From an uncultured bacterium (GTDB taxonomy: Bacteria; Omnitrophota; Omnitrophia; Omnitrophales; Abzuiibacteriaceae): DNA of 64,000 bases. The stretch is from NCBI GenBank assembly GCA_964387845.1, contig CAYLXA010000005.1, forward strand, positions 128,001 to 192,000. The letters are read 5' to 3'. Both the position numbers and the translations under genes were made by a program. The notes under the pieces were generated by a model. It did no database searches and was not told where the DNA came from. It worked only from the letters and a program-made list of their open reading frames with translations. How positions within the stretch are numbered: position 1 is the first letter of the stretch; every line of letters starts with the position of its first letter. Positions 1 through 64,000 of the stretch are shown here, piece after piece.

Positions 1-485
1 AGCCCTTTCTTATCTTTGCTTAAAGAAAGCCGTTCAAAAAGCAGGGAACCCTTTTGACGCTCCAATTCCCGGACTGACCAATTGTTTTTGACACATTCAA
101 TTTCATAAAAGGAGCGTGCCTCCGGTCGTTCGACGCGCATTAAAATCCGGTAATGTGTCCAGCTCAATTCGTGACGCAGTGCGTCACGAATTGGGAAGGT
201 AAGATAAAACTGACGAATATATCGCAAATTCGAATCATCAAAGCCTCTCCCAAAATCTCTTGTTAGTTTTTCCGAAAGCGACTTCAATAACGTCTCACCG
301 TAAGTGGCACGTTTTTGGCCTTTTTGTTCTTCTTCCACAATTTCACGGCCGATTAACCAATAGGCCTGCACCATTTCGGTGTTGACGGTACGCGCAATGT
401 TGGAACGTGCCGATTCTATGATCTGACGGATTTTGGAATAGACTTGGTCTTGCTTTGAGTTTTTCTTTTGAACTTCTTGCGGCAT
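1..485 (-). CDS. YhcG/DUF1016-family (PD-(D/E)xK nuclease-like) protein, N-terminal ~160 aa; gene continues beyond window start
   Basis: rc translation from ATG (483-485) with GGGAGGG RBS gives MPQEVQKK...VQAYWLIGREIVEEEQKGQKRATYGETLLKSLSEKLTRDFGRGFDDSNLRYIRQFYLTF..., matching the conserved DUF1016 N-terminal region; frame stays open to position 1, so it is missing from the ORF track. Confidence 0.6.
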   Translation of the reverse strand, partial: MPQEVQKKNSKQDQVYSKIRQIIESARSNIARTVNTEMVQAYWLIGREIVEEEQKGQKRATYGETLLKSLSEKLTRDFGRGFDDSNLRYIRQFYLTFPIRDALRHELSWTHYRILMRVERPEARSFYEIECVKNNWSVRELERQKGSLLFERLSLSKDKKG

Positions 486-789
486 GAGTAATTTGCCCTC
501 CCTTTTTTGGTAGCCCTTCCGCCTTTTGGCTTCAGGACGATGCTTCTAACTGCGTGAAGCATCGGGCAAATCACTTAATGTGGTGTCTTTATGCGATGAT
601 CGCAACCCTGTCCCAGCGCCACTTTGAAACAAAAACTTGTTTCTAATCAAAGCGCTGGACTGGACTCATTTCCTATAGACCGAACGGTTCCATTAATGAA
701 AATGAGTCCTGGTACTGCTTGATGCGAGAGTGAAGGATATCATATGTCCGGTCCGTATCAAAATGATTTTTTTCAGTTAAATTAATCCC

Positions 790-905
790 GAAAGGGTATA
801 TTTTATTAATTCGAGTTAAATATTATACCTTATAAGGTATAATATTTTTAAATTATACCAAAAAAGGTATAATATTTTACTAAAGTAGTTGATATTATAC
901 CCTTA
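790..905. promoter_or_regulatory. Three palindromic operator-like sites (AAATATTATACCT-n-AGGTATAATATTT and two variants) overlapping a sigma70-like promoter (TTGATA ... TGgTATACT) upstream of the hipB-like gene
   Basis: direct reading of inverted repeats at ~816-850, 851-878, 889-915. Confidence 0.5.
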
Positions 906-1145
906 ATGGTATACTATTCTGCCATGGATTACATTGGAGAAGAAATTCAAAATTTGCGTAAAAGAGCAGGGCTCACTCAACGAGAATTCGCGAAGCGAGT
1001 GGGTGTGGGGCTTAGATTTATTCGTGATCTTGAACAAGGAAAATCTACCGTACGGCTTGATAAGGTAAATCAGGTGCTTGAATTTTTAGGGCATCATTTG
1101 GAGATTGTTGCCAACCGTGAACGAAAAAATATTCAGAAAAGCTAG
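906..1145 (+). CDS. HTH XRE-family regulator, HipB-like antitoxin/repressor
   Basis: 79 aa with helix-turn-helix LTQREFAKRVGVGLRFIRDLEQG; first gene of three-gene hip-like operon. Confidence 0.7.
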   Translation: MVYYSAMDYIGEEIQNLRKRAGLTQREFAKRVGVGLRFIRDLEQGKSTVRLDKVNQVLEFLGHHLEIVANRERKNIQKS

Positions 1146-1461
1146 AGTTAACTACAAAGATGAACTTGCCGGTTATTTACAAGAAACCGAGAATGGTTTT
1201 CAATTTCTGTATGATGAAAATTATTTGCGTTCCGGCGGACAGCCAATTTCTGTGTCACTTCCTTTAACGAATGAGCCTTACGAATCAAAAGAGCTTTTTA
1301 GTTTCTTCCGCGGACTTTTGCCGGAAGGTTGGTACCTCGATATCGTGAGTGCGGCTAAGAAAATCGATACCAATGATTCTTTCGGCCTGCTTCTGGCTAC
1401 CACAGGCGACACGATCGGCGCAGTGACCGTATATCCAATCCGGGAAAGCGATGAGTCCTAA
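1105..1461 (+). CDS. HipS-like protein (stand-alone HipA N-terminal subdomain)
   Basis: 118 aa with HipA N-terminal/coupling-domain features (LPEGW, GxDxxGA); overlaps hipB 3' end and the downstream kinase gene start; alternative GTG start at 1114. Confidence 0.6.
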   Translation: MLPTVNEKIFRKARVNYKDELAGYLQETENGFQFLYDENYLRSGGQPISVSLPLTNEPYESKELFSFFRGLLPEGWYLDIVSAAKKIDTNDSFGLLLATTGDTIGAVTVYPIRESDES

Positions 1462-2311
1462 TCTGTTTGAAGAAATGTTTGGCACGAGCGAAGCTCCTAC
1501 AATCCCACTTTCGTTGAAGGATGTTCCTCTTCAAGCGCAAGTGATGGCGGGGTATATGTCCATTTCAGGGGTGCAGCCAAAATTGGTGCTGAAATTGGAT
1601 AAGCGTAAAAATGAGCTGACGGTGGCTCAGACGGATGGTGAATATATTTTAAAACCGCAAATCCCGCATTTCCCCCAGACGCCCGAAAATGAAAACTGCT
1701 GTATGGATATCGCTCAGGCGTTTGAGATTGAGGTGCCGCCCCATTGCCTTCTTCCACTGAAAGACGGAAGCCTGGCTTATGCGGTGAAGCGTTTCGATCG
1801 TGTGAGCGGCGAAAAAATCAATCAAGAAAGCTTTTATCAAATTCTTGAAAAAAGAGACAAATATATGGGCTCTCTGGAACAAATCGGTAACAGCCTGAAA
1901 CAAATTTCCGTAGTGCCGGGCCTGGATGTTCAGCTTTTCTTTGAATTAGTCGTTTTCAATTTTCTGATCGGCAATGGTGACGCGCATTTTAAAAATTACT
2001 CCATTTCTTATTTAAAGGATGGCATCCGGCTTTCTCCGGCCTATGATCTGGTTTGTTCCAAGCTGGTGATTCCGGGCGATTCGGATTCCGCACTCACGAT
2101 CAATGGCAAGAAGAATAATCTTAGGCGGGGCGATTTTGATGTGTTGGCTGCTTATTTAAAAATTCCGGAAAAGGTTCGTTACGATAAGTTTGCAGGTCAG
2201 CTTGGAAAAATGGAGCAATTGATTCGAGCCAGCCAACTCTCGGCAGATTTTAAAAAGACGTTTATTCAAATAGTTTCTTCACGTTTTGATCGGCTTAAAT
2301 TGGTGAATTAA
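1451..2311 (+). CDS. HipT-like Ser/Thr kinase toxin (HipA C-terminal kinase domain)
   Basis: 286 aa; Gly-rich loop MSISGVQPK (SIS motif) and catalytic GNGDAHFKNYS motif typical of HipA_C. Confidence 0.75.
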   Translation: MSPNLFEEMFGTSEAPTIPLSLKDVPLQAQVMAGYMSISGVQPKLVLKLDKRKNELTVAQTDGEYILKPQIPHFPQTPENENCCMDIAQAFEIEVPPHCLLPLKDGSLAYAVKRFDRVSGEKINQESFYQILEKRDKYMGSLEQIGNSLKQISVVPGLDVQLFFELVVFNFLIGNGDAHFKNYSISYLKDGIRLSPAYDLVCSKLVIPGDSDSALTINGKKNNLRRGDFDVLAAYLKIPEKVRYDKFAGQLGKMEQLIRASQLSADFKKTFIQIVSSRFDRLKLVN

Positions 2312-2339
2312 GCGCGCTGAGCCCGGCACGATTAGAACA

Positions 2340-2470
2340 GGTACCAAAACATTACAAAGTAGTTAATCTAATTTCCTTATATTCACAGTTAAAATATGTA
2401 TATTTATATACATATATATGTATTGAATAGTACATTTATATGTATATAATAATACATATTATATTTGACA
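2340..2470. promoter_or_regulatory. AT-rich region with several ATGTATAT..ATATACAT-type palindromes (candidate operators/promoter) upstream of an unknown two-gene module
   Basis: palindromes atgtatatttatatacat, acatatatatgt, tacatttatatgta read directly. Confidence 0.35.
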
Positions 2471-2480
2471 TTAACACTTT

Positions 2481-2909
2481 TTGAGGGTAGATTTTCTCGT
2501 ACCGGAGGAAGCTGAATATACTAGATTAGTCAAATTTATGACCGCGGCCGGCTATAAACAAGTGACAGGCTATGGTTGGCAGAAAAAAGGAGAGGCAATC
2601 ATTTTTGATCTTTATGTCGGTAATTCGGTTTATTCAACGGAATTATTGTCATCGCCGCTTGAAAAAGGCGGCCATCAGAAATTGAAGGAATGGAATAAAA
2701 TTTATTTAGGTGCTTTAAATCCGGTAGATCTGATTATTTCAAAAATGTTTCGCGGCAGCGAAGTGGATGTCCAGGACAGTTTAGCGTTACTCAAGCATGA
2801 GAAAATTAGTATTGAGGAATTAAAGAAACGATACATCAAAACAGCCAAATATGATGTAAGCGAAGACAGGGTATTGAAAAATTTAGATACATTACTCAGG
2901 AGGCTTTAA
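2481..2909 (+). CDS. hypothetical protein (TTG start); possibly nucleotidyltransferase/AbiE-like, unassigned
   Basis: 142 aa ORF, 3-nt gap to next gene (operon). Confidence 0.4.
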   Translation: MRVDFLVPEEAEYTRLVKFMTAAGYKQVTGYGWQKKGEAIIFDLYVGNSVYSTELLSSPLEKGGHQKLKEWNKIYLGALNPVDLIISKMFRGSEVDVQDSLALLKHEKISIEELKKRYIKTAKYDVSEDRVLKNLDTLLRRL

Positions 2910-2911
2910 TC

Positions 2912-3583
2912 ATGGATAAAAGTGATTTGTTGGACCAATTGGCTCAGCATGGCTATTCATTGATGAAGCCAAAATCAGCCGAGCCGGCCGAAAAACTGCT
3001 GGAGGCATTGCTGAAGCAGGATGATGCGCGTCTTTTGGAGGGCTTTCCGGTGGTGTTGGCCAACGCGTTTGACCAAAAAGACGGCTTGACGTGGGAAAAT
3101 CCTAAATGGAATGCTGAGGAATGGCAGGGAAAAAACAGAAGAAAATTGGTGGCCATGCTGTCTTTTAGTTATTATTTGTTTCGTTTATTTGGATTGGCGG
3201 AGTCTGAAAAGAAAGTTTTAGATTTGGTCAAGAAATTAAAAGGGGATAAAACGCTTCTTCATTTAACCGAATCTTTTGCGGAGTCCAAAGAAGTAGACTT
3301 GGACGGTGTCTCGCTATCAACGGAAAGATTAAAAAGCGCTTTCCGCCAATATGTATTAACGTCGGATCAAGGCGACGAAGTCGAAAAAAAGAAACGCGCG
3401 TTGGAATTAGAGCTGCTGCTTTCCGAACTGTTCAGCACGCGGCAAAAAGAACTGCTTGAGAAGCGGCTTGGTGGGGAGGAATTCACCAAAACAGAGCGTG
3501 AATACTATTACCGCGTCGTCAAAAAACGCTTGAAAGCGCTCGCGAGTGACGAACTTCACCAGATGGCCCGTTCGTTGGTTTAG
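2912..3583 (+). CDS. hypothetical protein (helical, coiled-coil-rich C-terminus)
   Basis: 223 aa ORF translationally coupled to preceding gene. Confidence 0.45.
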   Translation: MDKSDLLDQLAQHGYSLMKPKSAEPAEKLLEALLKQDDARLLEGFPVVLANAFDQKDGLTWENPKWNAEEWQGKNRRKLVAMLSFSYYLFRLFGLAESEKKVLDLVKKLKGDKTLLHLTESFAESKEVDLDGVSLSTERLKSAFRQYVLTSDQGDEVEKKKRALELELLLSELFSTRQKELLEKRLGGEEFTKTEREYYYRVVKKRLKALASDELHQMARSLV

Positions 3584-3595
3584 GGCGGGGGGTGT

Positions 3596-3628
3596 GGCTT
3601 GAAGCTTGAAGCTTGTAGCCTGCAGCCC
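3596..3628. repeat. tandem heptamer array (GCTTGAA GCTTGAA GCTTGTA GCCTGCA), family A intergenic element
   Basis: 7-nt periodicity read directly. Confidence 0.6.
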
Positions 3629-3647
3629 ACAATCCTATCCGCCGAGC

Positions 3648-3667
3648 CTTACCCCTTACCCCTAAGT
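3648..3667. repeat. heptamer half-element (TTACCCC)x2, inverted partner of 9827-9862
   Basis: CCTTACCCCTTACCCCTAAG; its reverse complement TAGGGGTAAGG recurs at 9826. Confidence 0.5.
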
Positions 3668-4014
3668 TTCAATCTGGACACAAAGCTTTTTGAGGCATAA
3701 ATCCTACTTAAATTGTGCCTGTACCTGTCCACCAAAATGATGCCTGGCACCTTTCTGTTAAGGATTCATATGCAACTCCTTTTTCCTGTAACATCAGGAT
3801 ATCAGGTGTTGCACTAGTAACTTGAACTCAAGCAGGTACCGAAGTAGAAATCCACTTCCTATCCGCTATACGTTGTTCGCGAACCAATAAAATAGTTGTT
3901 GAAATATAATATAAAGATTGTAAAATAATTACCTCACGCAAACAGTAAACCCCTCTCACGCCTTCACGCGCAAAATCAAACTAATTTCGTAATGCGTTCA
4001 CAAGAAAGGCGGAT

Positions 4015-4809
4015 TTGCCAATGAAAAAAGAAAAACTCATTTCTCAGAGGGATGGTTTACCAATTCGTTCAAGCGGTCCTTGGATCCGCAAAAAACATCA
4101 CTATTTAATCAGATATGCTGACATATTTACCCGAGGGATGAAGAACAAATGGGAATTGACGTACCTTGATCTTTTTGCCGGGCCCGGATGCTGCTTAATT
4201 GAGAAAGAGATGATCGAATTAGCCGGATCTCCGTTACTTGCATTAGGTTTTGATTTTAGGAAATACATTTTTATTGAACAGGATCATGATGACCTTGAAG
4301 CATTGAAACAGCGGTGCTCAAAATCACCAAAACTAAGCCAGATTCAATTCATAGAAGGGGATTGTAATAAGAATATTGATCAAATTCGATTGACGGGATT
4401 AACGCTGGCTTTTATCGATCCAACTGGTATTGACGTTCATTTTGAAACGATTAAACGACTCACCTCTTTAGGGCCGGTGGACCTGCTAATAAACATACCA
4501 TTTCACATTGATATCAAGCGCAACTTCACGAAGTATATAAAAACCCAACATAAAAAATTGGATCTCTTTCTTGGCGGTAAGGTACCGTGGGATAAATTGC
4601 ATCAAGAAAGGGATGTTTTAGAGTTATACAAAAAGCGAATAAAGGATTTGGGGTATCAAACCGTAGAATACAGCGACATAGTTGTCAGTAATACAAACAA
4701 AGTTCCTATGTACTTTCTTTTCTTTGCGTCCAAGCATTCGCGTGGTGTAGAATTCTGGAAGAAAATTACCAAGAAAGACGAAACCGGACAACTGGAGTTA
4801 GAACTCTAA
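4015..4809 (+). CDS. three-Cys-motif partner protein TcmP-like (class I SAM-MTase-like motifs)
   Basis: 264 aa; N-terminus matches TcmP family pattern; DLFAGPG (motif I-like) and FIDPTG (DPPY-like motif IV); immediately upstream of DUF5131 gene. Confidence 0.55.
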
Positions 4810-4811
4810 GA

Positions 4812-5570
4812 ATGAGCGATAAATCAAATATCGAATGGACCGACGCGACATGGAATCCGGTAACGGGATGCAATAAAATCAGCCCCGGATGTAAAAACTG
4901 CTACGCCGAAACTTTCGCTGAGCGCTGGCGGGGAATTCCGGGCCATCCCTACGAACAGGGTTTTGACCTCAGATTATGGCCTGAGCGTGTCGGCTTGCCA
5001 TTATCGTGGAAAGAGCCGCGGATGATTTTTGTCAATTCCATGTCTGATCTTTTTCATAAAGATGTTCCGGATGACTTTATAGGGAAAGTATTTGAAACGA
5101 TGCTCAAAGCTAATCAGCATACTTTCCAGGTTCTGACCAAGCGGCCTGAGCGCATGGTTGAATGGACCAAGAAAACATTCGGCAATCAAAAATTACCGCG
5201 TCATATCTGGCTTGGTGTTTCGGTTGAAAACCAGGATTACGTATGGCGAATCATGTATCTTCAGCAAACACCGGCTCAAATCCGTTTTCTTTCGGTTGAG
5301 CCTCTTTTGGGGCCTGTTGTTTTAAAATCTTCAAATTTAAAAGGCATTCATTGGGTGATCGTGGGTGGCGAGAGCGGACACAGAGCCCGTCCTATGAATC
5401 CCGACTGGGCGCGTGATATCCGCAATCAATGCGAAAAATATGGCGTCGCTTTTTTCTTCAAACAATGGGGCGCTTTTAACGCGAAAGGCGAACGCGTTGG
5501 TAAAAAAGCCGCCGGCCGGGTTCTCGACCGCAGAACCTGGAACGAAATGCCAATTACAATCCCCGCCTAG
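4812..5570 (+). CDS. DUF5131 / phage Gp37-Gp68 family three-Cys-motif protein
   Basis: 252 aa; [27 protein letters not shown] signature (C-x6-C-x2-C). Confidence 0.65.
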
Positions 5571-5593
5571 AATCCATCTCTCGTGGTTTAAAC

Positions 5594-5626
5594 GAGAAGC
5601 TTGTAGCCTGTAGCTTGCAGCTTATC
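5594..5626. repeat. tandem heptamer array (GAAGCTT GTAGCCT GTAGCTT GCAGCTT), family A
   Basis: read directly. Confidence 0.55.
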
Positions 5627-5744
5627 ATCATGATATAATTCCTATCGCGACGGCGCCCACATTGACCGCCGCGTGATGGCACTTGCGCCAGCGTTACCGC
5701 AGGTGCCTGCGAACGAAGTGACGCAGAATAAAGCGCAAGTGTCT

Positions 5745-6092
5745 ATGTCCGACATCAAGAAACTCACCGAAAAGATCAAGCAATTCCGCGACGAACGGGA
5801 TTGGAAGCAATTCCACAACCACAAAGATATGGCACTTTCACTTGTTCTTGAAGCCGCTGAACTTTTAGAACATTTCCAGTGGAAAACATTGGATGAAGTT
5901 GAAAAGCACGTGAAAACCTCAAAAGAGGATGTTTCAGATGAGCTTGGCGATGTCGCGATCTATCTTTTCGAGCTCGCCGATAACTTAGGGATAGACCTAT
6001 CAGAAGCGGTAGAAAGCAAGCTTCTTAAGAATGCCAGAAAATATCCTATACAAAAATCTAAAGGCACCATAACCAAGTACAATCAATTGTAA
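5745..6092 (+). CDS. MazG-like nucleotide pyrophosphohydrolase
   Basis: EHFQWK..E.ELGDV..YL..LA..LGIDL..A...KL.KN..KYP MazG signature; start taken at internal ATG 5745 (ORF track 5673). Confidence 0.65.
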   Translation: MSDIKKLTEKIKQFRDERDWKQFHNHKDMALSLVLEAAELLEHFQWKTLDEVEKHVKTSKEDVSDELGDVAIYLFELADNLGIDLSEAVESKLLKNARKYPIQKSKGTITKYNQL

Positions 6093-6099
6093 AGATTAA

Positions 6100-6876
6100 A
6101 TGCCCGGCAATGAATCTGCAGTAATAAAGTATTTGTTCAGAAATAAGAATCGTCTCGAGTTACCTCATTTAGGTTTAATAAAATCAATTGGGTTTCCAAA
6201 TGGACTCACAAATAACTACAAAGAAATAAAAAATGAAAATGAAATTTTAGAATGTTGCTCAGACAATGCTCGAAAAAAAGCAGATGTCTATATTAATGGG
6301 CAAGGCGTATCAATAAAACAATCAGGAGGAAGTTTTTCTTTTAATCGTTTGCAGCGTGCCGAGTTAATAGAAGTTTTTGCTAGTTTAATTTTTGATGCCC
6401 CTCATAATGTTTTAACTCAATTAGATAAAGAAGTTGAAAAATTTCATTTTGGAAAATTATCAGGACGTGGTAGGCCGTGGAAAGATTTTTTCTCAAATAA
6501 AGAATTTTATGCTTTAACAAATGCTCTTATGATGTTGCAATCTCCAAATTATGGACTTTCTCTTCATCCCGCTAAATTTATTCTGGAGGCTTCAAAAAAT
6601 TTAACAACCAATCCGAGTTTAAAAGTTTATACTTTTGATGAATATTTTGAACGTTATAACGAGTTTTTCAGGATTGCTATAAGACGTGTTTGGTTGGGGC
6701 AGAATAGTAAATCTGAGCATGGCCGTGCAAAAAGTCTAATAGCAAAACCTGAGAATGCAACCTGGGTCTTTAATACAATTTCCGGAACGCCAAGAAGTGG
6801 TTGGAAAGTTGATTTTCCAAAGTCGGAAAGAAGAACTGTGTATTATTTGATGATAGAAAAAGTAAATTCAAAATGA
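6100..6876 (+). CDS. hypothetical protein; candidate Type II restriction endonuclease of the adjacent vsr-dcm module
   Basis: 258 aa, low GC, 4-bp overlap with vsr; possible D...(V)SIK PD-(D/E)xK-like element; no family recognised. Confidence 0.35.
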   Translation: MPGNESAVIKYLFRNKNRLELPHLGLIKSIGFPNGLTNNYKEIKNENEILECCSDNARKKADVYINGQGVSIKQSGGSFSFNRLQRAELIEVFASLIFDAPHNVLTQLDKEVEKFHFGKLSGRGRPWKDFFSNKEFYALTNALMMLQSPNYGLSLHPAKFILEASKNLTTNPSLKVYTFDEYFERYNEFFRIAIRRVWLGQNSKSEHGRAKSLIAKPENATWVFNTISGTPRSGWKVDFPKSERRTVYYLMIEKVNSK

Positions 6877-7301
6877 CATTTGTATTTCAAACGACAAGTC
6901 AACGCTCCGAGTTAATGAAAAAGATTAAAGGAGTTAACACTAAGCCAGAAATTGCTTTTGCAAAGAAACTTGAATTATACAAAGTCAAGTTTAGAAAACA
7001 TTTTAAAAAACTCCCTGGAGTACCGGATTTTGCTATTTTGAGAGGTAGAGTAGCGGTGTTTATCGATGGGGAGTTTTGGCATGGATACAATTGGGTTAAT
7101 AAAAAGAAAAGGATAAGATCCAACCGACAATACTGGATTAAAAAAATAGAAAGAAATATACTAAGAGATTCGATAAATATGAGAGAATTAAAGAAAATAG
7201 GTTGGTATCCTTTAAGATTTTGGCAGCATGAAGTTGTTGCTGAGGGTGATAAATGTATAAAGAAAATCGAAAAAATAATGCAGCGACGAAGTTCAAAATA
7301 G
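6873..7301 (+). CDS. vsr: very-short-patch-repair endonuclease Vsr
   Basis: TSQRSELM...TKPE...FIDGEFWHG... conserved Vsr core. Confidence 0.8.
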   Translation: MTFVFQTTSQRSELMKKIKGVNTKPEIAFAKKLELYKVKFRKHFKKLPGVPDFAILRGRVAVFIDGEFWHGYNWVNKKKRIRSNRQYWIKKIERNILRDSINMRELKKIGWYPLRFWQHEVVAEGDKCIKKIEKIMQRRSSK

Positions 7302-8383
7302 CATCTTTTTTTGCTGGCTGTGGCGGCCTAGATTTAGGTTTCCAGCAAGCGGGCTTTGATGTTGTTTGGGCAAATGAATACGATAAAACAATTTGGGCTA
7401 CCTACGAACACAACCATCCTCATACGTTTTTATGCAAGAAATCTATTATCGATGTCAAATCAGATGAAATTCCAACTGTTGTTGGCATGATAGGTGGCCC
7501 GCCATGCCAAAGCTGGAGTTTAGCCGGAGCCATGAGGGGAGTAAAAGACCCGCGAGGTAAACTTTTTTATGAATACATAAGAATCTTGGCCGATAAACAA
7601 CCATCATTTTTCTTAGCCGAAAATGTTGCGGGCATTGTTTCTAGCACTCATGTGAATTCATTTGAAAATATCCTTAAAAAATTCGAAGAAATTGGTTACG
7701 TTACTTCATATAAATTGCTTGATGCAAAATCCTACGGCGTTCCTCAGGATCGGAAAAGAGTTATCATTGTAGGGTATTCTAAAGGTTTACATAAGAAATT
7801 TGAATTCCCGCAAGAAACTCATGGTGTAAATTCAGCGAATGGCGACTTATTCAAGCCACATTTAAAACCCTATGAAACTTTACGCTCTGCAATTGACGAT
7901 TTGCCTAATCCGGTGCCTGCTAGTTTGAAAAATAAGTCGAACAGCAGAATTCGTATTCCAAATCACGAATATATGACAGGAGGTTTTTCTACCATTTACA
8001 TGTCACGAAATAGGAGAAGAAATTGGAATGAGCCTTCATTTACAATTCAGGCGGGAGGCCGGCATGCACCGCTACATCCATCAAGCACTGAAATGATTAA
8101 AAAAGAGCCAGATTGGTGGGTATTTAAAAAGAAAGACAAAAAGGCTTATCGGCGAATGTCGGTAAGAGAATGCGCACGAGTTCAAACCTTCCCTGATAAA
8201 TTCATATTCAAATATGATTCAATTGCGGATGGTTATAAAATGGTTGGTAATGCAGTTCCCGTCGAGTTGGCGCGTGTTATAGCATTAAGAATAAAGTCAG
8301 ATTTGATACCAGAGAAAAATAATCTTAAAAGATCATCCCTTCGCAAAACACCCTATTCCGAATTGGTGTTAGCTTCCTCATAA
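7253..8383 (+). CDS. dcm: DNA (cytosine-5)-methyltransferase
   Basis: motif I FAGCGG, motif IV GGPPCQSWS, ENV motif VI, C-terminal target-recognition region. Confidence 0.85.
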   Translation: MYKENRKNNAATKFKIASFFAGCGGLDLGFQQAGFDVVWANEYDKTIWATYEHNHPHTFLCKKSIIDVKSDEIPTVVGMIGGPPCQSWSLAGAMRGVKDPRGKLFYEYIRILADKQPSFFLAENVAGIVSSTHVNSFENILKKFEEIGYVTSYKLLDAKSYGVPQDRKRVIIVGYSKGLHKKFEFPQETHGVNSANGDLFKPHLKPYETLRSAIDDLPNPVPASLKNKSNSRIRIPNHEYMTGGFSTIYMSRNRRRNWNEPSFTIQAGGRHAPLHPSSTEMIKKEPDWWVFKKKDKKAYRRMSVRECARVQTFPDKFIFKYDSIADGYKMVGNAVPVELARVIALRIKSDLIPEKNNLKRSSLRKTPYSELVLASS

Positions 8384-8424
8384 ACCGTAAACTGGACACC
8401 GTCCGGCAGAAAAAAGGTTGTTGA

Positions 8425-9540
8425 ATGAGGCAAATATTCATAGTAGTGGCAGGAGGCAATGCTGCTGCTGATCGTCACTTCGAAGATACAATCCAACGTA
8501 AACGTACCTTAGATGAAGTGCGGCAATTTCTATCTTCCCAAGAAATTCATGAGATCGAATCAGTTTATCATACAGCACCTTTTATTGTCTGGGGCGCTAT
8601 TCCCGGCCCAATGAATATTCCGCGTTGGCAAAGTATGCGTGTTGGCGATATTGTTTTGATTTACACAAGAGGACATATCCGATTAATTGGCGAAGTGGCA
8701 TCAAAAGTAAGAAGTAATTCGTTGGCTCGCTATTTTTGGAAAGAAACACCCGAAAACAAAACCTGGGAATTGATTTATTTTATTGTAAATGAACAAAGGG
8801 TAAATATACCGATGCCTTTATTAAATGAAGCGCTTGGTTATAGCGCAAGTTACTCTCCGAGGGGATTTAGTTCTGTCGATTCTGATAAGGTCAAATCATT
8901 CGTTAATCGTTATGGCGATATATTCGAAGGGCTTAAAACACTCAGTAAAGGCGAGAAACTAATCGAAATTTCGCCAGCGAAAAAGTTAGAAGTCCAACAG
9001 GTTGAAGAAAAGATTGAACAATCATCGAATGAGCATGACGAAATGCAATGGCGGTTAATTAGATTGGGCAAATTGTCAAGGTACGATGTTTGGGTTCCCA
9101 GAAATGATCAAGGGCACAGCTTTGGAGGTCAACGATTTCGGGATTTTGTGTTGCCGGAATTCCACGAGAGTTTAGATGTTCCACCCAGTATTAAAAATAT
9201 CGATGTCGTGTGGAAATTTGGTCCTTATTCGATCACATCTGCATTTGAAGTCGAACATTCAACATCCGTTTATTCAGGAATTTTAAGGCTTTCGGATCTG
9301 AGAACCGAAACACCGAATTCACAATACCCACTTTTTATTGTTGCTGACGAAGCAAGAAAGCGGAAGGTATTTTCGGAACTTGCGCGCCCCACTTTCTCAA
9401 ATCCCTTTTTGCGACTTCACGAAGTAATACGATTTTTGAGTTACGAAAGAATCAGGGACATTGATGAAAAGTATAAGCAAGAACCTGAATTTGAACCGCA
9501 AATACTCTTTACTGCCGGAGAAACTTTCGAGAAAAATTAA
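8425..9540 (+). CDS. hypothetical protein with EVE/PUA-like N-terminal domain and putative PD-(D/E)xK-like C-terminal nuclease domain (candidate modification-dependent restriction enzyme)
   Basis: VGDIVLIYTRGHIRLIGEVASKV resembles EVE core (VGDLVFFYHS..IVGIAEV); C-terminal DVWVP...IDVVWKFGP...AFEVEHS pattern. Confidence 0.4.
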   Translation: MRQIFIVVAGGNAAADRHFEDTIQRKRTLDEVRQFLSSQEIHEIESVYHTAPFIVWGAIPGPMNIPRWQSMRVGDIVLIYTRGHIRLIGEVASKVRSNSLARYFWKETPENKTWELIYFIVNEQRVNIPMPLLNEALGYSASYSPRGFSSVDSDKVKSFVNRYGDIFEGLKTLSKGEKLIEISPAKKLEVQQVEEKIEQSSNEHDEMQWRLIRLGKLSRYDVWVPRNDQGHSFGGQRFRDFVLPEFHESLDVPPSIKNIDVVWKFGPYSITSAFEVEHSTSVYSGILRLSDLRTETPNSQYPLFIVADEARKRKVFSELARPTFSNPFLRLHEVIRFLSYERIRDIDEKYKQEPEFEPQILFTAGETFEKN

Positions 9541-9729
9541 CAAATCGAGGATCTTATCATGATTAAATCAAGAAAATTGAAGGCTGATCTAACCCAGTTA
9601 TTAAATTATCTTTGGCATGACGAGAGAAAACATTATTTGGAGCGGCGAAACAAGAATCATATTTATTTAACAATTCGCAGATTGGCAAAAGAAATTAGTT
9701 ATAAGCCGTAAATCGAACGCGTCTCGACG

Positions 9730-9840
9730 ATGTGCGGAAGATATTCATTAACCCTCGATAAAAAGAAACTCCTCGCGGAATTCGCGCCCGAGCCCCGCGC
9801 CCACAAATTTCTTGATTTCCATTATAGGGGTAAGGATTAA
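9730..9840 (+). pseudogene. 5' fragment of a SRAP (YedK/HMCES, DUF159) gene: MCGRYSLTLDKKKLLAEFAPEPRAHKFLDFH then out-of-family tail and stop
   Basis: MCGR N-terminus with catalytic Cys2 is the SRAP hallmark; only ~31 family-like codons. Confidence 0.55.
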
Positions 9841-9862
9841 GGGGTAAGTCGTAAGTTTTAAG
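9827..9862. repeat. heptamer half-element GGGGTAA GGATTAA GGGGTAA GTCGTAA GTTTTAA, inverted partner of 3648-3667
   Basis: 7-nt periodicity; reverse complement of 3648-3667 motif. Confidence 0.5.
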
Positions 9863-9936
9863 TAGAATTATGCTGATAGTCATACCCCATCCCTCCTAAA
9901 CATTCCCCTTGAACATGTTGTAGTTATGTACTACAA

Positions 9937-10533
9937 TTGTTGTACATCATGACAACAAGTTTAATCTTTCAGCTCCAGCAAACCAAGTCGCCGCTCAGGA
10001 AGAAGCTTTTATCGTACTTCTTCACGAATCCCGGGGCGAAGCTCTATCTCAGAGATATCGCGCTCAAACTCCATGTCGATCCCGCGAATCTTTCGCGCGA
10101 GCTCAAGCGGCTCACCGATGAAAGTGTTTTTGTTGCCCAGAAGCAGGGTAATCTCAAATATTTCTCTTTGAATCCAAAGCACGCCTTATATGAAGAATTT
10201 AAGTCCATGATTTTTAAGACCATCGGCGCTCAAGGCGCGATTGAAAACCTGTTAAGTAAAATCCCGGGAATTAAACGCGCTTTTATTTATGGTTCGTTTG
10301 CCAAAAATACGGAGCGTGCGGATTCCGATATCGACCTTTGTATGATCATCCAAAAAAAAGAATTCAAAGAAAATCCTTTCCTTGAGGGAATTCATAAACT
10401 CGAAGGTGAACTTGGCAGGGAAATCAATTATACTTTCTTTACCGACGAAGAATGGCAGTCCAAGCAGCGATCTAAAGATAGCTTTGTCACCGGAATTCTT
10501 AAGAATAAAAAAATCGATCTCATGCATATATGA
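9937..10533 (+). CDS. minimal nucleotidyltransferase (MNT) with N-terminal winged-HTH, antitoxin-like partner of HEPN
   Basis: AFIYGSFAKNTERADSDIDLCMI NTase motif; wHTH N-terminus; ATGA overlap with next gene. Confidence 0.75.
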   Translation: MLYIMTTSLIFQLQQTKSPLRKKLLSYFFTNPGAKLYLRDIALKLHVDPANLSRELKRLTDESVFVAQKQGNLKYFSLNPKHALYEEFKSMIFKTIGAQGAIENLLSKIPGIKRAFIYGSFAKNTERADSDIDLCMIIQKKEFKENPFLEGIHKLEGELGREINYTFFTDEEWQSKQRSKDSFVTGILKNKKIDLMHI

Positions 10534-10994
10534 AAAAAATTGATCTTCAAGATTTAATTCAAGAAGGGCAGCTTCAAGAAGAGCCAGGTATCGGCTGGGA
10601 CCAGGTGGAGCGTTTAATTAAACGGGCATTTGAAGATTTGAAATCAGCCGACCGGAACATGTCCTTTGATGAGCCGGGCGCGATGGATTTTATCTATAAG
10701 GCGATGTTTCATGCTGGGAACGCTTTGATTCGTTCATATGGGTTTAGGCCGGGCGCTACCAGACAGCATCAAGGTGTGATTACGGCAGTTGGGCGGATCT
10801 TGGGCGTTGAATCAAAGGCGCTGATTCTGAAATTTGATAAACTCAGGAAACGCCGCAATGAGTTTGAATATCAGGGCATTTTTGCGATGGGAAGAGAAGA
10901 GTTGAAAGATTCCATCGAACAAGCCAAACAATTGGTTGGCGTGATACGAAAAGCACTCGAAGATTCTCATCCACAAAAGCAGTTTAAATGGTAA
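10530..10994 (+). CDS. HEPN-domain protein (putative toxin of MNT-HEPN pair)
   Basis: 154 aa helical protein with KRRNEFEY R-x4-6-H-like motif; genetic coupling to MNT. Confidence 0.55.
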   Translation: MKKIDLQDLIQEGQLQEEPGIGWDQVERLIKRAFEDLKSADRNMSFDEPGAMDFIYKAMFHAGNALIRSYGFRPGATRQHQGVITAVGRILGVESKALILKFDKLRKRRNEFEYQGIFAMGREELKDSIEQAKQLVGVIRKALEDSHPQKQFKW

Positions 10995-11024
10995 GCGAAG
11001 ACCATAAAGACGGCGCCGGGCACC

Positions 11025-11107
11025 TGCTACTCATTAACACTCGATAAAAAGAAGCTCCTCGCGGAATTCGCGACGAACCCCGCGCCCACAAATTTCTTGA
11101 TCTCCAT
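11025..11107 (+). pseudogene. second SRAP 5' fragment (CYSLTLDKKKLLAEFATNPAPTNFLISI), start codon lost
   Basis: ~77-bp direct repeat of 9745-9823 at ~90% identity. Confidence 0.5.
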
Positions 11108-11315
11108 CAAAGTTATATATACTATTCACCATAGTAAATAAGCATTAACCCCCTCCTCGCTCAAAGTATTAAATTCTCCAAGCTTCCTCCACATAAAGTC
11201 TCTTTTTTCACTTGCGCTTTATGCGCAAGTACCATCTCTCGAGGCTCAAAGTTAGCCTCGTATTGCTAGGCCGCGTAAACTATGGTTGACACTGTGTAGC
11301 ATATAGGGTACACTT

Positions 11316-11645
11316 ATGATGACTTGGAAAATTTTGCATTACCGGAGGCGCGACGGAAGGATTCCTTTCCAAGAATGGTTTTCCGAATTTTACGATGCTC
11401 GGGTTTGCGCTAGAATTCAATCACGGATTCACAGGTTAGAGCGTGGTAACTTTGGAGATTCAAAGAGCGTAGGTGATGGGCTCTTCGAGTTACGATTTCA
11501 CTTTGGGCCCGGCTATCGCATTTATTATGGAATTCGTCACGGCCGGATTGTTATTTTGCTTTGCGGGGGCGACAAAAGTAGTCAGCAAAAAGATATTCAA
11601 ATAGCAAACGTATATTGGCAGGATTATTTGGAGAGTCAACTATGA
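11316..11645 (+). CDS. RelE/ParE-superfamily addiction-module killer protein (HigB-like, Gp49 family)
   Basis: GDGLFELRFHFGPGYRIYYG...ILLCGGDKSSQQKDI signature. Confidence 0.75.
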   Translation: MMTWKILHYRRRDGRIPFQEWFSEFYDARVCARIQSRIHRLERGNFGDSKSVGDGLFELRFHFGPGYRIYYGIRHGRIVILLCGGDKSSQQKDIQIANVYWQDYLESQL

Positions 11646-11953
11646 GACGATATAAACCGTATGTAGATCATCAGGAATGGTTGTTGAAATCATTAAAGGA
11701 TCCTGAGATGGCTTCTGAATATCTAAATGCCGTGCTAGAAGAGGGTGATAAGCAATTATTTTTGATGGCACTCAAAAATGTGGTGGACGCGCAAGGTGGG
11801 ATGACAAAGATGTCGGATAAATCTAAAATCAATCGTGTGAGCCTTTACAAAATGCTCTCAAAGAACGGAAACCCCGGCTTTGAAAATATTTTGAGATTAC
11901 TTCAAATTGCCGGCATTCGTTTTCGGGTGACACCGCAATCTCGTAGGAAATAA
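11642..11953 (+). CDS. addiction-module antidote protein (HigA-like HTH)
   Basis: FLMALKNVVDAQGGMTKMSDKSKINRVSLYKMLSKNGNPGFENILRLLQIAGIRF matches antidote family; start at ATG 11642 overlapping toxin stop. Confidence 0.7.
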   Translation: MRRYKPYVDHQEWLLKSLKDPEMASEYLNAVLEEGDKQLFLMALKNVVDAQGGMTKMSDKSKINRVSLYKMLSKNGNPGFENILRLLQIAGIRFRVTPQSRRK

Positions 11954-12154
11954 TTGCTGCACACTCACGCTTGATGCGTGAGTGCTAAATCCGTAGAGAA
12001 ACCACAAGTTTCTCACGGATAATACTTGCACATAGGTGCAAGTGCATCCGCGCGGCGTGGTTGACAATCCACACCTAATTCTGTATGATACTTCATCGGT
12101 GCACGAAGTATTGAATTACAGATGTAAAACCCACCGATTAGTTCAATTAATCCA

Positions 12155-12280
12155 AGTAAAAATTCAAAATCTAAATATCAAAATTCAAAACAATTATTAA
12201 ATTCCAAATTCAAAACGTTTTGAAATTTAATATTTGTAATTTGAATTTGTTTTATGTTTTGATATTTGAATTTTGAAATT
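12155..12280. repeat. long AT-rich imperfect palindrome (CAAAAT/ATTTTG-rich arms centred on CAAAACGTTTTG) immediately upstream of guaB-like RBS
   Basis: read directly; ~60-nt arms. Confidence 0.55.
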
Positions 12281-12297
12281 ATATTTGAGGAGCAAAA

Positions 12298-13458
12298 ATG
12301 AGCGAGTGGATCGGACGAGATAGAAAAGCAAGGCGTGCATACGGTTTTGATGAAATTGCGTTGTCCCCCGGAAATCTGACCATTAATCCCGACGAAGTTG
12401 ACATCAGTTTTTATATCGATAAAAAGAAATTCGAAATTCCGTTTATTGCCTCCGCGATGGACGGTGTGGTGGATCCTAAGTTCGCGGTCGCGATGGGCAA
12501 AATGGGCGGCCTCGCGGTGCTTAATCTCGAAGGCATCTACACCCGCTACGACAATTATCAAGAAATCTTAGACGATATTGCCAAAGCCACGCCTGAAAAA
12601 GCCACTGAGCTGGTTCAGAAACTCTACGTGGAACCGGTCAAAGAAAAACTAATCTCAAAACGCATTCAGGAAATCAAGAAAGCCAAAGTACCTGCCGCTG
12701 TGAGTTCCATTCCGCAAAAAGCGGAGAAGTACGGCAAAATCGCCGAAGAAGCCGGCTGTGATGTGTTTGTGGTTCAATCGACCGTCACCACGGTTCGCCA
12801 CATCGCGAAAGCGTACAAAACCCTCGAATTCGAAAAGTTCTGCAAAGCGATGAAGATTCCCGTCATTCTCGGAAATTCCGTGACGTATCAAGTGGCGGTT
12901 GAACTCATGACGGCCGGCGCGGACGGACTCTTAGTCGGCATCGGTCCGGGATCGGCTTGCACGACCCGCGGCGTGTTGGGCCTCGGTGTTCCGCAGGTGA
13001 CCGCGATTTGTGATTCCGCAGCCGCGCGCGAATTTTATTACAAAAAGTCAGGACGCTACGTTCCGATCATCGCAGACGGCGGTATGTCCACGGGCGGCGA
13101 TATTTGCAAAGCATTCGCTTGCGGATCTGATGCCGTGATGGTGGGTTCCGCTTTTGCCCGCGCCAAGGAAGCGCCGGGGAAGGGATTCCATTGGGGCATG
13201 GCCACACCGCACGCCAATTTGCCGCGCGGCACACGCATTCGCGTCGGCACGACGGGAACTTTGCAGGAAATTATGTTCGGCCCCGCGAAATTGGATGACG
13301 GCACGCAAAATTTAGTCGGCGCACTTAAAACCTGCATGGGCAACATCGGCGCCCGCACGGTCAAGGAAATGCAAATGGCCGAAATCGTGATTGCGCCTGC
13401 GATTAAAACGGAAGGAAAGCTCTTTCAAGCGGCTCAAAAAGTTGGAATGATGAAATAA
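12298..13458 (+). CDS. IMP dehydrogenase/GMP reductase-family protein lacking CBS subdomain (GuaB-like)
   Basis: catalytic loop [20 protein letters not shown]; 386 aa, no CBS pair. Confidence 0.8.
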
Positions 13459-13468
13459 CTTAATATTC

Positions 13469-13543
13469 GGGCTTCATGCTGCATGCTACAAGTTACAAGC
13501 TGCAGGTTTGAAGCTTGGAGCCTGAAGCCTGTAGCTTTGAAAC
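13469..13543. repeat. heptamer-periodic palindromic element (CATGCTG CATGCTA CAAGTTA CAAGCTG / TTTGAAG CTTGGAG CCTGAAG CCTGTAG), family A
   Basis: read directly. Confidence 0.6.
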
Positions 13544-13544
13544 T

Positions 13545-15101
13545 ATGAACCAAGACGTCTGTTTAATTCTCGATTTTGGCTCGCAATACACCCAATTGAT
13601 TGCACGCCGCGTCCGCGAGAAAAAAGTTTTTTCGGCCATTCATCCTTACCACATTCCGTTCAGTAAAATCCTGGAAATCAATCCCAAAGCCATTATCCTC
13701 TCCGGTTCGCCGTCCAATGTCTACGCCAAACACGCACCGATTTCGGATAAACGGATTTTCTCACTCGGTGTTCCGATCCTGGGGATTTGTTACGGCCTGC
13801 AGCTCACCGCGCACGTCCTTAAAGGGCGCGTCAAGAAAGTTAAGCACCGCGAATATGGTTACGCCGATCTCGTGATCAACAAGCCGGGTGAATTGTTTGC
13901 GGGGCTTCCCAAAAAGTTTCACTGCTGGATGAGCCACGGCGATCAAGTCACCAAACTTCCGCAAGGATTTGAACGGCTCGCGCACACACGAACTTCAAGT
14001 GTCGCGAGTTTTGGAAACACAAAAGCCAAAATTTACGGCGTTCAGTTTCACCCGGAAGTCGTTCACACGCCGCTCGGCCACAAAATCATCGCGAACTTCC
14101 TATTCAAAGTCGCAAAATTCCGCGGCAATTGGTCGCCCAAGTCATTTATTAATGAAACCATCAAAGATATCCGCCGCAAAGTCGGAAAGGACAAAGTCGT
14201 TCTCGGGCTTTCGGGCGGCGTGGATTCATCCGTGGCCGGTGTGTTGATTCACAAAGCGATCAAGCATCAGCTGACCTGTATTTTCGTGGACAACGGTTTG
14301 CTCAGAAGAGGCGAGCGACGGCAAGTCGAAGAAGAATTCCGGAAACATTTTCATATGAACCTGCGTGTGATCGATGCGACGAATGAATTTCTGAATGCGC
14401 TGCGCGGCGTGACGGACCCCGAGAAAAAACGCAAAATCATCGGCGGACTCTTCATCAAGGTTTTCGAAAGGGAAGCCAAAAAACTCGGTAAAGTGAAGTT
14501 TCTGGCGCAAGGCACGCTTTATCCCGATGTGGTGGAATCGGTTTCGGCTCATGGCGGCCCGACGGCCGTGATCAAATCACATCACAACGTGGGTGGTCTT
14601 CCGAAGCGGATGAAATTTCAATTGCTCGAGCCCTTGCGTGATTTATTCAAAGACGAAGTCCGCGCGGTCGGCAGAACGCTTGGCATTAAATCGCAGTTTG
14701 TGGATCGCCACCCGTTTCCGGGCCCGGGTCTTGCGGTCAGGATTCTAGGCGAAATCACGCGCGAGCGGCTTTATTTGGTGCGCGAAGCCAATTGGATCAT
14801 GCTCGAAGAATTGATGAAGAATAAAGACAAAAACGGCAGATATTACGACCAGGTTTGGCAGGCCTTTGCAGTTTTGCTGCCGGTTAAAAGTGTCGGCGTT
14901 ATGGGCGATGAGAGAACGTATCAATACGTGACTTCTTTACGCGCGGTGGTCTCGGAAGACGGCATGACGGCCGACTGGGCGCGGCTTCCGGATTGGCTCC
15001 TCGCCAAGATTTCAAGCCGCATCATAAATGAGGTGAACGGCATCAACCGCGTGTGCTACGATATCAGCTCGAAGCCGCCCGCTACCATCGAATGGGAATA
15101 A
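13545..15101 (+). CDS. guaA: glutamine-hydrolysing GMP synthase
   Basis: GATase LILDFGSQYTQLIARRVRE, ATP-PPase SGGVDSSV. Confidence 0.9.
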   Translation: MNQDVCLILDFGSQYTQLIARRVREKKVFSAIHPYHIPFSKILEINPKAIILSGSPSNVYAKHAPISDKRIFSLGVPILGICYGLQLTAHVLKGRVKKVKHREYGYADLVINKPGELFAGLPKKFHCWMSHGDQVTKLPQGFERLAHTRTSSVASFGNTKAKIYGVQFHPEVVHTPLGHKIIANFLFKVAKFRGNWSPKSFINETIKDIRRKVGKDKVVLGLSGGVDSSVAGVLIHKAIKHQLTCIFVDNGLLRRGERRQVEEEFRKHFHMNLRVIDATNEFLNALRGVTDPEKKRKIIGGLFIKVFEREAKKLGKVKFLAQGTLYPDVVESVSAHGGPTAVIKSHHNVGGLPKRMKFQLLEPLRDLFKDEVRAVGRTLGIKSQFVDRHPFPGPGLAVRILGEITRERLYLVREANWIMLEELMKNKDKNGRYYDQVWQAFAVLLPVKSVGVMGDERTYQYVTSLRAVVSEDGMTADWARLPDWLLAKISSRIINEVNGINRVCYDISSKPPATIEWE

Positions 15102-15231
15102 AGTTTAGCGGTTAGCGAATAGCGTTTAGCGCATAGAAAAACAAACGAGACCATTTTTGTGAGAACTCATTTTTATTCTTTTCATTTTGTTTTTTCAGTT
15201 ATACGCTATCCGCTAGACGCTATACGCTAAT
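15102..15231. repeat. heptamer hairpin element, family B: TTTAGCG GTTAGCG AATAGCG TTTAGCG ...65-nt spacer... TATACGC TATCCGC TAGACGC TATACGC
   Basis: read directly. Confidence 0.6.
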
Positions 15232-15235
15232 AGTT

Positions 15236-18200
15236 ATGGATCATCATTCTGATTTTGTCCATCTGCATTGCCACACGCAGTATTCGCTTTTAGACGCTGC
15301 TTCCAAAGTCGAAGAGCTCGTGAAGCGCGCGGCCGACCTCAAATTTCCCGCGCTTGCGATGACCGATCACGGCAATTTGTTTGGCGCGATCGAATTTTAC
15401 GAAAAAGCCATGAAGGCGGGCGTCAAACCCATCATCGGCATGGAAGCCTACATCGCGCCGCGCTCACGCTTCGATAAATCCGCGCACGGCGTCAAAGAAG
15501 CATCGTTTCACATCACTCTGCTCGTTAAAAACGAAGTCGGCTACCGCAATCTTCTCAAATTATCTTCCGCGGCGTACCTCGAAGGTTTTTACTATCGCCC
15601 CCGGATCGATAAAGAAATTCTCAAGAAACACTCAGAAGGCCTGATCGCGCTTTCCGGATGCCTCAAAGGCGAAGTGCCGTACTATTTATGGAATGACCAG
15701 CCGCAGGAATCCAAACGCGCCATCAAGGAATTTATCGATATTTTCGGCCGTGACGATTTTTACTTGGAATGCATGAATCAGGGCATTGAGCAGCAGCGCC
15801 GCGTGGTGAATGAATACCTGAAACTCTCCAAAGAATTCAAGCTCAAGATGGTGGCGACGAATGATTGCCATTACATTTATCAGAAAGATGCGCAATCGCA
15901 CGACGCCTTGATTTGTATCGGTACGGGGTCGCTTATTTCCGATGAGGACCGTATGCGTTATCACGGCGATAACTTTTATTTGAAATCCGCGGATGAAATG
16001 AAGGAGCTCTTCAAAGAGTTGCCGGAAGCTGTTTTGGAAACGCGCGCCATTGCGGATAAATGTAACTTGGAACTCGATTTCTCAAAAACGCACTTGCCGG
16101 CTTTTAAACCACCGGCAGGGCAATCGCAAAAGGAATATTTGCGTTCACTTTGCTTTAAATTGCTCGCTAACCGGTTTTCCGGCGAAATTCCGAAGCAATA
16201 CGACGAGCGGCTCCGTTTTGAGCTGGCGCTTATCGAAAAAATGGGGTTCGTCAGTTACTTTCTCGTCGTGTGGGATTTTATCCGCTTCGCGAAGGAAAAA
16301 AAGATTCCGGTCGGGCCGGGACGCGGTTCGGCGGCCGGCAGTTTGGTGGCTTACGCACTCGGCATCACGAATTTGGATCCCATCGAACACGGCCTCATTT
16401 TTGAACGTTTCCTCAATCCAGAACGTATTTCGATGCCGGATATCGATATCGACTTTTGTTATGAACGCCGCGACGAAGTGATTGCCTACGTGCGCGAAAA
16501 ATACGGCGAAGAGAGCGTTGCGCAAATCATCACGTTCGGAACGATGGCGGCACGCGCCGCACTGCGCGATGTGGGACGTGTGATGGGCCTCAGTTATCAA
16601 GATGTCGATAAAATCGCGAAAATGGTGCCGATACAGCTTGATATGACACTCGAAACCGCGCTTGAAGTCGAGCCGCGCATGAAGCAGCTTGCCAAATCCG
16701 ACCCGCAAGTCGGTCAACTTATCGAAACCTCGAAAGCCTTGGAAGGCCTTGCACGCCATGCTTCTACGCACGCGGCCGGTGTTGTGATCTCGGAAGGGCC
16801 TCTGTCGGATCATTGCCCGCTTTTTAAAGCGGATGATGTGATCACAACGCAATACGACATGAAAGCCGTCGAGAAAATCGGCCTTCTCAAAATGGACTTT
16901 TTGGGATTGCGCACGCTGACCGTGATTGACGAAGCAGTGCGGCTGATTGAAAAAACACGCGGCGTGAAAATCGAAATCGATTCACTCAAGCTCGAAGATA
17001 AAGCGACTTATGAATTGCTCGGCCACGGCGAATCCATCGGCGTGTTCCAGCTTGAAAGTTCGGGCATGCGCGACCTGCTGAAAAAAATGAAACCGAAAGT
17101 ATTTGGCGACATTGTGGCTTTGCTTGCGCTTTATCGTCCGGGGCCTTTGGGCAGCGGCATGGTCGATGATTTTATTCAGCGCATGCACAACCCCAAGCTC
17201 ATCAAGTATGACCACCCGGCCTTGGAGCCCATTTTGCGTGAAACGTACGGCATTATTTTGTATCAAGAGCAGGTCATGCAGATTGTGAGCACGCTCGCGG
17301 GATTCTCGATGGCAAAAGCCGATTCCTTAAGGCGCGCGATGGGTAAGAAAATCCCGGAAATCATGGAAAAGGAAAAAGAATCATTCCTGAAAGGCGCCGG
17401 CGACAACGGTATTCAGCCGCGCATTGCGGAAAAAATTTGGAACCTGATCGAATATTTCTCAGGGTACGGCTTCAATAAATCACATTCGACCGCCTACGCC
17501 TACATTTCCTATCAGACAGCTTATTTGAAAGCAAACTATACTGTCGAATTCATGACCGCGCTGCTCACGTCGGAAAAAGACAACACGGACAAAATCGTCC
17601 GCTACATTGACGAATCCAAGCGGCTCGGCCTTCAGGTGACGCCGCCTTCTATTAATGAAAGCTTCTCTGTCTTTACCTGTGTCGGAAATGTGATTTGCTT
17701 CGGGCTTTCGGCGGTGAAAAATGTGGGCACGACGGCGGTGGAGTCTATCATCGAAACCCGCAGCGAGAAGGGGAAGTTCAAGTCGCTTGTCGATTTTGTG
17801 GAACGCGTGGATCTGCGCGTCTGCAACCGGAAAGTGCTTGAAAGCTTGATTAAATGCGGCGCTTTTGACGGTTTCAAATTAAAACGCTCACAAATGATGG
17901 CGATGGTGGACCGTCTTTTGGAAATCGGTGCTAAAACGCAGAAGGACCGGTCAAAAGGTCAACTCTCACTTCTTGATCAGTTGGATTCAAGCGACGGTTT
18001 CAAAGAACATATGCATGACGCGCCCGACATTGAAGAATGGCCGGAAAATGAATTGCTCGCGCACGAACGTGAAATGCTCGGGTTTTTCGTGAGCACACAT
18101 CCTTTGGCACGTTTCGAGAATGTGTTGAAAACTTATGCGTCAACGACCACGGCGAACTTAAATGACTTGAGCGACCAAGCCGGTGTTTCAATGGGCGGCA

Positions 18201-18679
18201 TTGTGAATTCTGCGAAAGAAATCATTACCAAGCGCGGCGATAAAATGGCGTTTGTGAATTTTGAAGACCTGAACGGAAGCTGTGAAATCGTCGTGTTTCC
18301 CGATCTTTATAAGACCGCATATCAACTGCTCGGCAAGGATTCTATTATTTTTGTGCGGGGCCGGGCAAACGCCAGGGAAGATACCGTCAAAATTATTGCG
18401 GAAGAAATTATTCCGCTGGAAGATGTTAAAAAGAAAATGACCAAAGTTGTGTCGATCGATTTGATGACCGCGGGCCTTGATCCGGCGCTTTTGTCGCAGC
18501 TGAAATCGGTTTTTGCCGAGCACAAAGGCATGACGCCCGTTCATCTCAATTTTCGCGACTCAACCGGAAAGGCCACCACGCTGGATTCCGGTGACAATTG
18601 CCGTGTTGAGGTGACCGACGAATTTTTCGAGAAAATCGAGAAGATTGTCGGTTCCAACATGATTAAAATCCGCTGCTAA
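15236..18679 (+). CDS. dnaE: DNA polymerase III alpha subunit
   Basis: 1147 aa; PHP domain HLHCHTQYSLLD, polymerase core, OB fold. Confidence 0.95.
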   Translation: MDHHSDFVHLHCHTQYSLLDAASKVEELVKRAADLKFPALAMTDHGNLFGAIEFYEKAMKAGVKPIIGMEAYIAPRSRFDKSAHGVKEASFHITLLVKNEVGYRNLLKLSSAAYLEGFYYRPRIDKEILKKHSEGLIALSGCLKGEVPYYLWNDQPQESKRAIKEFIDIFGRDDFYLECMNQGIEQQRRVVNEYLKLSKEFKLKMVATNDCHYIYQKDAQSHDALICIGTGSLISDEDRMRYHGDNFYLKSADEMKELFKELPEAVLETRAIADKCNLELDFSKTHLPAFKPPAGQSQKEYLRSLCFKLLANRFSGEIPKQYDERLRFELALIEKMGFVSYFLVVWDFIRFAKEKKIPVGPGRGSAAGSLVAYALGITNLDPIEHGLIFERFLNPERISMPDIDIDFCYERRDEVIAYVREKYGEESVAQIITFGTMAARAALRDVGRVMGLSYQDVDKIAKMVPIQLDMTLETALEVEPRMKQLAKSDPQVGQLIETSKALEGLARHASTHAAGVVISEGPLSDHCPLFKADDVITTQYDMKAVEKIGLLKMDFLGLRTLTVIDEAVRLIEKTRGVKIEIDSLKLEDKATYELLGHGESIGVFQLESSGMRDLLKKMKPKVFGDIVALLALYRPGPLGSGMVDDFIQRMHNPKLIKYDHPALEPILRETYGIILYQEQVMQIVSTLAGFSMAKADSLRRAMGKKIPEIMEKEKESFLKGAGDNGIQPRIAEKIWNLIEYFSGYGFNKSHSTAYAYISYQTAYLKANYTVEFMTALLTSEKDNTDKIVRYIDESKRLGLQVTPPSINESFSVFTCVGNVICFGLSAVKNVGTTAVESIIETRSEKGKFKSLVDFVERVDLRVCNRKVLESLIKCGAFDGFKLKRSQMMAMVDRLLEIGAKTQKDRSKGQLSLLDQLDSSDGFKEHMHDAPDIEEWPENELLAHEREMLGFFVSTHPLARFENVLKTYASTTTANLNDLSDQAGVSMGGIVNSAKEIITKRGDKMAFVNFEDLNGSCEIVVFPDLYKTAYQLLGKDSIIFVRGRANAREDTVKIIAEEIIPLEDVKKKMTKVVSIDLMTAGLDPALLSQLKSVFAEHKGMTPVHLNFRDSTGKATTLDSGDNCRVEVTDEFFEKIEKIVGSNMIKIRC

Positions 18680-18844
18680 AATCTCTCTGGTTTTACCTGT
18701 AAAAACCGGCTTTTCTCTCGTTAAGTGTAGCTCATTCAATGAGTTAGAATAAAAAGATGCTTGACAATAGAAGCCAAAGTTTGTATTTTCTTATCCTGTA
18801 ATCACTTACAGAGTTTTAGTCCCCTGACAGAGGAGGCAGCCCGA

Positions 18845-19117
18845 ATGACAAAAAAAGACATTGTCATGAAAATTTCAAACGAGACAAATCTGACGCAGAT
18901 CGACGTCAAAAAAATCGTTCAACGTACGCTGGATGCCGTTGCGGAAAGCCTGGAGCGCGGCGAAACCGTCGAGCTTCGCAATTTCGGCGTTTTCAAAGTG
19001 AAAAGCCGCCGCGGCAGGCTGGGACGCAATCCCAGAACCGGCCAAGAAGTCCAAGTTCCGGAAAAGAAAGTAGTCGTTTTCAAGCCGGGACTTATTTTGA
19101 AACATAAAGTTAAGTAG
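18845..19117 (+). CDS. hup: HU/IHF-family DNA-binding protein
   Basis: MTKKDIV...RNFGVFKVKSRRGRLGRNPRTGQEV; start at internal ATG. Confidence 0.85.
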   Translation: MTKKDIVMKISNETNLTQIDVKKIVQRTLDAVAESLERGETVELRNFGVFKVKSRRGRLGRNPRTGQEVQVPEKKVVVFKPGLILKHKVK

Positions 19118-19144
19118 TCGTTTTCGTTTGAAGGAGAAATAGAA

Positions 19145-19369
19145 ATGGCAGAGAAGGGCAAAGTGAAGTGGTTTTCGAATGTAAAGGGTTATGGCTTTCT
19201 TGAAAAAGACGGCGGTGACAAAGATATCTTCGTTCATTATTCCGCGATCCAAAAGCAAGGCTACAAGCGTTTAAAAGGCGGCGATGCAGTTTCGTTCGAT
19301 GTTGTGGATGGCGCCAAGGGCCCTCAGGCATCTAACGTTGTAATCGAAAAGAAAGAAGAAAAGAAGTAA
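19145..19369 (+). CDS. csp: cold-shock protein (CspA family)
   Basis: [16 protein letters not shown]...DIFVHYSAI. Confidence 0.9.
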
Positions 19370-19417
19370 CCGTTTTTTTGATTCAAATCCCGTATTTCTT
19401 CCGAAACGGATTATTCC

Positions 19418-20188
19418 GTGCCAGCTGAGCGATCCAAAAAACGCTTTTTTTCATCCGAAATTTTAAGCTCCCGCCCGAAAACTATCCTTCTAGATCCGGA
19501 TGAGTCGCATCATCTGCGGCACGTCCTCAGGCTCGAAACGCGCGACCATTGCCTGGTCTTCGACCGGGAAGGAAATGAATGGTCCGGCAAAGTTTCGGGT
19601 TTTTCAAAAAGCGGCCAAGCCGAAATCGAATTGCTCAATCCAATGAAACGCGCATCGGCGAGCCCGATTGAGCTTGTGATCGCGCAGGCAATCCCGCAGC
19701 GTTCAAAAATGGATGAGATTGTTGAAAAGGCGGCCGAGCTTGGGGTTCATCAGGTGGTTCCGCTTGTAACGGAACGGACGATTGTCCGCATTAAAAAGGA
19801 AGACGAAGCGAAAGTAATGGCGCGATGGTCTAAAATTGTGCAGATTGCGCAAAAACAATGCCATTCGCACGTGCCGACCGAAGTCGTGAAACCCGTTTCT
19901 TTCGAAAAATTTTTAGATTCAATCGAAGACCGCTCGCTTGCGTTTATTTTTGACCCCATCGCCGAAAATGGCCTCCGCGAAACGCTTGAAAATTTACGGC
20001 AAAAAATAAAAAACAAAACTTCCGTCACAATCACGGCTTTAATCGGGCCTGAAGGCGGATTTTCGGAGAAAGAATTTAAATCAGCTGTCTCGAAAGGCAT
20101 TCAGCCTGTGTTATTGGGAGAAACCTTGCTTAAAACCGATACGGCGTTTGTAACGATTGCAAGCGCTTTTCAGTATGGTGTTTTATGA
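19418..20188 (+). CDS. rsmE: 16S rRNA (uracil1498-N3)-methyltransferase RsmE
   Basis: family pattern incl. ALIGPEGGFSEKE. Confidence 0.8.
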   Translation: MPAERSKKRFFSSEILSSRPKTILLDPDESHHLRHVLRLETRDHCLVFDREGNEWSGKVSGFSKSGQAEIELLNPMKRASASPIELVIAQAIPQRSKMDEIVEKAAELGVHQVVPLVTERTIVRIKKEDEAKVMARWSKIVQIAQKQCHSHVPTEVVKPVSFEKFLDSIEDRSLAFIFDPIAENGLRETLENLRQKIKNKTSVTITALIGPEGGFSEKEFKSAVSKGIQPVLLGETLLKTDTAFVTIASAFQYGVL

Positions 20189-21519
20189 GTGAAAATTTAA
20201 AAAAAGAAACCGTCAAATACGTGACGCTCGGCTGCCGGCTCAATCAATATGAAACGCAGGCGATGCGCGAAAGCCTCGAGTCGCGCGGATTTTGCGAAGC
20301 AGCCGGCGATCAAAGGGCGGATGTTTATGTTTTAAATACCTGCACGGTGACGAATGACAGTGACCGCACGAGCCGCTACTTGATCCGCAAATTTCACCGG
20401 GAAAATCCGAACGCCAAAATCATCGTGACGGGCTGTTACGTGGAGCGCAACCGGAATGAAGTGGCGAGTCTGCCCGGCGTGACGCATGTGCTTCTCAACC
20501 GTCAGAAATCCGACATCGCCGATCTGCTTGATAGCTGCACGGGCCTTGCGCTTCGGGCTTCGGAATTGCCGCTCCGGTCAAAATCAGAATTTACACCGCT
20601 TTCTATTTCGGAATTTGCCGGCAAAACGCGCGCCCACATCAAAGTTCAGGACGGCTGCAATCACGCCTGCTCATTTTGCAAAGTCGTGCTTGTGCGCGGA
20701 AAATCCCGGAGCAGGCCGCTTCAAGACATTATCGAAGAAGCGAAGCGTCTTTCTGAAAACGGATATTCGGAAGTTGTGCTGACCGGCATTCAGCTCGGCG
20801 CTTACGGCCTTGACCTTGCTTCAAAAATTTCTTTGGTTGAAGTGATTCGCGAATTGGAATCAATTGAGAAAATCAAACGGATTCGTTTGAGTTCGATTGA
20901 ACCGATTGACGTTACGGACGAGTTGATTCAGGCGATGAAAGAGTCAAAGAAAGCGTGCCCGCATCTCCATATTCCGCTTCAAAGCGGTTCCGATGAAGTT
21001 CTAAAGGCAATGAACCGTCGGTATGGGCGCGAATTTTATATCGACCTCATTCAAAAATTAAAATCCAAAATCCCGGACTTTGTTTTAACGGCGGATGTGA
21101 TGGTGGGTTTTCCGGCAGAGACCGACTTTGAATTCGAAGAAACCGTGCAGCTGCTTGAGCAAGTGAAGCCTTTTAAGTTGCACGTGTTTCCGTATAGTGC
21201 CCGCGAAGGGACGCGCGCGTTTGCATTGGGCGTTTTGGATCCGAAGGTGATCCGGAGGCGTCAAACTGTTTTGAATCAGCTGGATGCCAAATTGCGCGCG
21301 GAAGTGTTAAAATCCTACGTTAGCCGCACCCTTGAAATTTTGATTGAAAACGAAACCGAAGGCGCAGATTATATAGAAGGCAGGGCGGTTAACTATTTGC
21401 CGGCCCGTTTCGATTTATCAGAAGGTTTAAAAGCCGGCGATATAGTCAGCGCTGTCATGCAATCGTCAAGCATTGATGCTCTATCCGGAAAATTAGAAAA
21501 GGAACTCATTCGTGACTGA
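20185..21519 (+). CDS. mtaB: MiaB-like tRNA methylthiotransferase (MtaB-type radical SAM)
   Basis: MTTase N-domain GCRLNQYETQ, radical SAM CNHACSFC, C-terminal TRAM. Confidence 0.75.
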   Translation: MSENLKKETVKYVTLGCRLNQYETQAMRESLESRGFCEAAGDQRADVYVLNTCTVTNDSDRTSRYLIRKFHRENPNAKIIVTGCYVERNRNEVASLPGVTHVLLNRQKSDIADLLDSCTGLALRASELPLRSKSEFTPLSISEFAGKTRAHIKVQDGCNHACSFCKVVLVRGKSRSRPLQDIIEEAKRLSENGYSEVVLTGIQLGAYGLDLASKISLVEVIRELESIEKIKRIRLSSIEPIDVTDELIQAMKESKKACPHLHIPLQSGSDEVLKAMNRRYGREFYIDLIQKLKSKIPDFVLTADVMVGFPAETDFEFEETVQLLEQVKPFKLHVFPYSAREGTRAFALGVLDPKVIRRRQTVLNQLDAKLRAEVLKSYVSRTLEILIENETEGADYIEGRAVNYLPARFDLSEGLKAGDIVSAVMQSSSIDALSGKLEKELIRD

Positions 21520-22093
21520 TCCGACCCATACACCGTGGTTTCATGCGCTTGCCCGGCTGCCGTCCCAATTCAGCTCGCTGACGTGGCTGGACTATACATT
21601 TTTGATTGTTATCCTGGTCGGGCTTTTGATCGGTAACCGGAAGGGCTTTGCGGCATTCCTGGGGCATTTGATTGTGCTTGTGTTTTCAGTCACCATCACG
21701 CATCAATTTGCGGCACCCATCGCGCAGTCATTTCCGTTTGAGTCGCCGATCGCTAGAATGCTGATGAGCGCGCTGACGTTTGCTTCGATGGCGATTGTGA
21801 GCATGTTTTGCGTCGGAATCGTGTTTAAAGTGATCGGGAAGGTGCTCCAATTTAAATTCTCGGAATTTGTCGACCGTTTAACCGGCGCCATTTTGGGAAG
21901 CCTGTATTTTGTGCTGCTGCTTTCTTTTATTTCGAATTTTGCACTTATTTTTCCGGGCGAGTGGCTTCAGAAAACTTACCGAGAGCAGGCATTGGTCGGC
22001 AAGTTTTTAATTACGCTTTCGCCGAAAATTCATAATGGCATTATTCAGTTCGTTCCGCCGGAATGGCGCGGGCTTAAAGCCGAGTTAAAATGA
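21512..22093 (+). CDS. cvpA: CvpA-family membrane protein
   Basis: 193 aa, 4 TM helices, CvpA-like pattern. Confidence 0.6.
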   Translation: MTDPTHTPWFHALARLPSQFSSLTWLDYTFLIVILVGLLIGNRKGFAAFLGHLIVLVFSVTITHQFAAPIAQSFPFESPIARMLMSALTFASMAIVSMFCVGIVFKVIGKVLQFKFSEFVDRLTGAILGSLYFVLLLSFISNFALIFPGEWLQKTYREQALVGKFLITLSPKIHNGIIQFVPPEWRGLKAELK

Positions 22094-22749
22094 AGTTGGT
22101 TGAAGCAGCTCAAAATTCCGGAGCCGGTTTAATATCGCGGAAGCTGGCGCGCGAATTTTACGCCCGCCCGGCTCGTGTTGTTGCGATTGAATTAATCGGA
22201 AAAGTTTTGGTGTATCGCAGCTCTCAAGATGAATTTCGCGGCCGCATTGTAGAAACTGAGGCTTATCAAGGCGCCGATGATCCCGCAAGCCACGCTTACC
22301 GCGGCCCGACGCCGCGCAATCAGGTGATGTTTGGAAAACCGGGCGTCAGTTATGTGTATTTCACTTACGGGAATCACCATTGCATGAATGTTGTCACGGA
22401 TTCTGACGGTGTTGCGGGCGCTGTTTTGATCCGGGCGCTCGAACCTCTGACCGGCACCCAATCCATGAAGGAAAACCGCGGTGTTTCAAGTCTCGAACAG
22501 CTTGCAAGCGGCCCGGGGAAACTGACCCAAGCATTTGGCATTACGCGCGCGCAGAACGGCATCGATTTGACGGAAGATGTCTTATATATAGAAGGCGAAA
22601 CCCATGATTTTTGCAGGATCGGCGCCTCGGCCAGGATCGGCATTTCGGCTGCCGCGGACCGACTGCTCCGGTTTTACGAAGAAAATAATCCGCATGTGTC
22701 TACCTATCGAAAGAAAGCGTTAAATGGCTTACGATCAGCGAATCATTGA
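22090..22749 (+). CDS. mpg: DNA-3-methyladenine glycosylase (Mpg/AAG family)
   Basis: GRIVETEAYQGADDPASHAYRG..R...MFG.PG..YVYF.YG.H.C.NVV. Confidence 0.8.
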   Translation: MKLVEAAQNSGAGLISRKLAREFYARPARVVAIELIGKVLVYRSSQDEFRGRIVETEAYQGADDPASHAYRGPTPRNQVMFGKPGVSYVYFTYGNHHCMNVVTDSDGVAGAVLIRALEPLTGTQSMKENRGVSSLEQLASGPGKLTQAFGITRAQNGIDLTEDVLYIEGETHDFCRIGASARIGISAAADRLLRFYEENNPHVSTYRKKALNGLRSANH

Positions 22750-24559
22750 ACAGGTCCAGTCTCTGAACGATATTGTGGAGGTGCTTTCCAATTATATCGT
22801 TCTGAAACGCGCAGGACGCGGCTTCAAGGCGGTTTGCCCGTTTCACGGCGAAAAGACGCCCTCTTTTCACGTGAATCCCGAAAGGCAGATCTTTCATTGT
22901 TTCGGCTGCGGCGAAGGCGGCGATGTGTTTGCGTTTTTGATGAAGCACGAGCAGATGAGCTTTCCGGAAGCGCTCAAGATGCTTGCCGAGCGCGTTCATG
23001 TGACGCTGCCCGAAACTAGTTTTCAGAAGCAGGAAAAAAGCCAAAGCGATGTTCTGTATCAGATTTATGAACAGGCGCAAAATTTCTACCGCGCTCAATT
23101 TTTGGAGACACAGGCGGCCGCAAAAGCACGCGACTACTGGAAAGCGCGCGGATTTGGTTCTGAAGAAGCAAAAACTTACGGCATCGGCTACGCGCCGGAC
23201 GATTGGCGGCAGCTTTTTGAATTCTTGAGCAAAAAGGGTTTTAAACAGGACCTGCTTTTAAAAAGCGGCCTCTTCGGCCGTTCCGGACAGGGAAATCCGT
23301 ATGACCTTTTCCGCTCGCGGCTCATGTTTCCGATTCATAATCTGCAGAACAAAGTGATGGCCTTTGGCGGCCGTATTCTCGAATCCGGAGCAAAAACAGA
23401 CTCAAAATCCACGGAAAAGCAAGGCCCCAAATATTTGAATTCGCCCGAAACAGACATATTTAAGAAGCGGCGCGAATTTTACGGGCTTCCGGCCGCGCGC
23501 AAATCGCTTCTTTCGCAGGGCGATATCCGCCGGTTTTTGATTGTCGAAGGTTATATGGATTGCATCCAGCTGCAGGTCCACGGATTTCAAAATACGGTCG
23601 CGACACTCGGAACGGCGCTCACGCCCGAGCATGTCCGGATCCTGAAACGCTACATCGATGAAGCGATTATGGTTTATGACGGCGACAAAGCAGGCGAAGA
23701 GGCCGCGCTGCGCGGTTTGGATGTATTTTTGGAAGAAGGTTTGAGTGTCCGCGCACTCAGTCTGCCGAAAGGAATGGACCCAGATGACTTTATCCGCTCA
23801 AAAGGCGAAGCGGCTTTGCGCGAAATGGTTGAGAACGCGCAGGATTTCTTCGATTTTAAATTGCGGGCACTGCTTTCAAAATACAACAAGACGGATTCGA
23901 TCGGGCTTCTTAAAATTACAAACGAATTTTTTGATACTTTTCTCAAAATTCAAAGCTCCGTGCTGCTGGACCGCTACCTGAAACGGCTTGCGTCTTCGCT
24001 CGGCGTCGACGAACGGTCTATCCGCCAGGAATTTTCGAAACTCCAGTCAAAAGGCAAAATGATGCGCCAAGGAGAGCCCGCTCAACCCGCTCAGCCCGCG
24101 CAACCAAAAGTCACGACCAGCGAGCTTGCATATGAAAAAGTGATGCTGGCGATTTTATTGCAGTATCCGCAGCTTTTGGAGTCATTCCGGTATGAGCTTC
24201 CGGATTATGAATTTCAGGGAAGGCAGTCGCGCGAACTTTTTCAGCTGCTTGGCCATCAAATTTCGAAAAATCCGGAGCAGTTTTCGTCCGTCAAATTTTT
24301 GGGGCAGGTGACCGATGCCGTACTCAGGCGTTTTGTGAGCGAACTAGCCGTATCGGAATGGAGCGAGAGCGAAGCCGAGCGCGCTTTTCGCGATTGCCTG
24401 CAGAAAATGAAGCATGTCACCAAAGAAACCCAGCTCAAAGAACTCCGCAACAAAATCAGCCGAGCCGAAGAAATCCGGGATCACAAGGCGGTCGATCAAC
24501 TGATGCAGGAATATAAGCAGCTTCTCGGTTCGTCCGGTTCTAAGGCTTCTTTCGATTAA
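22724..24559 (+). CDS. dnaG: DNA primase
   Basis: zinc ribbon CPFHGEKTPSFHVNPERQIFHCFGCGEGGDV, TOPRIM domain. Confidence 0.9.
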   Translation: MAYDQRIIEQVQSLNDIVEVLSNYIVLKRAGRGFKAVCPFHGEKTPSFHVNPERQIFHCFGCGEGGDVFAFLMKHEQMSFPEALKMLAERVHVTLPETSFQKQEKSQSDVLYQIYEQAQNFYRAQFLETQAAAKARDYWKARGFGSEEAKTYGIGYAPDDWRQLFEFLSKKGFKQDLLLKSGLFGRSGQGNPYDLFRSRLMFPIHNLQNKVMAFGGRILESGAKTDSKSTEKQGPKYLNSPETDIFKKRREFYGLPAARKSLLSQGDIRRFLIVEGYMDCIQLQVHGFQNTVATLGTALTPEHVRILKRYIDEAIMVYDGDKAGEEAALRGLDVFLEEGLSVRALSLPKGMDPDDFIRSKGEAALREMVENAQDFFDFKLRALLSKYNKTDSIGLLKITNEFFDTFLKIQSSVLLDRYLKRLASSLGVDERSIRQEFSKLQSKGKMMRQGEPAQPAQPAQPKVTTSELAYEKVMLAILLQYPQLLESFRYELPDYEFQGRQSRELFQLLGHQISKNPEQFSSVKFLGQVTDAVLRRFVSELAVSEWSESEAERAFRDCLQKMKHVTKETQLKELRNKISRAEEIRDHKAVDQLMQEYKQLLGSSGSKASFD

Positions 24560-24673
24560 AAATCACTTCCTTGGAATCACCTTAAATTTTCTGTAAGTTA
24601 TTTTAAATAAACAACTTACGTCAATTTAACGCCTCACTTCTATTTCCAGTCGGTTTAATAATTTGCAAAACAG

Positions 24674-26575
24674 GTGTGCAAAAGATACAATATGCGCTTT
24701 TCACGAGAATCGCTGGCAAACCCGCTAACCCCATTGGCAGAAATGAATAAGCGCAAAAAGAAAACTTTGGCTCAAAAGAAAAAGAACAACAAGAAGTCAA
24801 AGCACGCTTTTAGCCATACACCTAAACGTCCAGCCAAGGCGAAATCGCGCCCTGCGGAAAAATCTAAAACAAAAGTTAAGGCACAGAAAACCCAAATTGC
24901 CGCCAAATCCCTTACCCGTGAAGCCGTTCACAAATTAGCCAAACTGGCACAGCAGGCAACCGCTGCCATCGGCAAGCTCAAGAACAATAAAGATGAGAAG
25001 GGTAAAACGTCTGCCGGAAAACCGAAGAGTTATCAGGACGCGCTCAATAAACTAATTGCGCTTGGCAAAAAGCAGGGCTATTTAACCTACGAACAGATCA
25101 ACAACGCCATTCCGTCCGAAATCATGGAATCGGATAAGATCGAAGAAGTTATTACGGCGCTTTCCGAGAAAAATATCGAAATTACCACCAGCGCGGTCCA
25201 GCGCGAAAAAGGCGCGCCCGCTGCGGATGATAAAGATTCCGACAAAGATTCCAGCGATGAAAAGGAAGGCGAGGAGTTTGAGCGCGTCCGCATGGACGAT
25301 CCTGTCCGGATGTATTTGCGGCAGATGGGCCAAATTCCGCTTTTAAAACGCGAAGAGGAAATCGCGCTCGCCAAACGCATCGAAGCAGCAGAAGCCGATT
25401 TGAAACGCGCCGTCTATGAAATCCGTGCGGCCCGCGGCGAAGTTCTTAACCTGGTCAATCAAATCCTTCGCGGTGAAGTCAGCCTCGAAGCGATTATAGA
25501 AGAAGACGAGCAGGACAAAATTATGGTTACGAAGCGTGCGCTGCAGAAGCTCACGCGCAAGCTCCGGTCTTCGCGGAAGGGTTCGGACAATGTGCAGCTT
25601 TTGATGCAATTTAATCTGCATCCTGCCATCGTCGAGAAAATTTTGGCGAATTTGCGTTCCAAATTGCGGGAACTCGACCGTAACCGCCGCGATATCAAGC
25701 GTTACAAAAAATCACATGTTCGCGGAAAAGTAACAAACCTGATTTTACGAAACCGTGAAATCAATCGTGAATTCGGCGAAACGGAAGCTAAAATTTATGA
25801 CCATATGAAAGTGGTGGTCGAAAAAGAGCGGGAATTGGCGCGCGCCAAAAAAGCGCTGACTGCCGCCAATTTGAGGCTTGTGGTCAGTATTGCAAAAAAA
25901 TATACAAACCGCGGGCTTTCATTTCTGGATTTAATTCAGGAAGGCAATATCGGCCTCATGAAAGCGGTCGACAAATTCGAATACAAACGCGGTTATAAAT
26001 TTTCGACCTACGCAACTTGGTGGATCCGGCAGGCCATCACGCGTTCGATTGCCGATCAAGCGCGCACGATCAGGATTCCCGTCCACATGATCGAAACCAT
26101 TAATAAGTTTTTCCGCGCTTCGCGGCATTTGGTCCAGGAAACCGGCCGCGAGCCGACGCCGGAAGAAGTTGCGCGCGTGATGAAAATGCCGCTCGATAAA
26201 GTAAAAGGCATTTTGAAAATCGCACAGGAACCGATTTCACTTCAAACACCGATCGGAGATGAAGGGGATACGCAATTCGGCGATTTTATCGAAGACAAAT
26301 CTGCCGTGTCGCCCGCAAACGCAACGGCGTATTCAATGCTCAAAGAGCAGATGAATGATGTTCTAGATACTTTGACGGAGCGCGAAGAAAAAGTGTTGCG
26401 CCTGCGCTTCGGGATCGGCGACGGCTATCCGCGCACGCTCGAAGAAGTCGGCCAGATTTTTAACGTGACGCGCGAACGTGTCCGTCAGATTGAAGCCAAA
26501 GCGCTGCGGAAACTCCGCCATCCAACCCGTTCGCGCAAACTCAAGAATTTCCTCGATATCAAGTTAAGCGATTAA
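24674..26575 (+). CDS. rpoD: RNA polymerase sigma-70 factor RpoD with Lys-rich N-terminal extension
   Basis: regions 2-4 ([38 protein letters not shown]...); N-terminal ~100 aa [28 protein letters not shown]; exact start uncertain. Confidence 0.9.
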
Positions 26576-26693
26576 ATCAGTTTTTCGCGAATTTCCTCTT
26601 TGCAGGGCTTTTATTTGTCCGCATAAAGGCTCTGTACATCCGAAGTTTTAAGCGTATAATTGCCCACATCGCCTTTCAACACAGGAGTTTGTC

Positions 26694-27287
26694 ATGAAAA
26701 GTGCTGCTTTTAAGTCATTTCTCCTTTTATCCCTATCTTTCTTTGCCGTTCAACCCGCTTTTGCCGCTCAATATAAAATTGATCCCGATCACACGACGGT
26801 ACAATTCGAAATCAAACATCTGCTCACCAACGTGCGCGGCCGGTTCAATCATTTCAGCGGAAGTTTCACTTATGAAGCCGGTAAGCCTGAAACCTGGAAT
26901 GCCAATGTTAACATTCAGGCCGAAAGCATCGATACGAACGTTTCGGCGCGCGACAAGCATTTGCGGTCCGAAGACTTCGTCGATGTTGAAAAATTTCCGA
27001 TATTGAAATTTGAAAGCACAGGTGTTTCGGATGCGGGTGAATCGAGTTTTAAGCTGCAGGGCAATTTAACGATTCATGGCGTGACGAAACCCGTGACATT
27101 TGATGCCGAAATTTTAGGGACCGCAAAAGATCCTTGGGGTAATACATTTGCAAGTTTTACGGCTACGGCCAAGATTAACCGCAAAGATTTCGGGTTGACT
27201 TGGAATCAGGCCGTGGAAACAGGCGGATTCCTGGTTGGGGACGAAGTGACCATCATGCTGGAAGTGGCGGGATTACTTCAAGCGTAA
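26694..27287 (+). CDS. YceI-family periplasmic protein
   Basis: signal peptide + YKIDPDHTTVQFEIKHLLTNVRGRFNHFSGS. Confidence 0.8.
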   Translation: MKSAAFKSFLLLSLSFFAVQPAFAAQYKIDPDHTTVQFEIKHLLTNVRGRFNHFSGSFTYEAGKPETWNANVNIQAESIDTNVSARDKHLRSEDFVDVEKFPILKFESTGVSDAGESSFKLQGNLTIHGVTKPVTFDAEILGTAKDPWGNTFASFTATAKINRKDFGLTWNQAVETGGFLVGDEVTIMLEVAGLLQA

Positions 27288-27348
27288 TGGGAACTATTTC
27301 CGGCCGGAATGTGTTAAGTCAATAACATCAACAACAGGAGGAGTACAA

Positions 27349-27606
27349 GTGGAAAAGAAGAATAGCAAAAAGAAAGCATTGTTGGCGGCGTCCATCGCAG
27401 GCTTAATTGCGGTTGCAGGCGCGGTGTTGCCGGCATCAGTTGCTTATGCGGAAGATGTAAAATGTTCAGGCGTCAATGCTTGCAAGGGCAATGGCGATTG
27501 CGGCGGCGCGGGAAGTTCTTGTGCTGGTTCTAATGCCTGCAAAGGCCAGGGCTGGATTTCGGTTTCTGAGAAGGCCTGCAAGCAGCTCGGCGGAACAGTG
27601 GCTTAA
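27349..27606 (+). CDS. bufferin-like RiPP precursor (Sec signal peptide + 6-Cys core, DUF2282-like)
   Basis: GTG start with AGGAGGAG RBS; signal peptide ...ASVAYA; core KCSGVNACKGNGDCGGAGSSCAGSNACKGQGWISVSEKACKQLGG. Confidence 0.65.
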   Translation: MEKKNSKKKALLAASIAGLIAVAGAVLPASVAYAEDVKCSGVNACKGNGDCGGAGSSCAGSNACKGQGWISVSEKACKQLGGTVA

Positions 27607-27662
27607 TAGCTGTGCCTTGAGTTGGTTTGTTGAAATACCGTGAAGCGTGACTGGAAAATGCA

Positions 27663-29381
27663 ATGAGCAAGATCACAAGCCGCGGCGTCGGAGTCGGTTT
27701 AAGAAAAGAGCACTACCCATCGATTCTTGAAAAATGGCCGCCCATGGATTGGTTTGAGGCCATTTCCGAGAATTACATGGATACGGGCGGCCGGCCGCTT
27801 GCTGCTTTGGAAAAAGTTCGTGCGCATTATCCCGTCGCGCTTCACGGTACTTCGATGTCGCTTGGCTCTACCGATCCTTTCCATCCCGATTATTTGCCCC
27901 GTCTGAAAAAATTAATCGATCGCATCGATCCTTTTATTGTTTCGGACCACCTTTGCTGGTCCGGCGTCGACAAAAACCACCTTTACGACTTACTGCCGCT
28001 TCCGTTTACCGAAGAGGCCATCCGGCACTTGGTTTCGCGCATTCAGCAGGTCCAGGAATATTTGGGGCGCTCCATCCTGATTGAAAATGTTTCGACTTAC
28101 ATCACTTTCAAGAACTCCGAAATCAGCGAATGGGAATTTATTTCCGAAATTTCAAAGCGTTCAGGATGCGGCATTCTGCTTGATCTCAACAACATTTATG
28201 TCAATTCCGTTAATCACCATTTTGACCCTTTCGACTATATTCAAAACATTCCAACCGAAGCCGTCGGTCAGTTTCATTTGGCGGGGCACACGGATATGGG
28301 AAAATATTTATTTGATACACACAGCGGTGCCGTGATTGACCGGGTTTGGGATCTGTACCGGAAAGCACTTGAGCGATTCGGACAAGTTTCAACCTTAATC
28401 GAGTGGGACGCCGAAATCCCGAGTTTCGAGAAGTTATCCGAAGAAGCCGCGAAAGCGCGGAATGTTTACAAAGAGTTTCCAGCCGTTGTTGCGAGGCATG
28501 AACCAAGCGGCGCCGAAGCAATCTCTGAATCGCAGATTGCTTCGACATCAACTTTGGAAACATCTCGCAATGACCGCAAAATTTTACTTTCCGAAATTCA
28601 AAAAAAATTCAGGCCCCGAATCCAGCCAAAGCGCCAGGCATTTGATCCTGCCGGCGAAGTTTTGAATCCCCAGGGCGGCGATCCGGGCGAAGTGCGCCTT
28701 GATGTTTACTCAAACGGTTATGTTGCGAGGTTCCAGGAGTCGCTCTCAGAAGTGTTCGAAGCTGTACACGCAGTCTTGGGCGATAGCGCATTCTATGATT
28801 TGGCGAGCGAATACACATTTCATTATCCGTCGATGCATTACAATTTAAATTTAGTCGGCTGTCATTTTCCGGATTTTTTAAAAACGCACCCGCTTTCAAA
28901 AAAAGTTCCTTTTTTGGCTGATTTGGCGCAGCTCGAGTGGCAAATTTCAGCGGCTTTTCATGCCTACGATATCGAGCCGATCAATCCGGCGCAGCTTGCG
29001 TCGATTCCGGCGGAGGAGTGGGAAGATCTGAGGGTGACTTTTCAGCCGTCGGTTTCGCTGCTTTCGTCGACATGGCCCGTGCTCGATATTTGGCTGAAAC
29101 GGCATGAGCGCGCAGAGCGAGTCAATATCGACTTAGAAAACAGGCCTCAACATGTATTAATCGGGCGCCGCGAACTTCAAGTCCGGTGCGAATTTTTGGA
29201 TTCACTCCAGTTTCACTTAATCAAAGGACTTTTAAACGGCCAAACGCTGGGCGAGGTATGCGGTGAGTTGGCGGATTTGGTTGAGGATGAAACCGAAATT
29301 CCCATAACCGATTGGTTTCAGCGCTGGGTCCGGGATCAAATGATTGTTCGCTGCGAATCTGCACGTCAAGCATCTTTGTAA
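27663..29381 (+). CDS. fused MNIO (DUF692/MbnB-like TIM-barrel) - DUF2063 partner-domain protein
   Basis: N-terminal ~290 aa matches DUF692 (ISENYMDTGG, HLCWSG, metal-ligand-rich GQFHLAGH); C-terminal ~280 aa DUF2063-like; directly downstream of Cys-rich precursor. Confidence 0.75.
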   Translation: MSKITSRGVGVGLRKEHYPSILEKWPPMDWFEAISENYMDTGGRPLAALEKVRAHYPVALHGTSMSLGSTDPFHPDYLPRLKKLIDRIDPFIVSDHLCWSGVDKNHLYDLLPLPFTEEAIRHLVSRIQQVQEYLGRSILIENVSTYITFKNSEISEWEFISEISKRSGCGILLDLNNIYVNSVNHHFDPFDYIQNIPTEAVGQFHLAGHTDMGKYLFDTHSGAVIDRVWDLYRKALERFGQVSTLIEWDAEIPSFEKLSEEAAKARNVYKEFPAVVARHEPSGAEAISESQIASTSTLETSRNDRKILLSEIQKKFRPRIQPKRQAFDPAGEVLNPQGGDPGEVRLDVYSNGYVARFQESLSEVFEAVHAVLGDSAFYDLASEYTFHYPSMHYNLNLVGCHFPDFLKTHPLSKKVPFLADLAQLEWQISAAFHAYDIEPINPAQLASIPAEEWEDLRVTFQPSVSLLSSTWPVLDIWLKRHERAERVNIDLENRPQHVLIGRRELQVRCEFLDSLQFHLIKGLLNGQTLGEVCGELADLVEDETEIPITDWFQRWVRDQMIVRCESARQASL

Positions 29382-29517
29382 GTTATTTTACCATAATAGT
29401 TTATATAAATTCCATTGGTCGCCCATTGACGGCACTGTTTTTACTGGTTATTATTATCAGGTCAGTTTCGGAATCAATCTTTGATTCAATTCGAGCGAGT
29501 TTATCAGGAGGAAAAAG

Positions 29518-29817
29518 ATGAAAAAGTTTTTTGCAGTGTTTGCAGTTTTGTTTTTGGCGGTTTTTGTGTTTTCAAGCCCGGCACTTCTTATTGCCGAGGA
29601 AGCAGCTCAACCGGCAGCTCCGGAAGAGCCTGTTGTTGAGCCTGCTGTAGCCGAACCCGCGGATGCATTGGTGGATGAAATGGATTCGGAAGAGTATTTT
29701 GATGAAGCCAAGGTTCTTCGTGATGCAGCGGCAAAGCTGAAAGGAATGGCGGGCGATGCGGAAGCTCAAAAGTTAGCCGGCCAGCTCGAAGAATTAGCGT
29801 CTGATTACGAATATTAA
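29518..29817 (+). CDS. small secreted acidic protein, hypothetical
   Basis: signal peptide MKKFFAVFAVLFLAVFVFSSPALLIA; Glu/Ala/Pro-rich. Confidence 0.4.
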   Translation: MKKFFAVFAVLFLAVFVFSSPALLIAEEAAQPAAPEEPVVEPAVAEPADALVDEMDSEEYFDEAKVLRDAAAKLKGMAGDAEAQKLAGQLEELASDYEY

Positions 29818-29887
29818 TCGATTGTAGTTTGTTCACCAAAAAGGCCAGCAGCTGAACACTGCTGGCCTTTTTTTCTCAGGGAAGTTC

Positions 29888-32026
29888 ATGCCGTCTCACT
29901 CACAAAAGTCTCCCAATCATCTGATCCGGGAAAAAAGTCCCTATCTTTTGCAGCACGCCTATAATCCGGTCCATTGGTATCCGTGGGGCGGGGAAGCTTT
30001 TCAAAAATCCAAACTCGAAGACAAGCCCATCTTTCTTTCGATCGGATACTCAACCTGCCACTGGTGCCACGTAATGGAAGAAGAATCTTTCGAGAATCAA
30101 GCGGTCGCGGATATCCTGAACGAATATTTTGTATCGATCAAAGTGGACCGGGAAGAGCGGCCGGACGTGGACGGTATTTATATGAAAGCTGTCATGGCCA
30201 TGACCGGCTCAGGCGGTTGGCCGATGAGTGTTTTTCTGACACCGGATTTAGAACCTTTTTACGGCGGCACATATTTTCCGCCGGAAAGCCGCTACGGGCG
30301 TCCGGGATTCCTTACCATCTTGAATGCGATTGCGGATAAATGGAAAACCGAGAAAGGTTCTATGACAAGCGCCGGCAAAGAATTAGCCGGAGCGCTTCGG
30401 GCCGATTCGGAAAACGAGCCCGGTCAAAAAGCCGCATTGGATCAAAAGCTGCTTTCGGTTGCTTTTCATCAATTGGAATCCCAATATGACGGAGCCTTGG
30501 GCGGATTCGGCGGAGCACCGAAATTTCCGCGAAGCCACGTTATGTCTTACTTGTTCCGGTTTTGGAAACGCTCAGGGGAATCCGTGGCACTTGATATGTC
30601 GCTTCAAACGCTGCGTGAAATGGCGAAGGGCGGCATGTATGACCATGTGGGCGGCGGATTTCACCGATACTCCACCGATGCCAAATGGCACATCCCGCAT
30701 TTCGAAAAAATGCTTTACGACCAGGCGCTGATCGCCAAAACCTATCTCGAAGCATATCAGGCCACGCATGAGGAAAACTTTGCAAATGTAGCAGGGGAAA
30801 TATTTAATTATGTGCTCCATGATATGAAAGCCCCCGAGGGGGCATTCTATTCTGCCGAAGATGCCGATAGCTTGCCGGAGAAAGACTCAGCCAAAAAAAC
30901 AGAAGGCGCATTTTATATTTGGAGCGAGAAAGAAATTTTGGCGCTCTTGGGTGAAAAAAACGGAAAGTTTTTTAATTTCATCTTTGGTGTTGAACCGGAC
31001 GGCAATGCCGAAACCGATCCTCATGGTGAGTTTACCGGAAAGAATATTTTGTACTTAGCGCATTCGATTGATGAAGCGGCAAAAAATTTTAATAAAACCG
31101 AAGAAGAAATCAAAAAAATCGTCCGAGAATCAAAAACCATCTTACTAAAAGCGCGCGCAGAACGCCCAAAACCGCATCTGGATGACAAAATTTTGGCCGA
31201 CTGGAACGGCTTGATGATTTCAGCGCTCGCATCGGGTTCGCTCATTCTTCGAAATCCGTGCTATGCGGAGGTTGCTTGCAAAGCCGCCGATTTCATTATG
31301 GAGAAAATGACGATTCACGGGAAACTCATGCACCGTTACCGCGACGGAGAAGTGGCAATCGAAGGATTTCTGGATGATTATGCGTTTTTCTCGAACGCGC
31401 TTTTGGATCTTTATGAGGCGACTTTTCAGGTGCGGTATTTGAGTGAAGCGGCTCGGTTGGTTGAAAGAATGAATGCGCTTTTTTGGGATGGAAAAAGCGG
31501 AGGCTACTTTTTCTCAAGCTCTGGCGGCGAAAAATTGATTGCTCGAAGTAAGGAAATTTATGATGGCGCGATTCCTTCGGGGAATTCCGTAGCGGCAATG
31601 GTATTGGTTCGGCTTAACCGGATGACGGCAAAATCCGAATACGAAAAGCGTGCCGGTGAATTATTCGACGCGTTTTCTGTTCAGCTTGCGCAGTTTCCGG
31701 CCGGATATCCGCAGATGATGATGGCGTTTGATTTTTCGCAAGGCCCCTCGCGCGAAATCGTGATCGCGGGCAATCAAAAAGCCGAAGAGGTCCGGAAAAT
31801 AGCCGATATAATATTCAGCACATTTTCGCCGAACCAAGTAGTTCTGTTTCATCCTCAGGACGGAAGTGAGGCAGAAGCGGTTGAGCAGTTGGCACCGTTC
31901 GTGAAGAGCCAAGGACTTGTGAGCGGCAAACCGGCGGTTTATATTTGTGAGAATTACACATGTTCGCTTCCTGTGACGGATGTGTCAGATTTAAAAAAGA
32001 AATTGGGAGTTAGTGGAAATGCCTGA
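29888..32026 (+). CDS. thioredoxin-domain protein of the DUF255/YyaL family (N-terminal Trx-like CxxC + six-hairpin glycosidase-like domain)
   Basis: [20 protein letters not shown] motif, 712 aa. Confidence 0.8.
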
Positions 32027-33218
32027 AAGTTTTCTTGAAATCCTAAGTATTTATCTGCTTGGGCTTGGACTCAATCTGACGCCCTGCGTGTATCCCATGC
32101 TATCGATTACTGTTTCTCTATTTGGACGGCAAACGGGCGGGCACCATCATCACTCAGCTTTGAAGGCAATTGTCTATGTGCTTGGGATGGCAGCCATGTA
32201 CAGTGCGCTTGGCGTGACAGCAGCACTGACGGGCGGATTTTTCGGTTCATTTCTGCAAAATACTTATATCTTGCTAGCGATCGGTGCCGTTTTGGTGGCG
32301 CTTGCGCTCAGCATGTTCGGCTTTTATCAAATTAATGCACCCTCCTGGATTCTGCAGAGAATCGGCGCTCCCAAACACGTGGGGCTCATCGGCATTTTTT
32401 TCTCTGGGCTGATGGTGGGTATTATCGCCGCGCCTTGCGTGGGGCCGCCCGTCATCGCACTCTTGGCGATTGTGGGTTCGCGTGGCGAACCGCTTTATGG
32501 ATTCCTCGTATTCTTTGTTCTATCCATCGGGCTCGGAACACCCTATTTAATATTGGGAACATTCTCCGAGCTGCTCCGAAAAATCCCAAAATCAGGGGTT
32601 TGGCTTATTTGGATGGAACGTTTTTTTGGTGTCGTACTTCTTGCGATGGCGGCGTATTATTTCTTAATTGCACTAAATCCTACGCTTCTCAAATGGCTTC
32701 CGACCGCGGCACTTGTGCTGGGCGGTATTTATCTCGGATTTCTAGAAACATCGGGAAATCAAAAAATAAAATTCAATCGCTTTAAGAAAACAGTAGGTGT
32801 TATTGCAGTCGTTGTTGGTTTGGCACTTCCTTTTACAGGGCCGAAGCAAAATGTGGTTTGGGAAGCGTATTCAGCTGAAAAGATAGAAACCGCGAAAGCC
32901 GCGGGGCAGCCTGTTATCTTTGATTTCTATGCCGATTGGTGCATTCCTTGTCATGAGCTGGACCGGTTTACTTATTCAGACCCCGAAGTTATCAAAGCGC
33001 TCGATCATTTTCTCCGCATCAAAGTTGATTTGACTGACACGGATACACCTGAAGCCGAAGAGCTGACGGATAAGTACGAGATTGTCGGCGTCCCCACCAT
33101 CGTTTTCCTGGATAAGCAGGGAAATGAAGTCGAGGAGGCCCGCACAAACGGCTTCATTGATGCCCAGGAAATGCTCGAAATCCTGAATTCGCCTTCTTTT
33201 GTAGAACCAACTTCCTAA
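32013..33218 (+). CDS. DsbD/CcdA-family thiol:disulfide transporter with C-terminal thioredoxin domain
   Basis: 8 TM CcdA-like core with conserved Cys + C-terminal [12 protein letters not shown] thioredoxin motif. Confidence 0.75.
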
Positions 33219-33320
33219 TCCAAATTTTTATTGACTTTCATAATCATCATATACAATATACATTTCTTAATAACTCACCACGCTCATCTCCGCGCAAGAC
33301 GGTTTGACTTCCGCTTCTTC

Positions 33321-33345
33321 TAGTATATACTTTAGGTATATACCA
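33321..33345. promoter_or_regulatory. palindromic operator pair (AGTATATACT / GGTATATACC) at the antitoxin promoter
   Basis: read directly, between -35-like TTGACT and RBS. Confidence 0.4.
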
Positions 33346-33355
33346 GGAGGCCTCC

Positions 33356-33592
33356 ATGAAAGTATTGTCGCTTAAATTAAGAGATGATGTGTTTGACGAA
33401 GTCGAGCAAGTAATCAAAAAAAACAATATGCCGCGTAACGCGTATATTAATGAGGCGCTCATTTTTTTCAATCAGTTAAACAAGCGGAAATGGATGAGAA
33501 AAAAACTGCAGAAGGAGTCTCTCTTGACGCGGGGGGTTTCCATGGAAGTACTGCGTGAAATGGAAAAGTTAGAAGACAGCTTGGATTCATGA
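33356..33592 (+). CDS. MazE/RHH-type antitoxin candidate
   Basis: 78 aa, upstream of and 4 nt from mazF-like gene. Confidence 0.5.
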   Translation: MKVLSLKLRDDVFDEVEQVIKKNNMPRNAYINEALIFFNQLNKRKWMRKKLQKESLLTRGVSMEVLREMEKLEDSLDS

Positions 33593-33596
33593 AATC

Positions 33597-33938
33597 ATGA
33601 AAATCGAAAAGTTTCATATCTACTTAACCGATCTTAATCCGCAAATCGGGACCGAGCCCGGAAAAATCAGGCCGGTCACCGTGATTCAAACCAACCTGTT
33701 AAACAATACCCATCCCAGCACGATTATTTGCCCGATGACGACCAAAGTGGTCAGGCAGGCAAGGATTTTAAGGGTTCATGTTTCTTCTGCTGAATCGGGA
33801 CTGAACACAGCTTCTGATATCCTGGTAGATCAAATTCGGGCTATTGATAATCGGCGGCTTAGGAAACATATTGGAAAGCTGACCTCCCCGCAGGCGAAAG
33901 AGCTTCTGGCCAATCTTAAACTTTTAATCTTAGAATAA
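33597..33938 (+). CDS. MazF/PemK-family endoribonuclease toxin
   Basis: IYLTDLNPQIGTEPGKIRPVTVIQTN...ICPMTT pattern. Confidence 0.8.
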   Translation: MKIEKFHIYLTDLNPQIGTEPGKIRPVTVIQTNLLNNTHPSTIICPMTTKVVRQARILRVHVSSAESGLNTASDILVDQIRAIDNRRLRKHIGKLTSPQAKELLANLKLLILE

Positions 33939-33988
33939 TCATTCCGTTTTGGTATAATATGGTTGTTTTTAACTGTTAAAGACCGCTT

Positions 33989-35932
33989 ATGTCCATTACG
34001 CAATCAACCACGGCCAAACTCCGAATTATTAGTTTCGAAAGCCGTCTGTCCTCAACCATGACAGAGCTGATCCACAAAGCCGGCCATGCGCCTATCGCGG
34101 CGCCGGCACTGCAGGAAATCCCGCTCGAGAAAAATCCCGAAGCGTTTCAATTAGGGGAGCGGCTCCTCAATCACGAAATTGATTTCATGATCTTTCTAAC
34201 GGGTGTCGGCACAAAAGCGCTCTTTGAAACCTTGAGAACCCGTTACAACATGAAACAAATCATTGCGGCCTTGAATCAAACCATCATTGTTGCGCGAGGC
34301 CCGAAGCCGGTTCAGGTTTTGCAAGATTACGGAATCATGGTTTCGGTCCTGGTGCCGGAGCCCAATACCTGGCGCGACATTTTGGAAGTTTTAGACTCAG
34401 ACGAGCATAGCATTTCTCTGATGAAAAGGACTGTCGCGGTCCAAGAATACGGAGAGGAAAATCCGCAGCTCATCGCCGGATTGGTGGAGCGCGGCGCGCG
34501 CGTAATCCGGGTTCCCGTCTACCGGTGGGCGCTGCCGGATGATACCAAGCCGCTAAAAAATGCGATTCGGACCATCATCGAACACAACGCGGACGCGGTG
34601 CTCTTCACAAACTCGGTGCAGGTCAATCATTTATTTCGGCTGGCCTCGGAAATAGGCCTTGAAAGGCATTTAAAACAGGCCTTTGCCAAAATGGTGATCG
34701 CTTCCGTCGGCCCTCATTGTTCTCAAGCGATTGTTGAGCATGGGCTTTCCGTTGATATCCAGCCCGAGACGCCGAACATGGAGTCGCTCGTCTTGGAAGT
34801 GTCAAAACGCGCGAAGGCCATTTGGGATGAGAAGCAATTACATGAAAGCAAACTCATGGATTCCGGCATCCGAATGGAATCAGAAAGAGTCCAAAAAAAG
34901 GAATTGGTGGAAAGCGTATTTTTAAAAGCGTGCCGGCTTGAAAAAACATCTCACACACCGGTTTGGCTGATGCGCCAAGCAGGGCGCTACATGAAAGAAT
35001 ACCGGCAGCTGCGTGAAAAAATGCCCTTTCTGGAACTTTGCAAAAACCCATCACTGTGTGCAGAGGTTACAATTCATGCCCAGGAAACCATCGGAGCGGA
35101 CGCTGCTATTATTTTTTCGGATATCCTGCTTTTGGTACAGCCGTTTGGCCTGGGCCTTGAGTATTCGCGGGAAGACGGGCCCGTGATTGACAATGTTATT
35201 CACCGCGGATCGCGCATCGATGAACTTCCCGAGATCGAACCGGCCGATTCGCTCGGATTTGTATATGAAGCGATCCGAAAAACGCGCGAGAATCTGCAGT
35301 CCAACATTCCGCTGATCGGGTTTGCCGGAGCACCGTTTACGCTGGCGTCTTACATGATTGAAGGCGGCTCATCAAAAGATTTTAGGCGCACAAAGCTATT
35401 CATGTATTCCGATGAAGGCCAGTGGCGCGCACTGATGGAAAAATTGGCACGCGCCGTATCGAAACATCTCAAGGCGCAAATTGAGGCCGGTGCTCAGGCG
35501 GTTCAGCTTTTTGACAGCTGGGTCGGTTGTTTAGGCCCCGGCGATTATAAAAAATATGTACAGCCGTACTCCAAACAGGTATTTGATTCGCTAGAAGGGC
35601 TCGCGCCGACCATTCACTTTGGAACCAACACCGGAAATTTGTTGGAGCTCATGAAAGAGGCGGGCGGTGATGTAATCGGCGTCGATTTTCGGATCACGTT
35701 GGACCAGGCTTGGCGAAGAGTGGGATATTCAAAAGCAGTGCAAGGAAATTTGGATCCGCTGGTGCTGCAGTCATCGATTCCTTATATTAATCAGCGTGCA
35801 CAGGAAATTATCAAGCAGGCCTCCGGACGCCCAGGGCACATTTTCAATTTGGGCCACGGTGTTTTGCCGGATACGCCTGTTGAAAATGTGATCGCGTTGG
35901 TGGATATGGTCCACGAACTCAGTGGTAAGTGA
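33989..35932 (+). CDS. hemE: bifunctional uroporphyrinogen-III synthase (HemD) / uroporphyrinogen decarboxylase (HemE) fusion
   Basis: N-terminal ~250 aa HemD-like; C-terminal HemE with VWLMRQAGRYMKEYR...IIFSDIL; stop codon lies inside heptamer repeat. Confidence 0.85.
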   Translation: MSITQSTTAKLRIISFESRLSSTMTELIHKAGHAPIAAPALQEIPLEKNPEAFQLGERLLNHEIDFMIFLTGVGTKALFETLRTRYNMKQIIAALNQTIIVARGPKPVQVLQDYGIMVSVLVPEPNTWRDILEVLDSDEHSISLMKRTVAVQEYGEENPQLIAGLVERGARVIRVPVYRWALPDDTKPLKNAIRTIIEHNADAVLFTNSVQVNHLFRLASEIGLERHLKQAFAKMVIASVGPHCSQAIVEHGLSVDIQPETPNMESLVLEVSKRAKAIWDEKQLHESKLMDSGIRMESERVQKKELVESVFLKACRLEKTSHTPVWLMRQAGRYMKEYRQLREKMPFLELCKNPSLCAEVTIHAQETIGADAAIIFSDILLLVQPFGLGLEYSREDGPVIDNVIHRGSRIDELPEIEPADSLGFVYEAIRKTRENLQSNIPLIGFAGAPFTLASYMIEGGSSKDFRRTKLFMYSDEGQWRALMEKLARAVSKHLKAQIEAGAQAVQLFDSWVGCLGPGDYKKYVQPYSKQVFDSLEGLAPTIHFGTNTGNLLELMKEAGGDVIGVDFRITLDQAWRRVGYSKAVQGNLDPLVLQSSIPYINQRAQEIIKQASGRPGHIFNLGHGVLPDTPVENVIALVDMVHELSGK

Positions 35933-36025
35933 TAAGTGGTAAGTGGTAAGTTTGGATGAACCAGTCAAACTTGATTAAAATTTTATTTTTACTTATCACT
36001 TACAACTTACAACTTACAACTTAAA
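35930..36025. repeat. heptamer hairpin element, family D: GTGGTAA GTGATAA GTGGTAA GTGGTAA ... TTATCAC TTACAAC TTACAAC TTACAAC
   Basis: read directly; supplies hemDE codons SGK + TGA. Confidence 0.65.
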
Positions 36026-36035
36026 ACTGGAAAAT

Positions 36036-37478
36036 ATGCCTAAAATCGCGATTATCGGCGGCGGAATATCAGGGCTTTCCTGCGCGTACCGTTTGCTCGA
36101 ACTTGCAAAAGAATTCGGAAAAGAGCTTGAAGTCCGGATTTTTGAACGTGGTGACCGGTTGGGCGGTACGATCGAGACTGAAATCCGCGATGGTTTTGTT
36201 CTGGAGAAAGGCCCTGATTCTTTTATCTCCGAAAAACCAGCCGCGGTCGAGCTTGCAAAAAAACTTCGCATTGAAAACTTCCTGATCAATACCCGGAGCG
36301 AAAACCGGAAAAGTTTTATCCTGAAAAACGGAAAACTTTTTCCCGTTCCGCCCGGTTTTTATTTAATCGCACCCACGCAGGCATTGGAGTTTATGAAGTC
36401 TCCGCTCTTGTCATTTCCCGCCCGGTGCCGCGCCATGGCGGAGATTTTTATTCCAAAGCGCGTCAGCGAAAATGACGAAAGCATCGGTTCGTTTGTCCGC
36501 AGGCGGTTCGGCGATGAAATGCTTGAACGGATCGGACAGCCGATGATCGGCGGAATTTACACCGGCGATCCGGACCGCTTAAGTCTTCTGTCCACCATGC
36601 CGAGATTTCGTGATTTGGAAAAAAAATCCGGAAGCGTGATTAAAGGAATGTTGGCCGCAATGTCGCGAACAGAAACCGGTGTTTCAGAAGCGAGCGGCCC
36701 GCGTTACAGTTTGTTTTTGTCGTTTAAAAACGGAATGGAAACTCTGGTCAGCTCGCTCATGAGCCAGATTCCGTACAATTTTGTGCAGTTTGAATCCAAG
36801 CTGACCGAGATTGATTACAGTTTTGAAAAACAGGCGTGGTTTGTTGAAATGCAAAACGGGGAGGTGTATGAAGCAGATGCAGTTTGTGTGGCGGCATCGG
36901 CTCGGACGGCTGCGCAGCTTTTTGCGAATTCTTTTCCCGATTTGTCGCGCAAGCTCAACCGGATCCGGTTTGAATCCGTGGCGACCATCAATTTTGCATT
37001 CAAACGGGACCAAATCCGTCATCTGCTCGATGGATTCGGTTTTGTCGTACCCAAAATCGAGAAAAGGCCTCTTGTGGCCTGTTCCTTCAGTTCTCAGAAG
37101 TTTGAAGGCCGCGCACCCAATGACTGCGTTTTGCTTCGGGCGTTTACGGGCGGCGCGTTCGGGCGCGAATATTATCAAATGGAAGATAAAGATCTGATTA
37201 GCGCGGTTGCCCGTGATTTGGCAGAACTGCTCGGTATTCAAGGGGATGCGCTCTTTTATGATTTGGCCCGGTATCCAAATGCGATGGTTCAGTATGAAGT
37301 AGGGCATCTTGAGTTGGTCGGATCGATTCAATCAGATATCAACGAGATGAAGGGACTTTTTCTAACCGGTTCTTCATTCAAAGGGGTCGGAATTCCGGAC
37401 TGTATTGCGGATGCTTTTAAGCAGGCGGAAGCCATGTTTGCGCTTTTGAGCCAGAAATGCGAAAGCATCAAGTCTTGA
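36036..37478 (+). CDS. hemY: protoporphyrinogen/coproporphyrinogen oxidase (HemY/CgoX family, FAD-dependent)
   Basis: IAIIGGGISGLSCAY dinucleotide-binding motif, 480 aa. Confidence 0.8.
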   Translation: MPKIAIIGGGISGLSCAYRLLELAKEFGKELEVRIFERGDRLGGTIETEIRDGFVLEKGPDSFISEKPAAVELAKKLRIENFLINTRSENRKSFILKNGKLFPVPPGFYLIAPTQALEFMKSPLLSFPARCRAMAEIFIPKRVSENDESIGSFVRRRFGDEMLERIGQPMIGGIYTGDPDRLSLLSTMPRFRDLEKKSGSVIKGMLAAMSRTETGVSEASGPRYSLFLSFKNGMETLVSSLMSQIPYNFVQFESKLTEIDYSFEKQAWFVEMQNGEVYEADAVCVAASARTAAQLFANSFPDLSRKLNRIRFESVATINFAFKRDQIRHLLDGFGFVVPKIEKRPLVACSFSSQKFEGRAPNDCVLLRAFTGGAFGREYYQMEDKDLISAVARDLAELLGIQGDALFYDLARYPNAMVQYEVGHLELVGSIQSDINEMKGLFLTGSSFKGVGIPDCIADAFKQAEAMFALLSQKCESIKS

Positions 37479-37518
37479 TTCGGGTGATATAATAATTGCC
37501 TCAAAATTTGGAGTTACC

Positions 37519-38616
37519 ATGAACCACAAACATCTGATTTTGACAGGCCTCGTAGCGAGCTTGCTGTTTTCTCCCGCCGTTTTTGCGGCAGAATCGGCTT
37601 CAGCGCCGTCAATCCAAGCGAATCCAAGTTCGGAAGCTAAAATTCCCCAAGCGCTCGGAATCGGTTTCGAAGCATACCGGAAAGCGTTGGACGATCTTTT
37701 CTTTTTGTCGCTAAAAACCAATCAAAATGCCGATTTCGGTATCAACGAAATCATCGTCGGGCTCAACGAAAAAATCAAAACTAATCCCAAGGACCAGGAA
37801 TCGCTGGCTTATCTGGGCCACATTTACCGGATTTTAAACCAACCGCGCGAAGCCAACCGGTTTTACCAAAAAGCGCTTGCGCTTGGGGCAGACAAATTCC
37901 AGCTCAACTCATTTTCGGGCGTCATGCTGCTCCAGCTTCAGGATTTTGAAAAATCCATGGAAGCGCTCAGTCATTCGTTGGAGCTAAACCCGAACGACAG
38001 CGACATCTGGGTTCTCTACGGCCGTGCGCTTTTGTATTTGCAGGATTTTGACAATGCAATCTTGAGTTATGAAAAAGCGTTTAGCCTGGCTCCGCAGAGC
38101 GAAGAAGCCGCGCTTGCGCTTGTCACCATTTATGAACGCCAGAAAAAATACGATGAAGCAGTACGCGTGCTTGAGAATTTCCTGAAAGCGGTTCCGGACC
38201 ATAAGATGGCGCAATTTCATCTCGGCGTTGTTCATTTGTCTCAGAAGCAGCCCGAGCGCGCCGTTCAGGATTGGGAAACGCTTTATTATGCCGGCGTCCG
38301 CGAGCCGCAATTTTTGCTTAATTTGTCGGTTGCCTATCTGGAAGCGGGTGAGTCGGCAAAATCTCAGAAAATTTTGGAACATCTCCAGTTTTTCTTTCCG
38401 AGAAACACCGATCTTTTATTTCTAACGGCGGAAGCAAACCGTCAAATGAACCGCCTGGACGACTCGGCACGAAATTATCGAAAAGCAATTGCAGAAGACC
38501 CGTCTTTCATGAGCGCCCATATCGGTTTGGCGCAGGTTTTGAAGGAAATGGGGAAGGACAAGGAAAGCCAGAAAATCCTACAGAAAACAGCGGAGCGTTT
38601 TCGCGACGAGTCATAA
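37519..38616 (+). CDS. secreted TPR-repeat protein
   Basis: signal peptide + multiple TPR-like repeats. Confidence 0.7.
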   Translation: MNHKHLILTGLVASLLFSPAVFAAESASAPSIQANPSSEAKIPQALGIGFEAYRKALDDLFFLSLKTNQNADFGINEIIVGLNEKIKTNPKDQESLAYLGHIYRILNQPREANRFYQKALALGADKFQLNSFSGVMLLQLQDFEKSMEALSHSLELNPNDSDIWVLYGRALLYLQDFDNAILSYEKAFSLAPQSEEAALALVTIYERQKKYDEAVRVLENFLKAVPDHKMAQFHLGVVHLSQKQPERAVQDWETLYYAGVREPQFLLNLSVAYLEAGESAKSQKILEHLQFFFPRNTDLLFLTAEANRQMNRLDDSARNYRKAIAEDPSFMSAHIGLAQVLKEMGKDKESQKILQKTAERFRDES

Positions 38617-38634
38617 AGTCAGGAGAGTTTTCTC

Positions 38635-39030
38635 ATGGCCATGATCGGTTACAAAGAAGAACCCGAGAAGCGTAAATTTCCCAGAACCAAAAAACAGTTC
38701 ATCATCCGCTATCGCGCGTTTAAAGGTGCCGAATATGAAGGCGGATGGAGCCCGGCAACCACCCAGGATATTAGCGAGGAGGGCTGTTATTTCACTGCAA
38801 CCGCGCCTTTTGAAAAAGAAGCCCACATCGAAATATTGATGAAAATTCCGGCATCACGCGACGATCTTAGGTTTGTTGCCGAAGTTCGGCATTGCACCCA
38901 GCTATCGGCTAGAGCGATGGAGGTTTACGGGATCGGCGTCCAGTTTCAGCGCGTGGGTTCTTCGAATTTATCGATGGCGGTTTTGAAGTCTTACCTGGAC
39001 AAAGTTATTCCTGCCAAAAACTCAGCGTGA
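38635..39030 (+). CDS. PilZ-domain protein
   Basis: RKFPR (RxxxR) and DISEEG (DxSxGG) c-di-GMP-binding motifs. Confidence 0.7.
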
Positions 39031-39951
39031 CGATTCGTTCGGCACGATTTTTTGCAATTCCTGCGGCAATTTTGCTTCAAATACTTTTTTTTCCTTCGTG
39101 ACCGGGTGTTCCATGGTCAGCCGAAAAGCATGAAGCGCCAGGCGTCCGGCCGGATTGGTTTTAGCGCCGTATTTTTCATCACCGACAATCGGGTGCCCCA
39201 AGTCAGCCAAGTGAACGCGGATCTGGTTTTTCCGGCCTGTTTCGAGCGTGACTTCCAAAAGCGCCCGTTCGCGGTTTGACTTCACCGTTTGATATTTTGT
39301 GACTGAAAATTTGGAAGCCGGATTCGGCCGTCCGGAAAAAACACGTTGAAATTTGTCTTCGCTTAGAAAGCTTTTGATCGTTCCGAATTTCCTTTTCGGA
39401 CATCCTTCCACAATCGCGTAATATTTTTTATCAATCGATTTCCAATTTTCCTGAAGCCATTCTCGGATTTTTTCGGATTTTGCGAACAATAAAATTCCGG
39501 ATGCGTTCCGGTCCAGCCGGTGCGCAATCACGGCGCGCGTTTTTCCGGAAGAATCGCGGCGTTTCAGAAATTCGTTCAACTGATGATCGGCCGTCTGTGT
39601 TTTGATTTTGTCTGTCGCGACGCTCAGGAGCCCGGAAGGCTTGTTGATGACGAGGATCGAATCGTCTTCGTAAATAATTTCTAATTTTGAGGCGATTTTT
39701 TTGGCATGATGAAATTCCGGTTTCGACGACGATTCGGTGACGCTGATTTTATCGCCGGGTGAAACTTCCCAGTTGTAGCGTGTATTGACCTGACCGTTGA
39801 CGGAAATCTGCCCGCGTTCCAAGAGTTTCTTTAGCTTGCTCCGGGAATAACCTGCTGCATGGGTAGTTAAATATTCTAAAAGCTTTCCGGATGAGCGGAC
39901 GGCAACGGTAAACATGACGTGCATCATAGTGGATTTAAAGGGAACGGTCAA
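39022..39951 (-). CDS. RluA-family pseudouridine synthase with N-terminal S4 domain
   Basis: [16 protein letters not shown] catalytic motif; start may be a downstream Met. Confidence 0.85.
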
Positions 39952-40015
39952 TTTGCCTTATGGCTTGGTTTTGATTCATGTGTTAAAATACTTCTGTTCG
40001 CATCTTGAGGGATTT

Positions 40016-40828
40016 ATGAAGAAAAGTTTTGTTTTAGTCATCCTATTATCTGCATGTTTGATTTCACCTGTCCTCTTTGCCGATGATGAAAACCCCGTCC
40101 GAGCCGAGTTGATCTCCGAAGTTAAATCAGTTCAGCCCGGGCATCCGTTTTGGGTTGCGATCCATTTTAAAATGGATGAAGGCTGGCATACTTATTGGAA
40201 AAACCCGGGCGAAGTCGGGCTTCCCAACAAAGTGAAGTGGGATTTACCCGAAGGATTCGAAGCCGGGAAACTCAAATGGCCTTATCCGGAAAAGATCATG
40301 GAAGGCGACATTGCCGCATTTGCTTACGAGGGCGAGGTGCTTTTGCTTAGCGAAATCAAAACACCGGCTTCGATTGAGGGCCCGGAAGTGACGCTTAAAG
40401 CAGAAGTCGGTTGGTTGGCTTGCAAAGAAATTTGCTTGCCGGGAGAGGCAAGCGTGACGCTTTCACTTCCGGTTACCGCTGAAACACCCGAAGCAGACGA
40501 GCGCAATAAAGACCTATTCTCTGTAACCCGCTCGCATTTGCCTGTAACGGAGCCTGCTTGGGGTGTGAAAGTCGAAAGCAGTTGGGGTAAATTCAAGCTG
40601 CAATTTGCCGCGCTTGCGCAGCTGGAGAGTGCCGAATTTTTCCCGATCGAGAAACGAGTCGTTGAGCTTAGCGCTAATCAGGATTTCAAAAAAACAAAAG
40701 AAGGTTATGAGTTAATGTTGGTGCGCGCAAAAGATTTTGATAAATCAATCAAACAATTTCAGGGCGTTTTGGTGGTCCGGGGCATTGGAGCGGATGCGAA
40801 GGCGATCTGGGTTGACGTTAACCTTTAA
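40016..40828 (+). CDS. DsbD N-terminal-domain (alpha-domain)-like periplasmic protein
   Basis: signal peptide MKKSFVLVILLSACL; HPFWVAIHFKMDEGWHTYWKNPGEVGLP pattern; start at internal ATG. Confidence 0.7.
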   Translation: MKKSFVLVILLSACLISPVLFADDENPVRAELISEVKSVQPGHPFWVAIHFKMDEGWHTYWKNPGEVGLPNKVKWDLPEGFEAGKLKWPYPEKIMEGDIAAFAYEGEVLLLSEIKTPASIEGPEVTLKAEVGWLACKEICLPGEASVTLSLPVTAETPEADERNKDLFSVTRSHLPVTEPAWGVKVESSWGKFKLQFAALAQLESAEFFPIEKRVVELSANQDFKKTKEGYELMLVRAKDFDKSIKQFQGVLVVRGIGADAKAIWVDVNL

Positions 40829-40895
40829 CTCCGGGGCCCATGTCTCGGAGCAATAACCGGATTGAAACTCGAGGTTTCGATTCATTGGAGGAATT

Positions 40896-41501
40896 ATGAA
40901 AAAGTTATTTTGGGTTCTTTTGCTGGCATTGTGCGCGGGATTTTCAGCCCATTTGTTTGCGGCTGCGGAAGTCGGCCAGCCGGCTCCGGATTTTTCACTG
41001 ACGGATTCATCGGGCACAACGCATACGCTGTCGGAACATAAAGGAAAGTTTGTCGTGCTGGAATGGGTCAATTACGACTGCCCGTTTGTCAAAAAACATT
41101 ACAGTGTCGGCAATATGCAAAATTTACAGAAAGAATTCACCGGAAAAGGCGCTGTGTGGTTCTCGATCAATTCTTCTGCGCCCGGCAAGCAGGGCAATTT
41201 CTCAGCCGAAGAAATTAATCAAAAAATCGCAGAGAGCGGCGCTGCCCCTTCGGCTTATTTAATGGATCAAACAGGCGATACGGGAAGAGCTTATGGCGCT
41301 AAAACAACGCCGCATATGTTTGTTGTGGATCCGCAAGGTGTTTTGATTTACAAAGGCGGCATTGATGATAAGCCGTCAACCGATTCGGCGGATATCGCGG
41401 GCTCCAAAAATTATGTTTCCGCGGCGCTGAATGAAGCCATGGCAGGGAATGCCGTGACCAATGCGAGCACCGATTCGTACGGCTGTTCCGTGAAGTATTA
41501 A
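40896..41501 (+). CDS. secreted thioredoxin-fold redoxin (AhpC/TSA/TlpA-like)
   Basis: signal peptide; VVLEWVNYDCPFVKKHY active-site region. Confidence 0.6.
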   Translation: MKKLFWVLLLALCAGFSAHLFAAAEVGQPAPDFSLTDSSGTTHTLSEHKGKFVVLEWVNYDCPFVKKHYSVGNMQNLQKEFTGKGAVWFSINSSAPGKQGNFSAEEINQKIAESGAAPSAYLMDQTGDTGRAYGAKTTPHMFVVDPQGVLIYKGGIDDKPSTDSADIAGSKNYVSAALNEAMAGNAVTNASTDSYGCSVKY

Positions 41502-41766
41502 AGCAAAACCATCATTGCGAGCCGCATTGTTTGTTGGCGAAGCAATCTCAGCTCGATTTATTTCTCTCCGCTTTCTTGCGCGCGATGATTTTTAGCCGAT
41601 CGGGCTAAACAAAAATCATCGTGCTCAGCCCATTCAGAAAGATTGAGCCATTCAATCTTTCCTCATGATGGCGCTCCGAGAAACAATTTGAGCTTCGATG
41701 TTTATAAAAGCTTCCTGAAGGGCGAAATGTTTTGTTAATACAAATTTAACATGGTACTTTTAAAGG

Positions 41767-42621
41767 GTGCTTGAGCAAAAATACAAAAACGTGATTACAG
41801 CTTATTTGGATACTAGTGTTTACAATAAAATCTTAAATTCGGACGCAAATGAAATCGAACGGTTAATCGAGAGTTGTGTTCGAGAAAAGAAAGTAATTAT
41901 CAGGGCCTCGCTTTTGAATGCTCAAGAAATATTGTTGGCAGATGCAGAAAGTAAAAGAAAACTTTTCTCGCTTGCAAGAAAAATAACCCATAATCTTGTT
42001 TATGAAGAAACCCGTAATATTTTGAAGTTGGATTTTGATAGTTTTTTAAGAATTAAGACACAACATCAAAATATATATTCCACAGCTAATTGGTACTCAT
42101 TTTTAGAGAAAGGAACCGCTGGTAATTTTGATCAAATGTATGGCGATATTAAGAAAGATAGCTCATATCATCAATACAAACCTGTATTCTTAAGCGAAAT
42201 CAAAGAAGCTTGTGAGAAGGCAGATAAATTTTCTGATCGAAATTTAAGATTCTCGAAAGTAAAATTGCTATCACAAAAATCAGATATACAATTTTTGTCT
42301 GGTCTTTTACGGTTATTTTACCCAGCAGAATATATTTCGGATTTGGTCAAATTGATTGATCTAAGAAAAATGCCACGATTGCGCTACGTGGTAAAATTTT
42401 TGTTACATACCATGGAACTGCATCTAACTGGCGGATTAAAACCAAAGTGGGGAGATAATACCGATATGCAGCATGTTATATACGCTTCTGATAATAAATA
42501 TTTTGTTACCGCCGACAAAAATTTTTTATCTCTCTTGCAGGGAATTAGTAACGAAGATACTAAATTTTTAATGTATGATGATTTCGCCAAAGAAATCAGT
42601 AGTCAATCTAAGTGGTTCTAA
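41767..42621 (+). CDS. hypothetical protein with PIN-like termini (N-term YLDTSVYN, C-term FVTADKNF)
   Basis: 284 aa, low-GC island. Confidence 0.35.
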   Translation: MLEQKYKNVITAYLDTSVYNKILNSDANEIERLIESCVREKKVIIRASLLNAQEILLADAESKRKLFSLARKITHNLVYEETRNILKLDFDSFLRIKTQHQNIYSTANWYSFLEKGTAGNFDQMYGDIKKDSSYHQYKPVFLSEIKEACEKADKFSDRNLRFSKVKLLSQKSDIQFLSGLLRLFYPAEYISDLVKLIDLRKMPRLRYVVKFLLHTMELHLTGGLKPKWGDNTDMQHVIYASDNKYFVTADKNFLSLLQGISNEDTKFLMYDDFAKEISSQSKWF

Positions 42622-42675
42622 GAATATAAAAATAGGGTAGAAAGCTACAGTCGCTTTTTTTTGTAGACCGCTATA

Positions 42676-43047
42676 ATGTTAAATAATCTACAGCTCAAAC
42701 TCATTTTCTCTAAAACCAAAGGCCATTGTCATTTTTGTGGCGACAAACTACGGTTTGATCGATACGGAAACCGAAGCGCAAAATCCTTAGATGGTATGTG
42801 GGAATTGGATCATATAATTCAGAGGGGCAAAGGCGGAAAGGATGAAATTAATAATTTTCTTCCGGCTTGCGCACGTTGTAATCAGCTCAGATGGCATCGC
42901 AAGGGAAAGCAGCTTCGAGAATTGATTTTCTTAGGTTTAATAGCAAAAGTAGAAATTAAAAAACATTCGCCTACAGGTAAACAAATTCTCTTGCTTAGGA
43001 AGAAGCGAATAGCTTCCAACCAAAAGCGCAGACGACTTTTTTTATAG
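42676..43047 (+). CDS. HNH endonuclease
   Basis: HCHFCGDK...ELDHIIQRGKGG...NFLPACARCNQLRWHR. Confidence 0.75.
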   Translation: MLNNLQLKLIFSKTKGHCHFCGDKLRFDRYGNRSAKSLDGMWELDHIIQRGKGGKDEINNFLPACARCNQLRWHRKGKQLRELIFLGLIAKVEIKKHSPTGKQILLLRKKRIASNQKRRRLFL

Positions 43048-43268
43048 AGAAGGAAGAATCTCCTGTTGCGGGAGCGGCGTCGAGAGAACGAGCGTCAGAC
43101 CGACGCGAGTGAACGAGCCGCAGTGAGTAAGGATGATTCTGCTTTGGCAGGCCGCCAAGAATCATCCGACGGAGCGTAGCGAAGCAATAGGAGATTCTGA
43201 CCTTGAGCGTAGATTGCTTCAGCACCAAATAATGCGCTTTCCTCCATAAAGCATGGCGGACAAGCGCA

Positions 43269-44108
43269 ATGACGAAATTTTTTATGTTTACTATTAAAGC
43301 ACCGGATTTTAATTTAGAGGCGACTCTGGAATCCGGACAGGTGTTCGGGTTCCAGAAATCACCGGATGGATTTTACGAGGGCACGATTGACGGCAGAGAG
43401 GTCCGGTTGCGTCAAGATTTAAACTTTCTTCAGGTTCAAAATCATTCGCAAAAAAGCACGGAGCCAAAAGTCCGGCACTTTTTTGATTTAGATCGCGATT
43501 TAAATCCTGTTTACGAAATTTTGAACAAAGAAGAACCCCTCGCCAAAATCCTCCAAAAATTTCGAGGGCTTCGCCTGATCCGGCAAAATTCATGGGAAGC
43601 GCTTGCATGCTTTATCATTTCTTCCAACAACAATGTGAAGCGCATTCAGGGAATTTGGAAAAACCTGACATCACGTTTGAGTGCAGACGGTTTTTCGTTT
43701 CCGAAGCCGTTTGAAATTGCTAAGAGCCATGAGCGGATGCTGAGAGAACTTGGGCTTGGCTACCGTGCACCGTTTTTATTTCGTTCCGCACAATTTTTGG
43801 CGCACAATCCCGTAAGTCTTGATCTCATTCGTGAAGCGGAATATTCGGAAGCACGCCACAGGCTGCTTCAATTTCCCGGCATCGGCCCCAAAGTCGCGGA
43901 TTGCGCGCTCCTGTACGGATTTCAAAAATATGAAGCGTTTCCTGTTGATGTTTGGATTTTGCGTGTGATGCGGAAATTATACTTCCGAAATCGGAAGGTT
44001 TCGGAAGAAAAAATTCACGGTTTTGGCCAAAAGCGCTGGGGAAATCTTGCGGGCTATGTGCAGCAATATTTATTTCACGGTGCCCGCAGCGGTCTTTTTG
44101 ATCTTTAA
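43269..44108 (+). CDS. ogg: HhH-GPD DNA glycosylase, Ogg-type (8-oxoguanine DNA glycosylase/lyase)
   Basis: [17 protein letters not shown] HhH-GPD motif with catalytic Lys/Asp context. Confidence 0.75.
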
Positions 44109-45778
44109 CCGGTAATGGCGCCCTTCGATGAAGAGGAAACAAGCTTCGCGTATTTTGCCATGACGCCCATTTTGTAACGGGGTTTCGGTTCTTTCCATTT
44201 GCGAAGCCGCGCGTCGATTTCTTTCTTAGACAGTTTCACATCCAACCGGCGTTTTTTGGTATCGATCACGATCGTATCGCCGTTTTTCAAAGCGGCGATG
44301 GGCCCGCAAACCGCCGCTTCCGGCGCGACGTGGCCGATCATGAGGCCGTGCGTGGCACCCGAAAACCTTCCGTCTGTGAGAAGCGCGACAGATTCACCGA
44401 GTCCTTCACCGACAATGGCAGCAGTGACGCTGAGCATTTCACGCATGCCGGGGCCGCCTTTGGGGCCTTCGTAACGGATCACAATCACGTCGCCGGATTT
44501 GATTTTTCGGTCTTTTACCGCTTGAAAGGCATCTTCTTCACATTCAAACACTTTCGCCGGGCCTTCATGAAAAGCCCGAGTCTTTTCGGACATTTTCACA
44601 ACGCAGCCTTCGGGCGCGAGATTGCCTTTTAAAATCACAAGGCCGCCCGTGGGTTTCAGGGGATTTGAAAGCGGACGGACGACTTCTTGATTTTTGATTT
44701 CAACGGCTTTGGATGCTTCATCACCGATAGTTTTTCCGGTCACCGTTAAACAATCTTTGTGGAGTATCTTTGCTTCAAGCAGGCGCTTGGCAATCAACGG
44801 AATGCCGCCGACATTGTAAAGATCATTGGCCACGAACTTTCCGCTCGGTTTCAAATCGGCGAGCAGGGGAGTTTTGGCGCTGATTTTATCGAAATCTTCA
44901 ATTTTTAACGGAATTCCGGCTTCATAGGCCACGGCTAACAAATGTAAAACACCGTTTGTAGAGCCGCCGGTTGTTGCAACTGCCGCAATAGCGTTCTCGA
45001 TCGATTGGCGAGTGATAATTTTGTTTGGCCGAATATCTTTTTTCAAAAGTTCCATGACCATATGGCCGCACTGGCGCGCGATTTCAAACTTCTTAGGATC
45101 CAAAGCCGGAATGCTGTTGGCGCCCATCGGCGAAATGCCCATGACTTCGAACGCGGTCGACATCGTGTTGGCCGTGAATTGTCCGCCGCAAGCGCCGGCG
45201 CCGGGGCAGGCCTCGTCTTCTAAGTCATGCACTTCCTCCGGTGTCATTTTTCCGGCCGCGCATTTTCCGACGGCTTCGAAAACGTCTTGAATGGTGACGT
45301 CCTTACCTTTGAATTTTCCGGGTGCGATCGAGCCGCCATAGAGCATTAATGAAGGCACATTTAAACGGATGAGTGCCATCACAGTTCCCGGAATGGTTTT
45401 GTCGCATCCCGAAAGCGCAATCACGGCGTCTAATAAATGCGAGCGCGCGGCAAGTTCAATGGAGTCGGCGACCACTTCGCGGCTCACGAGAGAGCCTTTC
45501 ATGCCCTCGGTGCCCATAGTGATGCCGTCTGAAACGGAGATGGTATTGAATTCGATCGGTGTTCCGCCGGCTTCGCGAATCCCTTGGCGTACTTTCTCGG
45601 CTAGATCGCGCAGATGGAAATTGCACGGCATGACTTCGATCCAGGTATTGGCGATACCGATTAACGGCTTATCGAGATCCTCGTCTTTGAGGCCGATGGC
45701 CTTGAGCATGGCGCGCGCCGGAGCACGGTCAGTGCCGTCGGTTAAGAATTTGCTGCGGTGTTTCAAGGGTGATGACAT
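44105..45778 (-). CDS. ilvD: dihydroxy-acid dehydratase
   Basis: 557 aa IlvD/Edd family with CPGAGACGG Fe-S motif. Confidence 0.95.
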
Positions 45779-45889
45779 GAATTCCTCCGGTCGATAATCT
45801 TTAAAAGCGTCAATATAATCCCAGTTTCAGAAAAAGAAAACAGTTTTTTTATGCGTCCCAATTATGATAAATTGAGCGGGTTTTGACTC

Positions 45890-45964
45890 GGGCCCTTAGC
45901 TCAACCTGGTTAGAGCAGGGCGCTCATAACGCCTTGGTTGGAGGTTCAAATCCTCCAGGGCCCA
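45890..45964 (+). tRNA. tRNA with CAU anticodon, most similar to tRNA-Ile2 (lysidine) rather than elongator Met
   Basis: cloverleaf GGGCCCU acceptor, anticodon loop CUCAUAA, T-arm GGTTCAAATCC; close to E. coli ileX; no encoded CCA. Confidence 0.8.
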
Positions 45965-46103
45965 TTCTGCGTCGCTGCGTCCTTTGCGGCGCAGCTATGC
46001 AGAATTGAAAAGTCGGAGGATTTGAAGGGAGCCCCGCATGACGCGAGGAAAGCCGAGCGTCAAGCTTGCGGGGCTTCGAAGAACAAGTTCTACTACAAAA
46101 AAT

Positions 46104-46481
46104 ATGAAACTAAATTTTTGGACTTTGCTCATGCTTTTGACAATCACCGGCTGCTCGCATCCGCCGGTTCAGACTGCTGTGTGGCACCGAAGCATCTCGG
46201 GTGTTATCAGCGAAGTGAACCGGGATGATTATCGTTTTGTCTTGTTAAGTGAAGATGCTGTGAGCGGAGTCACAAGCGTTTTTCAATTGAAGCCGGATAC
46301 CGGTACGCGATTTCAAAACGCCGTGGGTTTCCGTGATTTAGGAAAAGGCGATTCAGTTTCGGTCGATTTTACGCAAAATGCAAAGGGCGAGTTTGTTCCT
46401 AGCCGGGTTATTTTAACCAAGAAAGCAGTGGAAGACGAATCAAGCCAGGCGGAAAGCAAAGGATACGCGCTTCTCGAATGA
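46104..46481 (+). CDS. lipoprotein, hypothetical
   Basis: lipobox LTITGC; start at internal ATG. Confidence 0.5.
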   Translation: MKLNFWTLLMLLTITGCSHPPVQTAVWHRSISGVISEVNRDDYRFVLLSEDAVSGVTSVFQLKPDTGTRFQNAVGFRDLGKGDSVSVDFTQNAKGEFVPSRVILTKKAVEDESSQAESKGYALLE

Positions 46482-46500
46482 TGAAACAAATGGGTGCAGC

Positions 46501-47655
46501 TTGAAAATTTTACGGACTTATTGCCTCAAAGAATTGGTGACACCTTTTTTGCTCTCACTTTCTCTTTTCGGCTTTGTGTTTATTGTCGGTAATTTGGTGA
46601 AGCTTGCGGATTTGCTCGTCAACCGCGGCGTCAGCATTGTTGATATTATCAAAATCCTGCTTCTCTTGATTCCGGAACTCATCGGATTTATTTTGCCGAC
46701 CGCAGCGCTGGCGTCGGTGCTTTTGGTTTTCGGCGGATTTGCGCAGAATAATGAAATTACGGCAATGAAGGCAAGCGGGGTCAATATTTTCCGCGTGATG
46801 ATCCCAATCATGACCATCGCACTGATCATGAGCATCGGCGCTTTGTTTTTGATCGATCAGCTCCAGCCCCGCGCTAAATTTACTTCGCGCATGATCATCA
46901 ATGAGATGTTGACCAAAAAACCGACGGCTTATATCGAATCTGGGCGCTTCATCAAGGATTTCAAAGGTTACATTCTGCGTGTCCGTAATGTGAAAGGAAA
47001 TCAGTTGGAGGGCGTTACGATTTTCCAGATGCGTGAAGGCGGGCCGACGCGGACCATCATGGCCGAGCGGGGCGAGCTGGTGACGTCGGATGACGGCGAG
47101 CACAACACAGTCGGGCTTCAGCTTTATAACGGAACCAGCGATGAACCAAATCCGGATGATCCGACGGTGGTTTATAAATTAAATTTTGATACTTTCTTTC
47201 TGCCCGCGATTAACGTGACGGACAATGCGTCTCAGAAGTCAAAGCGCAAAATCAAAGAAATGACGCTCGATGAACTCATTTTGATTTTACGCAATATGCG
47301 GGATTATAAAGAAGAGATGCGGGAGCAGGGAAAAGCAGAAGATGAAATTGCAACCGAAACCCAGGAGTTGACATTAAGAGCAAAGGCCGAAATTCACAAG
47401 AAAATCGCATTTTCCCTTGCCACTTTTTGTTTTGTCATGGTCGGACTTCCGCTTGCAATCGTCACGCGGCGCGGCGAAGCCGTCGTCAGCTTTGGTTTGT
47501 CGATGGCTGTCGTGGCGATCTACTATATTTTGTTTATTTGGGGAGGCACGCTCGCGGTAAACGGTTATCTGCCTGCTTATATCGCGCTTTGGATTCCCAA
47601 CGTGGTTGCGATTCTGGCATCAACCTTCTTCATGGCGAAGATTGTGCGGTTATAG
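46501..47655 (+). CDS. LptF/LptG-family LPS export permease
   Basis: YjgP/YjgQ topology with periplasmic beta-jellyroll insert. Confidence 0.8.
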   Translation: MKILRTYCLKELVTPFLLSLSLFGFVFIVGNLVKLADLLVNRGVSIVDIIKILLLLIPELIGFILPTAALASVLLVFGGFAQNNEITAMKASGVNIFRVMIPIMTIALIMSIGALFLIDQLQPRAKFTSRMIINEMLTKKPTAYIESGRFIKDFKGYILRVRNVKGNQLEGVTIFQMREGGPTRTIMAERGELVTSDDGEHNTVGLQLYNGTSDEPNPDDPTVVYKLNFDTFFLPAINVTDNASQKSKRKIKEMTLDELILILRNMRDYKEEMREQGKAEDEIATETQELTLRAKAEIHKKIAFSLATFCFVMVGLPLAIVTRRGEAVVSFGLSMAVVAIYYILFIWGGTLAVNGYLPAYIALWIPNVVAILASTFFMAKIVRL

Positions 47656-47689
47656 CTCTTTTGTGTTATACTCTTTCGGTTCTTTGAGA

Positions 47690-48125
47690 AAGGCTTTTCT
47701 CGGTAGATGATCGCCTGCTGCATTTTGCAGTGGGAGGAAAGTCCGAACTTCACAGGGCAAGGCGCCCCGTAATACGGGGTGGGGCGGGAGCAAATCCCGC
47801 TTTAAGGAAAGTGCCACAGAGATTATACATCCGAAGTGGTAAGTGATAAGTGGTAGGTGGTAAATAGTAAATAAAGGAGTTATTGGCTTCTCATCAACTT
47901 AGCACTTACAACTTATCACTTACTACTGGATAAAGGTGAAACGGTGGCGTAAGAGACCACCGTGTATCGGCGTAAGCTGGTATGCAAGGTAAACCCCGCC
48001 TGAAGAAAGATGAAGATCGCGCAAGTTGACTTGTTCAGCTCAGGGCGGCCCGTTCTGCGCGCGTCTAACAAGATCGAATGACCCGAGGTTGCAAAATCCG
48101 GGCTAGACAGATGATCATCGCTTCT
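47690..48125 (+). ncRNA. rnpB: RNase P RNA (bacterial type A) with heptamer-repeat hairpin in P12 position
   Basis: P4 GGAGGAAAGUCCG; GGUGAAACGGUGGCGUAAGAGACCACC; AAUCCGGGCUAGACAG 3' P4 strand; boundaries approximate. Confidence 0.8.
47836..47928. repeat. family D heptamer hairpin (GTGGTAA GTGATAA GTGGTAG GTGGTAA ... CTTACAA CTTATCA CTTACTA) inside rnpB
   Basis: read directly. Confidence 0.65.
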
Positions 48126-48127
48126 TC

Positions 48128-48212
48128 AGTTGTAAGTGATAAGTGATAAGTGGTAAGTTGTAAGTTTTAAGAATTCATAAACTTATCACTTAAAACTTAC
48201 CACTTACAACTG
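48128..48212. repeat. family D heptamer hairpin immediately 3' of rnpB
   Basis: GTTGTAA GTGATAA GTGATAA GTGGTAA GTTGTAA ... rc arm. Confidence 0.65.
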
Positions 48213-48259
48213 GGGAAGAAACAGAATTCGGCTTATGCCGAGAAAAGCCTCTCTTTTTT

Positions 48260-48344
48260 AGTTTTAAGTGATAAGCGTTAAGGGATAAGTTAAAAACTGC
48301 ATATTTTTGTTTTTCTTACCTCTTACAACTTATCACTTACCACC
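48260..48344. repeat. family D heptamer hairpin (degenerate)
   Basis: GTTTTAA GTGATAA GCGTTAA GGGATAA ... CTTACCT CTTACAA CTTATCA CTTACCA. Confidence 0.6.
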
Positions 48345-48450
48345 GAATCCACTTAATTTCCTCTGCATAGTTATCAGATTATCCTCCTTGACAAATCGTA
48401 TATGTAATGTATTATTTAATATATAGAATGTATTACATTAAGGAGACCCT

Positions 48451-48684
48451 ATGAAACGAAAAGAAAAGCGAGAGGGCTTGACCTCCGTTCAAATCCGACC
48501 TCAAATTGCCCGCATGATGGAGAAGTTTGCGCGCCGGGGCCTCAGTAAGAGCGAGTTAATCAATGAAGCCCTCAGGCAATATTTGATCGAGAAAGAATTT
48601 CAGGAACTGCGCAATGAACTGCTTCCTTACGCCCAGGCGAAGGGTATTTATACCGATGAAGATGTCGAGCGGCTTTTGAAATGA
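48451..48684 (+). CDS. ribbon-helix-helix (CopG-like) antitoxin
   Basis: 77 aa; palindromic AT operators upstream (48368-48440). Confidence 0.7.
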   Translation: MKRKEKREGLTSVQIRPQIARMMEKFARRGLSKSELINEALRQYLIEKEFQELRNELLPYAQAKGIYTDEDVERLLK

Positions 48685-49076
48685 AAGTTGTTTTTGACAC
48701 CAATGTCTTAATCTCAGGTTTTCTGACAACCACCGGCCTTTGCGAGCGCGCACTGAACATCGGGCTCAAACGCCATGCGGTCATTTTATCTGAGTTTATT
48801 CTGAAGGAATTTGGTGAGAAATTGCACCATAAATTAGAAGTGCCGTTAGAGAAGGTTTTGCGTACAGTTACTTTTTTAAAGAAAAGAACGCTGGTTTTGG
48901 ACATTCCGAACAACCCAAAAATTGAGTTTTCAGATAAGAAAGATATCCCCATCTTGAGTCTGATAGAAGCCGCGAAGCCAAATTATTTGGTCACAGGAGA
49001 TAAGCGTTTGCTTGGCTTAAAGAAGTTTGGCCCAACCCTCATCATCTCCGCCAGGGAAGGAGTAGAGGTTCTTTAA
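48681..49076 (+). CDS. PIN-domain toxin (VapC-like)
   Basis: VVFDTNVLISG...YLVTGDKRLL acidic tetrad pattern; ATGA overlap. Confidence 0.8.
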   Translation: MKVVFDTNVLISGFLTTTGLCERALNIGLKRHAVILSEFILKEFGEKLHHKLEVPLEKVLRTVTFLKKRTLVLDIPNNPKIEFSDKKDIPILSLIEAAKPNYLVTGDKRLLGLKKFGPTLIISAREGVEVL

Positions 49077-49077
49077 A

Positions 49078-49180
49078 GCAAGCGTCAAGCCACCGGCTAC
49101 AGGCCTCAAGCTTAAAAGGCTGAAGCTTAGGGCTTATAGCTTGAAGCCTGCAGCCTGCGGCTAGTAGCTTGACTACAGAT
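49078..49180. repeat. family A heptamer-periodic palindromic element
   Basis: ...CAAGCTT AAAAGGC TGAAGCT TAGGGCT TATAGCT TGAAGCC TGCAGCC TGCGGCT AGTAGCT... Confidence 0.55.
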
Positions 49181-49359
49181 AATCCCCAAAAAACCTGATT
49201 TTCACGAAAAACCACGGTTTTAAGAAGATTTTCCCTATAGAAATTCACTTTTCAAAAGCCCGCAAGTAAGTCATCCTGGACTTTTGCTAGCCCTTGAATT
49301 CCCCCCCCATGTGTTAATTTTCCTTTGAAGTAAGTCAAATCAAAAGGAGAAATAAAAAA

Positions 49360-49941
49360 ATGAAACAATTTGCCATTGCTCTAGTTTTAATCGCTTTAAT
49401 CCTGATGCCAAACATGGTTTTCGCTGCACAAAAAGCAGTATCACCGGCCAATATCAGTGAAACAGCCACCTTGACACCTTCTACGCCAGTGGAATTTCCT
49501 ACCAAAGTGTATAAATTTGATAACGGGGAAACAGCGAAGATTGGCGCAAAATATGAGGTGGGATTAAATGACAGTGCGGAACCTCAAGTTGTTTTGAAAG
49601 CAAAAATGGAATTTCCGGGCGGCAATACGATTGAAAAAACACTACCCATGGGAGAATATGCAGGTCCCACAGAAATCAACATAACACCCGCAGAATTTCC
49701 GGAAGATGGTGGAGATAGCGGAATTACTCCTCCCAACGAACCAAATTCAGCCAATTCTCTTTCGTGTGGTTACGTTCCTCATCCGAATGGTGCAAATTTT
49801 TCGTGTGTAAACTGCAGCAGTGGGCTTCAGAGCTGTTCATTGTGCTGGGGTACAACTGACGGTTTTTGGGGGCCTCTTCCGTATGTCAGGAGCAATTGTC
49901 ACACAAGGCCCGCTGTTGTCCCACAGTCATTTACAAATTAA
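49360..49941 (+). CDS. secreted hypothetical protein with Cys-rich C-terminus
   Basis: signal peptide; C-terminal SCGYVPHPNGANFSCVNCSSGLQSCSLCWG...NCH. Confidence 0.5.
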   Translation: MKQFAIALVLIALILMPNMVFAAQKAVSPANISETATLTPSTPVEFPTKVYKFDNGETAKIGAKYEVGLNDSAEPQVVLKAKMEFPGGNTIEKTLPMGEYAGPTEINITPAEFPEDGGDSGITPPNEPNSANSLSCGYVPHPNGANFSCVNCSSGLQSCSLCWGTTDGFWGPLPYVRSNCHTRPAVVPQSFTN

Positions 49942-49948
49942 ATAATCC

Positions 49949-49976
49949 GGGGACAGTCCCAATTGGGACTGTCCCC
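49949..49976. terminator. perfect 28-bp palindrome GGGGACAGTCCCAATTGGGACTGTCCCC (hairpin; no U-tract)
   Basis: read directly. Confidence 0.4.
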
Positions 49977-50043
49977 AATCAACTAGTTTTTCTTGACATT
50001 CGGATCCGTCTCGTGTAATATTCCATAACTTTAGCGCAATTGA

Positions 50044-50138
50044 AACCCTTTTAATCTGGTTCTGCGAAACCAGGAAAGGCACGAAAATGAAAACCGACTC
50101 TTACTGTACCCGTCTAGAATCCACAGGCGGGTTTTTTT
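50044..50138 (+). promoter_or_regulatory. pyr leader: PyrR-binding hairpin (CUUUUAAUCUGG...CCAGGAAAGGC) followed by attenuator terminator (CCCGUCU..AGGCGGG + U7)
   Basis: similarity to PyrR binding-loop consensus (CUUUnAGUCCAGAGAGGCU) and a 7-bp stem + U-tract. Confidence 0.55.
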
Positions 50139-50162
50139 ATGCCTCTTCCCGAATAACGAGCC

Positions 50163-50236
50163 ACAAGCTTCAGGCTGCAAGCTCCAAGCTTAAGGCTTTA
50201 AGCATGAAGCCTGGGGCCTGCAGCTTGAAGCCGCTA
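50163..50236. repeat. family A heptamer-periodic palindromic element between pyr leader and pyrR
   Basis: CAAGCTT CAGGCTG CAAGCTC CAAGCTT AAGGCTT ... CCTGCAG CTTGAAG. Confidence 0.55.
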
Positions 50237-50247
50237 TCGAGGTTCAC

Positions 50248-50784
50248 ATGAGCAAAATCATCATGAATAACGATGAAATGAATCGTGCGATTACGCGTAT
50301 TGCACATGAAATCCTCGAAAAAAATCGAAACGACAAAAGTCTCGCGATTGTGGGGATCCGCACCGGAGGCGCATTTTTGGCCGAGCGGCTCCTTAAGAAA
50401 ATAAAAGAAATCTCCAAAGAAGACATCCCCTCAGGCGTTCTCGATATCACACTTTACCGCGATGATTTGTCTGAGGTCGGCCCGCAGCCCGATGTGAAAG
50501 AAACCAAAATCGATTTTGATGTCACGGAGAAGATAATCGTAGTTGTGGATGACGTTCTCTTCACGGGCCGGACGGTGAAATGTGCTTTGGACGGCATCAT
50601 TGATTACGGCAGGCCGAAAGCGATTCAGCTCGCGGTTTTGATCGACCGCGGCCACCGGGAGCTTCCTATTAAGCCGGATTTTGTCGGCAAAAACATTCCA
50701 ACTTCCAATAACGAAGAAGTCAGAGTCTATTTCACCGAAGAGCACGGCAAAGACGAAGTGCTGGTCGAGGAGGTCAAACCATGA
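50248..50784 (+). CDS. pyrR: bifunctional pyr operon regulator / uracil phosphoribosyltransferase PyrR
   Basis: [14 protein letters not shown]...[10 protein letters not shown]...[10 protein letters not shown]. Confidence 0.9.
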
Positions 50785-51743
50785 CGGCGTCCGTAGCAAC
50801 CATGAAGTGGACCAAAAAGGATCTTGTAGGGCTTCAGGATTTAACGCGCGAAGAAATCGAAATGATTCTTGATACCGCAAAGTCGTTACAGGAAATTTCC
50901 TCACGGCCGGTCAAAAAAGTTCCGACTCTACGCGGCAAAACAGTGGCCAACATTTTCTTCGAGCCAAGCACGAGGACCCGTATTTCGTTTGAGCTTGCCG
51001 AAAAAAGGTTAAGCGCAGATACCATTAATATTCAGGCGCAAACCTCAAGCACCGTAAAAGGCGAAACACTCAAAGACACAATCCGCAACATTGAAGCGCT
51101 AAAAGTGGAAATGATCGTAATGCGCCATCCGGCTTCCGGCGCGCCGCACCGGCTTGCAAAAGCGTTGGATGTCAGCGTGGTCAACGCAGGCGACGGCACG
51201 AACGAACATCCGACACAAGCGCTCTTAGATATGTTCACAATCCGTGAGAAGAAGGGAAAGCTTTCCGGGCTGCGCATAGCGTTTATCGGTGATATTTTAC
51301 ACAGCCGGGTTGCGCGTTCCAATATTTGGGGCCTGACCAAATTAGGCGCTCAGGTCGTTGTTTGCGGGCCAAAGACACTGCTGCCGCCGCAGGTGGAAAA
51401 GTTGGGCGTTGAAGTGACGACCGACCTCAGAAAAGCGATTAAAGGCGCGGATGTGATCAATTTGCTGCGCATCCAAACCGAACGGCAGAAAGAATGTTTT
51501 TTCCCGAGCATCCGCGAATATGCAAATCTTTACCAAATCAACCGCTCGGTTTTGGAAAATGCAAAGTCAGACGTTCTCATCATGCATCCCGGACCCGTGA
51601 ACCGCGGCGTCGAAATTTCAAGCGAAGTCATGGACGGGCCTTATTCGGTCATCTTAGACCAGGTCACAAACGGACTTGCCGTGAGAATGGCGGTTTTGTA
51701 CTTGCTGAGCGGTGTCAGAGGCTCGGCGGAGGGCGAAAAATAA
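50781..51743 (+). CDS. pyrB: aspartate carbamoyltransferase catalytic subunit
   Basis: [17 protein letters not shown] motifs. Confidence 0.9.
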
Positions 51744-51744
51744 C

Positions 51745-53022
51745 ATGCACCTACTTATTCGAAACGCACGCATCCTGGATCCAAAAAATAAAATTGACGA
51801 TACGCTCGACATTTTGACGCACAACCGAAAAATTCTCGAAATCAAAAAGAAAATCGACGCGCAGGAAGGCGCCATTGAAGTCGATGCCAAAGGCCTCGTG
51901 GCTGTGCCGGGATTTATTGATATGCACGTTCACTTCCGCGAACCGGGTTTTGAGCAAAAGGAAACCATTTCAACCGGCGGCATGGCTGCTTTAAAAGGCG
52001 GAATTGTCGCAACGGTGACGATGCCAAATACTAATCCGCCGTGTGACCACCAAAGCGTTATTGATAACATTATCCGGAAAGCGAAAGAACTTCCGTTGAA
52101 TGTGTTTCCCTCAGGAACTTTGAGTAAGAATCGCGAAGGCAAGGAACTTTCCGAAATGACCGACTTGAAACGCGCAGGCGCCATTGCCGTCACGGATGAC
52201 GGAAGCTGGCTGTATGATTCGCTCCTCATGCGCCGCGCGATGGAATATGCGGGCATGCTGGGACTTCTCGTGATCACACACGCCGAAGATCACCGGCTGA
52301 GCACGGGCGGCGTCATGAATGAAAGTTTATCATCGACCAAACTCGGCCTTCAGGGAACACCGAACGCGGCAGAAGACATCGCGGTTTTGCGGGATGTGGA
52401 ACTTTGCCGGCTGACGCGCTCACCGCTTCACATTGCACATTTATCGACGAAAGGTGCCGTCGAAATCGTCCGCCGTGCAAAAGCAGAGGGGCTTCCGGTG
52501 ACGGCTGAAGTGACGCCGCACCATTTGGCACTCACCGATGAATCAATCAAGGATTACAACACGGATTTCAAAATGAATCCGCCGCTTCGGACCGAAGAAG
52601 ACCGGCAGGCAATTTTAAAGGGACTCAAAGATGGAACCATCGATACGATCGCAACGGATCACGCGCCGCATACGGAAGAAGAAAAAATGGCAGAGTTTCA
52701 GGATGCGCCGGTTGGTGTGATCGGCCTCGAGACTTCCGCATCGGTTGTGCTGACCGAGCTTTATCACAAGAAAGTGCTAACGCTTGAGGAAATCATCCGG
52801 AAAATGTCCGTTCGCCCTGCGGAAATCTTAAAATTACCTTCGGGATTCGGCGAAATCAAAGTCGGAACATCGCCCAACATCGCGTTCCTTAATCTGGACC
52901 AAGAATGGGATGTTAAAAAAGAAGGTTTTGTTTCAAAATCAAAGAATTCATGTTTTATCGGCCGCAAACTGAAAGGCCGTGTGGTGATGACAATTTGTGA
53001 AGGAAGGCTGTGGAAATGGTAA
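51745..53022 (+). CDS. pyrC: dihydroorotase (multifunctional-complex type)
   Basis: GFIDMHVHFREPG metal-binding motif; start at internal ATG 51745. Confidence 0.85.
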   Translation: MHLLIRNARILDPKNKIDDTLDILTHNRKILEIKKKIDAQEGAIEVDAKGLVAVPGFIDMHVHFREPGFEQKETISTGGMAALKGGIVATVTMPNTNPPCDHQSVIDNIIRKAKELPLNVFPSGTLSKNREGKELSEMTDLKRAGAIAVTDDGSWLYDSLLMRRAMEYAGMLGLLVITHAEDHRLSTGGVMNESLSSTKLGLQGTPNAAEDIAVLRDVELCRLTRSPLHIAHLSTKGAVEIVRRAKAEGLPVTAEVTPHHLALTDESIKDYNTDFKMNPPLRTEEDRQAILKGLKDGTIDTIATDHAPHTEEEKMAEFQDAPVGVIGLETSASVVLTELYHKKVLTLEEIIRKMSVRPAEILKLPSGFGEIKVGTSPNIAFLNLDQEWDVKKEGFVSKSKNSCFIGRKLKGRVVMTICEGRLWKW

Positions 53023-53023
53023 T

Positions 53024-53107
53024 TTTAGCGTATAGCGTTCAGCGGATAGCGTATAGGAAAGACTATTCAATTTGTTCCTACCCGCTATACGCTAAACGCT
53101 ATCCGCC
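53024..53107. repeat. family B heptamer hairpin (TTTAGCG TATAGCG TTCAGCG GATAGCG TATAGG ... CCGCTAT ACGCTAA ACGCTAT CCGCC)
   Basis: read directly. Confidence 0.65.
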
Positions 53108-53116
53108 GACCGGAGA

Positions 53117-54250
53117 TTGTTCATGAAAGCAATTCTTGCATTAGAAGACGGTCTGACGTTCGAAGGTGAAAGTTTTGGCGCGCGCGGCGAAACATTCGGC
53201 GAAGTGGTGTTTAATACCTCGCTTTCAGGATATCAAGAAATCCTGACGGATCCTTCCTATGCAGGGCAGCTCGTGACCATGACTTATCCGCACATCGGTA
53301 ATTACGGTATCAATAAAGCCGACGTCGAGTCTGCAAAACCTCACGCTGATGGCTTCATCGTCAAGGAAGTCAGCCCGCTTGTCAGCAATTGGCGATCTGA
53401 AATGACGCTGGATGAATATTTAAAAGATTCAAAGATTGTCGGGATCCAGGGAATTGACACGCGAAAACTCGTCAAACATTTACGCGATAATGGCGCGAAA
53501 AAAGGGATTATTTCAACGGAAGATTTGGACGTGAAGCGGCTTGTGAAGCGCGCCAAAGATTCCGAAAGTATTGTCGGTGTGGATTTGGTGAAGAAAGTGA
53601 CTTGCGCGAAGAAATATCAATTTACAGAGAGAATCCCCGAGGAATTTGAATGGCCGCAATTTGAAAAGCGAAAAATCAAAAAGCAATACTCGCTTGTTTG
53701 CGTGGATAGCGGTATTAAACACAACATTTTACGCAAACTCAATCAGCATGGTTTTAAATTAACGGTGGTGCCGGCGTCGACACCTTCGTCAGAAATTCTG
53801 GCGCTCAAGCCGGACGGCATCTTTCTCTCAAACGGGCCCGGCGATCCGGAGCCGGTGACGTATTTGGTGGAAACCGTTCGGAATCTCATCGGCAAAAAAC
53901 CAATTTTCGGGATTTGTCTCGGGCATCAAATCTTGGGGCTCGCACTCGGCGGAAAAACATACAAACTCAAATTCGGCCACCGGGGCGGAAATCATCCGGT
54001 GATGGATTTGAAAACCAACAAAGTTGAAATTACCTCACAGAATCACGGATTTTGCGTGGATTTGGAATCGCTTCCCAGAGACACAGTAGCAACCCATACC
54101 AATCTGAATGACAAAACCAACGAAGGCTTCCGGCACAAAAAATATCCGGTGTTTTCGGTGCAATATCACCCGGAAAATTCACCCGGGCCGCACGACAGCG
54201 ATTATTTGTTCCGAAGGTTTTACGAACTTGTTGAAAAAGGAAAGTGGTAA
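53117..54250 (+). CDS. carA: carbamoyl-phosphate synthase small (glutaminase) subunit
   Basis: CPSase_sm N-domain + GATase GICLGHQ. Confidence 0.9.
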
Positions 54251-54253
54251 ATT

Positions 54254-54333
54254 TGGTATCTAGTATCTGGTATCTAGTATCTCGCTAAAGAATTTTCGCT
54301 TGCCAGATATTAGATACGAGATACCAGATACGC
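54254..54333. repeat. family C heptamer hairpin (GGTATCT AGTATCT GGTATCT AGTATCT ... AGATATT AGATACG AGATACC AGATACG)
   Basis: read directly; overlaps the 5' extension of the ORF-track carB call, supporting carB start at 54348. Confidence 0.65.
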
Positions 54334-54347
54334 GAAAGATTAGAAGT

Positions 54348-57657
<3,310 letters not shown>

Positions 57658-57665
<8 letters not shown>

Positions 57666-58413
57666 CGAAATTGTAGAAATTGCCTCTAACCAGAAGATCA
57701 ATTCCGAATACTGGAAATTGACTTTTGCGTCAAAAAATCTTTCCAAGCAAGTTTTGCCGGGCCAATTCATGAACGTCCAGATCGAAGATCAGTCGGATCC
57801 ATTTCTACGCCGTCCGTTCAGTTATTACCGGGTCTCGGGACAAAAAATCGAGATTTTGTACGAAATTTTGGGGCGCTGTACGGAAATCCTCACAAAAAAG
57901 AAAAAAGGCGAAACATTGAAAATCCTTGGACCGCTCGGGAAGCCGTTTTCACAGAAAATCAAAGGGAAGAAGCGCGTGCTCGTGGCAGGCGGAATCGGTG
58001 TGCCGCCGCTTGTGTATCTCGCAGAAGAAGAAAAAACAGATTTTCTGCTCGTCGGCTGCCACACAAAAGCCGAAGCGCTCCCGAAGTCGGAACTCCGAAA
58101 AGTGAAAGCAAAAGTCATGTACGCAACCGAAGACGGCTCACTCGGCGTGAAAGGTTTTGTAACGGTGGCGCTCGAGAAATTAGTCAAAGAAGAGGATCCA
58201 AAAAATTTATTCATTCAAACCTGCGGCCCGTTTCCGATGATGAGCGCCGTGATGAAGATCGCGCGCGCTTACGGAGTTGAGGGCGAGGCCTCAATGGAAG
58301 AAATGATGGCGTGCGGCGTCGGCGCGTGTTTGGGCTGTATGACGCTTACGACGGATGGTTACAAAACTTCGTGTGTGGATGGGCCGGTTTTTAGTTTTAA
58401 CCAGTTAAAGTAA
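57658..58413 (+). CDS. pyrK: dihydroorotate dehydrogenase electron-transfer subunit
   Basis: FAD/NAD-binding + C-terminal 2Fe-2S Cys cluster (CGVGACLGC). Confidence 0.85.
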
Positions 58414-58415
58414 TC

Positions 58416-58472
58416 TGCTACAAGCTGCAAGCCGCAGGCTTCATGCCTGGAGCTTGAAGCCTGTAGCCTGAA
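58416..58472. repeat. family A heptamer-periodic palindromic element
   Basis: CTGCTA CAAGCTG CAAGCCG CAGGCTT CATGCCT GGAGCTT GAAGCCT GTAGCCT GAAGC. Confidence 0.55.
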
Positions 58473-58481
58473 GCAAAGAAT

Positions 58482-59402
58482 ATGAAAAACAAAATTGACC
58501 TAACAACTACAATCGCCGGGCTGACGTTCAAGAATCCCGTCACCGTTGCGTCCGGCACTTTCGGAACGAAAGACGAGTTTGCGAAATTTTTTTCCTACGC
58601 TGAACTCGGTGCTGTAATCACCAAAACAGTGACGCGCAAACCGCGTGCCGGAAATCCGATGCCCAGGATTTGCGAAACACCAAGCGGGATGCTGAATTCC
58701 ATTGGGCTTCAGAACAAAGGGATCGACGAATTTATTGACGACACGATCCCGCATTTCCGGAGAATCAAAACACATTTGATCGTTAATATCGCGGGCGAGA
58801 ATATCGATGACTTTGCGCATCTTGCCAAGCGGCTCGATGCCGAAAAAGGAGTTTCGGCTTTGGAGCTTAATTTATCATGCCCAAATGTGGCGCATGGCAC
58901 CGAATTCTGTGATGAGCCTGAGATGGCATACGACCTCATTAAAGCCGTCAAAGAGTCAACCAAACTGCCGATTTTTGCCAAAATATCGCCTGAGGCGCGT
59001 GATTTTGTGAAATTGGCCGAGCAACTCGTGAAAGCCGGCACGGACGGGATCAGCGCGATCAATACGATCCGCGGCATGGCGGTTGATATCAGGACAGCGA
59101 AGCCGAAGCTAGCGCGTGTTATGGGCGGCTTGAGCGGCCCTGCCATCAAACCTATTGCGCTCCGGTACTGTCATGAAATAAAATCACGCTTTAAAATTCC
59201 CGTGATTGCGATGGGCGGAATTTGTAACGCCAAAGATGCGCTCGAATTTATCATCACCGGTGCTGACTTGGTTGCGATCGGCTCTGCGAACTTCGTCAAT
59301 CCAACGGCGAGTGTGAATGTTGTAAAAGGGCTTGAAGCTTATTTAAAAGAAAACAAATTGAAATCAATCGATGAAATACGCGGAACGCTGAAACTATCAT
59401 GA
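58482..59402 (+). CDS. pyrD: dihydroorotate dehydrogenase catalytic subunit (class 1B)
   Basis: TIM-barrel DHOD pattern with Cys active site. Confidence 0.9.
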   Translation: MKNKIDLTTTIAGLTFKNPVTVASGTFGTKDEFAKFFSYAELGAVITKTVTRKPRAGNPMPRICETPSGMLNSIGLQNKGIDEFIDDTIPHFRRIKTHLIVNIAGENIDDFAHLAKRLDAEKGVSALELNLSCPNVAHGTEFCDEPEMAYDLIKAVKESTKLPIFAKISPEARDFVKLAEQLVKAGTDGISAINTIRGMAVDIRTAKPKLARVMGGLSGPAIKPIALRYCHEIKSRFKIPVIAMGGICNAKDALEFIITGADLVAIGSANFVNPTASVNVVKGLEAYLKENKLKSIDEIRGTLKLS

Positions 59403-60139
59403 AAAAAGAAAATCCGGCTGAAAAAATTATTGTCGCGCTTGATACGCAAGATTTAAACAAAGCAAAAAAGATCGTCAAGAAGCTCCACAAGATCATTCCG
59501 CATTTCAAAATCGGAAGCGAGCTTTTCACGGCGCATGGACCCGAAGCCGTCAAAGCTTTGCGGTGGGTGGGTGGCCATATTTTTCTCGATCTCAAATTTC
59601 ACGATATCCCCAACACGGTGGCGGGCGCCGTTCGTTCGGCAACCGCGCTGAATGTCTTCATGATGACGATTCATACGATCGGTGGATCTGAAATGATGCA
59701 AGCCGCGCGCAAAGCTGCTGAAGAAGTCGCGCGCAGCAAGAAGCTGAAGCGCAGGCCGAAACTTTTGGGCGTTACTGTTTTAACCAGCATTAATCAGGAA
59801 GTTTTGAAAAAGGAAATCGGGATTGATGATTCGGTTGATAAAACGGTTTTACGCTACGCGGAAATGGCCGAACATGCCGGCATGGATGGCGTGGTTTGTT
59901 CCGGCAGGGAACTTGCTAAAATTCGTTCAAAATTAGATCAAGATATGCTTGTGGTGGTTCCCGGAATCCGTCCCGCATGGTCGGTACCGGGCGATCAAGA
60001 ACGCATCATGACTCCGCAAAAAGCGCTCGCCCTGGGCGCTGATTATTTGGTGATCGGGCGGCCCATTACGGCAGCTCGCGATCAAAAGGAGGCGGCTGAG
60101 CGGGTGATTGACGAAATCAAGGCGGCTATCTCTTCCTAA
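59399..60139 (+). CDS. pyrF: orotidine-5'-phosphate decarboxylase
   Basis: IIVALD...K motif, 246 aa. Confidence 0.9.
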   Translation: MKKENPAEKIIVALDTQDLNKAKKIVKKLHKIIPHFKIGSELFTAHGPEAVKALRWVGGHIFLDLKFHDIPNTVAGAVRSATALNVFMMTIHTIGGSEMMQAARKAAEEVARSKKLKRRPKLLGVTVLTSINQEVLKKEIGIDDSVDKTVLRYAEMAEHAGMDGVVCSGRELAKIRSKLDQDMLVVVPGIRPAWSVPGDQERIMTPQKALALGADYLVIGRPITAARDQKEAAERVIDEIKAAISS

Positions 60140-60302
60140 GTGGTTGTTACTTCTCGCCTTAGTAACTAGAACTTTTTAGTTCTATTTACTACTTATTATA
60201 CTAGTTTTAAATCCGTTTATCTTGTAATCTGATTATTTTTAGGATATACTTTTAGCTCGGGAATACCCGAAAAATTTCCGGCGAAAGGATTTCCTTTAAA
60301 TA

Positions 60303-63300
60303 GTGAGGCCCTACTCTTTTTTTCTGCGCGCCATCTCCGCGCTCCTGATTTTTACTTTCTCTTTCACTGAAACCATCGCACGCGCTGACGCAGCTCAGAC
60401 ATCGTCGCAGTTAGCGGCGATGCTAGAGCAGTCATCAAACCGGATGGGTTTGATGGCCGAAACTATTTCTAGTTTTACGCGCAATAGTTATCTCGCCATC
60501 GAAAAATTCGCCAACTCCGTCGATGTCCGTTCCGAACTGCGTTCTCGAGGACTTGAATTATCTGGCGGTCATAAACCCATACCCCAAAGTGATACTAAAG
60601 AGGTAAATAATAATGACAAATCAGAGGCAGGGCATGAGCAGTCAGAAAAAGAAATTCAGAGTTACGCTAAAAAATTAAAGGAATCAAAAGGTGATTTAAA
60701 GATTATTCGAGAGGCGATTGTTAATTTTCACCGCTTGGGCTATAGCGAAGTGAAAGTCGCAGAAATGATTAACCAAGTCAATCAAAATCAACCTTATGCA
60801 CAAATTCAATATTGGTCGGATGAAGTCACCCAATCTACGTTAATCAAACGCTTTTCACAGCATCGAAAATTAATTAAATCTCTCCTTTGGCTTTTACTCC
60901 CGGTTGTTTGTTATTTTTTACCTTATCCAGGCGCGACTGCTTTACTTCTCTTGATTTATCACGACGCAATGCACCGGTATCAAGCCGGCTTTTACTTTCT
61001 GACTTATTTTCTGGGTGATTTTTGGAATAATCGAATGGAAGATATTCAAAATTTTCTGGTCAAGAAGTATCACGAGCCCGATTTTAATTTTGAGGGTGAT
61101 TTGTGGCTAAATCCGGTAGACCGGGCGCATGACCAATTATTCGAAGCCAAAAGGCAATTTTGGAAAAGCGTCCTTGAAAGCATGAGCGGAGTTTATATGG
61201 TCAGCTCGATCCTGGTTTTCCCATGGCTATTTTCAGCCCTGAGAATGCTGATATCAGCCCCCATGGTTCTTGTTCAAACAGGCGTTTTTTCGTTCTTGGG
61301 CGCAATATCGATTGGTTTCTTCGGGCTAGTTCCTTTACGCGGGCCCCACTTTCAAGTTACGGCGGCAGATTTGGGCTTGGAGCATGCCGTCGATGTTGAA
61401 AGAACGTCCGTGACAGGTCTCCGGTGGCCTCAATTTTCAAACAAGCAGAATGCAATGATTGAAGCTGCCCGTTTTTACTGGAATAGAAATCCGATGGTCC
61501 TGTATGTTGAGAAGAACCGCGAATCGAAGTTTGAATGGAATAGGCAAATCCGCCGCGACACTGCAAGCCGTCTTTTAGCCCGCCATTTTTTAACGGTCGT
61601 TTTGTTTGTTACGACTGCCTTAAGCACCATTTTATTGATTGCTATCAGCATTATTCTTGGCTCAGGCGTTATAGGCGCGGTTGAGTTTGTTATTCAAAAA
61701 TTCGGCCAGAGTTTTATAACGAATGTGTTGCTGATCGTGGGTTCTTGCTGCTTTTTTCCGCTTGTGGCCGTTATCATCATCAGCGCGATAGTTGTCGGAA
61801 GCGAACAAAGCATTGCTGGAGCATGGCAAAAAGCCCGGGCAGATATTAAAAGCTTGAAGAAAAACGTTTTCCTTAATCCGAATCAGTCTGATGAAAAATT
61901 TTGGAAAAATTTAATTAAGCAACTAAAGCGGATCAGTAAAGAAGAGGCGCCCTTTAGCGATATTAGTTTCCCTGAGTCGATTGAGCGGTTGATCCGTGAT
62001 TTGTCATCTCTCAAAGAGGATCATTCGGAATTAATTCCGCTGCATGAGGCTCTCGCTACAGGCAAGGAGGGCACCGAATATCAAATCAAAGGGCAGGCGG
62101 CTCTGACTTCTGATCGACATTCGGATGATCCTTCAACGAAAGTCAGGGCAGAACTCAGGACGACGAATGAACGGCTGATTTGGAAGGCAATTGCTCAATT
62201 TGGAATTCCGGAGTTTTATCAAGAGCAAGCCTATTTGTTTCTAAGCGGCTTGCTGGAAATTAATCAGAGTCAGTGGGGAACACCTTTCGAAGACGCAATC
62301 AGTAGACTTTCTCAAGTACAAGTTGAACAAATTAAATCTTCCATTTCTTTCGAACCCATTGTCATGTCCACTACTTCTTTGGTTAGACGCACGGTTCGTT
62401 TTTCGGTTTATATGGCCGGTGTTATCGTTTTGGCGTATGCCGCCGGGGCTGCTTTGGCACGAGACATCAATTTGTTTAAACTTTTCAGCCAGATCGGAAA
62501 ACAAAAACTTCCGGGGCCGGAGCAGATCGACATAGGGTTCGCGGCCATATTTTTATTCACAATGTTTATCGGATTACCGTTTGTGATTACGCGTTTTCAA
62601 AGGTGGCTTGACGCCAAAATAAAACCTTATCCCATTTCTTACGATCTCAGGCGCACAATCTTAAATGAATTGTTCGTCAAGCAAGGCCTCATGTCAACGG
62701 ATGATGCGGAAGAATTGACCCGAAGAAAATATCGATCGGAATTGCGGACGGAGTGGGCAGATCAAATTAAGAGTTTGCTTTTAAAAGATTTTCCGTTCTT
62801 GGAACTCGATTTTTCTGAAAATGGTTACCTGTTTCGCGCTATCAGAAGTGGTTTGCGTGATGGATTGTCAAGAGGATCGTTCTCTTACCTAAATGACGGA
62901 GGCGTTGCGGCCGGTTGGCAAGAAAAGCATCTTGTCTATTTTGTTTCCGAAGATCCAAATGATGCCCTTGATGTTGCTGAATTTCAAAACGGATTTCCGG
63001 ATAACGCAGTCGTTATTTTCCCGAGCAAATTATTTCACGATGAAATGAATGCAGGCCGTGCTGCCATCATGACCACCCATGGGCTTTCCGGGACGTTGAC
63101 GGGTATCAAATGGCCTCTCATGACGAACCCGGTTACGATTCAAGATTCTGCTTTTATTATTGTTACTCCTGAAACCAAACAATATTTGGACAATCTGCTG
63201 GTCAATGGTCAGGCAAGCGGCGAAGAAGAAAAATTAAGACTCCGGCTTTTGGAATATCAGAAGCAGGGGATTTATCAAAAAATTGTTGCCTTGAATTTTG

Positions 63301-64000
63301 AACCAAAAGGCATGGCAGCGGATGCGATTCAAGAGAAGTTTAAGGCATTTTTATTGAGCAAAAGCATTCAGCCGGCGCAAGCGATTGATTCTGAAATATA
63401 TCCAAACTTGGCCGAAATTCAAAGTGATGGCGTAAACAAAAGGCGCTCCGAGCTGCGGTCCAGGGAATTTGTTAAATTTAGCGAGCTTGGATCTGCAATC
63501 GCTGACTATATTGATCTTTTTCGCAAGAGAAACGGAAGGTTTAGTCCATCGGTTTTAAGAGCGGTTGCTGATCTTGATTTCGGAACCGAGCGGCAATTTG
63601 TTAATGTAGCGTCTGTGCCGTTGAGAAACGGTTTCGTACCCGATCCTCAAGCTTTTGGCAGGGCCGTTGTTGAGGGGATCGTAAGAGAACTTCCGTTTGA
63701 AGTACGGCCCATCGAAAAGTTCAGTTTTGCGTATAAAAAGCATGCGTTCAGAATTCGCATGGAAACGGGGAATCAGCAGACGCAGAATAAAGAAGCACAT
63801 TCGGAGTTGAGGGCAAGGAAAGTTAGAAATGATACGAGCGAGACCAAGTTACACCCTAGAGCCGATCGTTTCCATTCATTACGTTCTCTCAAGCGATTTT
63901 TCTTAGGCCTACTGATAATTGGCTTAGCTGCGAGCATGTTTATTTGGACACACGATCATGACCGATTATCTCTGGATCCCTCATTCATAAAGGTGGCCGT
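60303..64000 (+). CDS. giant hypothetical secreted/polytopic membrane protein, partial (>1,230 aa, continues past window end)
   Basis: manual translation in frame 0 mod 3 from GTG 60303 shows no stop to 64000; N-terminal signal peptide VRPYSFFLRAISALLIFTFSFTETIARA; at least 5 hydrophobic TM clusters; absent from ORF track (no stop in window). Confidence 0.6.
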   Translation, partial: MRPYSFFLRAISALLIFTFSFTETIARADAAQTSSQLAAMLEQSSNRMGLMAETISSFTRNSYLAIEKFANSVDVRSELRSRGLELSGGHKPIPQSDTKEVNNNDKSEAGHEQSEKEIQSYAKKLKESKGDLKIIREAIVNFHRLGYSEVKVAEMINQVNQNQPYAQIQYWSDEVTQSTLIKRFSQHRKLIKSLLWLLLPVVCYFLPYPGATALLLLIYHDAMHRYQAGFYFLTYFLGDFWNNRMEDIQNFLVKKYHEPDFNFEGDLWLNPVDRAHDQLFEAKRQFWKSVLESMSGVYMVSSILVFPWLFSALRMLISAPMVLVQTGVFSFLGAISIGFFGLVPLRGPHFQVTAADLGLEHAVDVERTSVTGLRWPQFSNKQNAMIEAARFYWNRNPMVLYVEKNRESKFEWNRQIRRDTASRLLARHFLTVVLFVTTALSTILLIAISIILGSGVIGAVEFVIQKFGQSFITNVLLIVGSCCFFPLVAVIIISAIVVGSEQSIAGAWQKARADIKSLKKNVFLNPNQSDEKFWKNLIKQLKRISKEEAPFSDISFPESIERLIRDLSSLKEDHSELIPLHEALATGKEGTEYQIKGQAALTSDRHSDDPSTKVRAELRTTNERLIWKAIAQFGIPEFYQEQAYLFLSGLLEINQSQWGTPFEDAISRLSQVQVEQIKSSISFEPIVMSTTSLVRRTVRFSVYMAGVIVLAYAAGAALARDINLFKLFSQIGKQKLPGPEQIDIGFAAIFLFTMFIGLPFVITRFQRWLDAKIKPYPISYDLRRTILNELFVKQGLMSTDDAEELTRRKYRSELRTEWADQIKSLLLKDFPFLELDFSENGYLFRAIRSGLRDGLSRGSFSYLNDGGVAAGWQEKHLVYFVSEDPNDALDVAEFQNGFPDNAVVIFPSKLFHDEMNAGRAAIMTTHGLSGTLTGIKWPLMTNPVTIQDSAFIIVTPETKQYLDNLLVNGQASGEEEKLRLRLLEYQKQGIYQKIVALNFEPKGMAADAIQEKFKAFLLSKSIQPAQAIDSEIYPNLAEIQSDGVNKRRSELRSREFVKFSELGSAIADYIDLFRKRNGRFSPSVLRAVADLDFGTERQFVNVASVPLRNGFVPDPQAFGRAVVEGIVRELPFEVRPIEKFSFAYKKHAFRIRMETGNQQTQNKEAHSELRARKVRNDTSETKLHPRADRFHSLRSLKRFFLGLLIIGLAASMFIWTHDHDRLSLDPSFIKVA

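Follow-up and report, generated by a model that had tools for sequence, protein, structure and literature searches.

An MNT-HEPN toxin-antitoxin module between two SRAP pseudogene fragments: a very probable insertion scar with a duplicated target 5′ end

In the 64,000-nucleotide stretch of an uncultured Omnitrophota genome analysed here (the window), a pair of MNT and HEPN genes lies between two direct repeats, each derived from the 5′ end of a SRAP (yedK-like) gene. Both SRAP copies are pseudogene fragments, and the decayed pseudogene scar left in this window has no function that is evident today. It is very probably an insertion scar in a dead SRAP gene, with the 5′ end of the target duplicated. 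As to its origin, we lean towards an integrase-free import that was anchored by homology on one side and joined illegitimately on the other, with decay afterwards, an explanation that is possible but by no means assured.

The two copies, R1 (9742–9827) and R2 (11028–11112), are ~91% identical with a single 1-bp indel, which separates the two segments returned by the repeat search, 9742–9795/11028–11081 (87%) and 9789–9827/11074–11112 (90%); blastn aligns 9742–9822 with 11028–11107 at 91.4% identity. The window contains exactly two matches to a 33-nt core pattern, which none of 100 dinucleotide shuffles reproduced, and no third copy was found on either strand of the window. The direct repeats noticed in the sequence-only reading were thus confirmed by repeat search, blastn and shuffles. 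As a SRAP fragment, copy 1 extends over 9730–9840 on the plus strand, with the ATG, the codon of the catalytic Cys2 and 32 codons up to position 9825, after which four unrelated codons lead to a TAA. Copy 2 spans 11010–11112 (plus strand) in the alignments, with a well-conserved part at 11028–11112. The earlier remark that both copies diverge at the same point is correct but holds for any repeat end by definition; the substantive point is that neither copy continues into SRAP-like sequence. The spacer between R1 and the module promoter (9826–9908, plus strand) starts with the 14-nt tandem unit ATTATAGGGGTAAGG (9821–9848, TRF), of a heptamer-repeat type present elsewhere in the genome (repeat family D3), and has no similarity to the DNA 3′ of R2 (11113–11290); a candidate hairpin in this spacer was not significant (z = -0.5). 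The stretch from R2 to the next module (11113–11285) is non-coding, with two short hairpins read by eye. One of them resembles, by this by-eye reading only, a minus-strand terminator; a terminator consensus scan found no site in the stretch. Peptide-pattern scans of viral and metagenome contigs revealed no relatives of the repeat peptide, and a 41-aa query against the protein collection gave no candidate.

The SRAP/YedK family (PF02586) is recognized in R1, of which 32 codons, and no more, are colinear with intact SRAP genes and whose N-terminus shares 16 of 18 residues with the intact SRAP proteins P0015 and P0007. The Met1-Cys2 nucleophile start of the family (MCGR...) is present in R1 and lost in R2: at the place where R1 reads ATG TGC GGA AGA TAT, R2 reads ACC TGC, a gap of six and TAC, the ATG and the MCGR codons being found in R1 only. 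The lesions of R2 comprise the missing ATG, the 6 missing nucleotides and a 1-nt deletion in codon 20. In Pfam, only positions 1–21 of the SRAP profile match (E = 0.029 for R1), the shortness of the fragment keeping the score at 14.3–14.9 bits, below the cut-off of 27.1; neither copy holds a complete SRAP domain (~210 aa, above the gathering threshold). The description of both copies as the first ~31 SRAP codons therefore stands in that both are SRAP 5′ fragments, but only R1 keeps an intact start and R2 is decayed. As the same reading had it, the SRAP remainder is absent from the window, where neither tblastn nor alignment with shuffles detected it. Two candidates for further SRAP sequence were rejected: the R2 frame (..NPAPTNFLISI) as the SRAP 'NIAPTQ' motif, since it is the R1 frame that is colinear for 32 codons with intact SRAPs, and YTIHHSK as a decayed continuation 3′ of R2, which is not significant. 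The proposed check for an intact yedK-like gene in relatives had a positive outcome: in the relative L002 (PCVY01000053), an intact SRAP gene lies 3.9 kb upstream of the same IMPDH-like and guaA genes that adjoin the island in the window.

The module between the repeats opens with a promoter, TTGAAC-17-TACAAT (9909–9937, plus strand; promoter scan), which overlaps a palindromic operator-like sequence. It is followed on the same strand by the gene of an antitoxin-type MNT nucleotidyltransferase (9949–10533; Pfam Polbeta, E = 4e-10, and NTP_transf_2, E = 1e-8), with an N-terminal HTH/winged-helix DNA-binding domain and a GSx10DxD motif at aa 115, and by the gene of a HEPN toxin-type protein (10530–10994; Pfam HEPN, PF05168, E = 1.9e-8), which overlaps the MNT gene by 4 nt and carries the Rx6H motif RPGATRQH at aa 73–80. 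Among the few related modules read, FRPxxxxQH is found in the HEPN translations of L096, L125, L128, L134, L139, and L160. By adjacency and both motifs, the wHTH-MNT/HEPN pair is predicted to be a HEPN/MNT toxin-antitoxin module, and its position between the repeats was borne out by the Pfam matches of both genes. Like the HepT/MntA (HEPN/MNT) type VII systems as outlined in PMC7641770 and PMC11586414, it has adjacent, overlapping MNT and HEPN genes, a GSx10DxD nucleotidyltransferase motif and an Rx6H HEPN motif. It differs from the systems as outlined there in the N-terminal winged helix of its MNT and in placing the MNT gene first. DNA homology to loci L081 and L082 begins at 9907/9908 (blastn) and that to L081 ends at 10995; in a further clade of the module, conservation likewise starts on the left at the -35 box, and the unit common to independent relatives is only the segment from the -35 box to the HEPN stop. 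Neither terminal inverted repeats nor a shared junction motif were found among the related modules. A phage or plasmid origin was discarded, with no phage match and plasmid relatives at most 33% identical.

The scar belongs to an island of genes on the plus strand. Upstream of R1 lie a Vsr gene (6873–7301; Pfam E = 9e-20), a C5 cytosine methyltransferase gene (7253–8383; Pfam DNA_methylase, E = 8e-90), a 371-aa ORF that may encode a restriction enzyme (8425–9540) and a 50-aa ORF (9559–9711), whose TAA stop is 18 nt 5′ of the SRAP ATG; neither ORF matches a Pfam family. Downstream of R2, a second toxin-antitoxin module (11286–11953) has its own promoter, TTGACA-17-TACACT (11286–11314; promoter scan), and consists of genes for a Gp49/HigB-like toxin (11316–11645; Pfam Gp49, E = 1.7e-7) and an HI1420-type antitoxin (11642–11953; Pfam dnstrm_HI1420, E = 3.7e-19). 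The right edge of the island (12061–13458) is formed by a conserved promoter (12061–12089) and the IMPDH-like gene (12298–13458; Pfam IMPDH), followed by guaA. There, 39 nt (12078–12116) are conserved with L001, and the GC content climbs from 33–47% to 47–52% as the core genome resumes.

The same architecture recurs around related modules. A bracketing imperfect repeat was found in 19 of the 50 metagenome loci with adequate flanks, representing ~14 distinct repeat sequences, with scores of 26–179 against ~8–17 in the controls; the background is 13 such repeat pairs per 1.28 Mb of unselected loci. The repeats are 44–266 nt long (one of 30 nt), the variable length arguing against a fixed enzymatic stagger. 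Their copies are 74–97% identical, and none of the ~14 independent pairs is identical. At many independent loci, R2 begins 0–34 nt past the HEPN stop. Both copies end at the same point in L132, and the two vsr fragments of L120 end ~12 codons apart. The repeats at the related modules are unrelated to SRAP and include a vsr 5′ end and intergenic DNA. SRAP as a specific target, part of the earlier reading, has thus to be given up: the same module family is bracketed by unrelated repeats with no shared junction motif. No tRNA genes were found at the borders of the related loci. Gene X of L160 is doubtful as an independent target, L134 and L136 placing it inside a bracketed three-gene unit.

Two analogous loci carry other cargo and still have an intact target gene. 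In L061, the order is guaA, a 107-nt fragment of the purC 5′ end, the genes of a restriction-modification system with an N6/N4 methylase and an MjaI-type endonuclease, and intact purC; its relative L067 has the empty site, guaA-54 nt-purC. In L040, intact dnaE is preceded by a fragment of a dnaE 5′ end. Differences between the repeat copies are mostly synonymous, with synonymous to non-synonymous counts of 4:1 in the window, 11:1 in L061, 4:0 in L040, 7:0 in L160, and 6:5 in L120. Pooled over these five coding loci, the ratio is 32:7, when random single changes would be expected to be synonymous in a fraction of 0.24–0.36. In the window, the excess rests on 5 substitutions only (p ~0.01–0.06). 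The non-coding repeats display no frame-specific pattern. Mostly synonymous differences point to copies that come from two lineages. For L061, this origin is strongly supported, as R2 is nearer to the L067 orthologue (89.7%) than to R1 (86.9%), and R1 matches the divergence of guaA (86.0% vs 86.3%); for R1 and R2 of the window, the substitutions hint at it. A simple duplicated attachment site, as first proposed, is disfavoured by the same pattern, which is that expected for the 5′ ends of two lineages' genes.

We infer the mechanism of anchored recombination, and the order of events, as follows. A minimal, self-regulated MNT-HEPN module, running from promoter to stop and devoid of any mobility gene, would have been imported on DNA of a related lineage, in which it already lay just upstream of that lineage's SRAP gene. 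On the right side, homologous recombination inside the shared SRAP gene would have served as the anchor; at the left end, an illegitimate joint would have formed inside the resident gene, at about codon 32. Such a route would be one of homology-facilitated illegitimate recombination, to which a Campbell-type insertion-duplication is equivalent. The 5′ end of the resident gene, next to its promoter, would have been stranded at the left as R1, with its start still intact, and the donor 5′ end at the right would be R2, originally continuous with the gene body. The gene body would later have been lost and R2 would have decayed, the HigBA-like pair now lying 3′ of R2. This import has its difficulties. 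That both fragments end at codon 32 would require the later deletion to have begun at most ~30 nt from the first joint, a coincidence of ~5% that counts against the model; that donor and recipient already shared a truncated fragment would be an alternative, which fits poorly with the synonymous-only divergence. The position of R2 at many independent loci, 0–34 nt past the HEPN stop, requires the extra assumption of selection for read-through expression downstream. It also speaks against the import that R1, which ought to be the orphaned resident end, has decayed less than R2. The collections yielded no donor, empty-site or sister genome of this species, and the HEPN and IMPDH-like proteins of the window have no exact record in the contig collection.

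The explanations that compete with anchored import each account for part of these data. Trans-mobilised, CIME-like accretion by a site-specific enzyme is a serious rival, if rather improbable in our view: a tyrosine or serine recombinase, encoded elsewhere or lost, would have inserted small circles bearing a surrogate SRAP 5′ end at a core near codon 32, two integrations giving the order R1-cargo 1-R2-cargo 2 and the third copy, on the SRAP body, being deleted later. It would be the simplest account of two fragments that both end at codon 32 with different DNA after each; the two copies of L132 likewise share their end point, each copy in the window precedes its own self-promoted toxin-antitoxin pair, and surrogate gene ends carried on elements would be expected to differ mostly at synonymous sites, too. 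R1 and R2 are indeed direct repeats derived from the end of a target gene, as attachment sites can be. However, no recombinase was found in the 64 kb or in the related loci. Pfam searches of the island ORFs and a reading of all ORFs yielded none in the window, and tblastn with XerD and Hin sequences, a search of limited reach run with no positive control, gave no match in the window or in 165 related loci, results that uphold the earlier statement on the window. Under the 'serial integration' of that statement's author, the HigBA-like pair should be followed by a third copy joined to the body of the SRAP gene, and the window has neither that copy nor that body. Moreover, related modules sit at unrelated repeats rather than at the same target site; such repeats, lacking a common core, would need many specificities, and neither the range of repeat lengths nor the staggered ends in L120 suit a fixed crossover. 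The marks of a transposon were not found: there are no conserved ends, the repeats, 44–266 nt long, are never identical and no transposase adjoins the module in the window. From the sequence-only reading as a whole, there remains an MNT-HEPN insertion marked by SRAP 5′ fragments, but not its specificity for SRAP nor the signature of an integrase.

Duplication in situ, by long staggered-break repair or template switching, would have produced identical copies that then diverged by ~9% through decay. The roughly even spread of identities across loci, as for decaying duplicates, the variable lengths, the lack of a frame-specific pattern in non-coding repeats and the three disabling lesions of R2 agree with it; nevertheless, we regard it as improbable, for most differences between coding repeats are synonymous (32:7 in total, 11:1 for L061) though an orphan would be unconstrained, the functional L061 copy resembles the orthologue of another genome more closely than its presumed twin, and identical pairs do not occur among the ~14. 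An assembly artefact, in which allelic SRAP 5′ ends of two strains were joined in one contig of a metagenome-assembled genome, is very improbable. The window, from an uncultivated Omnitrophota, probably does stem from a metagenome assembly, and allelic copies would likewise differ synonymously, but the sequence at each junction is unique and has no common k-mer that could misdirect an assembler, the indels and start loss of R2 are not expected in a live allele, and the architecture is repeated in many independent assemblies and projects. Hardly credible, finally, is the idea that every cassette comes with a functional sequence acting in cis, be it a leader, a small RNA or a site resembling integron attC. 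Each copy is upstream of a toxin-antitoxin operon, and in some metagenome lineages a 140–180-nt element precedes many same-strand genes in arrays; against this, the repeats do not fold better than shuffled DNA (z = 0.01 and -1.36), their sequence has no RYYYAAC/GTTRRRY pair (R''/L''-L'/R' boxes), and a multicopy repeat family lacks a consensus structure (-2 kcal/mol). There is no gathering-threshold Rfam match in the region, no recombinase-like ORF in the window that could stand for IntI with an attI site, both operons have their own promoters, and the sequence is plainly a SRAP coding start.

Several known systems resemble the scar in part. Work on ICESt3 and CIMEs has described integrated elements that bring a surrogate gene end with them, and CIMEs lacking an integrase that accrete in tandem with such elements. 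As in CIMEs, non-identical direct repeats of a target gene end flank the cargo, the stranded fragment decays and tandem arrays share a common crossover point; unlike them, the scar has no integrase in the element, the window or the related loci, its cargo is only 1.1 kb, the target varies by locus for the same module family and restoration of the target gene is not seen here. An identical product architecture, namely a promoter-proximal truncated copy, the insert and a promoterless copy with a start, arises by Campbell-type insertion-duplication, as with suicide plasmids carrying a 5′ gene fragment; this would need a natural 1.3-kb circle with 120 nt of the target, for which no source was identified. 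Integron cassettes are likewise small same-strand units, often toxin-antitoxin pairs, between similar repeats of 60–140 nt, but the present repeats are a coding gene start with neither an attC hairpin nor R''/R' boxes, and IntI is absent. A further parallel is offered by displacement arrays, that is, Rhs C-terminal displacement and the orphan immunity arrays at Vibrio T6SS loci, homology-facilitated illegitimate recombination having been proposed to build the orphan arrays at T6SS and Rhs loci (PMC5361080). These would share with the scar a conserved gene segment as the anchor, an illegitimate join at the other end, the absence of a recombinase, and a repeated gene fragment beside each module, with fragments from different strains (PMC5361080). 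They differ in that here the repeat comes from the start of a housekeeping or repair gene with no relation to the toxin, and not from a toxin gene, whole operons for toxin-antitoxin or restriction-modification systems make up the cargo, the target gene lies outside the system and the mechanism is a proposed one.

Toxin-antitoxin modules are called mobile, usually without having mobility genes, and their mode of insertion is poorly documented. The occurrence of the same scar at other genes suggests that MNT-HEPN modules need not encode a recombinase in order to move. We tentatively propose that the MNT/HEPN module may be an integrase-free mobile cassette, as probably are further small cargos with a role in defence, restriction-modification pairs among them, spread between related genomes by one-sided homologous capture beside a conserved gene or by RecA-dependent excision and re-integration via the diverged repeats, each move duplicating a neighbour's 5′ end from two lineages. 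The insertion process also inactivates or rewires host genes, for instance the SRAP abasic-site repair gene. The features of the scar, namely non-identical gene starts, synonymous bias, no recombinase and an empty-site analogue, provide a testable footprint of recombinase-independent spread, and, if the proposal is true, such scars would be a general readable record of the movement of toxin-antitoxin and defence genes in uncultivated phyla.

The MNT-HEPN module is bracketed by two direct repeats (9742–9827 and 11028–11112), which share 87–91% identity and are split by a single 1-bp indel; their 33-nt core occurs exactly twice in the window, counting both strands, and in 0/100 shuffles. The left repeat, copy 1, opens with ATG TGC GGA AGA TAT... 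(MCGRYSLT...) and matches profile positions 1–21 of Pfam SRAP, with a score below threshold because the fragment is short. The nearest intact SRAP proteins, P0015 and P0007, identified with the protein of the relative locus L002 as query, have the N-termini MCGRYSLTVDKKKLLGEF/DEF. Nucleotide alignment shows copy 1 to be colinear with them over exactly 32 codons, breaking off directly past the Tyr in the conserved RYNIAP motif. Copy 2 starts with ACC TGC ------ TAC and carries a 1-nt deletion in codon 20. The DNA 3′ of copy 1 is unrelated to that 3′ of copy 2, and no SRAP-like sequence was found downstream of either copy or elsewhere in the window, so the SRAP gene is dead here. The observation made in the sequence-only reading, which had described SRAP 5′ repeats around the module and the absence of an intact remainder, is confirmed, and its interpretation is partly supported. 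What remains in the window is a decayed scar for which no present function is evident.

Between the repeats, the nucleotidyltransferase (MNT) gene (9949–10533, 194 aa, with an N-terminal DNA-binding domain) overlaps the HEPN gene (10530–10994, 154 aa) by 4 nt; the GSx10DxD and Rx6H motifs are both present, and a promoter belonging to the pair itself, TTGAAC-17-TACAAT, lies at 9909–9937. The source organism belongs to Candidatus Omnitrophota; its IMPDH-like protein (12298–13458) is up to 87% identical to those of Omnitrophota MAGs. Bases 1–12000 form a low-GC island (33–47% GC versus 47–52% in the core) containing HipA, a nucleotidyltransferase, DUF5131, MazG-like, Vsr-Dcm-putative endonuclease, MNT-HEPN and a Gp49/HI1420 (HigBA-like) pair. 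Its toxin-antitoxin and defence genes are all on the plus strand; the nucleotidyltransferase is of the DUF6036 type, and an HTH gene accompanies a split HipA (906–2311). The conserved core restarts at the IMPDH-like promoter, near 12060. In the core, two further toxin-antitoxin pairs were judged by eye to be PemK-like (33356–33938) and PIN-like (48451–49076). An ORF of at least 1233 aa (60300–64000) extends past the right window end.

Heptamer-periodic tandem repeats are dispersed in intergenic positions across the window (47695–48250, 35902–36034, 13470–13537, 15199–15237, 49110–49170, 50159–50232, 53025–53102, 54254–54282 and 58416–58475), with varying 7-mers (AGTGGTA/ACTTACA, TATACGC/TAGCGTA, GCTTGAA...) that are mostly arranged as inverted pairs. 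The RNase P RNA gene, 556 nt long versus a 367-position model, contains two such pairs, which recall the STRR heptamers of helix P12 in cyanobacterial RNase P RNA.

In L002, the same IMPDH-like gene is preceded, at a distance of 3.9 kb, by an intact SRAP gene. The nearest intact SRAPs are the first genes of SRAP-S24 peptidase-Y-family polymerase operons; such operons, with a LexA/UmuD-like peptidase, are present in L161 (10001–12627), where an E2/ThiF/patatin (CBASS-like) cluster follows, and in L163 (1752–4379).

Scanning metagenomes with MNT as the protein query yielded 80 loci. The nearest of these, L081 and L082, are homologous at the DNA level only over 9908–10995, from promoter to stop; in another module clade, too, conservation begins at the −35 box and ends with the stop codon, and terminal repeats and a junction motif are lacking. 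When 450 nt upstream and 480 nt downstream of each pair were compared, an imperfect direct repeat bracketed the module in 19 of the 50 loci with adequate flanks (scores 26–179; controls ~8–17, the few high ones being extra copies of the same repeat families). These repeats are 44–266 nt long, except for one of 30 nt, are 74–97% identical and comprise ~14 independent types by sequence; the right copy usually begins 0–34 nt past the HEPN stop. In L120 the repeat is the 5′ end of vsr (Pfam-confirmed), and in L160 it is the start of a 221-aa gene; this gene is part of a three-gene version of the module, which in L134 and L136 has another repeat on its two sides. This version (L134 731–2757, L136 1998–4024, L160 209–2207) comprises MNT, HEPN and a 220-aa protein without a Pfam family, with a 68-nt bracketing repeat; in L160 the module is preceded by a 5′ fragment of the third gene. 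Other repeats are non-coding, and in two lineages they correspond to a multicopy 140–180-nt intergenic element ahead of many same-strand genes. Its copies (family A in L113, L121, L127, L138 and L148; family B in L100, L102, L112, L125 and L149) are 78–87% identical, precede unrelated genes at a spacing of 0.6–5 kb, and show no consensus fold or Rfam match; the element may be a promoter module, a MITE-like repeat or a recombination site. Reading the repeats as attC sites was ruled out, as none folds like attC.

Other cargos are bracketed in the same manner. In 1.28 Mb of loci picked only for the IMPDH-like gene, 13 such repeat pairs were found, three of them informative. L061 carries guaA, the first 107 nt of purC, a small ORF, an N6/N4 methylase with a MjaI-type endonuclease, and intact purC (14868–17483), while its closest relative, L067, has the empty site, guaA-54 nt-purC (12812–12866). 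In L040 (11689–12776) a dnaE 5′ fragment precedes intact dnaE, with an adjoining GIY-YIG nuclease gene; the duplicated dnaE start is 73 nt long and 89% identical. In L028 the repeats surround MazEF-like and HigBA-like pairs.

Apart from the lesions of copy 2, the window copies differ in the SRAP frame by four synonymous and one non-synonymous change; with 24–36% of random single changes expected to be synonymous, this excess has p ~0.01–0.06. The ratios are 11:1 in L061, 4:0 in L040, 7:0 in L160 and 6:5 in L120, totalling 32:7 with the window, whereas a locally duplicated orphan fragment should have accumulated mostly non-synonymous changes. Moreover, the functional copy of L061 is 89.7% identical to L067 purC versus 86.9% to the orphan copy, which itself stands at 86.0%, matching the divergence of adjacent guaA (86.3%). 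Together, the synonymous bias and these identities make the copies look like the 5′ ends of functional genes from two lineages, joined through recombination. In-situ duplication followed by decay would fit the spread of repeat identities but is at odds with the synonymous bias, and we regard it as unlikely; an assembly chimera is highly improbable.

The explanation we favour, tentatively, is homology-anchored import. DNA of a related lineage, carrying the module a short way ahead of the same gene, would have recombined homologously within the gene body, while its other end formed an illegitimate joint inside the 5′ part of the resident gene, stranding the resident start as copy 1 and installing the donor's start as copy 2. 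Orphan arrays at T6SS and Rhs loci have been proposed to arise in a comparable way (PMC5361080). The weak point is that both SRAP fragments stop at codon 32 and the gene body is missing, so import needs either a later deletion starting within ~30 nt of the joint or a fragment that was shared and already truncated. A site-specific recombinase acting in trans with tandem accretion is the simplest account of this common end point, but seems doubtful: XerD/Hin tblastn with approximate queries, run without a positive control, gave no match in the window or the 165 fetched loci, the repeats of related modules are unrelated in sequence and lack a common core, and the two vsr fragments of L120 stop at different codons. 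Of the serial site-specific integration proposed in the sequence-only reading, the flanking SRAP 5′ fragments stand, as does the lack of a recombinase in the window, where no integrase-like ORF was seen; integrase accretion is disfavoured by that lack and by the absence of a third SRAP copy.

No published description of this recurrent scar was found in the literature searched. The scar recurs around one toxin-antitoxin module family and also around restriction-modification cargo for which an empty site can be identified; this is a new form of known phenomena, att-type gene-end duplications and displacement by anchored recombination. Homology-anchored import would make a recombinase unnecessary and leave the repeats free in length and sequence.

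Follow-up and report, generated by a model that had tools for sequence, protein, structure and literature searches.

We propose that the window (the whole 64-kb stretch of DNA that we analyzed) contains an operon, yceI-bufA2-bufBC, which is very probably a biosynthetic operon for bufferin-2 (Buf2 or "captophorin"). The bufferins (captophorins) are modified peptides that bind copper; they form a very large class, which was recognized recently. In this operon, a gene for a YceI-family protein is followed by a gene for a six-cysteine precursor peptide (BufA2) and then by a gene for a single protein that joins the maturase (BufB) to its partner (BufC). The Buf2 system is known; the fused maturase and the linkage to YceI are real, lineage-wide variants, and in the searchable open-access literature we came across no account of either. 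The first-pass annotation had recognized a bufferin-type MNIO RiPP locus, and this agrees with the curated HMMs for BufA2 and BufB, which both score above their cutoffs. Automatic annotation with the curated models now in use would pick up such a Buf2 operon.

A precursor of the BufA2 type

The precursor is encoded at 27349-27606 (+ strand, 85 amino acids) from a GTG start codon, with a Shine-Dalgarno sequence (AGGAGG) 5 nt ahead of it. The ORF and its six cysteines (residues 39, 45, 51, 58, 64, and 77) are as the first-pass annotation had reported, and the cysteine motifs it quoted agree with the translation. It had also considered the precursor to be Sec-secreted, and by inspection the N-terminus does look Sec-like, with a lysine-rich n-region, a hydrophobic core, and A-Y-A followed by E35. 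As read from the sequence, and with the cleavage site placed by inspection, the putative Sec signal peptide is residues 1-34 (27349-27450, + strand), or MEKKNSKKKALLAASIAGLIAVAGAVLPASVAYA. The rest of the translation is the 51-residue core peptide with the six cysteines, EDVKCSGVNACKGNGDCGGAGSSCAGSNACKGQGWISVSEKACKQLGGTVA, which together with the stop codon lies at 27451-27606 (+ strand).

The core has the motif C-x-G-x-N-x-C-K-G-x-G-x-C-G-G...C-A-G-x-N-x-C-K-G-x-G...C...GG. In an alignment of 59 homologous precursors, this motif and all six cysteine columns are kept (≥80%), as is a stretch within the signal peptide, AAS(I/V)AGL(I/L)A. The same stretch is present in unrelated oxazolin-like precursors.

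We assign the precursor to BufA2 (Buf_6/12Cys) and not to BufA1/DUF2282. It matches the NCBIfam model for BufA2 (NF050166, Cu_RiPP_BufA2) with 72.2 bits, above the cutoff of 60, and residues 11-84 align to positions 3-78 of the 79 in the model. The precursor had been described as being of the "DUF2282/bufferin type", of which only the bufferin part stands. The search for DUF2282 that the first-pass annotation had suggested was negative for the precursor: Pfam gave no match to DUF2282 at E ≤ 0.01, just a sub-threshold match to DUF7640. BufA1 also has four conserved cysteines instead of six, so we dropped the BufA1 assignment.

A fused BufB-BufC maturase

The next ORF starts 56 nt past the precursor ORF (27663-29381, + strand) and encodes a protein of 572 amino acids that is a true single-chain fusion of BufB (an MNIO) and BufC (DUF2063 and RRE). 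The two halves had been proposed, and HMM searches for them had been suggested, in the first-pass annotation. Both halves are supported: PF05114 (MbnB_TglH_ChrH) matches residues 8-268 (E = 5.6e-109) and PF09836 (DUF2063) matches residues 313-406 (52.5 bits, with a cutoff of 27.2). The MNIO (BufB) domain, a TIM barrel, is encoded at 27684-28466 (+ strand, residues 8-268). The PME1-type partner (BufC, residues 309-572) is encoded, with the stop codon, at 28587-29381 (+ strand), and consists of DUF2063 followed by an RRE-like domain, which is the architecture of PME1 partners. Between the two is a linker (residues 279-303; 28497-28571, + strand) that varies among homologues and is disordered in the AF2 model (pLDDT < 50). 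The model is otherwise confident, with a pLDDT of 90.2 and a pTM of 0.87 as a whole.

The N-terminal half belongs to BufB, as it has the MNIO fold and scores 375 bits against NCBIfam's MNIO_BufB (the cutoff is 310). The C-terminal half aligns collinearly along the full NCBIfam model for HvfC (residues 343-561), but with a score below the cutoff, and the score of the 572-aa protein against HvfB is also below the cutoff, which means that it is not an orthologue of the oxazolin-type enzymes. A profile built from the C-terminal halves reaches 3dee by sequence, again collinearly (E = 0.002). The nearest solved structure for the MNIO is 3bww, a homologue of HvfB.

Among 61 homologues, none of the metal-site residues (H61, H96, E141, D174, N177, H205, D218, H220, and E247/D249) varies. 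In the 572-aa protein, these residues align with those of MbnB and 3bww; for MbnB, the comparison used the numbering of its ligands. By alignment, N177, D218, and H220 are the equivalents of N175, D242, and H244 of HvfB, which are reported to be essential (bioRxiv 10.64898/2026.07.17.739211).

Distribution of the fusion

We searched 5.8 billion protein clusters for homologues of the 572-aa protein and examined the best 120 matches. These are 537-629 amino acids long and are 48-73% identical to the query across 92-100% of its length, and all 120 contain both Pfam domains. The names among them include [quoted passage not shown]. Both domains are well conserved in the alignments, while the stretch that joins them varies in sequence and length. 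Because the fused architecture is shared by 120 of the 120 best homologues, and because the linker is in frame and of variable length, we ruled out a frameshift or an assembly artefact. The fusion had been given as a trait that distinguishes this locus; it is genuine, but it is not peculiar to the locus, as the best relatives are all fused and form a large Omnitrophota-type clade.

We also compared the ORFs of 80 related genomic loci with the proteins of the window. In 36 of these loci, one ORF encodes both BufB and BufC, and in the other 44 they are separate genes. In a neighbor-joining tree of the N-terminal halves (built without bootstrap support), one group of fused proteins, to which the protein from the window belongs, is a large clade from Omnitrophota and "uncultured Planctomycetia" bins. 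A split sub-clade (L031, L037-L040, and L047, plus L036) is nested within this clade. Another fused protein is a single sequence from Terriglobales, and a separate fused group, with around 35% identity, is from alphaproteobacteria. The precursors of the alphaproteobacterial group are peptides with EGKxGC/CK repeats, which is the oxazolin type, and in one of these loci (L044), a DoxX gene is directly downstream. As these fused groups are separate in the tree, fusion has happened at least twice, and independently in the alphaproteobacterial oxazolin-like clusters. Some of the split loci are a single mutation away from fusion: in L031, for example, the genes are separated by an in-frame TGA, with an ATG 3 nt later.

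A search with the C-terminal half in a set of 1.84 billion representatives of 50%-identity clusters gave 10,904 matches at E ≤ 1e-3. Among the best 150 of these, just three are of fused length, and one of the three is the window's own protein; the others are stand-alone proteins, mostly of about 250-340 amino acids, and some are shorter. This fits the statement in the first-pass annotation that BufB and BufC are normally two separate proteins. A large part of the Omnitrophota-type clade may be covered by the window's own representative. Judging from these sequence matches, fused proteins are in the minority when the partner family is taken as a whole, yet they are standard in the large Omnitrophota-type clade, with hundreds of related uncultured bacteria of this type having the two maturation proteins in one chain.

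A conserved link to YceI

The gene before the precursor (26694-27287, + strand) encodes a periplasmic protein of the YceI family (197 amino acids with a signal peptide; PF04264, E = 8e-50). Its best matches by sequence in the PDB are 1wub (TT1927b), PA0423, and E. coli YceI. This gene was not mentioned in the first-pass annotation, and it is the one conserved extra neighbor.

The gaps between the three genes are short (61 nt between yceI and bufA2 and 56 nt between bufA2 and bufBC), and neither gap contains a convincing terminator or a structured RNA, so the arrangement is consistent with a yceI-bufA2-bufBC operon. A candidate promoter for the operon lies upstream of yceI (TGTACA-16-TATAAT at 26633-26660, + strand); this promoter-like site is a pattern match from a consensus scan, with 10 of 12 positions matching. 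We also considered that the gap between bufA2 and bufBC might hold an RNA element or an attenuator hairpin, and dropped this, as there is no match in Rfam and shuffled sequences fold at least as well (z = +1.2).

Among the related loci with enough flanking sequence, an orthologue of the YceI gene adjoins the precursor in 39 of 52 loci with BufA2, and in 0 of 20 loci without a BufA2-type precursor. The linkage is present with fused and split enzymes alike; it is found in Omnitrophota, Binatia, Thermodesulfobacteriota, Myxococcales, and Desulfurellales; and it outlasts rearrangement of the gene order, as in L041, where the order is BufBC-BufA2-YceI. When we clustered the neighboring ORFs of the 80 loci without reference to the window, the only widely recurrent families were BufB/C (80 loci), the precursor (45 loci), and YceI (40 loci). 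The next families were ECF sigma factors (12 loci), COX3 (8 loci), COX4_pro (7 loci), and Cu/Zn superoxide dismutase, DsbA-like proteins, and ETR1_N sensor kinases (5 loci each). Most of these minor recurrent neighbors are copper-related (COX3/COX4, the Cu/Zn superoxide dismutase, the ETR1_N sensor kinase, and the ECF sigma factor).

The YceI gene is probably an undescribed conserved accessory gene of this subtype of Buf2. In the searchable open-access literature, we found nothing that links YceI to MNIO or DUF692 proteins beyond a supplementary remark on one biosynthetic gene cluster (BGC) that contains YceI. Polyisoprenoids and ubiquinone-8 are ligands of YceI-like domains, and proteins with such domains have been proposed to play a redox role (PMC8981238), so a quinone-linked accessory role is a reasonable idea. 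The steady linkage of YceI to the precursor is a lead on a tie between periplasmic peptides and quinone or redox chemistry.

Proposed pathway

By homology to the characterised bufferins, to oxazolin, and to fontiphorin, we can suggest what the chemistry, the choice of cysteines, the export, the binding of copper, and any role of YceI would be. In the cytoplasm, the single-chain BufBC would use its C-terminal PME1/RRE half to bind the precursor. This half probably contacts the core, and it may also contact the AAS(I/V)AGL(I/L)A stretch of the signal peptide; the signal peptide of Buf1 is dispensable under overexpression. The iron-dependent MNIO barrel at the N-terminus would then use O2 to oxidise the four central cysteines (C45, C51, C58, and C64), with four electrons removed from each, to give 5-thiooxazoles. 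The modified peptide would be exported by Sec, with the signal peptide cut after Ala34; the outer cysteines (C39 and C77) would form a disulfide; and the 51-residue product would bind copper in the periplasm.

The fusion would hard-wire an obligate 1:1 complex of BufB and BufC. An engineered fusion of HvfB and HvfC, the maturase of oxazolin from H. influenzae, is active and gives markedly more product than the co-expressed pair (July 2026 preprint; bioRxiv 10.64898/2026.07.17.739211), so it is plausible that the natural fusion enforces a 1:1 stoichiometry.

Alternative explanations

The first-pass annotation had placed a thiol-disulfide cluster immediately downstream. The genes are there: a DUF255/YyaL-like gene at 29888-32026 and a DsbD-like gene at 32013-33218, both on the + strand. 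They might be functional parts of the cluster that handle the disulfide or thiol state of the peptide and replace DoxX, as they are within 0.5 kb of bufBC on the same strand, and a few related loci carry DUF255, DsbD-like, or DsbA-like genes. We think that such a role is quite improbable. "Immediately" does not hold, as bufBC and the DUF255 gene are separated by a promoter-like site (29426-29454), by an unrelated ORF for an acidic secreted protein of 99 amino acids (29518-29817), and by a strong intrinsic terminator (GGCCAGCAG-loop-CTGCTGGCC-TTTTTTT, 29843-29874). Nor are these genes conserved neighbors: DUF255 is found in 3 of the 80 related loci (including L038 and L069) and DsbD-like genes in 4 of 80 (including L027-L029), so they are missing from over 90% of the loci. 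Given this rarity and the elements in between, the proximity of the YyaL-like and DsbD-like genes is most likely incidental. DsbA-like genes occur in five loci, and the order in L019 is DsbA-DoxX-YceI-BufA2-BufBC. We dropped the 99-aa ORF as a member of the cluster, as none of the related loci has a homologue of it. We also dropped the idea of a conserved downstream gene in the fused clade, where the neighbors vary (COX3, LemA, aconitase, DUF3313, and others).

The peptide from the same operon might instead act as a supplier or chaperone of copper for cuproenzymes of the periplasm or membrane, for example a heme-copper oxidase or a Cu/Zn superoxide dismutase, or it might handle another metal, rather than buffer excess copper. 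COX3 and COX4_pro are directly downstream in 7-8 related loci and the Cu/Zn superoxide dismutase is present in 5, and MerC-bufferin fusions suggest that further metals can be handled by bufferins (PMC12452194). Also, the operon sits amid housekeeping genes (dnaG and rpoD), with no metal-stress regulator. We consider this unlikely, as the oxidase and dismutase genes are neighbors in only about 10% of the loci, and the characterised bufferins are induced by copper and protect against its excess (PMC11626156). An even more doubtful alternative concerns the chemistry: the fusion might mark a diverged subfamily in which the enzyme installs an oxazolone-thioamide or performs another MNIO reaction. 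MNIOs carry out many reactions, MNIOs that are highly similar to one another have been assigned either heterocycle, the choice between thiooxazole and oxazolone-thioamide is debated for this group of MNIOs, and the clade is just 35% or so identical to 3bww. But the enzyme scores above the curated cutoff for BufB, the core of the precursor is a canonical BufA2, and a single clade, with one type of precursor, holds split and fused enzymes intermixed. Furthermore, PME1-dependent MNIOs broadly install 5-thiooxazoles and bind copper (PMC13097082), and those that have been tested so far all give 5-thiooxazoles. We find it very improbable that the fused enzyme installs anything else, and we favor the Buf2 pathway described above.

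Comparison to known systems

The closest characterised system is buf2ABC from Caulobacter vibrioides, which encodes a six-cysteine BufA2 with a Sec signal, BufB, and BufC, with no bufD (DoxX) (Leprevost et al. 2024; PMC11626156). Its product has lost 18 Da, with 4 Da gone from each of the four central cysteines and the outer pair unmodified and likely in a disulfide; the product has an absorbance at 305 nm, and copper induces the operon (PMC11626156). The locus in the window shares the six-cysteine precursor (here with a putative Sec signal), the BufB-type MNIO, the DUF2063-RRE partner, the lack of DoxX, and the order of precursor, enzyme, and partner. Unlike in C. vibrioides, a disordered linker of some 25-35 residues unites B and C in one polypeptide, the precursor is preceded by a YceI gene, there is no regulator of the SigF/NrsF type nearby, and the host is an uncultured Omnitrophota-type bacterium.

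The absence of DoxX, as given in the first-pass annotation, is borne out: there is none within 10 kb on either side (precomputed Pfam matches), and a jackhmmer search seeded from the DoxX of L044 found none in the whole window, which disposes of a DoxX gene hidden elsewhere in it. (In a few related loci, jackhmmer did find DoxX upstream of YceI.) Copper-resistance genes and a sigma/anti-sigma pair were also not found in the window. What does not hold is that six cysteines and the absence of DoxX set this locus apart. Both are the norm for Buf2, as both occur in the founding buf2ABC (PMC11626156), and about 90% of Buf2 precursors have six cysteines (Antoine et al. 2025; PMC12452194).

A more tentative idea, possible but in our view rather doubtful, is that the Omnitrophota-type Buf2 clusters are a distinct and undescribed subtype that combines the natural fusion of maturase and partner with a YceI lipocalin as a dedicated accessory, which could take over or complement the role of DoxX, the usual accessory protein. 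If this is true, then YceI could connect the redox chemistry of membrane quinones with the thiooxazole peptide after its export, or with the copper of that peptide, and the natural fusion would be a stoichiometric enzyme for structural and mechanistic work.

The locus brings no new chemistry; rather, an iron enzyme was fused repeatedly to its partner by evolution. In the fusion from the window, as in the engineered HvfB-HvfC fusion, the MNIO is N-terminal and the PME1 is C-terminal, and the engineered protein shows that this topology works. The engineered protein is an artificial fusion without a linker, and its precursor carries EGKCG repeats, whereas the fusion from the window is natural, has a linker, and is paired with BufA2. 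Since natural fusion has recurred in the same order as in the more active engineered enzyme, the fusions from this clade could be suited to structures of the enzyme, the partner, and the substrate together. Such use of the natural fusion in biochemistry, and YceI as a possible accessory protein, are the leads of most use from this locus.

PME1 partners are reported to be narrow in size, and the core genes to occur "in various combinations" (Antoine et al. 2025; PMC12452194). Natural MNIO-PME1 fusions did not turn up in the searchable open-access literature. The heterodimers MbnBC (for methanobactin) and TglHI (for 3-thiaglutamate) differ in having MbnC or TglI as the partner, precursors that are not of the Sec type, and other chemistry. 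MovX is a natural MNIO with a fused RRE, and so an exception to the two-protein rule (cited in bioRxiv 10.64898/2026.07.17.739211); as cited, MovX carries the RRE domain only, whereas in the 572-aa protein the whole PME1 (DUF2063 and RRE) is fused.

A YceI-family gene accompanies most BufA2 precursors

The gene that adjoins the BufA2 precursor (26694-27287, + strand) encodes a YceI-family protein, and it has counterparts among the related loci that we compared (L002-L074). In that comparison, a YceI-family gene lies beside the precursor in 39 of 52 BufA2-type loci, from several phyla, and in none of the 20 non-BufA2 loci. Beyond the core genes, YceI is the only widely conserved neighbor. We found no description of YceI as a component of bufferin clusters in the searchable literature.

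DoxX is usually encoded after BufC, but in some Omnitrophota-type loci (L016, L019, and L022), it is just upstream of YceI, and the gene order is DoxX-YceI-BufA2-BufBC.

Most of the other recurrent neighbors of related clusters are linked to copper. In 7-8 related loci, among them L003, L005, and L017, the cluster is directly followed, downstream of BufBC, by genes for cytochrome c oxidase subunits III and IV. Genes for Cu/Zn superoxide dismutase, for an ETR1_N-type histidine kinase (similar to copper-binding ethylene receptors), and for a DsbA-like protein are also recurrent neighbors, each in five related loci.

Precursor signal peptide and BufBC fusion

BufA2 precursors share a motif, A-A-S-(I/V)-A-G-L-(I/L)-A, in the h-region of the signal peptide (residues 10-20 of our precursor; 27376-27408). 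The oxazolin-like precursors of alphaproteobacterial fused clusters (L044, L053, L055, L066, and L073) are unrelated to BufA2 precursors, yet they have a similar motif, L-A-x-A-A-L-A-G-L-L-A. This similarity is a hint that PME1 recognizes a portion of the Sec signal as its leader.

In another Omnitrophota locus (L031), BufB and BufC are separate genes in the same frame, and all that lies between them (6844-6852 of that locus) is a TGA stop codon, a single further codon, and an ATG. These genes are one substitution short of a fused gene, which shows how readily the fused and split forms could interconvert.

Other genes in the window

Downstream of BufBC is a 99-amino-acid, very acidic, putatively secreted protein (29518-29817), with its own promoter-like site (29426-29454) and, on its 3' side, a perfect intrinsic terminator (29843-29874; arms GGCCAGCAG/CTGCTGGCC and a T-run). 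No homolog of this protein is encoded in any related locus.

A pair of small ORFs (33356-33938), of 78 amino acids and then 113 amino acids, separates the DsbD-like gene from the heme genes. The second belongs to the PemK family of toxins, and together the two resemble a toxin-antitoxin module of type II. The 647-amino-acid ORF at 33989-35932 contains both HEM4 and URO-D domains (precomputed Pfam hits) and is a predicted fusion of two consecutive enzymes of the heme pathway, uroporphyrinogen-III synthase and uroporphyrinogen decarboxylase.

Follow-up and report, generated by a model that had tools for sequence, protein, structure and literature searches.

The window analyzed here, a DNA stretch of 64,000 nucleotides, carries a bacterial class-A RNase P RNA gene (rnpB) on its forward strand. 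A covariance-model search with RF00010, whose gathering score is 100, gave this gene 183.6 bits (E 1e-57), with an alignment that spans model positions 1-367. The match is full-length and lies 84 bits over the threshold, and the core helices and conserved joining regions are all intact. The identification as rnpB made in the initial annotation therefore holds, and the three sequence blocks it quoted for the gene are present at the places given. That annotation ended the gene at ~48127, whereas the covariance model carries it to ~48250, making it about 120 nt longer. The gene lptF lies directly upstream of the orthologous rnpB in 13 related Omnitrophota contigs, and the loci closest to the window by LptF all belong to Candidatus Omnitrophota MAGs. 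The features of the locus are as follows.

47667..47672, + strand: candidate −10 hexamer of rnpB, TATACT with TGT before it (sequence reading)
47695..48250, + strand: rnpB, bacterial class-A RNase P RNA, 556 nt by covariance-model match
47732..47748, + strand: P4 5′ strand region, GGGAGGAAAGUCCGAAC (RF00010 alignment)
47829..47931, + strand: helix P12, consisting of a 4-bp base (AUCC 47829-47832 / GGAU 47928-47931) and a heptamer-periodic hairpin (covariance model)
47833..47927, + strand: insert 1, heptamer hairpin of ~95 nt (RF00010 alignment, TRF, inverted-repeat and pattern searches)
48082..48102, + strand: P18 hairpin with a GCAA tetraloop, CCCGAGGUU-GCAA-AAUCCGGG (model positions 284-303)
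48113..48119, + strand: P2 3′ strand, GAUCAUC (model positions 314-320)
48121..48218, + strand: insert 2, hairpin with a heptamer period at the P19 position (model positions 335/336)
48221..48236, + strand: P4 3′ strand, ACAGAAUUCGGCUUAU (model positions 337-352, high posterior probability)
48254..48259, + strand: T-run right behind the P1 3′ strand (sequence reading)
48260..48343, + strand: element 3, a heptamer palindrome of the same family outside the RNA (inverted-repeat and pattern searches)

Upstream of the gene, TATACT at 47667..47672 is likely its −10 hexamer, as judged by comparison with related loci. In L030 (TATAAT), L001 (TGATATAAT) and L034 (TGTTATAAT), a −10-like hexamer precedes the conserved leader GTTCTTTGA by the same distance. 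A consensus sigma-70 and terminator scan of the rnpB region gave no rnpB signal above shuffled expectation and did not list TATACT. Downstream, the 3′ end of rnpB probably falls in the T-run at 48254..48259, which we infer to be functional; a T-rich run after P1 is found in L001, L032, L033 and L034 as well.

The core of the RNA is that of a class-A molecule. P1 is formed by GGCUUUUCUCGG paired with CCGAGAAAAGCC, and P13/P14, P18 with its GNRA loop, and P15-P17 all align with high posterior probability. In P4, CCGAA (47743-47747) is exactly complementary to UUCGG (48227-48231), which amounts to two compensatory pair changes from the Rfam consensus CCGGg/CCCGG in the RF00010 alignment. Those relatives that carry GUCCGAAC have AAUUCGG as well. 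The P4 pseudoknot of RF00010 (GAGGAAAGUCCG... with ACAGAA..CGGCUUA) is present, and the 3′ strand block ACAGAAUUCGGCUUAU is invariant across all relatives compared. The initial annotation had taken AAUCCGGGCUAGACAG for the P4 3′ strand; that segment is the P18 3′ strand followed by J18/2. Because of this misassignment, a repeat element at 48128 had been placed outside the RNA.

Heptamer-periodic inserts in P12 and P19

The RF00010 alignment contains inserts in just two places, the apex of P12 and the stretch that separates the 3′ strands of P2 and P4. Insert 1 sits between model positions 136 and 137, which is the apex of P12, and the helix is flanked by J11/12 (CACAGAGAUUAUA) and J12/13-P13 (AAAGGUGAAACGGUGG). 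The covariance alignment thus places the ~95-nt insert that had been assigned to P12 at the apical end of that helix and not elsewhere. Its 5′ arm reads GTGGTAA GTGATAA GTGGTAG GTGGTAA and its 3′ arm TTAGCAC TTACAAC TTATCAC TTACTAC, around a nonrepetitive center, and the predicted fold has an energy of −43.6 kcal/mol (z −8.8). Its description as a GTGGTAA/GTGATAA palindrome is borne out by this fold and by the GTGRTAA pattern, which has 28 matches in the window against 0.52 expected, a count reached in 0 of 100 shuffles. We also considered the AUCC/GGAU base of P12, common to the window, L030 and L001, as a terminus of the element, and rejected it as too weak, since it is one compensatory pair from the ACCC/GGGU of L033.

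Insert 2 follows the P2 3′ strand and precedes the P4 3′ strand, so that it lies inside the RNase P RNA. It stands on a nonperiodic base of 9 bp (CUUCUUCAG with CUGGGGAAG) and is built of the units GTTGTAA GTGATAA GTGATAA GTGGTAA GTTGTAA GTTTTAA. An inverted repeat (I1) of 39 nt, 85% complementary, was detected here, and the predicted fold reaches −48.7 kcal/mol (z −10.8). Element 3 folds less stably than both internal copies (−23.6 kcal/mol, z −4.2). At its position, L030 has a degenerate copy, and palindromes of other units lie downstream of rnpB in L013 and L034. The initial annotation had counted two copies past the 3′ end of rnpB; the one at 48260-48343 does lie outside, but the one "at 48128" is internal and occupies the P19 slot. 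The repeat count at rnpB is accordingly two internal copies (P12 and P19) and one external.

A dispersed palindrome family in the window

Period-7 arrays number 28 in the 64-kb window, compared with 4-8 for periods of 5, 6, 8 and 9 and with 0-6 in shuffled sequence. They were recovered by TRF too, and nearly all lie between genes. Of 15 elements, 12 are located entirely in the spaces that separate co-directional ORFs, and in the remaining three the overlap is confined to the end of an ORF that was called crudely. About 11 elements form clean hairpins, and these use at least five different units. What the copies have in common is an architecture, namely a 7-nt period, two complementary arms and a unique AT-rich center; the unit sequence is not common to them. 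A further copy of the GTGRTAA type lies elsewhere in the window.

35921..36028, + strand: fourth palindrome of this type, in the gap that separates ORF 33989-35932 from ORF 36036-37478 (TRF, pattern search)

It has a predicted fold of −39.4 kcal/mol (z −5.4), and its position between ORFs shows that the family is not specific to rnpB. The family itself is poorly described.

The intergenic palindromes fit precisely between stop and start codons. The window carries a palindrome of 68-95 nt at pyrC/carA, at carA/carB and ahead of pyrR; at the corresponding places of L030, stop and start codons overlap or there is nothing. Such orthologous gene junctions, compared with L030, whose LptF is 89% identical, show that the intergenic copies are recent insertions. 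At one junction, the downstream gene takes both its ribosome-binding site and its start codon from the insert.

The elements show no signature of transposition, having neither fixed termini nor a target duplication. Target-site duplications were absent from the empty-site junctions pyrC/carA and carA/carB compared with L030, which are two cases only. "Insertion" therefore names the outcome, not a known mechanism. Membership in a MITE or REP family was rejected on the same two junctions and on the finding that at least five unrelated units have only period and palindromy in common. Polymerase slippage, a published hypothesis for heptamer arrays of this kind (cited in PMC4692102), may be the way in which the repeats arise.

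Relatives with and without inserts

Exact-protein look-ups with the LptF of the window gave no match; relatives were collected through LptF homologs, and a metagenome scan with a clade-specific core motif returned one locus, L034. Periodic hairpins of different units occupy the same two sites, P12 and P19, in L030 (GGGRTAA), L001 (GCGTTAA and GGTGACA) and L040 (GCGTT/GAGGTAA and TAGTGAT). The inserts of L001 are repeated base for base in L035 and L036, two further assemblies from other data sets. The unit spectra of the window and L030 overlap, with GNNNTAA in both and GTGGTAA also in L030. Given this overlap, we make no claim of concerted evolution, in which the copies of one genome would resemble each other more than orthologous copies do. 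To compare rnpB core and inserts separately, alignments were split at best-match anchors; the window and L030 are 86% identical in the core and 63% and 71% identical in the inserts.

The P12 insert is absent from L031, L034, L032, L033, L037 and L039. At the P19 site, L034, L032, L013, L002 and L006 have a short hairpin, and L033, L037 and L039 merely 4 nt. Two of these loci have an rnpB core 84-86% identical to that of the window: L034, with short ordinary P12 and P19 helices, and L031, with a short P12 and a P19 site that is not assembled, as the contig ends exactly at the P19 insertion point. The LptF of L034 is 93% identical to that of L030, and in the LptF tree insert-bearing lineages are interspersed with insert-free sisters. 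L034 carries heptamer palindromes on both flanks of rnpB and none within it, which indicates that presence of the family in a genome does not suffice for rnpB inserts. Wherever both sites are readable, P12 and P19 either carry an insert each (four lineages) or have none. This absence of single-site inserts counts against pure chance insertion, which should give some. The inserts also weigh on detection, with covariance scores of 183 bits for the window against 229-233 bits for the insert-free L032, L033 and L034.

Fate of the inserts in the RNA and parallels in known systems

Taken together, the locus is probably a functional class-A rnpB in which dispersed palindromes of 7-nt units occupy the tips of P12 and P19 as tolerated passengers. 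Intergenic palindromes of tandem units would have settled at the solvent-exposed ends of two helices on the periphery of the molecule: P12, which belongs to the specificity domain, and P19, which belongs to the catalytic domain and stacks on P2. Being palindromic, each insert would be transcribed as a hairpin of ~35-40 bp that merely prolongs its host helix. The core pairings P1, P2, P4 and P18 and the joining regions would be left untouched, so that the ribozyme could tolerate both additions; the inserts would then be neutral and retained in the mature RNA. The initial annotation had left two alternatives, colonization of a tolerant helix and structural use of the repeat by the ribozyme. Colonization is the better supported, given the intergenic spread of the family, the clean insertions relative to L030, the short helices of L034 and the short P12 of L031, and the repeats that flank the rnpB of L034 and spare its interior. 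Both helices are recognized as variable: the length of P19 varies, the helix stacks on P2, and it has repeatedly been lost, and expansions are often found at the P12 tip (PMC12974513), while P3, P12, P15-17 and P19 are unalignable among cyanobacterial and plastid RNAs (PMC4264200).

An assembly artefact, with repeats misjoined into rnpB, or a decaying pseudogene is highly improbable. The sequences are metagenome-assembled, and the contig break of L031 at the P19 insertion point shows that such repeats disturb assembly. Yet L001 has the same inserts, base for base, as L035 and L036, and four lineages from different studies carry inserts at the same two structural positions; moreover, the core helices and joining regions are intact, at a score well above threshold, and the core is far more conserved than the inserts. 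It is also unlikely that RNase III or another double-strand nuclease cuts the duplexes and that they are not rejoined, leaving a ribozyme of two or three pieces. The DNA origin would be identical in this case, and only the mature RNA would differ from that expected of tolerated passengers. Each insert offers at least 17-18 uninterrupted bp within a near-perfect duplex of 35-40 bp, which matches the size range of RNase III substrates. Like the rRNA intervening sequences of Salmonella and Leptospira, the inserts stand in for short capped helices and occur sporadically within a group of close relatives, and breaks at the tips of the peripheral P12 and P19 need not disturb the core. Against cutting, the periodic mismatches and G·U pairs could lower cleavage, and the repeat extensions of cyanobacterial P12 are reportedly retained in the RNA.

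The two extensions might instead be adaptive, selected together as rigid rods for folding or stability, for protein binding, or for anchoring or spacing of the RNP. We consider this improbable, even though several observations point toward it. Inserts occur in P12 and P19 together in all four insert-bearing lineages, and in L034 the family surrounds rnpB without entering it. Helices are kept across unit turnover, the pairing of P12 being retained between the window and L030 through six two-sided changes. The internal copies are among the best-paired of the window and the most stable of the family (z −7.1 and −8.6, compared with −3.3 to −7.7 for the other clean hairpins). Counts of G·U versus A·C were 22:5 in the rnpB inserts and 27:16 elsewhere, and 49:21 on the transcribed strand and 39:26 on the other strand after refolding; neither difference is significant, and the method is biased by refolding. 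The co-occurrence of the two inserts, the stability of the internal copies and the two-sided changes fit some selection on the helices. However, close relatives manage without the extensions, since L034 lacks both and L031 has a short P12, and neither unit sequences nor lengths nor apical sequences are conserved. All intergenic copies are palindromic too, so apparent compensation need not mean selection on the ribozyme, and co-occurrence can come from a common genome-level cause such as bursts of repeat activity. It is likewise doubtful that in several Omnitrophota lineages the P12 and P19 duplexes are gained together and are not inert, being either excised, to give a three-piece ribozyme, or kept as a co-selected module, with the unit reinvented at each locus. 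Such reinvention would argue for local generation rather than copy-and-paste transposition.

Read as tolerated passengers, the inserts would make Omnitrophota a second and very distant phylum in which dispersed heptamer repeats have settled inside an essential ribozyme, and would extend the known P12 case from one permissive site to two. Our literature search found no report on Omnitrophica RNase P, nor any paper on repeats inserted at P19. The close relatives, some with inserts and some without, constitute a natural experiment on where RNase P RNA can accommodate large helical additions, and the same set bears on retention versus excision and on the turnover rate of heptamer palindromes. There is a practical side as well: rnpB inserts lower covariance-model scores and, as L031 suggests, may break metagenome contigs, so that rnpB annotation and MAG completeness checks can suffer in these lineages.

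The nearest parallel lies in heterocyst-forming cyanobacteria, where STRR (short tandemly repeated repetitive) heptamers were reported in 1997 to occur within P12 of RNase P RNA. In both cases, tandem 7-nt units of a family dispersed through the genome lie inside rnpB and lengthen P12 as a helix, with units and lengths that vary between related strains and a ribozyme core that is untouched. The Omnitrophota case differs in its host, in a second insert in P19 that always accompanies the one in P12, in the many different units within one genome, and in units that are unrelated. Those of STRR1-3 are CCCCAGT/CCCCAAT, TTGGTCA and CAACAGT, and tandem dimers of these, in any rotation and on either strand, were absent from the window. 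The intervening sequences that RNase III removes from helices 25 and 45 of bacterial 23S rRNA are likewise extended hairpins that sporadically take the place of short helix tips in an essential structural RNA. They are not heptamer-periodic, and excision and fragmentation define them. REP/BIME, MITE and Rickettsia palindromic elements are also small palindromes that fill operon gaps, and the Rickettsia elements are tolerated inside genes. These families have conserved sequences, and MITEs have terminal repeats and target duplications in addition, whereas the intergenic palindromes of the window have only their architecture in common.

Intergenic heptamer arrays in convergent (inverted) pairs have been described for GGGAATC in Xanthomonas and GGGGAYT in Nostoc (PMC4692102). 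They resemble the present family in their intergenic concentration, in their frequent head-to-head pairs able to form stem-loops, and in a length and sequence that vary between close relatives while the position is often kept. Unlike it, they consist of one dominant G-rich, quadruplex-prone unit and are not reported inside a structural RNA gene; the window has at least five unrelated units in 64 kb, none of them G4-like, and the heptamer units of Xanthomonas, Nostoc and Beggiatoa are absent from it. Lineage-specific expansions of RNase P RNA (PMC12974513, PMC4264200) affect the same two recognized variable helices, P12 and P19. Here, by contrast, the material added consists of identifiable copies of a dispersed genomic repeat, and it turns over between organisms whose LptF proteins are about 90% identical.

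RNase P RNA and its two long inserts

When the entire window was searched against Rfam, bacterial RNase P RNA class A (RF00010) matched at 47695-48250 on the + strand (183.6 bits, E 1e-57; gathering score 100). This match uses all 367 model positions and is the single strong non-tRNA Rfam match in the window. The rnpB gene spans 556 nt, with its end near 48250, and its core helices and joining regions are all intact in the RF00010 alignment. Only two large inserts are present, positioned as follows (all on the + strand, helices and P12 hairpin from the alignment).

47829-47832 and 47928-47931, +: base of P12, 4 bp (AUCC paired with GGAU)
47833-47927, +: P12 repeat hairpin (insert 1)
48113-48119, +: P2 3′ strand, GAUCAUC
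48121-48218, +: insert 2, ~98 nt, between the P2 3′ strand and the P4 3′ strand block
48220-48236, +: true P4 3′ strand block, AACAGAAUUCGGCUUAU
48254-48259, +: T-run after the rnpB end

The observation made in the initial annotation is real, and its anatomy is in need of correction. The three conserved rnpB blocks lie where they had been reported, and the covariance-model alignment does place ~95 nt at the apex of P12, between J11/12 (CACAGAGAUUAUA) and J12/13-P13 (AAAGGUGAAACGGUGG). The sequence taken for the P4 3′ strand (AAUCCGGGCUAGACAG) aligns instead with the P18 3′ strand and, after it, J18/2; P18 is capped by a GCAA tetraloop. The UUCGG of AACAGAAUUCGGCUUAU is exactly complementary to CCGAA of the P4 5′ strand (47743-47747); the family consensus is CCGGg/CCCGG, so this pairing represents two compensatory pair changes. 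Because the true P4 3′ strand lies at 48220-48236, the gene ends at ~48250 and, of the two copies said to follow it, that at 48128 is internal, in the position of helix P19, and only that at 48260-48343 is external. The location of P19 between the P2 and P4 3′ strands follows standard nomenclature.

The heptamer repeat exceeds chance: GTGRTAAGTGRTAA, with at most two mismatches, has 28 matches against 0.52 expected, a count reached in none of 100 shuffles. Its unit takes the form G-N-N-N-T-A-A, with three variable positions. All three elements carry period-7 arrays on both arms (TRF), and the arms are 29-39 nt long and 77-86% complementary (inverted-repeat finder). Predicted RNA folds are -43.6 (P12), -48.7 (P19), and -23.6 kcal/mol (48260-48343), with z-scores against dinucleotide shuffles of -8.8, -10.8, and -4.2, respectively.

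Orthologous rnpB genes in other Omnitrophota

The gene upstream of rnpB encodes an LptF/LptG permease whose closest relatives are all from Candidatus Omnitrophota MAGs, and rnpB lies directly downstream of lptF in this clade. Using this linkage, we gathered rnpB orthologs from another 13 lineages (364 to 637 nt; loci denoted by L numbers). In the window, L030, L001, and L040, P12 and the P19 slot both carry long hairpins of 7-nt periodicity. Ordinary short helices are found in L034 and also in L032, L033, L037, L039, L013, L002, L003, L005, L006, and L007.

Table. P12 and P19 of selected related loci (LptF identity; repeat units or helix form; P12 and P19 folds or other detail)
L030; 89%; GGGRTAA units; -46.7 and -48.6 kcal/mol, each with z -7.8
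L001; 60%; GCGTTAA-type P12, GGTGACA-type P19; -41.6 and -41.5 kcal/mol
L040; 64%; GCGTT/GAGGTAA units, TAGTGAT units; -47.5 and -45.3 kcal/mol
L034; 90% to window, 93% to L030; short P12, CAGCCCGUUUAGCAAUAAGCGAGC; P19 a 28-nt hairpin
L031; 88%; short P12; contig end (1877) 1 nt past the P2 3′ strand, exactly at the start point of the P19 insert in relatives

A repeat hairpin may have broken the assembly at the L031 contig end. Inserts identical to those of L001 recur in L035 and L036, two further assemblies, and this speaks against an artefact of assembly.

Among the window, L030, L031, and L034, the rnpB core is 84-86% identical, with star-like divergence; between the window and L030, identity is 86% in the core and 63% and 71% in the inserts. 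On a neighbor-joining tree of LptF, lineages with inserts are scattered among sisters that lack them (L030-L034, L040-L037, and L001-L033/L039), a pattern that implies three or more gains, or else many losses. L031 and L034 have their short P12 base (CAGCC...GAGCAAUG) in common with the outgroup L032, so the short form is probably ancestral in that clade. Heptamer palindromes lie directly upstream (2671-2755) and downstream (~3230-3295) of rnpB in L034, and none lies inside it.

A palindrome of GTTTAAT/GTCTTAT units is common to L034 and L040 (LptF 64% identical), where it lies after the lptF stop codon and ahead of the rnpB promoter (L040 1324-1400). After rnpB in L013 (2486-2600), a strong terminator-like hairpin with a U-run precedes a TTAGTGG/TTAGTAG heptamer palindrome, whose unit resembles that of the L040 P19 insert. 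Non-periodic, lineage-specific rnpB expansions are present in L001 (129 nt, P13/P14 region, ~5441-5569), L003 and L007 (76-80 nt, P13 loop), and L002 (~33 nt in P3 and ~56 nt in P15-17).

Heptamer palindromes outside rnpB

Heptamer palindromes are a genome-wide family and are not special to rnpB. The window holds 28 period-7 arrays, compared with 4-8 for each of periods 5, 6, 8, and 9 and 0-6 in shuffled sequence. Approximately 11 of the arrays pair as clean hairpins, in which arms of 4-6 units flank a unique AT-rich centre, and at least five unrelated units are represented (GTGRTAA, GCTTGAA/GCCTGTA, TAGCGNT, GGTATCT, and AAAATTC-like). Their density, ~1 per 4-5 kb, would amount to hundreds in a genome.

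35921-36028: fourth GTGRTAA palindrome, between two ORFs (within 35915-36035, below)
12150-12297, 13459-13545, 15102-15235, 35915-36035: heptamer palindromes
50150-50247, 53023-53116, 54245-54340, 58414-58481: heptamer palindromes
3584-3680, 5571-5672, 9815-9936, 49100-49200: weaker heptamer arrays

With ORFs crudely called, 12 of the 15 elements examined lie wholly within short gaps between co-directional ORFs, and the other three overlap an ORF end only. The gaps are often filled exactly, as at 53023-53116 (ORF end 53022, next ORF start 53117). TRF also detected AT-rich tandem/palindromic repeats at 822-878 and 2394-2464 (periods 30 and 22 nt), unrelated to the heptamer family.

The window and L030 were compared at three orthologous junctions. 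At pyrC/carA, the stop and start codons overlap in L030 (ATGGTAA; L030 5225-5240), whereas the window carries a block of 94 nt that includes a TAGCGNT palindrome. This block (53023-53119) is the source of the ribosome-binding site and ATG now used by carA (GGAGATTGTTCATG), and the L030 carA is longer by one codon. At carA/carB, L030 has TAATG, whereas in the window a GGTATCT palindrome of ~86 nt separates TAA from ATG. Upstream of pyrR, a ~68-nt palindrome (heptamer palindrome 50167-50220) lies between the T-run of an attenuator-like terminator and the pyrR ATG at 50248; L030 is without it, and L001 has unrelated non-periodic sequence. Neither fixed termini nor target duplication is visible at the junctions compared.

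The PyrR-binding attenuator-like element upstream of pyrR (50043-50141) scores 36.9 bits against RF00515 (E 0.001 when 321 nt were searched), less than that model's gathering score of 54; its conservation extends to L030, L001, and L039. The interval from rnpB to pyrR holds a ribbon-helix-helix and PIN toxin-antitoxin-like pair (48451-48684 and 48681-49076; region 48388-49076) whose promoter, at 48388-48415, is close to consensus (TTGACA-16-TATTAT). L032 has the pair at the same location, and L030, L001, L033, L037, and L039 lack it. A stand-alone small HNH endonuclease ORF (42676-43047; PF01844, E 2e-8) adjoins an OGG-type DNA glycosylase gene (43269-44108).

Probably tolerated inserts and known heptamer systems

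We consider it fairly likely that the repeat colonized a tolerant helix, as one of the two readings in the initial annotation had it. A dispersed family of heptamer-periodic palindromes would have lodged in the tips of two peripheral helices, P12 and P19, that tolerate insertion. Because the elements are palindromic, each, once transcribed, would form a hairpin that merely lengthens its host helix. This reading is supported by the intact core, by its greater conservation relative to the inserts, and by the known variability of both sites (PMC12974513, PMC4264200): P12 is often expanded at its tip, and P19, which varies in length and continues the stacking of P2, has been lost many times (PMC12974513).

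The extensions may have a functional role. Consistent with such a role, the two inserts occur together wherever both sites are readable, the P12 and P19 copies rank with the best-paired members of the family in the window, and P12 pairing is held through six two-sided changes between the window and L030. The intergenic copies are all palindromic too, so compensation in P12 may have a cause other than selection on the ribozyme. A comparison of G·U with A·C, made as a test for RNA-level selection on the repeat hairpins, gave no significant result and is biased by refolding. The 35-40 bp duplexes may be cut out of the mature RNA, as in 23S rRNA intervening sequences, or may be retained.

Our literature search found no paper linking Omnitrophica with RNase P. 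In Xanthomonas, intergenic heptamer arrays occur as convergent pairs, and a proposed cause of heptamer abundance is polymerase slippage (PMC4692102). Follow-up would best be directed at the recurrence and pairing of the P12 and P19 extensions and at the palindrome family with its multiple units. Helix P12 of RNase P RNA in heterocyst-forming cyanobacteria reportedly contains STRR heptamers (Vioque, 1997). Membership in that family was rejected, as the host belongs to Omnitrophota and the classical units are absent from the window. The present case resembles the cyanobacterial one in its manner of working but differs from it in that a second site, P19, is also occupied and in that many different units coexist in one genome.

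Follow-up and report, generated by a model that had tools for sequence, protein, structure and literature searches.

The analysed DNA, henceforth called the window, is a 64,000-nucleotide stretch of an uncultured bacterium, and it ends within a reading frame that runs on the + strand from GTG 60303 to position 64000 through 1,232 codons without a stop (translation of the window). Each of the remaining five frames of this interval contains 54–88 stops, i.e., about one per 14–23 codons. No start codon lies between an in-frame TAA (60297–60299) and the GTG, which is preceded by a Shine-Dalgarno-like sequence (Table 1). The 163-nt spacer downstream of pyrF holds two short hairpins past the pyrF stop (read directly) as well as a promoter-like site, and is about 77% identical at the DNA level to the spacer of a related locus (L082). 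All named relatives of the DnaE encoded in the window (62–77% identity) belong to Candidatus Omnitrophica/Omnitrophota, which, as judged by this marker, identifies the organism as a member of the Omnitrophota. A scan of genome_contigs with PyrF returned, among the matches listed, relatives of about 50% identity from many phyla.

The initial annotation had described a giant open reading frame absent from the list of open reading frames only for want of a stop within the window. The stop was located in a Logan assembly of SRR15237813 (L081), which is 100% identical to the window across 13,698 nt and in which the gene (positions 10001–20167) spans 10,167 nt, encodes 3,388 aa, and lies between pyrF and yicC-gmk-rpoZ. 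The same protein was recovered by exhaustive HMMER search on an NCBI contig of 204,954 bp, where an internal ATG was called as the start (3,338 aa). The sequence is identical in two independent assemblies, and the internal stops that a reassembly might have revealed are absent. A 50-mer from the end of the window had no exact match in genome_contigs or metagenome_contigs. Among exact-protein look-ups, P0076 was matched, and PyrF, PyrD, P0001, and P0056 were not. The GTG start is backed by the conservation of aa 1–50 in two further long proteins (P0028 and P0056) and by the 3,388-aa gene call (P0076). The three minus-strand open reading frames (69–87 aa) previously dismissed as artefacts do lie inside the long frame, and the coding scores of their frames are negative.

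The higher AT content noted initially was also found, with a G+C of 0.43–0.44 in the frame vs 0.47–0.50 in the pyr genes, and GC3 was 0.44 vs 0.51–0.60 in 13 core genes. In the proposed check of codon usage, the log-odds of the claimed frame (0.095) were the highest of all six frames, though below those of the core genes (0.24–0.47). These low codon and GC3 values, along with relatives that are undetectable for most of the sequence, would be expected if the frame were no gene at all, i.e., a frame open by chance, a chimeric assembly, or decayed genes fused via stop loss. Such an origin is effectively refuted by 3,388 codons free of stops at the stop density of the other frames, by the exact agreement of the two assemblies, by one module with a confident fold and a strong crotonase domain, by a peptide motif kept through synonymous change, and by the conservation of both protein ends in a related genome. 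It is regarded as virtually certain that the gene (10.2 kb) is real and that 60303–64000 makes up its 5' third. An alternative genetic code, or again a fusion of decayed genes, was rejected because the neighbouring genes have normal stops and the motif has no common codon.

Table 1 Features of the gene and its upstream region in the window (aa positions refer to the complete protein)
Feature	Position	Strand	Remark
Promoter-like site TTGTAA-17-TATACT	60222..60250	+	consensus scan; weak evidence
Shine-Dalgarno-like AAAGGA	60284..60289	+	13 nt before GTG; read from sequence
5' part of gene, first 1,232 of 3,388 codons	60303..64000	+	whole gene in L081
Sec signal peptide (predicted), aa 1–28	60303..60386	+	R2, R9; h-region AISALLIFTFSF; A-R-A before D29
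Motif 1, RSELR, aa 76–80	60528..60542	+	position conserved in P0028 as KSELR
Module M1, aa 81–614	60543..62144	+	soluble head, then hydrophobic hairpin clusters
Motif 2, RAELR, aa 615–619	62145..62159	+	pattern search
Module M2, aa 620–810	62160..62732	+	one hydrophobic helix pair, aa 700–720 and 741–766
Motif 3, RSELR, aa 811–815	62733..62747	+	pattern search; N-terminal tail of M3 model
Module M3, aa 816–1047	62748..63443	+	soluble; predicted ADP-ribosyltransferase-superfamily fold
Motif 4, RSELR, aa 1048–1052	63444..63458	+	pattern search; C-terminal tail of M3 model
Module M4, aa 1053–1165	63459..63797	+	soluble
Motif 5, HSELR, aa 1166–1170	63798..63812	+	pattern search
Module M5, start	63813..64000	+	aa 1171–1903 in the complete protein

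Predicted signal peptide and modules of the encoded protein

As initially annotated, the protein begins with a signal-peptide-like region. It follows the n-h-c layout of the Sec type and is common to the protein, P0028, and P0056; cleavage probably occurs before D29. The clusters of transmembrane helices parted by soluble regions were likewise recovered, at aa 189–219, 299–346, and 427–507 in M1, aa 700–766 in M2, and aa 1195–1217 (window 63885–63953), the first hydrophobic helix of M5. Beyond the window, M5 contains three further helices and a weak nucleotidyltransferase signature. The complete protein has ten hydrophobic clusters if aa 427–507 are counted as one merged span (hydropathy; heuristic prediction), and its topology was ambiguous by the positive-inside rule. 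Within M1, aa 124–396 are homologous to P0030, a protein that also bears a signal peptide, and P0018 aligns to M2 and M3 jointly. No relatives of M4 were detectable by exhaustive HMMER search or in family and structure libraries. Searches of the window fragment and the modules against Pfam, NCBIfam, PDB sequences, and PADLOC yielded only a strong ECH (crotonase) domain and two weak matches, NTase and UPF0102, and no internal repeats were detected by BLASTP. A model of the conserved C-terminal domain, predicted from two sequences, reached a pLDDT of 45.8, too low for use.

Structure prediction of the soluble segments, as suggested initially, gave a confident fold for aa 816–1048 that resembles ADP-ribosyltransferases. 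Judged by this model, M3 is predicted to adopt the ADP-ribosyltransferase fold with its split beta-sheet NAD-binding core, and the DarT / KptA(Tpt1) / DUF952 branch is its closest likeness within the superfamily, at modest scores and 6–14% sequence identity. M3 has no match in Pfam, NCBIfam, or PADLOC. Its homologues comprise about 65 stand-alone proteins of 200–260 aa, which cover precisely the stretch between two motifs, plus internal modules in other long proteins; in the model itself, both flanking motifs fall in low-confidence tails. A 70-aa upstream partner was seen at locus L084. Two elements are conserved in the M3 family, an Arg (LFRG) and an AEPG segment. In the window copy the Arg is kept and GLSG stands where the family has AEPG, so that catalytic activity is doubtful because the glutamate of the conserved segment is lost.

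The RSELR pentapeptide at module junctions

The initial statement that no motif is recognised did not hold, as a strict recurrent pentapeptide, [RKH][SA]ELR, occurs at five positions of the window (Table 1), and the protein is organised around it. The complete protein contains 14 copies and four other long proteins contain 4–15 each; none was present in the other frames and open reading frames of the window. The motif rate was 2–3.8 per 1,000 aa in four long proteins and 1.0 in the short P0005. Two backgrounds served for comparison: Omnitrophota proteins (146,000 aa, nearly all from DnaE homologues), with 0.007 per 1,000 aa, and open reading frames from 80 other loci (860,000 aa), with about 0.01. 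The pentapeptide is about 300–500 times as frequent as in the background. In none of the five long proteins is any other 4-mer as over-represented as SELR (observed vs expected: 12 vs 0.12 in P0076, 14 vs 0.16 in P0056, and 10 vs 0.20 in P0003, the last from the Omnitrophota MAG GCA_016930235.1).

The motif is not only enormously enriched, it is located at module boundaries. Only one of 52 motifs fell inside a domain envelope vs 8.0 expected (P = 0.0016), and every Pfam domain as well as the M3 homology falls between motifs: ECH in P0076, MutS in P0028, six domains in P0003, and five in P0056. The domains of the relatives include formyl-, acyl-, and several methyltransferases, a MutS_V ATPase, an M23 peptidase, and PCMT. 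The modules include several enzymes dependent on cytoplasmic cofactors (CoA, NAD, SAM, ATP), a poor fit to simple periplasmic release. It is very probable that the protein is, between its conserved ends, a string of unrelated, self-folding modules whose junctions are marked by RSELR.

Across 21 sites in two genes, both Ser, both Arg, and both Leu codon families are used; selection therefore acts on the peptide. The sequence flanking the motif is unconserved and more polar than the protein average. For the same reason, namely codons that vary across every synonymous family, and because no start codon follows, a role at the DNA or RNA level (recombination core, internal ribosome-binding site, recoding signal) was rejected. 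Likeness to the Tat, PEXEL, and RxLR motifs was discarded on spacing, an R-x-x-L specificity like that of Site-1 protease is taken by us as a mere lead, and nothing relevant was found in the literature for RSELR or SELR.

Copies of the motif are located about 12 residues before the C-terminus and just past the signal-peptide region. The copies at aa 3267 and 3328 lie within a stretch conserved with P0028, yet are absent from P0028, so not every copy is an essential junction. The M3 module also occurs without any SELR motif in P0002, its 11,437-aa neighbour, P0018, and P0041, which limits the motif to a subset of the long proteins. The motif-bearing family is rare (five proteins were seen), and a metagenome scan with the N-terminal alignment recovered the contig of a known relative alone.

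Related locus and comparable systems

In the related genome (L082), the flanking genes are 75–92% identical and the same slot holds a gene for a protein of 2,996 aa, which has in common with the protein described here only aa 1–88 (signal peptide included) and ~200 aa at the C-terminal end. A relative of the organism is represented in the sample JGI 3300028648. DNA homology ends 156 nt into the gene and restarts at yicC. The comparison of the two loci shows, at the level of sequence, ends that are conserved and cargo that has been replaced at a fixed chromosomal slot. The counterpart has the same signal peptide and zero other hydrophobic segments; the membrane hairpins are therefore exchangeable cargo and not the core of the design. 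The initial description as a polytopic membrane protein accordingly applies to this copy and fails for the family, whose syntenic member is hydrophobic only in the signal peptide. Other long relatives have 5,181 aa and more than 4,822 aa.

The Omnitrophota are a phylum with very long, membrane-associated, multi-enzyme proteins (10.1101/2023.11.21.568195; 10.64898/2026.06.07.730766), and a multi-enzyme architecture with a signal peptide or transmembrane helices was described as architectural class 1 (10.64898/2026.06.07.730766). The present protein resembles these in its phylum, in the unrelated enzyme domains that tile one chain with none dominant by copy number, in its predicted signal peptide and hydrophobic helices, and in a sequence that is mostly unique to it. 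It differs from the catalogued proteins in its length of 3,388 aa (the catalogues apply a cut-off of 10,000 aa) and in its slot among housekeeping genes instead of beside secretion/pilus, glycoside hydrolase, or transposase genes. Post-translational cleavage of such proteins has been suspected (10.1101/2023.11.21.568195; 10.64898/2026.06.07.730766), and the main paper on giant Omnitrophota proteins states that further analysis is blocked by the lack of known cleavage points. Neither West-Roberts et al. 2023 nor Nielsen & Lui 2026 reports a junction motif, or cargo that is exchanged between conserved ends at a syntenic slot.

According to PMC4453568, PMC6315884, and PMC2900308, MARTX toxins of Vibrio and relatives are large secreted proteins with conserved ends and strain-variable, unrelated effector domains, which are released by cleavage of inter-domain linkers. 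The resemblance, conserved ends around a variable central array, is functional only. Unlike MARTX, the protein has no RTX or glycine-rich repeats (Pfam; BLASTP self-comparison), no C80 cysteine protease in the whole protein or any module (Pfam, E up to 1), and a predicted Sec signal peptide in place of a type 1 secretion signal, and its neighbours (pyr and yicC-gmk-rpoZ) include no rtxBDE-like or type 1 secretion genes. MARTX linkers are not known to carry a strict pentapeptide. In the P97/P102 adhesins of Mycoplasma hyopneumoniae, motif-directed endoproteolysis has been shown experimentally (PMC3322551, PMC4772806). As in these adhesins and in viral polyproteins cut by 3C-type proteases, a short motif in exposed linkers would set the cut points; motif and organisms are unrelated, and viral polyproteins encode their own protease, whereas none is recognisable here. 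One feature expected of a polyprotein, a recurrent short motif between independently folding units, was found in this protein.

Processing sites, docking motif, or inherited linker

Taken together, the observations are best explained, with a probability of roughly 0.45, by a secreted string of cargo with conserved ends in which RSELR provides the processing sites. The chain starts with the conserved, predicted Sec-type signal peptide and ends with a conserved domain of about 150–200 aa, and the cargo in between comprises membrane hairpins, ADP-ribosyltransferase-like and nucleotidyltransferase-like modules, a crotonase-fold enzyme, and a PD-(D/E)xK-like region, with [R/K]-S/A-E-L-R in a polar, flexible linker at every module junction. 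After export through Sec, a sequence-specific endopeptidase would cut at RSELR and free the modules as separate proteins, which could act as effectors or enzymes in the host- or prey-dependent lifestyle ascribed to the phylum. The cargo between the conserved ends appears to turn over fast between related genomes. For the motif by itself, a cleavage site is an assignment that falls somewhat short of even odds. It is tentatively proposed that a subset of the long Omnitrophota genes encodes true polyproteins, whose ends would drive export, whose cassettes would be exchangeable, and in which a dedicated endopeptidase would cut each [R/K]SELR. No protease domain was detected in the protein (Pfam, whole and by module) or among the other open reading frames of the window.

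The failure to find a protease in the protein or its vicinity would be expected if RSELR stayed uncut and served as a short linear recognition motif along an intact modular scaffold, docking a partner protein, a chaperone, or a secretion adaptor, or mediating a self-association by which the enzyme modules are arranged on the membrane. Like docking motifs, RSELR is short, strict, solvent-exposed, and repeated; copies lie within the conserved C-terminal region, and the published view of multi-enzyme long proteins in the Omnitrophota is one of membrane-anchored assemblies. However, the motifs exactly bound units that are found elsewhere as separate proteins, no repeated candidate receptor domain was seen, and the copies near the C-terminal end and right behind the signal-peptide region are more typical of processing than of docking, which makes the intact scaffold rather unlikely. 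A linker inherited passively with each cassette, as a by-product of module capture or joining and with no post-translational role, would fit the wholesale swap of cargo between related genomes and a lineage-specific assembly history, given that the motif is limited to a subset of long proteins. It is considered improbable: the invariance of five residues despite the variety of codons and the unconserved flanks demonstrates that the peptide itself is under purifying selection, the sites have no DNA sequence in common on which a recombinase or homologous exchange could act, and the motif is retained in proteins with unrelated modules.

The Omnitrophota encode the longest predicted proteins in biology, and these may act as whole chains or be cut into pieces. 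To the choice between the two, a strict junction motif under peptide-level selection gives, for at least one subfamily, an answer that is concrete and can be tested. RSELR predicts exact fragment ends for metaproteomes, gives a rule for splitting long proteins for structure prediction, and provides a handle for protease discovery via co-occurrence; if it is merely a linker signature, it would still help to recognise a new subfamily of modular long proteins. If the polyprotein reading is true, one gene would amount to an operon or an effector arsenal, and the motif would supply the cleavage points missing from the literature on giant genes. Conserved ends with exchanged cargo at a housekeeping locus suggest that this uncultivated, host-dependent phylum has an effector platform built like a set of cassettes.

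Gene status and chromosomal setting

Translation of the claimed frame gave 1,232 codons and no stop, as stated in the initial annotation, with 54–88 stops in each of the remaining five frames. The GTG start is preceded by an in-frame TAA (60297–60299) and by AAAGGA 13 nt upstream. Coding scores were highest for this frame (0.095; the other five negative) and lay below those of core genes (0.24–0.47), and the proposed codon-usage check gave a GC3 of 0.44 vs 0.51–0.60 across 13 core genes. The ORF is also AT-richer than the pyr genes, as had been noted (G+C 0.43–0.44 vs 0.47–0.50), and the three short minus-strand ORFs are all contained in it and are artefacts, again as had been noted. An exhaustive HMMER search retrieved a 100% identical protein of 3,338 aa, called from an internal ATG, with a 3,388-aa version in the same cluster. 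The longer version is encoded on L081, a Logan contig (SRR15237813) that matches 13,698 nt of the window without a difference, where the complete gene spans 10,167 nt, its stop falling outside the window as predicted. GTG 60303 is the start, since the shorter call omits 50 N-terminal residues whose amino-acid sequence is conserved in two further long proteins; this conservation also upholds the claimed signal-peptide-like N-terminus. The ORF is a real gene, now complete, and that it should be no gene at all is scarcely credible.

Upstream lie pyrC, carA, carB, pyrK, pyrD, and pyrF; downstream, on L081, follow yicC, gmk, rpoZ, coaC, and coaB. All named relatives of the window's DnaE (62–77% identity) belong to Candidatus Omnitrophica/Omnitrophota, and the window also carries a class A RNase P RNA and LptF/G among its core genes; it comes from the chromosome of an uncultivated member of the Omnitrophota. 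The length of the RNase P RNA relative to its model indicates about 190 nt of insertions. HemD and HemE are fused in one protein, and CoaC and CoaB are encoded separately, fused coaBC being the usual arrangement in bacteria. The first 11 kb of the window resemble a defence or mobile island, and the DUF692-containing region (27663–33218) may be a peptide-modification locus.

Coordinates of features in the window and at related loci
Sequence	Positions	Strand	Feature
Window	1451–10994	+	HipA_C kinase, DUF5131, C5 cytosine DNA methyltransferase, several ORFs without Pfam matches
Window	9937–10533, 10530–10994	+	Overlapping nucleotidyltransferase-HEPN pair
Window	27663–29381	+	572-aa protein, MbnB/TglH/ChrH (DUF692) RiPP-modification enzyme domain fused to DUF2063
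Window	29888–32026		DsbH-like thioredoxin-fold protein
Window	32013–33218		DsbD-type membrane protein
Window	33989–35932	+	HemD (uroporphyrinogen-III synthase)-HemE (uroporphyrinogen decarboxylase) fusion, 647 aa
Window	47695–48250	+	Class A bacterial RNase P RNA, 556-nt match to 367-position model, 183.6 bits
Window	60303–64000	+	Long gene, 5' part
L081	20128–20164		Terminal ...RMA(A/T)LIAA
L082	18952–18988		Terminal ...RMA(A/T)LIAA
L081	21995–23273		CoaC (flavoprotein) and CoaB (DFP), two adjoining genes
L082	20848–22142		CoaC (flavoprotein) and CoaB (DFP), two adjoining genes
L084	2–954		P0009 (247 aa), stand-alone ART-like homologue, preceded by 70-aa ORF (4-nt overlap)
L086	1–14400		Groundwater metagenome contig; P0002 (2,799 aa, ART-like module) begins 10 nt past 11,437-aa gene

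The RSELR motif and module boundaries

Where the initial annotation recognised no motif, the pentapeptide [RKH][SA]ELR is present at aa 76, 615, 811, 1048, and 1166, these being its only occurrences across all frames of the 64-kb window; the full 3,388-aa protein holds 14 copies. Homology searches retrieved four further motif-bearing long proteins: P0056 (5,181 aa, 15 copies), P0003 (>4,822 aa, a fragment occupying an entire Omnitrophota contig, 12 copies), P0028 (2,996 aa, seven copies), and P0005 (1,015 aa, four copies). Among over-represented 4-mers, SELR ranks first in all five (e.g., 12 observed vs 0.12 expected). Its rate per 1,000 aa is 1.0 in P0005 and 2–3.8 in the other four, against a background of 0.007 in Omnitrophota proteins (146,000 aa, nearly all from DnaE homologues) and ~0.01 in ORFs from 80 unrelated loci (860,000 aa). 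Conservation is limited to the five residues, with variable, polar flanks. At 21 motif sites in two genes, Ser is encoded by TCN and AGY, Arg by CGN and AGR, Leu by CTN and TTR, and Glu by both codons; this mixture indicates selection on the peptide and rules out selection at the DNA or RNA level. P0003 also contains the variant RSEQR in four copies, of which two belong to a tandem 'SSRSEQRQV' repeat where the contig ends (L085, C-terminus); this hints at a related second motif. SELR is absent from P0002 and from the last 1,996 aa of the 11,437-aa giant upstream of it, the part checked, in which no 4-mer is over-represented either; giant genes thus do not carry the motif as a general property, and it defines a subset of the M3-bearing long proteins.

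The interval between motifs 3 and 4 (M3, aa 816–1048, ADP-ribosyltransferase-like) is homologous to ~65 stand-alone proteins of 200–260 aa, which cover just this interval, and to internal stretches of other long proteins. Its AlphaFold2 model, computed from the homologue alignment, was confident (pLDDT 88.7, pTM 0.86), with both motifs in low-confidence tails. Elsewhere, each Pfam domain is confined to a single inter-motif interval: a crotonase/ECH domain in the window's protein; formyltransferase, FabD-type acyltransferase, CheR, and other methyltransferases in P0003; MutS domain V in P0028; and methyltransferases, M23 peptidase, and PCMT in P0056. Only 1/52 motifs fell inside a domain envelope vs 8.0 expected (permutation test, P = 0.0016), and RSELR-type motifs very probably mark module boundaries. 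Weak hints point to a nucleotidyltransferase signature in M5 and a YraN-like nuclease signature in M8; homology searches found no or very few relatives of M1 (partly), M2, and M4. The two-gene layout of P0009 and its preceding ORF recalls toxin-antitoxin pairs such as DarTG.

Conserved ends, exchanged interior, and possible processing

On L082, a 439-kb contig of a related genome (JGI 3300028648), gene order is the same, flanking proteins are 75–92% identical, and the pyrF-yicC slot holds P0028. This protein shares with the window's only aa 1–88 (~55%) and the last ~200 aa (49%), the interiors being unrelated; DNA similarity between L081 and L082 stops 156 nt into the long gene and restarts at yicC. 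In both genomes, GC3 of the long gene is lower than that of its neighbours. The claimed transmembrane clusters were recovered as hydropathy clusters (aa 189–219, 299–346, 427–507, 700–766, and 1195–1217), whereas P0028 has no hydrophobic segment beyond the signal peptide; the label of polytopic membrane protein thus holds for the window's copy, whose membrane hairpins are cargo rather than core. Both proteins end in ...[SA]ELRxRMAxLIAA, of which the non-polar tail RMA(A/T)LIAA resembles the LAA terminus of SsrA, the degradation tag that ClpXP and Tsp recognise.

The best-supported reading is that the product would be a secreted modular cargo string with RSELR-marked junctions. Of the roles considered for RSELR, the most likely is that of a candidate site at which a sequence-specific endopeptidase would cut, making the gene a putative polyprotein; to this we assign a probability of about 0.45. 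Counted for cleavage were that the motif is strict and short, is positioned in exposed linkers, bounds units found elsewhere as separate proteins, and has copies just past the signal-peptide region and ~12 residues from the C-terminus. Against it, Pfam-type domain searches recognised no protease in the protein or nearby, P0028 does not share two copies that lie within the conserved C-terminal region, and several cargo enzymes need cytoplasmic cofactors. That RSELR instead serves for docking along a scaffold that stays intact is rather unlikely, and that it is a passive linker which each cassette brings along is improbable, being weakened by the codon evidence at the motif sites.

Relation to known long proteins

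Very long multi-enzyme proteins with a signal peptide or TM helices have been described from Omnitrophota (10.1101/2023.11.21.568195; 10.64898/2026.06.07.730766), and the window's gene belongs to this already-known kind. Cleavage of such proteins has been suspected; West-Roberts et al. state that missing cleavage-point information kept them from splitting the proteins (10.1101/2023.11.21.568195). SELR, linkers, and a junction motif are absent from both works, and nothing relevant on RSELR/SELR was found in the published literature. Catalogued giants have at least 10,000 aa; the window's protein is much shorter and sits among housekeeping genes, not beside secretion, glycoside hydrolase, or transposase genes. 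In function-level design, it resembles MARTX toxins, in which conserved ends flank a central array of variable effectors and the domains are separated by cleavage (PMC4453568, PMC6315884, PMC2900308); it lacks what defines MARTX, as no C80 protease, RTX repeats, or type 1 secretion genes were found in the protein or its neighbourhood. Motif-directed processing of Mycoplasma adhesins (PMC3322551, PMC4772806) and viral polyproteins offer analogies only. Both the strict RSELR punctuation, selected at the peptide level, and the design of conserved ends and exchanged cargo at a syntenic housekeeping slot appear to be undescribed, and together they make the processing question testable.
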